Assembly: GCA_963744255.1 (NCBI GenBank)
Contig: CAVUSZ010000024.1
Location: 22,542 to 46,541, forward strand
Length of the DNA: 24,000 nt
Source: an uncultured beta proteobacterium
Lineage (GTDB): Bacteria; Pseudomonadota; Gammaproteobacteria; Burkholderiales; SG8-39
Reading direction: 5' to 3'
The notes beneath the pieces are model-generated. The model was not told the origin of the DNA, searched no databases, and saw only the letters and a list, made by a program, of their open reading frames with translations. Both the position numbers and the translations under genes were made by a program. Numbering within the stretch: position 1 is the stretch's first letter; each line of letters begins with the position of its first letter. This document shows, in pieces, positions 1 to 24,000 of this stretch.

Positions 1-537
1 GTCAAGCGGCTGGTGGACTTCACGCCGAAGGACGAGCTGATGGAGATCGCCGGCCGCATCGCGCCGCTCGGCTGGCACGTGGTGATCTACTTCGAAGCGG
101 CCGACCTGCCCGAACTGCGGGACTTCTTCACCGCGCTGCCGACCACGGTCGTCGTCGATCACATGGGTCGCCCGGACGTGGGCAAGGCGGTCGACGGCCC
201 CGAGTTCGAGCTGTTCGTGAACTTCATGCGCGAATACCCAAACGTGTGGTCGAAGGTGAGCTGCCCCGAGCGGCTCTCAGTCACCGGGCCGAAGGCGCTG
301 AATGGCGAGCGCGCCGCCTACCGCGACGTCGTGCCCTTCGCGAAGCGCATCGTCGAGACGTTTCCCGACCGCGTGTTGTGGGGCACGGACTGGCCGCACC
401 CGAACCTGAAGGACCACATGCCCGACGACGGACTGCTGGTCGACTTCATCCCGCACATCGCGCCGACCGCCGAGTTGCAGCGCAAGCTGCTCGTCGACAA
501 CCCGGTGCGGCTCTACTGGCCTGAAGAAGCGCGCTGA
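1..537 (+). CDS. Amidohydrolase_2-family lactonase/hydrolase (LigI / COG3618-like), C-terminal part; the 5' end lies outside the window
   Basis: Frame 1 is open from base 1; the listed ORF 13..537 only starts at the first in-window Met. The translated motifs VVVDHMGRP and VLWGTDWPHPN match conserved motifs of Amidohydrolase_2 lactonases such as 2-pyrone-4,6-dicarboxylate hydrolase. The stop codon is at 535-537. Confidence 0.8.
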   Translation, partial: VKRLVDFTPKDELMEIAGRIAPLGWHVVIYFEAADLPELRDFFTALPTTVVVDHMGRPDVGKAVDGPEFELFVNFMREYPNVWSKVSCPERLSVTGPKALNGERAAYRDVVPFAKRIVETFPDRVLWGTDWPHPNLKDHMPDDGLLVDFIPHIAPTAELQRKLLVDNPVRLYWPEEAR

Positions 538-563
538 TGCCGCAACAGAAATAGGAGCAAGTG

Positions 564-1507
564 GTGAGGGAAACAAACATCGGGATCGTCGGCTATGGCG
601 AGGTCGGCAAGATCTTCGCGCAAGGCTTGCAAGGCAAGCCCGGCGTCGCATCGCATCAGCGCTTGGGATCTGACGTTTGCCGACCCCGCATCGAGCGCGC
701 AGGAGCGCGCTCATGCGCGCCGGGCAAGGCGTGAAGGCCGCATCCGGAATGGCCGACTTGTGCGCGCAGGCCACACTCGTGATTTCGGCAGTCACAGCAT
801 CGAACACGCTCGCAGCGGCCGAAGAGGCGGCGGGCTCGATTCGCCCGGGAACGCTGTTCCTGGACCTGAATTCGGCATCGCCCGGCACCAAGCAACAGGC
901 GGCTGTGGCGATCGAAAAGGCGGGCGCGCACTACGTCGAAGCGGGCGTGATGACCTCGGTGCCGCCGTACGGGATCGCCGTGCCGATGCTGCTGGGTGGC
1001 GAGAAGGCCGAAGCCCTGGCGGAACAGTGCCGTGGCTGGGGCATGGATGCGAAAGCGATCGCATGCGCGATCGGCGTGGCCTCGGCGGTCAAAATGTGCC
1101 GCAGCATCATCATCAAGGGGCTCGAAGCACTGGTCATCGAAAGTTACGGCACCGCACGGCACTATGGCGTCGAAGACTACGTGTTGCCCACCCTCGTCGA
1201 GACGTTCCCGCAGATCGACTGGGCTGCCCAGGGCGCGTACTTCTTCAGTCGCGTGGTGCAGCACGGCAAGCGACGCGCCGAGGAGATGCGGGAGGCGGCG
1301 CGCACGGTCAAGGAGGCGGGGTTCCCCCCGCTGATGGCGAGTGCGACCGCCGAGAAGCAGGACTGGGTGGCGACTCTCGCGCGGCAAGGGGTATTCGACG
1401 GCGTGCCCAAGGATGCGCGGTGGCATGCCTATGCCGACCGGCTGATCCAGCATTTCGCGCCAAAGGGATCGGAACTTCGGCACCGCGAGGAACGATCGCA
1501 CGCCTGA
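564..1507 (+). pseudogene. NAD(P)-dependent oxidoreductase (6PGDH-like NAD-binding domain plus DUF1932-type C-terminal domain), apparently disrupted by frameshift(s)
   Basis: A strong SD (AGGAG, 553-557) precedes GTG 561/564. That frame encodes VVRETNIGIVGYGEVGKIFAQGL, a GxGxxG Rossmann motif, but it stops at about 730-732. The expected second beta-strand (SISAWDLTFADP) reads in frame 1. The body of the protein (ORF 677..1507: LVISAVTA..., FLDLNSASPGTK, KMCRSIIIKGLEAL, HGKRRAEEM) reads in frame 2. Confidence 0.6.
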
Positions 1508-1509
1508 CA

Positions 1510-1626
1510 ACGCGGTGCGGCGAGTCGGCGCGCTACAAGCCGGCCGTCGAGTTGAAGCTGATGCGCGCCGCCAAGGGCGCGCTTGATCCCCTGAACCTGA
1601 TGAGCGCCGGAAAGGTATTGCCATGA
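1510..1626 (+). pseudogene. Probable 3'-terminal remnant of an FAD-linked oxidase (GlcD / D-lactate dehydrogenase family) gene
   Basis: The last ~35 codons of the otherwise implausible frame-1 ORF 595..1626 read GESARYKPAVELKLMRAAKGALDPLNLMSAGKVLP*. This resembles the conserved C-terminus of FAD-linked oxidases (...lmr.iK.alDP.nilNPGKvl). Its stop overlaps the Bug gene start as ATGA (1623-1626). No upstream FAD-binding domain is present. Confidence 0.35.
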
Positions 1627-2642
1627 AGATGCTTGACGTTGCCCGCTCGCCCGATCACCGCATCGGCGGGCCACCCGTTGCCTCGTTGCTGCGGGGATTG
1701 ATGTTGTGCGTGTCGCTTGCTTGCGGCATGGCGACCGCGCAGACCTATCCGTCAAAGCCGATCCGCATGATCGTCCCGTTCACGCCCGGCGGATCGACCG
1801 ACATCCTCGCGCGTTCGCTCGGCCAGAAGCTGAGCCAGGCCTGGGGGCAGCAGATGATCGTCGAGAACCGACCTGGCGCCGGCGGCTCGATCGGTGCGGA
1901 GCTCGTCGCGAAGGCGCCTCCCGACGGCTATACGCTTCTGATGGGTCACATCGGCACGCTCGCCGTCAATCCCACGTTCTATCCGAAGCTTCCTTACGAC
2001 GCCGTCAAGAGCTTCGCGCCGGTCGCGCTCATCGCGAGCGTTCCGAACGTTCTCGTCGTGCATCCGTCGCTGCCTGCGACGAACGTGACGGAGCTCGTCG
2101 CGCTGGCAAAGGCGAAGCCGGGGCAGCTCGCTTACAGCTCGGGCGGCAACGGGAGCGCCGCGCATCTCGCGATGGAGTACTTCAAGCTGCAGACGGGGAC
2201 CGACATCGTGCACGTGCCCTACAAGGGCACGGGACCGGCGGTGATCGATCTCGTCGCCGGCCAGGTCTCGATGACGATGACCGGTGCGCCTGCCGTGATG
2301 CCGCAGGTGCAGGCCGGCAAGCTGCGCGCGCTCGGCGTCTCGAGCACGAAACGGCTCGCTGCTTTCCCGCAGCTGCCCACCATCGCGGAGGCGGGCGTGA
2401 AGGGATTCGACGCCACGCAGTGGTACGGCGTGGTCGCGCCTGCGGGAACGCCTGCGAGCATCGTGAACAAGCTGAACGGCGAGATCCGCACGATCATGCA
2501 GTCGCCGGAGATGGAGGAGCGCCTGCGCACCGAGGGAGCGATCGCGACCGTGAGCACGCCCGAGGAGTTCGGAGGACTCATTGCGAGCGAGATCGCGCGC
2601 TGGGGCACGGTGATCAAGACCGCGGGGATGAAGCCGGACTAG
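1623..2642 (+). CDS. Bug-family (TctC-like) tripartite tricarboxylate transporter periplasmic substrate-binding protein
   Basis: 339-aa ORF with a hydrophobic signal-like N-terminus (LMLCVSLACGMATAQ). Hallmark Bug motifs are present: YPSKPIRMIVPFTPGGSTD, ENRPGAGG, LAYSSGGNGSAAHL, HVPYKGTGPA. No tctA/tctB membrane partners are adjacent, so this is an orphan Bug gene. Confidence 0.9.
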   Translation: MKMLDVARSPDHRIGGPPVASLLRGLMLCVSLACGMATAQTYPSKPIRMIVPFTPGGSTDILARSLGQKLSQAWGQQMIVENRPGAGGSIGAELVAKAPPDGYTLLMGHIGTLAVNPTFYPKLPYDAVKSFAPVALIASVPNVLVVHPSLPATNVTELVALAKAKPGQLAYSSGGNGSAAHLAMEYFKLQTGTDIVHVPYKGTGPAVIDLVAGQVSMTMTGAPAVMPQVQAGKLRALGVSSTKRLAAFPQLPTIAEAGVKGFDATQWYGVVAPAGTPASIVNKLNGEIRTIMQSPEMEERLRTEGAIATVSTPEEFGGLIASEIARWGTVIKTAGMKPD

Positions 2643-2760
2643 CGAAGCAGCGCGACGAGGCCGCGGGTTGCCCGCGCGAGCCGCGGTGCTTCACGTGCGC
2701 TGATCCTGATTTCCGGACTGGCTGCTGTAGCGATTTGTGCTACTCATGCACCGCGGCCGG

Positions 2761-3126
2761 TCAGATCCCCGGTAGCAGCACTTTCAGTTTCGCGAGAACC
2801 TCCGCAACGACTTTCTTCGGCGCACGTGCGGCAAGGTCAGCGTTACGGGAGCGCCAGTCAAGCGCCTTGATCTGGTCGGCCAGCACCACACCTTTGGCGC
2901 CAGCGAGGTCGGTCTCCGCGTCCACTTCGAACGGCCAGCCTTTGACCCGGGTGGTAAGGGGGCAGCAGAGCGCGAGGTTCGCCGTAGCGTTGTAGGCGCG
3001 GGGCGAGAGGACGAGGGCGGGTCGGCGCCCGGCCTGCTCGTGCCCTGACTGCGGATCGAAGTCGAGATAGACGATGTCGCCCTGATCGGGCGACCAGTCC
3101 GGGTCGGCCGGGCGCCGGCCCGCCAT
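2761..3126 (-). CDS. mazF: MazF/PemK-family type II toxin endoribonuclease
   Basis: The translation (GDIVYLDFDPQSGHEQAGRRPALVLSP...LALCCPLTTRVKGWPFEV...VLADQIKALDW) matches the PemK/MazF fold signature. ATG at 3126-3124 overlaps the mazE stop as TAATG. The track ORF starts at GTG 3132; the ATG is preferred. Confidence 0.85.
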   Translation of the reverse strand: MAGRRPADPDWSPDQGDIVYLDFDPQSGHEQAGRRPALVLSPRAYNATANLALCCPLTTRVKGWPFEVDAETDLAGAKGVVLADQIKALDWRSRNADLAARAPKKVVAEVLAKLKVLLPGI

Positions 3127-3371
3127 TACCACACTTCAACCCCGCGCCGCGGGCCCCAATCCGCTTCGTCGTGCCGGGCGTGACTCGCGGCGTCGGCGAG
3201 CAGATCTTCGAGTCGGTAGGCCGGCTTCTTGCGCACGCGCTCGATACGGATCGCCCCGTCGACCACGCTGATGCGCACGCGCTGATCCACGGCGAGACCC
3301 GCCTCGCTCAGCAGCGAACTAGGCAGGCGAAGCGCCGGGCTGTTGCCCCACTTCCGGATGACTGATTCCAT
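3126..3371 (-). CDS. mazE: MazE-type antitoxin (AbrB/SpoVT-like DNA-binding domain)
   Basis: 81-aa ORF beginning MESVIRKWGNSPALRLPSSLL (the swapped-hairpin AbrB/MazE motif), with an acidic C-terminal tail. It lies immediately upstream of mazF and overlaps it. An SD (GAGGG) sits about 8 nt upstream of the ATG. Confidence 0.85.
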   Translation of the reverse strand: MESVIRKWGNSPALRLPSSLLSEAGLAVDQRVRISVVDGAIRIERVRKKPAYRLEDLLADAASHARHDEADWGPRRGVEVW

Positions 3372-3392
3372 GGTGATTGCCCTCGGTCGAAA

Positions 3393-3411
3393 GTAGACAC
3401 ATTGTATCTAC
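3393..3411. promoter_or_regulatory. Candidate mazEF operator: 19-bp near-perfect palindrome GTAGACACATTGTATCTAC
   Basis: Eight of nine arm positions are self-complementary. The palindrome lies 22-40 nt upstream of the mazE ATG, in the only AT-rich patch of this intergenic region. Type II antitoxins typically autoregulate through such palindromes. Confidence 0.4.
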
Positions 3412-3446
3412 GCCGGAGGGCGCCGACAAGCAGCCCGCGACCGCGC

Positions 3447-3902
3447 TCACGAACGGAACCGTGCGACCTCGCCCGGCTTACGCAGCATCTTGTCGACGTC
3501 GCCGGCGTGCATCTCCTCGGCCTGGATCATCTGCCGCGCGTACTCCTCAAGCGTCACGGAGCGGTCCTTGACCAGCTCGTGGAGCTCGCGGTAGAGCGCG
3601 AGGGCCTCGCCCTCATTCTCGAGCGATTCGCGCAGGATCGAGCCGATGTCGTGCTGGTGGGAGTCGAGCAGCGGACCGATCGCGAGCGAGGGGTAGCCGC
3701 CGAGCATCGTGATCATCTCGCCCGCGGCCTGCGCATGCGCGAGCGCCTCGGTCGCCTGCTCGTGCAGCCACGAGACGATCGGGATCCGCCCGTACCCGAA
3801 GACCATGAGCGAGTAGTGCGTGTAGCGGACGACCCCGGCCAGCTCCTGCTCGAGGATGCGGTTGAGCGTGGCGATCGCCTTGTCCTTGTCGAGCTCGGGC
3901 AT
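3447..3902 (-). CDS. Bacterioferritin-like / ferritin-like diiron protein
   Basis: 151-aa ORF with an SD (GGAGG) 6 nt before the ATG. It aligns by eye with bacterioferritin: LNRILEQELAGVVRY, LHEQATEALAHA, ESLENEGEAL, IQAEEMHAGD (E...ExxH-type diiron ligands). The spacing of the first ExxH motif is atypical, so I do not call it bona fide Bfr. Confidence 0.75.
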   Translation of the reverse strand: MPELDKDKAIATLNRILEQELAGVVRYTHYSLMVFGYGRIPIVSWLHEQATEALAHAQAAGEMITMLGGYPSLAIGPLLDSHQHDIGSILRESLENEGEALALYRELHELVKDRSVTLEEYARQMIQAEEMHAGDVDKMLRKPGEVARFRS

Positions 3903-3960
3903 CTCGCGCCTCCGTGTGGGGTGCGCGCGGGAACGCGCACCGGCTAGCCTAGCACGCCGC

Positions 3961-5133
3961 TCACCGGAGCACGCCGCGCCGGGCGAGGCTCCGCATCAGG
4001 TGGCTCGCACCGAAGCTCCACGGCGCCGCGTCGGATGACCGCACCATGCGGTTCGTGAGCGCGCCCAGCTCGGGTGCCGAGATGGTCACGATGTCGCCGA
4101 TCTTGTGCGTGAACCCCTGACCCGGGGCGTCGCGGTCCTCGACCGGCGCGAACATCGTGCCGACGAACAGGACGACCCCGTCCGGATACTGGTGGTTCGC
4201 GCCGATCATCTGCCCCACGAGGTCGGCCGGATCCCGGCTGATGCGCGCGATCGACGACGTGCCGCTCATCCGAAACCCGTCGGGACCCGACACCTCGAGC
4301 TTCACCGTGATCCCGCGTACGGTGTCGAGCGAGAAAGCCTCATCGAACAGCCTGACGAACGGTCCGACGGCGCACGAGGCGTTGTTGTCCTTGGCCCGGC
4401 CGAGCAAGAGCGCCGAGCGGCCCTCGATGTCGCGCAGGTTCACGTCGTTGCCGAGCGTCGCGCCGACGATCTTGCCGCCCGACGAGACGACGAGCACGAC
4501 CTCGGGCTCCGGGTTGTTCCAGGTCGAGTCCGGGTGCAGCCCCGCGTCCATGCCGTGGCCGACCGCCGACATCGGCTGCCCCTTGGTGAAGATCTCGGCG
4601 TCGGGCCCGATGCCGACCTCCAGGTACTGCGACCACAAGCCCTTGGCGACGAGGAGCTCCTTCAGCGCGGCTGCCTTGGCCGACCCGGGCTTGAGCGCCT
4701 GCAGGTCGGTGCCGATCGTAGCGAGCATGTCCTCGCGGATCGCCGCGGCCCGCTCCGGCTCTCCGCGCGCCTGCTCCTCGATCAGCCGCTCGAGCAGCGA
4801 GGCGATGAAGGTCACGCCGGCCGCCTTGATCGCCTGCAGGTCGATCGGCGCGAGCAGCCACGGCCGGCCCGGATCGCGCACCTCGGCCGGGGTGTTGGCG
4901 AGAATGTGGTCGAGGCTGCCGAGCCGCTCGCCGCGGGCGGCGCGCAGAGTCGCGGCCGGTTTTTCTGCTTCGCACAAATCGCGGATCGTCGGCGCGGCCT
5001 CGGTTACGTCGTAGACGCCGTCGGCGCGGACCGCTACCACCGCCGGTCCCTGCACGTCCGGGCGCCAGACGCGGCCGGCGAGGGCTGCAAGCGTCGCGTC
5101 CGCAGGGAGGGTGGCTTCGCTAAGGAGACGCAC
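3961..5133 (-). CDS. Fumarylacetoacetate hydrolase (FAH)-family protein, long (~390 aa) form
   Basis: 390-aa ORF. The C-terminal half carries FAH-like blocks: NNPEPEVVLVV, GNDVNLRDIEGRSALLLGRAKDNNASCAVGPF, GTMFAP...GDIVTI. The start is GTG 5133 with no clear SD, so start confidence is lower. Confidence 0.7.
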   Translation of the reverse strand: MRLLSEATLPADATLAALAGRVWRPDVQGPAVVAVRADGVYDVTEAAPTIRDLCEAEKPAATLRAARGERLGSLDHILANTPAEVRDPGRPWLLAPIDLQAIKAAGVTFIASLLERLIEEQARGEPERAAAIREDMLATIGTDLQALKPGSAKAAALKELLVAKGLWSQYLEVGIGPDAEIFTKGQPMSAVGHGMDAGLHPDSTWNNPEPEVVLVVSSGGKIVGATLGNDVNLRDIEGRSALLLGRAKDNNASCAVGPFVRLFDEAFSLDTVRGITVKLEVSGPDGFRMSGTSSIARISRDPADLVGQMIGANHQYPDGVVLFVGTMFAPVEDRDAPGQGFTHKIGDIVTISAPELGALTNRMVRSSDAAPWSFGASHLMRSLARRGVLR

Positions 5134-5216
5134 GACCGAATGGTAGAGTGTGCGGGGCGGCGGGGCAATGCGAGAAAGGGCTAGACTTCCCTTCCCCGCG
5201 CGGCAGGAGGCCCGCC

Positions 5217-5648
5217 ATGCCCCAGCGAACCGTTCGCAGCATCATCGAGAACCAGAATCTGCTTACCGCGTCGCCCGAGACGACGGTGGCCGAAGCGGCC
5301 GGACTGATGAAACGCAGCCGGGTGGGCGCGATCATGGTCGTGGAGCGCGGGCGCCTCGCAGGCATCTTCACCGAGCGCGACGCACTCTTCCGCGTCGTCG
5401 CGGAAGGGCGCGATCCGCAGGCTACCCGCCTCGTCGATGTGATGACCCGCGATTGCCAGACGATCGATGCGGACAAACCGCTCGGCCATGCGCTGCACAT
5501 GATGTACGAGGGCCGGTTCCGGCACGTGCCGGTGGTCGAGAACGGGAAACCGCTCGGCGTCGTCTCGGCGCGCGACGCGCTCGGGCCGGAGCTCCTGGAG
5601 TTCGAGGCGGAGCTCGTCAAGCGCGAGCACATCCGGGAGATTCTCTGA
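5217..5648 (+). CDS. CBS-pair domain protein
   Basis: ATG 5217 is preceded by GGCAGGAGG. The translation has two CBS-like repeats (GAIMVVERGRLAGIFTERD... and FRHVPVVENGKPLGVVSARD). The upstream part of track ORF 5148..5648 lacks an SD and overlaps the divergent promoter region. Confidence 0.8.
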   Translation: MPQRTVRSIIENQNLLTASPETTVAEAAGLMKRSRVGAIMVVERGRLAGIFTERDALFRVVAEGRDPQATRLVDVMTRDCQTIDADKPLGHALHMMYEGRFRHVPVVENGKPLGVVSARDALGPELLEFEAELVKREHIREIL

Positions 5649-5658
5649 CCTGCGAGGT

Positions 5659-6372
5659 TCACCGGCCACCCGGCCGAACCTTGCGTTTCCACAGCTCCCA
5701 GGGGCGGCCGATCACCCGGTCGTTGGTCGCGGCCGCGAGCCGTGCCTCCTCGGGCTCCAGGAAGTTGATCGCACCGAGCCGCGCCGCATCCATCTGCAGG
5801 CGGGCGTTCGTCTCGGTGTAGATCGCGCGGTACACCACCTGCTGGATCGAGCCGCCGACCGCGACCGAGCCGTGGCCGCGCATCAGCGCCACCGTCCGGT
5901 CGCCGAGGGTCCGCGCGAGCGCGTCGGCGAGCGCGTTGTCGCGGATCAGCATGTCCGTCATTCCACCGGCGGCGCGGATCTCGAAGATCGGGGCGCCGGC
6001 GCCCAGAAACGCGCTCATGTGGTAGACCGGCCGCAGACTCGCGCCGGTGACGCCGAACGGGATGACGCTCGGCGAGTGGCTGTGGACCACCGCCATCACG
6101 TCCGGGCGACTGGCGTAGATGGCGCCGTGGATGAACCGCTCGAGATAGGGCGTGCGTGTGTCGCCGCCCATGGCATTGCCGTCGAGATCGAACTCCATGA
6201 TGTCGCCGGCTGTCACCAGCGCCGGGGCCATGCTGCGCGCGAGCAGAAAACGGTCCGGCCGCTTGTCGTGACGCGCGCTGATGTGGCCGAAGCCGTCGAC
6301 GACGCCTTCGGCGTACAGGATGTGATTCGCTACGACGAGATCGTCGACGAGCGCTGGTTCCGCCGCGCTCAT
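5659..6372 (-). CDS. Class II aldolase/adducin-family protein (aldolase, decarboxylase or dehydratase-like)
   Basis: The start is ATG 6372 (MSAAEPALVDDLVVANHILY...), 4 nt after the upstream gene's stop. Family motifs present: GFGHISAR, VVHSHSP (HxH metal ligands), LMRGHGSVAVG. The 66-aa N-terminal extension in the track ORF (to 6570) is R/S/P-rich and overlaps the upstream gene, so it was rejected. Confidence 0.85.
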   Translation of the reverse strand: MSAAEPALVDDLVVANHILYAEGVVDGFGHISARHDKRPDRFLLARSMAPALVTAGDIMEFDLDGNAMGGDTRTPYLERFIHGAIYASRPDVMAVVHSHSPSVIPFGVTGASLRPVYHMSAFLGAGAPIFEIRAAGGMTDMLIRDNALADALARTLGDRTVALMRGHGSVAVGGSIQQVVYRAIYTETNARLQMDAARLGAINFLEPEEARLAAATNDRVIGRPWELWKRKVRPGGR

Positions 6373-6376
6373 TGCC

Positions 6377-7402
6377 TTATCCGAAGCGCTCGCGCGCGAG
6401 CCGCGCCCCGGCCCCGAGCGCTTCGAGCTTCCGGAGGGCGACGTCGCGGTCCATCGGCGCCATGCCGCAGTTGGTGCAGGCAATGATGCGCTCTTTCGGC
6501 AGGTGCTTCGCCGCCTCGGCGATCGTGGCGGCGACCTGCTCGGGCGTCTCGACCGCGTCGGTCGCGACATCGATCACCCCGACCAGCACGTCCTTGCCCT
6601 CGAGCAGGCCGATCAGGCGGGTCGGCACCTTCGAGTTCGCGCACTCGAGCGACACCTGGCCGATCCGGCTCTGCGCGAGCGCCGGGAAGATCTCCTCGTA
6701 CTGGCGCCACTCGCTTCCGAGCGTCTGCTTCCAGTCGAGGTTCGCCTTGATGCCGTAGCCGTAGCAGATGTGCACCGCCGTCTTGCACTCGAGGCCTTCG
6801 GCGGCGCGGTGCAAGGCGGCTATGCCCCAGCGCTTGACGTCGTCCATGTAGACGTTGAACGCCGGCTCGTCGAACTGGATCACGTCGACGCCGTCGGCGG
6901 CGAGCGCGCGCGCCTCCTCGTTGAGGCACTCGGCGAACGCCATCGCCATCTTCACCTTGTCGCCGTAGTGGCTGTCGGCGATCGTGTCGACGATCGTCAT
7001 CGGGCCCGGCAGGGTGAACTTGAGCTCGCGTTGCGTGTGCGCCCGCGCGAGGCGCGCTTCGGTCGCGTGCACCCGGCCCTTCGGACGCAGGCGCCCGACG
7101 ACCGTCGGCACCAGCGCCTCGTAGCGGTTGTTGCGGATGCCGAGCTTCACCTTCCGATCGAAGTCGATGCCTTCGATCGCCTCCAGGAAGCCGTGCACGA
7201 AGTGCTGCCGCGACTGCTCGCCGTCCGCGACGATGTCGATGCCGGCGTCCTCCTGCGCCTTGAGCCAGAGGAGCGTCGCGTCCCGCTTCGCTTCCGCGAG
7301 CGCCGCACCCGCGAGCTTCCAGCGCGGCCAGAGCTTGTGCGTCTCGGCTAGCCAGCCGGGCTTCGGCAGGCTGCCGGCGATCGTCGTCGGGAAGAGCGTC
7401 AT
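6377..7402 (-). CDS. Single-domain MetE-like protein (cobalamin-independent methionine synthase C-terminal / Meth_synt_2 family, Zn-dependent alkyl transferase fold)
   Basis: ATG 7402 (MTLFPTTIAGSLPKPGWL...) overlaps the beta-subunit stop as ATGA. MetE catalytic-domain signatures present: IAGSLPKP, DGEQSRQHF, FDEPAF, VHICYG (His-x-Cys), SLECANS, CTNCGM (Cys). At ~341 aa it has only the catalytic domain. Confidence 0.85.
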   Translation of the reverse strand: MTLFPTTIAGSLPKPGWLAETHKLWPRWKLAGAALAEAKRDATLLWLKAQEDAGIDIVADGEQSRQHFVHGFLEAIEGIDFDRKVKLGIRNNRYEALVPTVVGRLRPKGRVHATEARLARAHTQRELKFTLPGPMTIVDTIADSHYGDKVKMAMAFAECLNEEARALAADGVDVIQFDEPAFNVYMDDVKRWGIAALHRAAEGLECKTAVHICYGYGIKANLDWKQTLGSEWRQYEEIFPALAQSRIGQVSLECANSKVPTRLIGLLEGKDVLVGVIDVATDAVETPEQVAATIAEAAKHLPKERIIACTNCGMAPMDRDVALRKLEALGAGARLARERFG

Positions 7403-7947
7403 ACCCACACCTGGAGGACGTACTCGTACGGCGCTTGCGCGTTCACCATGTCGACGCGCTGCAGCTTGATCCTCAGGCCGTCTTTCGTGCGCTTGAGATG
7501 GTGGCGATAGGAACCGGCGAAGTGGCGAAGCTCGTCGCGACGAAGCTCGACCATGTGGAAGCGCGAGCGGACATGCACGTCGCCCGACCGCGGATCGACT
7601 TTCTCGACCACGACGTTCGACACGACGTGGTTCGTGCCCCACTCGGGCTGCTGCGACCACGCATGCGGGTGCGTCACCCGCTTCATCCGCACCGTCATCA
7701 TGTCGCGATCCTCGGCGAAGATGGACGGGACGCCGTCCCACGTCGTGTAGTGCGGCGCCGGCGGCATCCAGTACATCCCGTCCGCCGCGAAGAGATCGAT
7801 GAACGCCTTCCACTCCTTGCCGTCGAGCGCCTCGGACTGGCGGTAGAGCAGCGCTTCGACCTCGCGCTGCAGCTCGACGCCGTTCGGCTTGCGTGCGGCC
7901 TTCTTCGCCGGCGCCCGCTTCCTCGTCTTCTTCGCCGCCACGGTCAC
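7399..7947 (-). CDS. Aromatic-ring-hydroxylating oxygenase beta (small) subunit, with a basic N-terminal extension
   Basis: GTG 7947 overlaps the alpha stop as GTGA. The core (LLYRQSEALDGKEWKAFIDLFAADGMYWMP ... VSNVVVEKV ... FAGSYRHHLKRTKDGLRIKLQRVDM) matches the Ring_hydroxyl_B / NTF2-like fold. No other ATG/GTG/TTG lies before the conserved core, so the AAKKTRKRAPAKKAARKP tail must be translated. Confidence 0.85.
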   Translation of the reverse strand: MTVAAKKTRKRAPAKKAARKPNGVELQREVEALLYRQSEALDGKEWKAFIDLFAADGMYWMPPAPHYTTWDGVPSIFAEDRDMMTVRMKRVTHPHAWSQQPEWGTNHVVSNVVVEKVDPRSGDVHVRSRFHMVELRRDELRHFAGSYRHHLKRTKDGLRIKLQRVDMVNAQAPYEYVLQVWV

Positions 7948-9251
7948 GCCTCGGCGGTCAGGTACTTCAGCCACGCGCGGAACTGGTTGCGCATGGGCAC
8001 CTCGCTGCAGCCGTTCGACGACCGCATCACTTCGCCCTCGATCCTGTCGCGGCCGTAGTCGCGGTGGAAGCTCACCCAGTCGCCGCCCCGGGAGGCGAGT
8101 CCCCACTGGCCCTTCTGCCAGTTCTCGAGGTCGTCGGCGTTCACCATCGTCGCCGGCGAGTTGACGAGGTTGTAGTACGAGAGCGAGCGCCGGTAGATCG
8201 CCTCCGGCGCGCCCTTCAGCCGGAAATGCCAGATCTCCGAGAGCGTGCGATCCGGCGCGATGGGCCGGATCGCGCGCAACTGCTGCAGCGGCGACTGGAT
8301 CGAGAGACAGGGGTAGACGAGGACGTGGTGGATGTTGCGCGAGAGGAATTCCTCCTTCTTCTGCTCGCCGTACGCCTTCGCGAGAAGCTTCTCGTACGCC
8401 ACGGTGTCGGGGTCCTGCGGCCGCAGGCCCATGTAGCCGCCGAGGATCGTATGTCCGTGCGGATAGCCGATCGTCTCGAGCGAGTCCCATTTCTCGAACG
8501 GGATCACGAACGCCGACAGCATGTGGTAGTGCAGCGGTTTCTCGCCGGTACGGCGCTGGATCTGGAACTCGACGTCGGCCGCCGCGCGCCCGGTGGATTC
8601 GTGCGTGACCGAGGGATGGACCGCGTCGAGCTGATTCTCCATGAAGAACTTCCAGTTCGAGCGCTGGACGACGCGATAGCAGTTCATCACCACCTCGACC
8701 TGCCCTTCAGGCGACCGGTCGCAGATGTCGTCGAACGCGACCTTCGCCGGGCCGAGCCACTCGAGGAGCGACGGACCGTCGGCGGCGAGGCTCGCGAACA
8801 CGAAGCCGCGGTACGACTCGACCCGCGGTGCGCGCTTCATGTTGCGGTCGTAGTTCCCGAACGTCGTGTCCTCGTAACCACGAGGCAGCGGCACGGACTC
8901 GTTCGTGCCGTCGTAGCGGAAGCGCCAGGCGTGGTACGAGCAGGTGAGCGCGTCGCCGGCGTTGCCGTGGCGCGCGCCGCAGACCTGCGTGCCGCGGTGC
9001 GGGCAGCGGTTGTAGAGGACGTGGATCGCGCCGCGGTGCCCCCGGACCAGCACCATCGGCTGCCGCCCGATCTGGAACGTCCAGAAGTCGCCCGGTTTCT
9101 TCACCTGCGACGCGTGGCCGGCGTAGATCCAGCACTTGTCGAAGATCCTCTGGATCTCGAGCTCGAACAGGTCCGGGTCGGTATAGCAGAGCCGATGCAC
9201 CCGGTCGGGCTCGACCAGCGCCTTCAAGTTGGGGATGCGCTCCTGCAGCAC
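7944..9251 (-). CDS. Rieske [2Fe-2S] aromatic-ring-hydroxylating oxygenase alpha (large) subunit
   Basis: Rieske motif CPHRGTQVC...CSYHAWRF. Mononuclear-iron motif NWKFFMENQLDAVHPSVTHES. The N-terminal block YTDPDLFELEIQRIF is typical of the salicylate/benzoate/anthranilate hydroxylase group. The chosen start is GTG 9251 with GGAGG 5 nt upstream. The track ORF start at 9401 adds an R/A-rich extension, which was rejected. Confidence 0.9.
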   Translation of the reverse strand: MLQERIPNLKALVEPDRVHRLCYTDPDLFELEIQRIFDKCWIYAGHASQVKKPGDFWTFQIGRQPMVLVRGHRGAIHVLYNRCPHRGTQVCGARHGNAGDALTCSYHAWRFRYDGTNESVPLPRGYEDTTFGNYDRNMKRAPRVESYRGFVFASLAADGPSLLEWLGPAKVAFDDICDRSPEGQVEVVMNCYRVVQRSNWKFFMENQLDAVHPSVTHESTGRAAADVEFQIQRRTGEKPLHYHMLSAFVIPFEKWDSLETIGYPHGHTILGGYMGLRPQDPDTVAYEKLLAKAYGEQKKEEFLSRNIHHVLVYPCLSIQSPLQQLRAIRPIAPDRTLSEIWHFRLKGAPEAIYRRSLSYYNLVNSPATMVNADDLENWQKGQWGLASRGGDWVSFHRDYGRDRIEGEVMRSSNGCSEVPMRNQFRAWLKYLTAEA

Positions 9252-9379
9252 GGCGGCCTCCGAAGGGATTCTCTCGCGGGAACGCGGAACATAGCGCCGG
9301 CCGCGGGCGGCGGCAAGTCGCGCGCAGGTCCCTGCGGCCAAGCGCCGCGCCGTCGCCTCGACGACGCGCCCGGTATGGG

Positions 9380-9408
9380 TTGTCGCATGCATGCGATGCA
9401 AATACTAT
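9380..9408. promoter_or_regulatory. Candidate sigma70-like promoter (TTGTCG-17 nt-TACTAT, plus strand) with an embedded perfect 14-bp palindrome TCGCATGCATGCGA (9383-9396)
   Basis: The hexamers and spacing were read directly from the sequence. The palindrome is exactly self-complementary and fills the spacer. It lies in the 386-bp divergent region between the Rieske operon (start 9251, minus) and the MFS gene (start 9638, plus). Confidence 0.35.
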
Positions 9409-9637
9409 CGGGGAGTGCGCTTCGAGTACGATCCCAAGAAGGCTGAGGCGAACCTCGAGGCCTTGCGGAACATCTCTCGGAAACGGGGGAGCCAGTCACC
9501 GGGACCGCTGCGCCAAGTCTTGCGACAGGAAATGCCCGGGTATCTGCGCGGGTTGACTGCGCGACCGATCCGGACGACCCGCGAACGGCCGGGTGCTTGA
9601 GCGCGCCGCGCGTCGTGCCGGCGCATCTGGAGCCGAG

Positions 9638-10831
9638 ATGACCCGGCCGTCGCGCATCCTGCCGCTCATCATCTTCTCGCAGTTTGCGGGTACGTCGCTC
9701 TGGTTTGCCGGCAACGCCGTGCTCGCGGACCTGCAGCGGGAGTGGGGCCTCCCGGCCGAGGCGCTCGGCTATACGACGTCGGCGGTGCAGTTCGGCTTCA
9801 TCGCCGGGACGCTCGCGTTCGCGTTTTTCGCGGTGGCCGACCGCATGTCGCCGCGGATCGTGTTCTTCGTCTGCTCGCTTGCAGGCGCGGCGGCCAACCT
9901 CGCGATCGATGCCCTCGCGGAAGGGTTCTGGTCGCTCGCCGCGCTGCGGTTCGCGACCGGGTTCTTCCTGGCCGGCATCTATCCGGTCGGCATGAAGATC
10001 GCGTCCGGCTGGTACCGGAGCGACCTCGGCAACGCGCTCGGTTTCCTCGTCGGTGCGCTGGTGGTCGGCACCGCCTTCCCTCATCTGATCAAGGGGCTCG
10101 GACAGGCCTTTCCCTGGTCGGTGGTCATCGTCGCAACGTCTGTAGTCGCCGCGCTGGGCGGCGTCGCGATGCTCGTCGGCGTGCCGGACGGACCCCACCT
10201 CGCCAAGGGGACGAAGTTCGATCCGCGGGCGCTGGTCGTGATCTTCCGGTCGTCGCGCTTCCGCGCCTCGGCGTTCGGATACTTCGGCCACATGTGGGAG
10301 CTGTATGCGTTCTGGGCGTTCGTGCCGTTCTTCCTCGCCGCTCACTTCGCTGCGCGCGGCGAACCGGGGCTGAACATGTCGCTATGGTCGTTCGCGGCAA
10401 TCGCGGCCGGCTTCCTCGGCTGCGCGGGCGGCGGGCTCGCCAGCCTGCGCGCGGGCAGCGCGCGGGTCGCGTTCGCCCAGCTCGCGGCCTCGGGCGTCTG
10501 CTGTGTCGTCTCGCCGCTCCTGTTTCACGCGCCGACGCCGGCGTTCCTCGCGTTCCTCGTCTTCTGGGGCGTCGTCGTGGTGGGCGACTCGCCGCAGTTC
10601 TCCGCGCTCAACGCGCAGAACGCGCCGCGCGAGCTGGTCGGGTCGGCGCTGACGATCGCGAATTGCATCGGCTTCGCGATCACCATCGGCAGCATCCAGC
10701 TGCTTAACTCGCTCGCGGTTTCGATGAGCGCGTCGCTCCTGTTTCTCGCTCTCACGCCCGGACCGGTGCTCGGCTTGATCGCGCTCGCCCCGCTGCTATC
10801 GGGGTCAAGCGGGCTCAAGCCGGCGGCATGA
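9638..10831 (+). CDS. MFS transporter
   Basis: ATG 9638 (MTRPSRILPLIIFSQFAGTSLWF...) with GGAG upstream. The ~397-aa product is highly hydrophobic, with about 12 predicted helices and an MFS-like loop (ADRMSPRIV). The track ORF start at 9593 is less likely. Confidence 0.85.
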   Translation: MTRPSRILPLIIFSQFAGTSLWFAGNAVLADLQREWGLPAEALGYTTSAVQFGFIAGTLAFAFFAVADRMSPRIVFFVCSLAGAAANLAIDALAEGFWSLAALRFATGFFLAGIYPVGMKIASGWYRSDLGNALGFLVGALVVGTAFPHLIKGLGQAFPWSVVIVATSVVAALGGVAMLVGVPDGPHLAKGTKFDPRALVVIFRSSRFRASAFGYFGHMWELYAFWAFVPFFLAAHFAARGEPGLNMSLWSFAAIAAGFLGCAGGGLASLRAGSARVAFAQLAASGVCCVVSPLLFHAPTPAFLAFLVFWGVVVVGDSPQFSALNAQNAPRELVGSALTIANCIGFAITIGSIQLLNSLAVSMSASLLFLALTPGPVLGLIALAPLLSGSSGLKPAA

Positions 10832-10954
10832 CGCGACGGCGAGCAGCACCACCATCGCGCCGGGCGCCGCGAGTGGACCGAAAGTGAGGAGCAGCGGGAG
10901 CGGCAGGGCGCTGCCCGCCAGGAAGAAGTCGGCGCGATTGGCGTGTCGGTTCAT
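10805..10954 (-). CDS. Hypothetical small (49 aa) membrane protein
   Basis: ATG 10954 is preceded by a strong SD (GGGAGG) with a 6-nt spacer. The product MNRHANRADFFLAGSALPLPLLLTFGPLAAPGAMVVLLAVAS... is dominated by a ~32-residue hydrophobic stretch. It overlaps the convergent MFS 3' end by 27 nt. I recognise no family, so this could be a GC-driven artefact. Confidence 0.25.
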   Translation of the reverse strand: MNRHANRADFFLAGSALPLPLLLTFGPLAAPGAMVVLLAVASCRRLEPA

Positions 10955-11162
10955 GGCCAACCTCCCACGCTCGCCGCCCAGACACTGCACCGTGCCGTCG
11001 TACCTGATGACGGTGGGTGGACCCGGCCGGCTGCGGGCGCGCACGTCGCGATCGTCGAGGATGACACGCAGCTGGTGCGACTGGCTGACGGCCGCGGCCA
11101 CCTGCTTCCAGACCACCCGCGCGATGCGATCTATGCCCGCCCGGCCGAACCCGGATGACCGT

Positions 11163-11663
11163 TCAAGACGGCGGCGGCTGAGGAACGACCTGCTGCCAGC
11201 CGCCCGAACACTCCTTGACGTAGGGATAATAGGCCAGGGCTTGGGGGCAGTAGTACCAGTAAGCGGGAGCTGGCTGCTGCTGCGGCGCTGGCTGCCAGAC
11301 CCCTTGTTCGATGTAGGTAGGAGGGTAGTACGGCGCCGACGGGTAGAAGACCGGGGGAGGATAGAAGAAGGGCGACGTGTAGGCCCAGCCGCCGAAGATC
11401 ACGGGCGCGCCGACGAACACACCGACTCGGCCGTGGCCCTGGTGGAAGTGCTTGCCGCCGTGGCCATGGTGGAAGTGCTTCCCGCCTTGCCCATGGTTAA
11501 AGTGTTGGCCGCCGTGAAAACTGCCGCCGCGATGCCCCCCGCCCTGAACACCGGCGCCATGAGATCCCCCCCCACGGCCGCCGCCGCGAGCAAGCAGGGA
11601 CTCGCTCGCAAGGGTGCCGAGCAGGAAGAGTACCAACGCAAACGTGCCGCCGCGCCGCATCAT
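11163..11663 (-). CDS. Secreted His/Gly-repeat, Pro/Tyr-rich protein of unknown function (candidate periplasmic metal-binding protein)
   Basis: Tandem ATG ATG at 11663/11660. It has a signal-peptide-like N-terminus (MMRRGGTFALVLFLLGTLASESLLA) and then a Gly/His-rich region with three 9-aa repeats GG(K/Q)HF(H/N)(H/Q)G(H/Q). The C-terminus is Pro/Tyr-rich and ends YWYYCPQALAYYPYVKECSGGWQQVVP. That two-Cys motif recurs at the C-terminus of small exported betaproteobacterial proteins. Confidence 0.7.
   Translation of the reverse strand: MMRRGGTFALVLFLLGTLASESLLARGGGRGGGSHGAGVQGGGHRGGSFHGGQHFNHGQGGKHFHHGHGGKHFHQGHGRVGVFVGAPVIFGGWAYTSPFFYPPPVFYPSAPYYPPTYIEQGVWQPAPQQQPAPAYWYYCPQALAYYPYVKECSGGWQQVVPQPPPS
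11433..11513. repeat. Three tandem 27-bp repeats inside the His/Gly-rich gene
   Basis: Units: 11433-11459 gtggccctggtggaagtgcttgccgcc; 11460-11486 gtggccatggtggaagtgcttcccgcc; 11487-11513 ttgcccatggttaaagtgttggccgcc. On the minus strand they encode GGKHFHQGH, GGKHFHHGH and GGQHFNHGQ. Confidence 0.85.
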
Positions 11664-11871
11664 GATTCGCAAGCCGCTGCTGATAACAGGCGACACTTGC
11701 AGAATAGTCCCGATCGTTCGCCGGCGCCACGTTGTTTCAGGCTGTTACAACTCCGGAGCCCGGCGCCGTCGGCGTCGACCCGACTGTGTCGTTATCCCTC
11801 GATCCGGTCGCAGGCGCGATCGGCGAGGGACCGCCGCAAGCGCCGCGCGGAGAGCGCACCGGGCTGCGCCG

Positions 11872-12831
11872 TCACGCTGTCCTCCCGTCGATGGGTGTGA
11901 GCAGGGACTGCCCGGCGAAGTGCGCGCGCAGGTTCCCCCGCACCAGCTCGAACGCTCCCCGGAACGCCTCGTGCGTGAAGCCGGCGACGTGCGGCATCAG
12001 CACGACGTTATCGAGGCGCCGCAAGGCTTCGGGCACCGCGGGTTCGTCCTCGAACACATCGAGCGCGGCGCCTGCGATCGCGCGGCGCTCGAGCGCGTCG
12101 ACGAGCGCCGCGGTGTCGACGATGCTGCCGCGGGCGACGTTGACGAGGTAGCCGGCGGCCCCGAGCGCCGCGAGCACGCGCGCGTTCACGAGGTGCCGCG
12201 TGGCGGGGCCCCCCGGGGTGCACACGACCAGGAAATCGCTTTCGGCCGCGAGCGCCTCGACGCTCTCGACGTAGCGGTAGTCCGTGTCCGCAGCGCGCGT
12301 CGGCTTCGAGTAGGCGATCGTCACGTCGAACCCGGCGCCGCGGCGGGCGATCGCCTGCCCGATGTTGCCGAGGCCGAGGAGGCCGAGTCGCTTGCCGGTG
12401 AGCGTGTGCGTGAGCCCCCGAGCCCCGGTGAAGCGACCGGCGCGGACCTCGCGGTCGCGCCGCGGGATGTCGCGCTGGAGCGCGAGCATCATCCCGAGCG
12501 CAAGATCGGCGACGGAGGCCGCGTTCGCGCCGGGTGCGTTGGTCACGGGGATGCCGCGCTCGACCGCCGCGGCGAGGTCGATGCCCTCGTAGCCGGCGGA
12601 GAAAAGCGTGATGATCTCGAGCCGCGGCAGGGAGGCGATCAGCTCACGGCTCGCGCCCGAGGACGAGTTCGTGACGATCGCGCGGATGTTCGGTGCGACG
12701 GCGCGGATCGCCGCGGCGCGATCCGGGGTGCTGGCGACGGGACGGACCGTGAACTCACGCTCGAGCTCGCCGTGCCATGGCGCGACGAACGGGGTGAGGA
12801 TCAGGAGCTCCGGTTTCGCGTCGGACGCCAT
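11872..12831 (-). CDS. D-isomer-specific 2-hydroxyacid dehydrogenase (glyoxylate/hydroxypyruvate reductase-like)
   Basis: 319-aa ORF. NAD-binding motif LGLLGLGNIGQAIARR. Catalytic-region blocks GYLVNVARGSIVD and DVFEDEP...NVVLMPHVAG (Arg/Glu/His triad context). Confidence 0.9.
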   Translation of the reverse strand: MASDAKPELLILTPFVAPWHGELEREFTVRPVASTPDRAAAIRAVAPNIRAIVTNSSSGASRELIASLPRLEIITLFSAGYEGIDLAAAVERGIPVTNAPGANAASVADLALGMMLALQRDIPRRDREVRAGRFTGARGLTHTLTGKRLGLLGLGNIGQAIARRGAGFDVTIAYSKPTRAADTDYRYVESVEALAAESDFLVVCTPGGPATRHLVNARVLAALGAAGYLVNVARGSIVDTAALVDALERRAIAGAALDVFEDEPAVPEALRRLDNVVLMPHVAGFTHEAFRGAFELVRGNLRAHFAGQSLLTPIDGRTA

Positions 12832-13580
12832 GCGGCAAGCGCGGGCGGTGGTATGTCAGGTGATTCACGGACAGCATAGCATCGTCCGTTTCGAGGGTGG
12901 ACAACCGCCTTGTAAGCGTTTAGCTGGGCCTTGTAAGTCGAGCCTTGGGGGATGAGGCTCCGGCCGGCGGCGAGCTTCTTCGCCTCGTCCAGGACGACGC
13001 GCTGGGCTTCCGTTCGGACCGGGAGTTCCCGATCCCGCCCGCCTTTGGTCCAGGAGTCCTTCAGGCGCAGGGCGTTTCCCTGGTCGGCCCAGCCGGGCCG
13101 GATCTTGATCGACTCCTCCCGCCGGAGCCCAAATGCCTCCTGCAGCCGGAGCGACATGGCGACGTATGGGGAGCGAATCCGCTCGACCTGCCCATGGTCG
13201 AGGTCCTTGCCCTTGTCGCGGTTGGTGACGTACTGGCGCCGCTCGATGCCGTAGGCGTCGTAGTCCTTGCCTTCCTGCGTGAACTCGAATTCGACCTTCT
13301 TGTCGGTGGTCAACCTATCGAATAGCACCTGGTCCTTGACCTTGAAGGTCATCGTCATCGCGGGCCAGTTCATGCTCTTGACGGGCTCGTGCGCGAACGT
13401 GACGGTTCCCGCCTTGGGATCGACCTTCTTTACGACCCCGATTGCCTTGTGCGCCGTTGGTTTGGTGGCTGTTGGCTTGCTAGGCATCTCCATGCCTTTC
13501 ATGTCCTCCATCTTTTGCTGGGCCAGCACGCCGGTGGAGAGCACGGAGCCGAAAACGAGTGCGGCCAGTAGGCTTTTCAT
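12801..13580 (-). CDS. cusF: Chimeric ORF: CusF-like periplasmic Cu(I)/Ag(I)-binding protein (aa 1-107) reading in frame into an integrase fragment and then flank-derived sequence
   Basis: SD GAGGAG lies upstream of ATG 13580, followed by a signal peptide (MKSLLAALVFGSVLSTGVLAQQ). The CusF core is GVVKKVDPKAGTVTFAHEPVKSMNWPAMTMTFKVKD...KKVEFEFTQEGKDY, with the His/Trp/Met-x-Met ligands present. Where CusF homologues end a few residues later, the frame continues for 152 more residues and overlaps the dehydrogenase start by 31 nt. Confidence 0.75.
   Translation of the reverse strand: MKSLLAALVFGSVLSTGVLAQQKMEDMKGMEMPSKPTATKPTAHKAIGVVKKVDPKAGTVTFAHEPVKSMNWPAMTMTFKVKDQVLFDRLTTDKKVEFEFTQEGKDYDAYGIERRQYVTNRDKGKDLDHGQVERIRSPYVAMSLRLQEAFGLRREESIKIRPGWADQGNALRLKDSWTKGGRDRELPVRTEAQRVVLDEAKKLAAGRSLIPQGSTYKAQLNAYKAVVHPRNGRCYAVRESPDIPPPALAAWRPTRNRSS
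12906..13259 (-). mobile_element. Internal fragment (~118 codons) of a tyrosine recombinase / phage-integrase-family gene, lacking both N-terminus and catalytic C-terminus
   Basis: Residues 108-225 of the chimeric ORF read DAYGIERRQYVTNRDKGKDLD...YVAMSLRLQEAFGLRREESIKIRPGWADQGNALRLKDSWTKGGRDRELPV...QRVVLDEAKKLAAGRSLIP..TY. This matches my recollection of an integrase family common on betaproteobacterial plasmids and genomic islands. The downstream HGLRHxYA...Y catalytic blocks are absent. Confidence 0.6.
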
Positions 13581-13628
13581 CTGAGTCTCCTCACGAGAGG
13601 TGTTAAGGGAACGGGAAGGAATCGATCT

Positions 13629-16600
13629 CTAGTCCGGCAAACGATCCTCGGGTTGAACGGTTCTAGGGGTGCTCCTTTCAACGCTAGGTCCAGCTCGCTT
13701 GCGTGGGCGACGGATGAGCAGATACGCGGCCGGGATTACGAACATGGAAAGCAGCGGTGCGGTGATCATCCCGCCAATCATCGGCGCCGCGATCCGTTGC
13801 ATGACCTCGCTGCCCGTGCCGGCCGACCACATGATCGGCGCCAGGCCGGCGAGAATCACCGCCACCGTCATCGCCTTCGGCCGCACACGGAGTACCGCCC
13901 CCTCTTCGATTGCTTCGAAAAGCGTCGCCTCGTCCGCCGGCGCCCCGGCGGCGAGCCGGCGCTCCAGCGCCTGCTTGAGGTAGATCAGCATCACCACGCC
14001 GAACTCGGCGGCGACCCCCGCGAGTGCGATGAACCCGACCGCGCTCGCGACCGACAGGTTGTGGCCGAGCGCCCACACGTACCAGAACCCGCCAACGAGC
14101 GCGAACGGCACCGCGGCCATGATCAGCGCCGCCTCGTCGAAGCGGCGGAAGGCAAGATAGAGCAGCACGAAGATGATCGCCGCCGTGAACGGAATGACGA
14201 CGGCGAGCCGCTTCATCGCGCGCTCGAGATACTCGAACTGCCCCGACCACTGCACAGACACGCCCGGTGGCAGCTTCACGCCGCCCGCGACTGCGCGTTG
14301 CGCGTCGTGCACTACGGACGCGAGGTCGCGCCCCCGGATGTCGACGTAGATCCAGCCGGCGAGGCGCGCGTTCTCGCTACGCAGCATCGGCGGGCCGTCG
14401 GTGATCCCGATCGCTGCGACTGCGCCAAGGGGGACCTGCGCGCCGGTCTCAGTCACGATCGGAAGCATCTTCAGCTTCCCGACCGAGTCGCGCAGCTCGC
14501 GCGGGTAGCGAACGTTGATCGGGAAGCGGCGGCGGCCTTCGATCGTCTCGCCGACGTTCTCCCCGCCGATCGCCGCCGAAACGACCGACTGGACGTCGGC
14601 GACGTTCAGGCCGAAGCGCGCCGCGGCCGCGCGGTCGACGCGCACGTCGATGTAGCGGCCGCCAGTGACGCGCTCCGCGAGCGCCGAGGTGACGCCGGGG
14701 ACGTCCTTCATCAGCCGCTCGATGTCTGCGGCCGTGCGCTCGATCTCTGCGAGGTCGTTGCCCGACACCTTGATCCCGAGCGGGCTCTTGATCCCGGTCG
14801 CGAGCATGTCGATCCGGTTGCGGATCGGCGGAATCCAGATGTTGGTGAGCCCCGGGAGCTTCACCAGCCGGTCCAGCTCGTCGACGAGCTTCTCCGGCGT
14901 CATCCCCGATCGCCACTCCGCGCGCGGCCGGAGCTGCACCGTCGTCTCGACCATCTCGAGCGGCGCCGGGTCGGTCGCCGTCTCGGCCCGGCCGACCTTG
15001 CCGAACACGCGCTTCACCTCCGGAACGGTGGCGATGAGCCGGTCGGTCTGCTGCAGGAGCTCCGCCGCCTTCGCCGCCGAGATACCGGGCAGGGCCGAGG
15101 GCATGTACAGCAGATCGCCCTCGTATAGCGGCGGCAGGAACTCGCCGCCGAGCCGCGAGGCGGGAATCAGGGTCGCGAGGAAGACGAGCGCCGCGACGGC
15201 TAGCGTCGCCTTTGGCCAGCGCAGGACGATGGCGAGACACGGCCGGTACGCCGCGATCAGGAACCGGTTGATCGGGTTCCGCCGCTCCGCGGGGATCCGC
15301 CCGCGGACGAGATAGCCCATCAGCACCGGGATCAGCGTCACCGCAAGCCCGGCGGAAGCTGCCATCGCGTAGGTCTTGGTGTAGGCGAGCGGCGCGAACA
15401 GGCGGCCCTCCTGCGCCTCGAGCGCAAACACCGGGACAAACGAGAGCGTAATGATGAGTAGCGAGAAGAAAAGCGCGGGACCGACTTCGACCGCCGCGTC
15501 GCCGATCACGCGCCAGTGCTCGTCGCGACCGATTGCGGCGCCCGGATGCTCGTGCGCCCAAGCTTCGAGCTTCTTGTGCGCGTTCTCGATCATCACCACC
15601 GCCGCGTCGACCATCGCGCCGATGGCGATCGCTATGCCGCCGAGCGACATGATGTTGGCGTTCACGCCCTGGTACTGCATGACGATGAAGGCCGCCAGCA
15701 CGCCGAGCGGCAGCGTAATGATGGCGACGAACGCCGATCGCAGGTGGAGCAGGAAGATCGCGCAGACGAGCGCGACGACGGCGAACTCCTCGGCGAGCTT
15801 GTCGCGCAAGTGCCGGACCGCGCGCTCGATCAGGCCGGAGCGGTCGTAGGTCTCGACGATCTCGACACCGTGCGGCAGGCTCTTCCGCAGCTCGGCGAGC
15901 CGCGCCTTCACCGCGCCGATCGTCTCGAGCGCGTTCTTGCCGGCGCGCATGACGATCACACCGCCGGCTACTTCGCCTTCGCCGTCGAGCTCGGCGATGC
16001 CGCGCCGCATCTCGGGACCCATCTGCACGCGCGCGACGTCCGCGAGCGTCACCGGCACCCCGCCCTTGCCGACGAGGAGTGGGATCGTGCGGAAGTCGTC
16101 GAGCGTCTTCAGGTAGCCGCTCGCGCGCACCATGTACTCGGCCTCGGCCAACTCGAGCACCGAGCCGCCGGTCTCGCGGTTCGCGTTCTGGATCGCCGCG
16201 ATCACCTTGGAGTGCGGGATACCGTAGGCGCGCAGGCGATCCGGGTCGAGCACCACCTGGTACTGCCGCACCATGCCGCCGACGGTCGCGACCTCAGCCA
16301 CGTTGGGCAGCGCCTTCAGCTCGTACTTGAGGAACCAGTCCTGGAGCGCGCGCAGCTCGCCGAGGTCGAGCCGGCCCGAGCGGTCGAGGAGGGCGTACTG
16401 GTAGACCCAGCCGACGCCCGTCGCATCGGGCCCGAGCGCCGGTTTCGCCTGCGCCGGCAGCCGCGACTGCACCTGGTTGAGGTACTCGAGCACGCGCGAG
16501 CGCGCCCAGTACGGATCGGTGCCGTCCGCGAAAAGGATGTAAACGAACGAATCCCCGAAGAACGAGTACCCGCGCACCGTCTTCGCGCCGGGCACCGACA

Positions 16601-16820
16601 GCATCGTCGTCGTCAGCGGGTAGGTGACCTGGTCCTCGACGATCCGGGGTGCCTGCCCCGGCCAGGTCGTGCGAATGATCACCTGCACGTCGGAGAGATC
16701 GGGGATCGCGTCGAGCGGTGTGCGCAGCACCGAATGGACGCCCCAGGCCGTCACGAGCGCCGTCGTCATCAGCACCAGGAACCGGTTCGCAATCGACCAG
16801 CGAATCAATCCTGCGATCAT
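13629..16820 (-). CDS. cusA: CusA/SilA-type heavy-metal (Cu+/Ag+) efflux RND permease
   Basis: 1063-aa ORF. CusA-specific blocks include [30 protein letters not shown] and [37 protein letters not shown] (the Met of the CusA methionine cluster context). The architecture is that of a 12-TM RND protein. Confidence 0.95.
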
Positions 16821-16886
16821 GGCTGTTTCATCCGACTCGGGGGATCTGCAAGGAGGTGTGCCCCTTGTTCCAGCGGCGCACGACGA

Positions 16887-18350
16887 TCATCTCAACGGCT
16901 CCACCTTCGTCGCCTGGAACTCACCGTCCTTCATCGTGAACTCGAAGCGGATGCGGTCGCCGGCCTTGACGCCCGCCGGCAGCCCCGACTTCGGCGCGGC
17001 GAACTCCATGGTCATCCCGCCCATCCCCGCGCTCGGGATCGGCCCGTGCTTGATCAGGAGGGACTTGTCGTTGCCACTCACGAGGACGCCTTCGGCCTTG
17101 TGGACGGACGCGGACGCTTCGGCACCAACTCCTTCCAGCCGCGCGAGCGTTGCGCGCAGGCTCGCCTCGGAGTCGATCAAGAACTGGCCCGACACCACCA
17201 CCCGGTCGCCGGCCTTGAGCCCCTTGCGGATCTCGGAGTCGCCGCCCGTCTCCATCCCGACCTCGACGTCGACGGCGCGGAACTTCCCCTCGCCCGCGGC
17301 GAGGATCACGACGCTCCGCTCGCCGGTCTTGATTACTGCTTCGGCCGGGATCAGGAGCGCTGCGCGGCCGCGCCCGCCGAGCGTGACCGTCGCATACATC
17401 CCCGGCTTCAGCTGGCCGCCCGGGTTCGCGACCTCGATGCGCGCGCGAACCGTGCGCGTGACCGGGTTGACGTCAGGGAGGATGGCGCTCACCCGGCCGG
17501 TGAACACGTCGTCGGGATATGCCGGGACCCGCGCCGCGGCGCGCTCGCCGGGGACGAGCATCCCGGCCTGCGCCTCCGGGACCTCGGCAACCACCCACAC
17601 GGTGCTCAAAGCCGCGATGCGGAAGAGTGTCGTGCCGCCGGCCACGGTCATCCCCTCGCGTGCGCCCAGCTCGGCGACCACGCCGGACACCGGCGCGCGC
17701 AACGTGACCCGCGCCTGCACCTTGCCTTCACGCTCCACGGCCACGACTTGCTCCTCGGTCATCCCGAGCAGCAGGAGCCGCTCGCGCGCGGCGCGCTGGA
17801 GCGGCTCCACGTCGTGACCCGCGAGACGTCGCACAGCGAGGTACTCGGCTTGCGCGCCTGCCCACTCGGGAAAGAGGATCTCGACCAGCGGCTGGCCTTC
17901 GCGCACCGGGTCGAGCGGTGCCCGGACGTGCAACTTCTCGACGAAGCCGGCGGTGCGGGGCTGCACCAGGACCACGGACCGCTCGTTGTACTCGACGTTG
18001 CCGACCGCGGTGAGCTTCGGCGCGAGCGATCCCGACCGCGCCTCGGCGGTGCGAACGCCGAGGTTCTGCACGACGCGCGGGCTGATGCTGACGCCGGACT
18101 CGTCGCCGCCCGCGTCGGCGTACTTCGGCACCAGCATCATGTCCATGAACGGCGACTTGCCCGGCTTGTCGAAGCGCTGCTGCGGGTACATCGGGTCGTA
18201 CCAGTACAGCACCTTGCGGTCCCCGGCTCCTTCGGCGACGGGCGCTCCCGGCGTCGGCGCGTGCGGCTGCGACATCCCGAACCAGTAGCCGGCGGCGGCG
18301 GCGAGGCCGAGCACCGCGACTGCCAGCGCTGCATAGAGGAGGCGGCTCAC
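16887..18350 (-). CDS. cusB: CusB/SilB-type periplasmic adaptor (MFP) with a C-terminal CusF-like metallochaperone domain
   Basis: GTG 18350 overlaps the cusC stop as GTGA. The N-terminal metal-binding block is YWYDPMYPQQRFDKPGKSPFMDMMLVP. A HlyD-like barrel-sandwich/beta-barrel core follows. The last ~75 aa (HKAEGVLVSG...LLIKHGPIPSAGMGGMTMEFAAP...GDRIRFEFTMKDGEFQATKVEPL) resemble CusF. Confidence 0.9.
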   Translation of the reverse strand: MSRLLYAALAVAVLGLAAAAGYWFGMSQPHAPTPGAPVAEGAGDRKVLYWYDPMYPQQRFDKPGKSPFMDMMLVPKYADAGGDESGVSISPRVVQNLGVRTAEARSGSLAPKLTAVGNVEYNERSVVLVQPRTAGFVEKLHVRAPLDPVREGQPLVEILFPEWAGAQAEYLAVRRLAGHDVEPLQRAARERLLLLGMTEEQVVAVEREGKVQARVTLRAPVSGVVAELGAREGMTVAGGTTLFRIAALSTVWVVAEVPEAQAGMLVPGERAAARVPAYPDDVFTGRVSAILPDVNPVTRTVRARIEVANPGGQLKPGMYATVTLGGRGRAALLIPAEAVIKTGERSVVILAAGEGKFRAVDVEVGMETGGDSEIRKGLKAGDRVVVSGQFLIDSEASLRATLARLEGVGAEASASVHKAEGVLVSGNDKSLLIKHGPIPSAGMGGMTMEFAAPKSGLPAGVKAGDRIRFEFTMKDGEFQATKVEPLR

Positions 18351-19609
18351 GACTTGGCCTCCTTGAGCAGCAGGTAGTTGATCGCGGACCAGGCCCGCGC
18401 GCGCTCGGCGAGCGCCTGGGCGAGGCTCATCTGCGCCTCGGCCTCGGCGCGGCGCGCTTCCAGTACGCTTCCGAGCGTGCCGCGTCCGCCGCGGTAGGCG
18501 GCGAGCGCAACCTCCACGCGCTCGCGGGAGAGGGGCAGTATCGAGCGCTCGTACCGGGTGACGCGAGCGGCGGCGGTATCCCAGTCGGCCAGGAACCCGC
18601 GCGCCTCCGCCTCGGCCGCGCGCCGCGCGTCTTCGGCCGAATTGCGCGCGCGTTCGACGAGCGCCTGCTTGGCGGCGATGTCGCGATCCTGGCGGCGTTC
18701 GGCGGCGATCGGCAGGTCGATTGCGACGAGCACGCTCACCATGTTGGAGAAGTTGGGGCTGCGCTGGCCGTAGGAAACGATCAGGGACCAGTCCGGGGTC
18801 TTCGTGCTGCCTGCGACCGACAGGTCCGCGCGCGCGAGCGACGCCTGCCGGTCGCTCACCTGCACGGCCGGATGCGAACCCACTCGCGCGAGCAGCTCGT
18901 CCGCGGCGATCGGCAGACGCGCGGTGTCAGGCGCCGCGCCCAGCGGACGCGATGTGGCGCTGCCGAGGAGCTGGGCGAGGACGATCCGCGCCCGCTCGAG
19001 CGAGCGCTCGTGCATCTCCAGCCGGTCGCGCGCCTGCTCAACGGCGGCGCGCGCGGCGAGCGCATCCGCCGGCGCCAGCCGCCCGCCCGTGACCGCCGCG
19101 GCCGCCGTCTCGGCCTCGAGCGCGGTTTCACGCACCAGCGCCACGAGCGCTGCGTGCTCCTCGTGCGCGTAGCGCAGGTCGAACCACGCATTGGCGACGT
19201 CGCGCTGCAGCTGCAGGCGGCTCGCGGAAAGGGCAGCGCTCTCGACGCTGCTCTCGGCCTGCGCCCGGGCGCCGAGCGCGCGCCGCTTGCCCGAGTTCGG
19301 GAAGCCCTGCTCGACGCCGATGCGCTTCATCGTCATGGAATCCTGATCCGTGCGCCACGCCTCCGAACCGCTGACCGGCAGGTTCTCGATGCCGAAGACG
19401 AGCTTGGGATCGGGCAGCTCTCCGGCGCGCGCCGCCATTTCACGGGCGGCGCCCACCGCGGCCGCCTGCGCGGCGAGCTTCGCCGAGCGCGCCTCGGCGA
19501 GGCGGATCGCCTCGTCGAGCGTGAGGGGGGCGGTTTGTGCGAGCGCCAGGGGCGCGGCGGCGAGCAGGGCGCCGAGCGCGCTCGCGCGAATGAATCGGGC
19601 AGACGACAT
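18347..19609 (-). CDS. cusC: CusC/CzcC-like outer-membrane efflux protein (TolC family)
   Basis: 420-aa ORF with SD GGAGG 5 nt before ATG 19609. Signal peptide ...LAAAPLALAQT with no lipobox Cys. The coiled-coil-rich OEP-type repeats are typical of heavy-metal RND outer-membrane factors. Confidence 0.85.
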   Translation of the reverse strand: MSSARFIRASALGALLAAAPLALAQTAPLTLDEAIRLAEARSAKLAAQAAAVGAAREMAARAGELPDPKLVFGIENLPVSGSEAWRTDQDSMTMKRIGVEQGFPNSGKRRALGARAQAESSVESAALSASRLQLQRDVANAWFDLRYAHEEHAALVALVRETALEAETAAAAVTGGRLAPADALAARAAVEQARDRLEMHERSLERARIVLAQLLGSATSRPLGAAPDTARLPIAADELLARVGSHPAVQVSDRQASLARADLSVAGSTKTPDWSLIVSYGQRSPNFSNMVSVLVAIDLPIAAERRQDRDIAAKQALVERARNSAEDARRAAEAEARGFLADWDTAAARVTRYERSILPLSRERVEVALAAYRGGRGTLGSVLEARRAEAEAQMSLAQALAERARAWSAINYLLLKEAKS

Positions 19610-19672
19610 GAAACCTCCGCATTTAAGGAATCCTGGATGCGGCCGCGGTCGCGGCCGGGATTCGCGCGGAGG

Positions 19673-20035
19673 CTAGTTCCGGAAGCGCTGGTAGAGGATC
19701 GGTATCGGGGGCGAAGCCGCGTGCGCGAGCACCGGCTCGGACCGGACCGCGTGCGGCGGCGGCACGGCGATGACAACCTCGACTACGGCGAGGAGCGGTG
19801 CAACCACGTCGCCGGAAGCGAGCGGTTTCGCCTGATCGACGGTCTGCTGGTCGGCCTGGCAGTGCGCCTGGCAGAGCGCGGATGGAGCCGGAGACGGCTC
19901 GTCGTGACACGGCATCGCCGTCTCATCGGGCACCGGGATCACGCACCCGTGCATGGCCACCGCGGCCTGCGCGAATGCGAGCGCGGCCATCGCGAGGATC
20001 GCGATCACGTGACGGTACCGGCGTGCGGGCTTCAC
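19673..20035 (-). CDS. Small exported Cys/His-motif protein (CopL/CzcI-like), first gene of the cus operon
   Basis: The track ORF is 19673..20098 with a TTG start. I prefer GTG 20035, which gives VKPARRYRHVIAILAMAALAFAQAAVA (signal-like). The mature part contains HGC, MPCHDE and CQAHCQADQQ motifs and a Pro-rich C-terminus (ASPPIPILYQRF). It lies 63 nt upstream of cusC on the same strand. The family assignment is from memory only. Confidence 0.5.
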   Translation of the reverse strand: MKPARRYRHVIAILAMAALAFAQAAVAMHGCVIPVPDETAMPCHDEPSPAPSALCQAHCQADQQTVDQAKPLASGDVVAPLLAVVEVVIAVPPPHAVRSEPVLAHAASPPIPILYQRFRN

Positions 20036-20257
20036 GATCGGGAGCTTATCCCATTCCTGAAGCTCAACGGGGTTGGGCCCGAGGGTTGGTGCTTGCAACG
20101 AGGGCTGGCTATGTCTTTGGCCGACTATCGGAGCCGCCAGGGTTGGGGGCCATCGGGTTTGTTGCTCGGCCGCGCGCTATCGGTCAGTTTGCCGACGCGC
20201 GCCGCGTGAATGAGGCGCTCCAGCTCGCAAACCTGAGTTAGGGCAGGTCTTGCGGAG

Positions 20258-20294
20258 TTGACAACGGCTTATATTTTCATAATAGTGGAAATAT
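20258..20294 (+). promoter_or_regulatory. Candidate ars promoter (TTGACA-16 nt-TAATAG) plus inverted repeat ATATTT-N12-AAATAT overlapping the -10 region and the arsR start
   Basis: TTGACA lies at 20258-20263 and TAATAG at 20280-20285. The inverted-repeat arms are at 20271-20276 and 20289-20294. This is the only strongly AT-rich stretch in the region. The arsR ATG (20293) lies about 7 nt after the -10 hexamer and has no convincing SD, so a leaderless or near-leaderless transcript is possible. Confidence 0.35.
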
Positions 20295-20667
20295 GGAAAC
20301 GAAAGACGCAGTCACTGCCCTCGACGCGCTTGCCCAGGAGACACGGCTTTCAATCTTCCGGCTACTGGTGCAAGCAGGGCCGGAGGGCGTAGCAGCCGGC
20401 GGCATCAGCGACGCTCTCGAGGTACCCCCGGCGACGCTGTCTTTCCATCTGAAGGAACTGGTCCACGCCGGCATGGTGACATCCCGTCAGCAAGGACGGT
20501 TCATCTACTACAGCGCCGATTTCGAACGCATGGCCGCGTTGATGACGTTTCTCACCCAGAACTGCTGTCAGGGAATGCCGCAGGAGTGCCTGACGGTCAT
20601 GGAAACCGCGCTTGGCCGCTGCTGCCCGCCGCAGCCCAAGCGCAAACCCGCAAGGAGCCGATCGTGA
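20293..20667 (+). CDS. arsR: ArsR/SmtB-family metalloregulator with C-terminal cysteine cluster
   Basis: Winged-helix core LAQETRLSIFRLLVQAGPEGVAAGGISDALEVPPATLSFHLKELVHAGMV. There are no Cys residues in the helix-3 ELCVCDL position. The cysteines are instead C-terminal (QNCCQGMPQEC, then GRCC), as in the Acidithiobacillus ferrooxidans-type ArsR. Confidence 0.9.
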   Translation: METKDAVTALDALAQETRLSIFRLLVQAGPEGVAAGGISDALEVPPATLSFHLKELVHAGMVTSRQQGRFIYYSADFERMAALMTFLTQNCCQGMPQECLTVMETALGRCCPPQPKRKPARSRS

Positions 20668-21095
20668 AGCGCTTTCATGTCCACGTTGCCGTTGACGACC
20701 TCGCCGCCAATATCCGCTTCTACTCCACCGTGTTTGGCATGCCGCCCACCGTCGAGAAGAGCGACTACGCAAAATGGATGATGGACGACCCGCGCATCAA
20801 TTTTGCGATCTCCAGGCGCGGGCTCAAACCCGGCATTGACCACCTCGGACTGCAGGTCGACACCGACGACGAGCTCACGCAGATGCGCGCACAGGTCGGC
20901 AAGGCGGAGATTGCCGCGCTCGACCAAAGCAATGCCACCTGCTGCTATGCGAAGTCTGACAAGTACTGGATTGCCGACCCGCAGGGGATCGCCTGGGAGA
21001 CGTTCCGCACGCTCGATTCCGTGCCGGTCTACGGGGCGACGGTGCGCGAGCAGCCTGCCGGGAAGGCCGCGTGCTGCGACTCCCGTGGCCAATAA
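20664..21095 (+). CDS. arsI: ArsI/CadI-family VOC (glyoxalase-fold) metalloenzyme, putative C-As lyase
   Basis: GTG 20664 overlaps the arsR stop as GTGA. The translation KRFHVHVAVDDLAANIRFYSTVFG...IDHLGLQV...ATCCYAKSDKYWIADPQGIAWETF carries the vicinal-Cys (CC) substrate-binding loop characteristic of ArsI. A second CC pair lies near the C-terminus. Confidence 0.85.
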   Translation: MKRFHVHVAVDDLAANIRFYSTVFGMPPTVEKSDYAKWMMDDPRINFAISRRGLKPGIDHLGLQVDTDDELTQMRAQVGKAEIAALDQSNATCCYAKSDKYWIADPQGIAWETFRTLDSVPVYGATVREQPAGKAACCDSRGQ

Positions 21096-21099
21096 CGCC

Positions 21100-21696
21100 A
21101 TGGAACTGGCCAAGACGGGCGGCGAACGCCTTGCGCAGGGTAACGTCGCCCTCGCGCTTCTCGCCAATTCAGCAGCGACGGGCGCAGGGCTCTATACGCT
21201 GATCGCAATGCTGGGGCCTGTCTCTGGGGCGCACCTAAATCCTGTCGTCTCCGCCGTGAGCCTATGGCGTGGGGCGATGCGCGGCCGCGAGTGCGCCCTC
21301 TACGTGCTCGCTCAGGTGATCGGGGCCTTTGCCGGCGTCCTGATCGCTCACGCCATGTTCGGCTTGCCGTTGTGGCAAGTCTCGGAACATGTCCGTCCGA
21401 CTGCCGGCGAAGGATTGGGGGAGATCGTCGCGACCTTCGGGCTCGTGCTCACAATCCTTTTCCTATCGAAGTTTCGCCCCGATGCGATACCGCTCGCCGT
21501 TGCCACCTTCATTGCGAGCGCCTACTGGTTTACCTCCTCGACCTCGTTTGCCAATCCCGCGGTGACGCTAGCGCGAGCAGCAACCGACACGTTCGCGGGC
21601 ATCTCCCCGCACAGCGTCCCGCTCTTCGTCGGCGGACAGGTCGTCGGAGCCGCCGTGGCCGCCCTGATTGCACGCTGGCTGCTGCGTCCCGAATGA
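21100..21696 (+). CDS. MIP-family aquaglyceroporin (AqpS-like arsenite channel), N-terminally truncated (lacks TM1)
   Basis: ATG 21100 lies 4 nt after the arsI stop. Both signature loops are present (SGAHLNPVVS and SFANPAVT). However, the protein starts at the position aligned with ...GIMAERLAGGNVALALLAN of ars-linked aquaporins, and no TM1-like hydrophobic segment is encoded upstream in any frame. The product is ~198 aa, versus the ~230+ aa I recall for AqpS-type proteins. Confidence 0.8.
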   Translation: MELAKTGGERLAQGNVALALLANSAATGAGLYTLIAMLGPVSGAHLNPVVSAVSLWRGAMRGRECALYVLAQVIGAFAGVLIAHAMFGLPLWQVSEHVRPTAGEGLGEIVATFGLVLTILFLSKFRPDAIPLAVATFIASAYWFTSSTSFANPAVTLARAATDTFAGISPHSVPLFVGGQVVGAAVAALIARWLLRPE

Positions 21697-22019
21697 GCGT
21701 CTTCCCAATCGCGGCGGCGCGTCCGAGCGATCTGGCCGATGTGAAAGGCCTGCTCGCCGTCTGCAACCTGCCGCACGAAGACCTGACACCGGCGCACCTG
21801 GCGTTTTTCCAGATCGTCAGGCACGGCAGCGAGCTCGTGGCAGTTGTAGGTCTGGAGCGTTTCGGATACGACGGCCTACTGCGATCGCTCGCAGTCATGT
21901 CCGACTATCGGGGAAAGGGGCTAGGTGGGAGTCTGGCCGCGGCGCTGTCGACGAACGCTTCCGCGACTCGCATGGGTCCGAGCGTGTTGACATCGAGCAC
22001 CTTCGCCCAGGAGGCGTAG
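21693..22019 (+). pseudogene. arsN2: ArsN2-like GNAT N-acetyltransferase, 3'-truncated (first ~85 codons retained, unrelated tail)
   Basis: ATG 21693 overlaps the aquaporin stop as ATGA. The sequence MSVFPIAAARPSDLADVKGLLAVCNLPHEDLTPAHLAFFQIV..LVAVVGLERFGYDGLLRSLAVMSDYRGKGLGGSLAAAL matches the ArsN2 N-terminal half, including the RGxGxG acetyl-CoA loop. From about 21945 the reading frame is antisense to the SDR gene, and the conserved C-terminal half is missing. Confidence 0.65.
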
Positions 22020-22311
22020 TCGATGTTTCCGATCGTCTGGCGCGGCATTCCGATGATCCCGGCGCCGTTGAGCAGAAGGTCGATCGCCTGACCGTCGAGC
22101 TTTGCGGCGCCGCCTTGACCGTGGCGAGGTCGGTTACGTCGAGGGCCAGAATCTCGACCTTCCCGCTGCTCGCTTCGGCCAGGCGCTGCAGCGCCGATGC
22201 GGAGCCCGGCTCGCGGCAAGCGGCGTAGACCCGCCAGCCCCCGGCCGCAAACTGCCGGGTGAACTCGAATCCGAGCCCGCGATTGGCACCTGTAATCAGA
22301 GTATTCGGCAT
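21905..22311 (-). pseudogene. Short-chain dehydrogenase/reductase (SDR), frameshifted and 3'-truncated
   Basis: ATG 22311 begins MPNTLITGANRGLGFEFTRQFAAGGWRVYAACR...VEILALDVTDLATVKAA (TGxxxGxG Rossmann motif). At the GCGGCGCCGCC run (22104-22114) the homologous reading moves to another frame: AAKLDGQAIDLLLNGAGIIG...DVNTLGPMRVAEAF. Homology ends near 21950, before the catalytic Ser/Tyr-xxx-Lys region. Confidence 0.7.
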
Positions 22312-22521
22312 GGGATGCGTGCAAGTTCAGCGAAGGGGATCATCTTCGTTCGGTTCGCTCAAGTCCGCACGCGGTGCGCCCCGATAAGCGCGGTGGCACC
22401 GCGCGGGCAAGCCCAGTGCCCCGATCGGCATACAGCCTGGCGACGCGCCCTGAGTCGAACGGCATGCGGCTCGCGCCGCCGGCGGTTTCGAGGTTTTCGG
22501 CCACGCGACAGCGTGCTTCGC

Positions 22522-23277
22522 TCACGCGACCGCCTGCTCGCCCAGATAGGCCCGCTTCACCTCCTCGTTCGCGCGGATCTCCACCGGCGCCCCGCTCGCG
22601 ATCAGGCGCCCGTTTACGAGCACCGAGATGCGGTCGGCGAGCCGGAACACCGCGTCCATGTCGTGCTCGACGAGCAGCACCGAGAGCGCGGCTTTCAGCG
22701 TGCCGATGAGCGCGATCATGCGCTCGGACTCCTCCGCTCCCATGCCCGCCATCGGCTCGTCGAGGAGAAGCAGTCGTGCGTTCGTCGCGAGCGCGAGGCC
22801 CACTTCGAGCTGGCGCTGCTCGCCGTGCGCGAGCGAGCCCGCGGGTACGCCGGCGCGCGCGCCGAGGCCGACGCGCTCGAGCACGGCGCGCGCCTCCTCG
22901 AAGAGCGCCGATTCCGCCGCGAGCGGGCGCCAGAACGAGAGGCTCGAGCCGCTGCGCGCCTGCACCGCGAGCGCGACGTTGTCGAGGACGGTGAAGCGCC
23001 GGAAGATGCTGGTGATTTGGTAGGAGCGCGCGAGCCCGAGCGCCACCCGCGCGTGGAACGGGACGCGCGTGACGTCGCGGCCCTCGAGCACGATCCGCCC
23101 TGCGTCCGGCGCGAGCGCGCCGGAGAGCTGGTGGATGATCGTCGTCTTGCCGGCGCCGTTCGGTCCGATCAGCGCGTGGAGCTCGCCGCGCGCAACCTCG
23201 AGCGACACGGCGTCGACCGCGACCACGCCGCCGAAGCGCTTAGCGAGGCCTTCGATCGCGAGGATGGTCTCAGCCAT
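22522..23277 (-). CDS. livG: Branched-chain amino acid (LIV-type) ABC transporter ATP-binding protein
   Basis: The start is ATG 23277 (MAETILAIEGLAKRFGGVVAVDAVSL...). Walker A is GPNGAGKTT, the signature motif is LAHGEQRQLEV and Walker B is LLLLDEP. The 54-aa extension in the track ORF overlaps livM and was rejected. Confidence 0.9.
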   Translation of the reverse strand: MAETILAIEGLAKRFGGVVAVDAVSLEVARGELHALIGPNGAGKTTIIHQLSGALAPDAGRIVLEGRDVTRVPFHARVALGLARSYQITSIFRRFTVLDNVALAVQARSGSSLSFWRPLAAESALFEEARAVLERVGLGARAGVPAGSLAHGEQRQLEVGLALATNARLLLLDEPMAGMGAEESERMIALIGTLKAALSVLLVEHDMDAVFRLADRISVLVNGRLIASGAPVEIRANEEVKRAYLGEQAVA

Positions 23278-24000
23278 TTCTCGCAACCAGCCCGGCCAGC
23301 CCTTGCGGCGCGAAGAGCACGATGGCGAGCAGAATCGCGCCGACGCCGAGCTGCCAATGGATCGTGTAGACCGAGAACACCTCCTCCAGCAGGAGCAGCG
23401 CGACCGCGCCGAGCAGCCCGCCGTAGAGATGGCCGACACCGCCGAGGATCACCATGATCATCAGGGTGCCGGACTGAGTCCAGTAAAGGAGGTTCGGATT
23501 GACGTACGAACTGTGGCTCGCCAGCAGCGCGCCGGCGAGGCCTGCGGCCGCGCCCCCGATCGCGAAGCACACGAGCTTGTAGCGGTAGGTCGGGAAGCCG
23601 ATCGCCTCCATCCGCGTCTCGTTCTCGCGGATTGCTTCGACGACGCGCCCGAAGCGCGCACGGGCCAGGCGATGCAGGCAATACAGCGCGACCGCGAGTA
23701 TCGAGAGCACGAGGTAGTAGAAGGTGATGTCGTCCTTGAGATCCAGGCCCAGCCCCACGGTCGCGCGCGAGCCGAGCCGCAGGCCTTCCTCGCCGCCGTA
23801 GGTCTTCATGCCGACGGCGACGTAGTACATCATCTGCGCGAACGCGAGCGTGATCATGATGAAGTACACGCCGCGCGTGCGAAGCGAGATCGCGCCGATC
23901 ACGACCGCGAGCGCCGCGGCGACCGCCACCGCGGCCGGCCAGCCGATCCACGCGCTCGCGATGCCCTCCGTCAGCAGGATGCCGGCGGTGTACGCGCCTG
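23270..24000 (-). CDS. livM: Branched-chain amino acid ABC transporter permease (LivM-like), 5' end outside the window
   Basis: The frame is open to base 24000 (...GAYTAGILLTEGIASAWIGWPAAVAVAAALAVVIGAISLRTRGVYFIMITLAFAQMMYY...). It has hydrophobic LivM blocks, and its stop at 23270-23272 overlaps the livG start region by 8 nt. Confidence 0.85.
   Translation of the reverse strand, partial: GAYTAGILLTEGIASAWIGWPAAVAVAAALAVVIGAISLRTRGVYFIMITLAFAQMMYYVAVGMKTYGGEEGLRLGSRATVGLGLDLKDDITFYYLVLSILAVALYCLHRLARARFGRVVEAIRENETRMEAIGFPTYRYKLVCFAIGGAAAGLAGALLASHSSYVNPNLLYWTQSGTLMIMVILGGVGHLYGGLLGAVALLLLEEVFSVYTIHWQLGVGAILLAIVLFAPQGLAGLVARNG

Follow-up and report, generated by a model that had tools for sequence, protein, structure and literature searches.

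What is a MetE-like, zinc-dependent protein doing immediately behind the genes of a Rieske oxygenase? The question arises from a 24-kb stretch of DNA (the window, meaning the whole stretch analysed) representing a soil Burkholderiales lineage, in which a gene for a MesD-type methionine synthase lies directly behind aromatic-acid oxygenase genes and not beside that of its usual helper, MesX. The literature searched holds no precedent for a Rieske oxygenase-MesD combination, in agreement with an earlier note on this DNA that knew of no characterised pathway with these components, and the operon may help to trace the unknown, oxygen-dependent methyl source of MesD.

Layout of the locus

The features discussed below are, in order of position:

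3961..5133, minus strand: FAH-family protein (Pfam FAA_hydrolase, 30.6 bits; PDB 9kkt, 426 bits)
5217..5648, plus strand: CBS-domain protein (Pfam CBS, gene call), its gene separating those of the aldolase-family and FAH proteins
5659..6372, minus strand: class II aldolase-family protein, 237 aa (Pfam Aldolase_II, 108.8 bits)
6377..7402, minus strand: MesD-family core methionine synthase (folate-domain-less, Zn-dependent), 341 aa (NCBIfam NF006589)
7399..7947, minus strand: oxygenase beta subunit (Pfam Ring_hydroxyl_B, 94.9 bits)
7944..9251, minus strand: Rieske non-haem-iron oxygenase alpha subunit, IadD-like, 435 aa (Pfam Rieske and Ring_hydroxyl_A)
9252..9592, no strand: MFS-alpha intergenic region, with presumed divergent promoters
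9593..10831, plus strand: divergent MFS transporter (Pfam MFS_1, 77.7 bits)

Gene calls recovered the four minus-strand reading frames reported earlier, and the junction sequences bear out their edge-to-edge packing. Alpha starts at a GTG with GGAGG 6 nt upstream, and its TGA stop (7946-7944) overlaps a beta GTG (7947-7945) as GTGA. The public gene caller begins beta at another in-frame GTG, at 7941; depending on the start, alpha and beta overlap by 4 nt or lie 2 nt apart, and beta, with its Lys/Ala-rich N-terminal tail, is 182 aa (from 7947) or 180 aa (from 7941) long. Beta ends at TGA (7401-7399), overlapping the ATG of the MesD-family gene (7402-7400) as ATGA, while the stop of the latter, TAA (6379-6377), is separated by 4 nt from the aldolase-family ATG at 6372; this last gene ends at TGA 5661-5659. 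Alpha, beta and MesD appear to be co-transcribed, and are probably co-translated as well. The catalytic signatures named previously (CPHRG...CSYHAW, DAVHPSVTH, VHICYG, SLECANS, CTNCGM, HSHS and RGHG) can be read directly in the translations, all four products exceeded the Pfam gathering scores and, as had been pointed out, no ferredoxin, reductase, cis-diol dehydrogenase or ring-cleavage dioxygenase gene is encoded within the window.

The MFS-alpha intergenic region matched no Rfam family (no SAM, B12 or other riboswitch) and contained no sigma-70-like site, nor was a conserved motif or MetR box found across 24 tier-1 upstream regions. It does carry a 14-bp perfect palindrome, TCGCATGCATGCGA, at 9396-9383, unique to this contig. 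The transporter itself, whose start the public gene caller places at 9638, only weakly resembled the 2A0114 D-galactonate transporter subfamily model (NCBIfam TIGR00893; 55 bits, far under cut-off), a subfamily that we take to be an anion:cation-symporter-type group. On a near-identical public contig, LigAB lies just beyond the window edge.

Identity of the encoded proteins

Judged by its sequence, the MetE-like protein is a bona fide MesD-type homocysteine S-methyltransferase. It matched Pfam Meth_synt_2 at 106.2 bits, NCBIfam NF006589 at 567.8 bits (cut-off 392) and PDB 3RPD at 418 bits and 56% identity, and it keeps all of the Zn ligands together with the equivalents of Ser22, Glu73, Asp188 and Tyr226, whose roles in homocysteine/methionine binding are taken from PMC7857596. 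In BLASTP comparisons it scored 404 bits (59%) against a MesX-linked MesD from Acinetobacter and 519 bits (72%) against its chromosomal, MesX-linked counterpart in V. paradoxus. Neighbour-joining analysis groups the Rieske-linked MesDs in a single clade, and comparison with other MesD revealed no substitutions specific to that clade. The new lyase or aryl-alkyl-transfer step on an oxygenated aromatic that had been envisaged for this protein is unlikely, given its intact homocysteine/methionine site, its 72% identity to MesX-linked synthases and this lack of lineage-specific changes.

The closest solved structures to alpha (Pfam Rieske, 63.7 bits; Ring_hydroxyl_A, 38.7 bits) are 9o71 and 7yls/8h2t, those of the indole-3-acetate oxygenase component IadD (341/338 bits), to which it is 36% identical. 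Alpha keeps the Rieske Cys/His ligands, the Fe ligands H212, H217 and D374, and seven of nine IadD pocket residues, including Arg329 and Tyr362; the two changes are Leu211 to Gln and Lys322 to Gln. These comparisons identify alpha and beta as an IadDE-like oxygenase, whose predicted substrate is a carboxylate, either aromatic or N-heteroaromatic. In MesD-linked alphas and in the 55 MesD-less relatives the same residues occupy the ten IadD-pocket and iron-ligand positions, indicating that the oxygenase has a function for which MesD is not required.

The fourth gene probably encodes a decarboxylase that is metal-dependent and works on a hydroxylated aromatic or pyridine (di)carboxylate. Its top NCBIfam match is PhtC (91.6 bits, under the cut-off of 200) and its top PDB match 2z7b (Mlr6791; 192 bits), which makes the decarboxylase role suggested earlier plausible.

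Conservation of the oxygenase-MesD arrangement

Among metagenome loci in which alpha was at least 80% identical and room was left downstream, beta and MesD were present in 18 of 19, whereas this pair accompanied alpha in none of 55 loci at 64-77% identity. The same boundary is seen from the other side in genome loci, where MesD genes at 80% identity or more were all accompanied by alpha and beta and those at 71-79% never were. About 25 independent contigs from ENA, JGI, NCBI and GTDB assemblies show the alpha-beta-MesD order, most with a beta/MesD overlap or a gap of <10 nt; flanking genes vary between loci, so the three genes travel together. The arrangement cannot be put down to chance alone. 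The enrichment is modest, owing to shared ancestry and only ~3-4 independent oxygenase-adjacency events.

Of the wider operon and regulon proposed in the earlier note, parts survive this comparison. The MetE-like gene and the oxygenase genes are conserved together, and so is the divergent transporter: in 15 tier-1 loci an MFS homologue, 74-95% identical, is found upstream of alpha. The conserved module delimited by these comparisons comprises alpha, beta, MesD and, usually, the divergent MFS transporter. The four genes do not form one conserved unit: the aldolase-family gene, found in about 5 of about 25 contigs (only L001/L007, L002/L088, L092 and L094), is an accessory confined to a sub-lineage and is replaced in most relatives by MarR/ECH/CoA-ligase, ECH/amidohydrolase/Iso_dh or LeuCD-like genes 3' of the trio. 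The FAH gene is co-conserved within this aldolase-bearing sub-lineage: in L001, L007 and L094 its homologues come after that of the aldolase-family protein. L094 lacks the CBS-domain gene, so that the two genes adjoin there, and the CBS-domain gene is outside the module. The Bug protein and LigI-like amidohydrolase of the window lacked specific co-conservation. Recurring neighbours of the module (amidase and RidA, NicX, Amidohydro_2, ECH, CoA ligase, Mo-hydroxylase) suit the breakdown of N-heteroaromatic or aromatic acids.

Characterised MesD requires MesX (DUF1852) and O2, with an unknown methyl donor (PMC7857596). A tblastn search for MesX found nothing in the window and nothing in any of 166 loci (L001-L166) from genomes and metagenomes, and no member of the Rieske-linked clade has MesX or an FMN reductase within 6-10 kb. 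In a plasmid collection, MesX was found in 210 records and a MesD homologue in 220, nearly every record with the latter also having MesX. MesX is directly 5' of MesD in all five canonical loci inspected (LysR, then FMN reductase-MesX-MesD), an operon whose polarity, with MesD 3', the Rieske module shares. Two further MesD sub-clades also have an O2-activating enzyme immediately 5': one lies directly 3' of a 3-hydroxybenzoate-6-monooxygenase-like FAD enzyme (10 loci, gaps of 23-90 nt, the FAD enzymes being just 50-60% identical among themselves) and the other directly 3' of an MsnO8-type luciferase-like monooxygenase (3 loci). Only two adjacencies of this MesD lineage are deeply conserved, both with aromatic-acid oxygenases located 5' of MesD. 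Most close paralogues (71-79% identity) occur in unrelated contexts without an oxygenase. Paralogous MesDs with no MesX beside them are common and have varied neighbours, for example thioredoxin, acyltransferase, GGT or MFS genes.

Possible source of the methyl group and comparison with known systems

Our tentative answer to the opening question, which we hold as a possibility and not as a probability, is that MesD takes its methyl group from a compound degraded by the oxygenase pathway, which would make MesX unnecessary. An imported compound of that pathway, or its oxygenation product, would supply the methyl, harvested before or after oxygenation, and MesD would move it onto Zn-activated L-homocysteine to form methionine. 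The oxygenase step would replace the O2-dependent FMN-reductase/MesX step of canonical systems, with Rieske electrons coming from a reductase encoded elsewhere, and in the window's sub-lineage the putative decarboxylase and the FAH-family enzyme would process the oxygenated ring further. Against this stand the unchanged pocket of MesD-less relatives, the many 71-79% paralogues without an oxygenase neighbour, and the lack of a riboswitch or MetR box tying the operon to methionine regulation; we also know of no chemistry whereby a Rieske reaction yields a methyl donor. Moreover, MesX is widespread in Burkholderiales, including Variovorax, and could act in trans. The main rival, which we regard as rather unlikely, builds on this last point: MesD would be an ordinary paralogue using MesX (and FMN reductase) encoded elsewhere, its position being either a frozen insertion, which persists since operons seldom break up, or a benefit of co-expressing an oxidation-tolerant methionine synthase while a ROS-producing oxygenase is active. 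The absence of clade-specific substitutions, the commonness of MesDs without an adjoining MesX and the constant oxygenase pocket all favour it, as do the orphan MesD copies of Variovorax, which, at 82-84% identity against 91-94% for the canonical MesX-linked group, look like second copies. It accounts poorly, however, for the order and stop/start overlaps that the trio retains on about 25 contigs despite changing neighbours on either side, for two deep adjacencies that are both with aromatic-acid oxygenases, and for a MesX-MesD separation that looks unusual beside the plasmid counts and the five canonical loci.

A linear pathway along the lines of the earlier note, or a role like that of epoxyalkane:CoM transferase, in which a Rieske-made epoxide or hydroxylated intermediate undergoes thiol opening or transfer by the MetE-fold Zn enzyme and then decarboxylation by the aldolase-family protein, seems improbable. 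It has a precedent in alkene monooxygenase, which pairs with epoxyalkane:CoM transferase (EaCoMT), a Zn thiol transferase of the MetE superfamily. The translational coupling of the genes and the report of IadCDE as an epoxide-forming monooxygenase (preprint PMC12633357) also speak for it. Yet the homocysteine/methionine-binding residues, and indeed the entire active-site region, are just as in proven methionine synthases, most relatives lack the aldolase-family gene, and homocysteine would be used stoichiometrically with no visible recycling step. Functionally meaningless adjacency, by chance or assembly artefact, deserves almost no credence: one locus (L097), with alpha and beta at 87% identity, does lack MesD, but the same order in independent assemblies from four sources, in 18 of 19 loci and on >20 contigs, contradicts it.

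The folate- and cobalamin-independent MesD/MesX methionine synthase (Price, Deutschbauer & Arkin 2021, PMC7857596; structure PDB 3RPD) is the nearest relative of the window MesD, which likewise has a single Meth_synt_2 domain, the same Zn ligands and the same substrate-binding residues, including Tyr226 in a MesD-specific insertion, and is 56-59% identical to gammaproteobacterial and 72% to Variovorax and Acidovorax MesD. It differs in its place behind Rieske alpha/beta genes and in having no LysR/MetR-type regulator at the locus. IadCDE, the indole-3-acetate oxygenase of Variovorax (PDB 7yls/8h2t, 9o71; PMC10374108, PMC12633357), resembles the window enzyme as an alpha/beta Rieske oxygenase and provides its top structural match; the window locus has neither the iadC reductase nor iadF-K, and the reported dispensability of IadC in vivo fits the missing reductase. 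In L002 a separate iad/ipf-like cluster adjoins the module, so that this alpha should be a paralogue acting on another substrate. The alkene monooxygenase-EaCoMT system, a resemblance of description rather than of sequence alignment, similarly pairs an oxygenase genetically with a MetE-superfamily Zn-thiolate alkyltransferase, whereas the Zn enzyme here is a MesD whose homocysteine site is intact, and CoM genes are absent. Finally, the aldolase-family protein shares the Aldolase_II fold and HxH...H metal motif with the 3,4-dihydroxyphthalate decarboxylase PhtC, falling below its equivalog cut-off, and with Mlr6791, presumably a pyridine-dicarboxylate decarboxylase of the vitamin B6 pathway.

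Gene content of the locus and its oxygenase

The window has a G+C content of 68%, and a 108-kb contig from a soil metagenome (ENA ERZ25039541 contig_81607) carries it in near-identical form on the opposite strand. Translation of the window bore out exactly the coordinates that an earlier note gave for four minus-strand open reading frames (ORFs), and the junctions described there (GTGA, ATGA and a 4-nt spacer) read in the sequence as written. All five predicted Pfam domains score above their gathering thresholds in a Pfam search, every quoted catalytic motif is found in the translations, and, as the note had it, neither a ferredoxin nor a reductase that could partner the oxygenase is encoded in the window.

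Genes and features of the window
9251-7944, minus: Rieske oxygenase alpha subunit; GTG start, GGAGG 6 nt 5' of the start
7947 or 7941 to 7399, minus: oxygenase beta subunit; two possible in-frame GTG starts
7402-6377, minus: MetE-like gene (MesD), 341 aa
6372-5659, minus: class II aldolase-family gene (Aldolase_II)
5217-5648, plus: gene with a CBS domain only, oriented against the aldolase-family and FAH genes that flank it
2761-3132 and 3447-3902, minus: PemK/MazF toxin gene and ferritin-like gene, between the FAH and TctC genes
11163-11696, minus: Gly/His/Pro/Tyr-rich ORF of 166-177 aa, signal-peptide-like N-terminus, no family match
12801-19609 and 20293-22019: heavy-metal island adjoining the catabolic genes
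All genes beyond the four ORFs, those above included: TctC/Bug, partial Amidohydro_2, ferritin-like, MazEF, CBS, FAH-family, 2-hydroxyacid dehydrogenase, CusF, CusCBA, ArsR, MIP channel, GNAT and ABC ATPase

The closest solved structures to alpha, scoring about 340 bits, are those of IadD (7yls/8h2t, 9o71) from the indole-3-acetate (IAA) oxygenase of Variovorax; the identity is 36%. Alpha carries the Rieske motif CPHRG...CSYHAW, its iron ligands H212, H217 and D374 align with H216, H221 and D377 of IadD, and beta matches Ring_hydroxyl_B at 94.9 bits; judged by sequence, the pair has what is expected of a Rieske non-haem-iron oxygenase of the alpha3beta3 type. With 36% identity and seven of the nine IAA-pocket residues kept (Gln, as Gln207 and Gln319, stands in place of Leu211 and Lys322), alpha falls short of IadDE orthology with an identical pocket. 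From the two replacements we predict that the substrate is a related aromatic or heteroaromatic carboxylate bearing one more polar group than IAA. Ten pocket and iron-ligand positions do not vary among the 82 homologues compared, be they followed by MesD or not, which argues that the oxygenase has a function of its own and that MesD was added in one sub-lineage. The missing redox partner is unremarkable, since Variovorax reportedly manages without IadC, host reductases taking its place (PMC12633357).

The public gene caller starts beta at the second in-frame GTG, leaving a 2-nt gap to alpha and no overlap. The beta N-terminus (7873-7947, minus strand, ~25 codons) is a Lys/Ala/Arg-rich, low-complexity basic tail, VTVAAKKTRKRAPAKKAARKPNG, and similar tails are seen in two relatives (L097 and L099); to our knowledge such a tail is unusual among ring-hydroxylating beta subunits. 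Further out, a MazE antitoxin gene lies 5' of the PemK/MazF toxin gene on the public contig, and the heavy-metal island comprises CusF, a CusA-like RND protein, CusB with a C-terminal CusF domain and a CusC-like OEP, followed by ArsR, a MIP-family channel and GNAT. The ORF at 11163-11696 was rejected as a partner of the module, being a secreted-type protein kept in L007 only (83% identity), and two ORFs without family match, of 338 aa (10884-11900, plus) and 190 aa (5120-5692, minus), were set aside as spurious.

A regulatory tie of the operon to methionine was likewise rejected. An Rfam search for riboswitches at gathering threshold across the window, eight loci of the closest module relatives (tier-1 loci) and eight other MesD loci returned tRNAs only, and comparison of tier-1 upstream regions gave no MetR box or conserved motif 5' of alpha. 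The perfect 14-bp palindrome TCGCATGCATGCGA at 9383-9396, between the MFS and alpha genes, is confined to this contig: none of 23 other tier-1 upstream regions keeps it, not even that of the 97-98% identical L007. Promoter and terminator signals across 5000-9700 were no higher than in shuffled controls.

A MesD-family protein and its usual partner MesX

The MetE-like protein consists of a single catalytic Meth_synt_2 domain (PF01717, residues 4-328 of 341) without the N-terminal folate-binding domain. It matches NCBIfam NF006589 at 567.8 bits (cut-off 392) and PDB 3RPD at 418 bits, the latter being the structure of Shewanella sp. W3-18-1 MesD in complex with Zn and selenomethionine, in which Ser22, Glu73, Asp188 and Tyr226 contact the amino-acid substrate (PMC7857596). 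In the 3RPD alignment these four residues, of which Tyr226 lies within a MesD-specific insertion, are all kept together with the four Zn ligands (His, Cys, Glu, Cys) and the motifs GSLPKP, DGEQ, QFDEP, HICYGYG, SLEC and CTNCG. Price et al. count a protein as MesD when BLASTP against Acinetobacter baylyi ACIAD3523 gives 390 bits or more, about 55% identity; against a plasmid-borne, MesX-linked MesD of A. venetianus, used as a proxy for ACIAD3523, the protein scored 404 bits (59%), and against the chromosomal MesX-linked MesD of Variovorax paradoxus 519 bits (72% identity). By the NF006589 score, the residues conserved with 3RPD and the BLASTP matches to MesX-linked MesDs, it classifies as a MesD-family core methionine synthase, beyond a generic MetE-fold enzyme. 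In the family alignment 110 of 345 columns are invariant, and no clade-specific substitutions beyond Leu/Met and Ile/Leu exchanges were found in the Rieske-linked MesDs.

Known MesD is active only with MesX (DUF1852) and oxygen, and its 2021 description left both the methyl donor and the oxygen requirement unexplained (PMC7857596); no later paper resolving the mechanism or the donor was found in the literature searched. Two MesX queries gave no tblastn match, either in the window or among the 166 loci from genomes and metagenomes that were covered (L001-L166), nor did PF08908 match any upstream ORF. In the plasmid collection a MesD homologue is present in 220 records and MesX in 210. The canonical operon of Comamonadaceae and Cupriavidus runs from a divergent LysR/MetR gene through an FMN reductase (msuE/sfnF-like) and MesX to MesD, an order that the V. 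paradoxus chromosome matches.

Canonical mesX-mesD operons of Burkholderiales, each with an NADH-dependent FMN reductase as first gene
L167, 6276-9026
L170, 5271-8026
L171, 4328-7026
L177, 4373-8100

An FMN reductase in first place suggests that MesX consumes reduced flavin and O2. The canonical MesDs are 91-94% identical to one another across genera, which suggests recent horizontal spread of the cassettes on Comamonadaceae plasmids, and 72-73% identical to the MesD of the window. In two of these plasmid loci (L170, AP026971.1, and L171) the FMN-reductase-mesX-mesD cassette is flanked by Tn3-family/IS1071 transposases. One MesX-linked homologue carries the public label 'xecA1 2-hydroxypropyl-CoM lyase', an automatic annotation.

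Conservation of the module and the genes around it

The alpha-beta-MesD module is a real, conserved and previously unreported arrangement, with an intact MesD and no MesX nearby. A genome scan with the MesD protein returned 80 loci, and only the seven with MesD at 80% identity or more have alpha and beta 5' of MesD; none with MesD at 71-79% identity has them alongside. In the reverse test, a metagenome scan with alpha that also returned 80 loci, beta and then MesD follow in 18 of the 19 loci with alpha at 80% identity or more and enough downstream sequence, L097 being the lone exception. At the 55 loci where alpha is 64-77% identical, MesD is never present, although beta is in all that have room for it. 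The beta/MesD junction is an overlap or a gap of less than 10 nt in most tier-1 loci, and the Rieske-linked MesDs form a single clade in a neighbour-joining tree. All module carriers found to date belong to uncultured Burkholderiales lineages; the MAGs CAWGCC01 (MFD06229.bin.3.483), CAVQUV01 and DATIDG01 are among them.

At the exceptional locus L097 (7868-8753), alpha and beta are 87% identical to those of the window and MesD is missing from the 885 bp 3' of beta, which may reflect a deletion or rearrangement. No ferredoxin-like ORF was found in the 554-bp beta-MesD gap of L099, nor any reductase or ferredoxin gene in the annotated relatives L001-L006 and L172-L176.

A divergent MFS transporter (15 loci) and a divergent SDR (10 loci) recur beside the trio, as do Amidohydro_2, TctC, an amidase and RidA pair, NicX and a Mo-hydroxylase, surroundings that fit the catabolism of aromatic or N-heteroaromatic acids. 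Around the MesD-less relatives of alpha the context is variable (ABC transporter, LysR, MarR, TctC, thiolase, alpha/beta-hydrolase) and gives no clue to the substrate.

The earlier note treated the four genes as one unit, and here the wider comparison disagrees: the aldolase-family gene lies 3' of MesD only in L001/L007, L002/L088, L092 and L094, and elsewhere its place is taken by MarR/ECH/CoA ligase, ECH/Amidohydro_2/Iso_dh, ECH/thiolase or LeuCD-like genes. The FAH gene comes next in L001, L007 and L094. Since the two adjoin in L094 with no CBS gene between them, the CBS gene of the window lineage looks to have been inserted into what was once an operon of five genes. The aldolase-family protein keeps its HxH...H metal motif and matches the PhtC decarboxylase family NF053537 at 91.6 bits, below the equivalog cut-off of 200 for PhtC-type 3,4-dihydroxyphthalate decarboxylases. 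Its best PDB match (192 bits) is 2z7b, Mlr6791, which we take to be a pyridine-dicarboxylate decarboxylase of vitamin B6 catabolism, and the best structure match of the FAH-family protein is 9kkt (426 bits); a literature search on 9KKT or Mlr6791 found nothing. The aldolase-family protein is most likely an accessory decarboxylase working with the FAH-family protein in the sub-lineage of the window.

In L002 (9786-17020), as well as in L003, L004 and L088, a second cluster lies directly 3' of the aldolase-family gene and resembles iad or ibuprofen (ipf) clusters; its products are a CoA ligase, a second Rieske alpha/beta pair, an SDR, a thiolase-like protein, a DUF35-SDR protein and a cyclase.

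Oxygenases beside MesD and a possible source of the methyl group

MesD is found beside oxygenases in other clades too. A second conserved pairing is seen in a clade from Xanthobacteraceae and Hyphomicrobiales, where the gene for a 3-hydroxybenzoate-6-monooxygenase-like FAD enzyme precedes MesD by 23-90 nt. Of its 10 loci, L059 (5637-7893), L028, L030, L031, L049, L055, L063, L077 and L079 are examples; the FAD enzymes are only 50-60% identical to one another. Alpha/beta-hydrolase genes are often close to such pairs. An MsnO8-type luciferase-like monooxygenase is encoded directly 5' of MesD in three loci (L060, L082, L083), and about 500 bp from it in five Ramlibacter loci (L037, L047, L051, L065, L080), where the linkage is weaker because a divergent response-regulator gene intervenes. 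The remaining MesD paralogues sit in unrelated gene contexts.

We tentatively infer that MesD obtains its methyl group from a compound handled by the oxygenase pathway, which would be taken before or after oxygenation, and that the oxygenase would substitute functionally for the O2-dependent FMN-reductase/MesX step. This reading draws on a gene polarity that matches the canonical operon and on the parallel pairings with FAD and luciferase-like monooxygenases. Its main rival, to which we give somewhat less credence, makes MesD a passenger of the operon, an ordinary paralogue with MesX acting in trans; in its favour, the oxygenase pocket is the same whether MesD is present or absent, numerous orphan MesD paralogues have no oxygenase close by, and the oxygenase adjacencies represent only about three to four independent events. 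The earlier note proposed instead a thiol-alkyl-transfer or lyase step, with the Zn enzyme acting like epoxyalkane:CoM transferase; the homocysteine site and the sequence around it are unchanged, and for that reason we disfavour the proposal as quite improbable.

The proposed coupling of MesD to the oxygenase pathway could be extended further, although in this general form we think it unlikely: Rieske alpha/beta would be a non-orthologous replacement of FMN reductase/MesX, as would the 3-hydroxybenzoate-6-monooxygenase-like FAD enzymes and luciferase-like monooxygenases in sister clades, and the MesD methyl would generally come from O2-dependent oxidation of an organic substrate, here an imported aromatic or N-heteroaromatic carboxylate. 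If this were so, the substrate of the oxygenase would reveal the methyl-donor chemistry of MesD. If the coupling is real, bacteria would harvest methyl for methionine straight from a catabolic substrate; if it is not, the locus nonetheless marks out a family of IadDE-like oxygenases, abundant in soil Burkholderiales and uncharacterised, and calls for caution with 'methionine synthase' annotations within catabolic islands.

Many aerobic bacteria make methionine by the MesD/MesX route, independently of folate and B12, and a MesD lineage without a MesX neighbourhood, wired behind a well-understood class of oxygenase, is a new experimental handle on that route. We rate the interest of the module as moderate to high, since it provides a tangible means of investigating the MesD methyl donor. 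All its parts belong to known families, but no paper in the literature searched describes the combination of a Rieske ring-hydroxylating oxygenase with a Meth_synt_2 methionine synthase. In genomic terms an adjacent MesX is what defines the MesD/MesX system, and from this the module departs.
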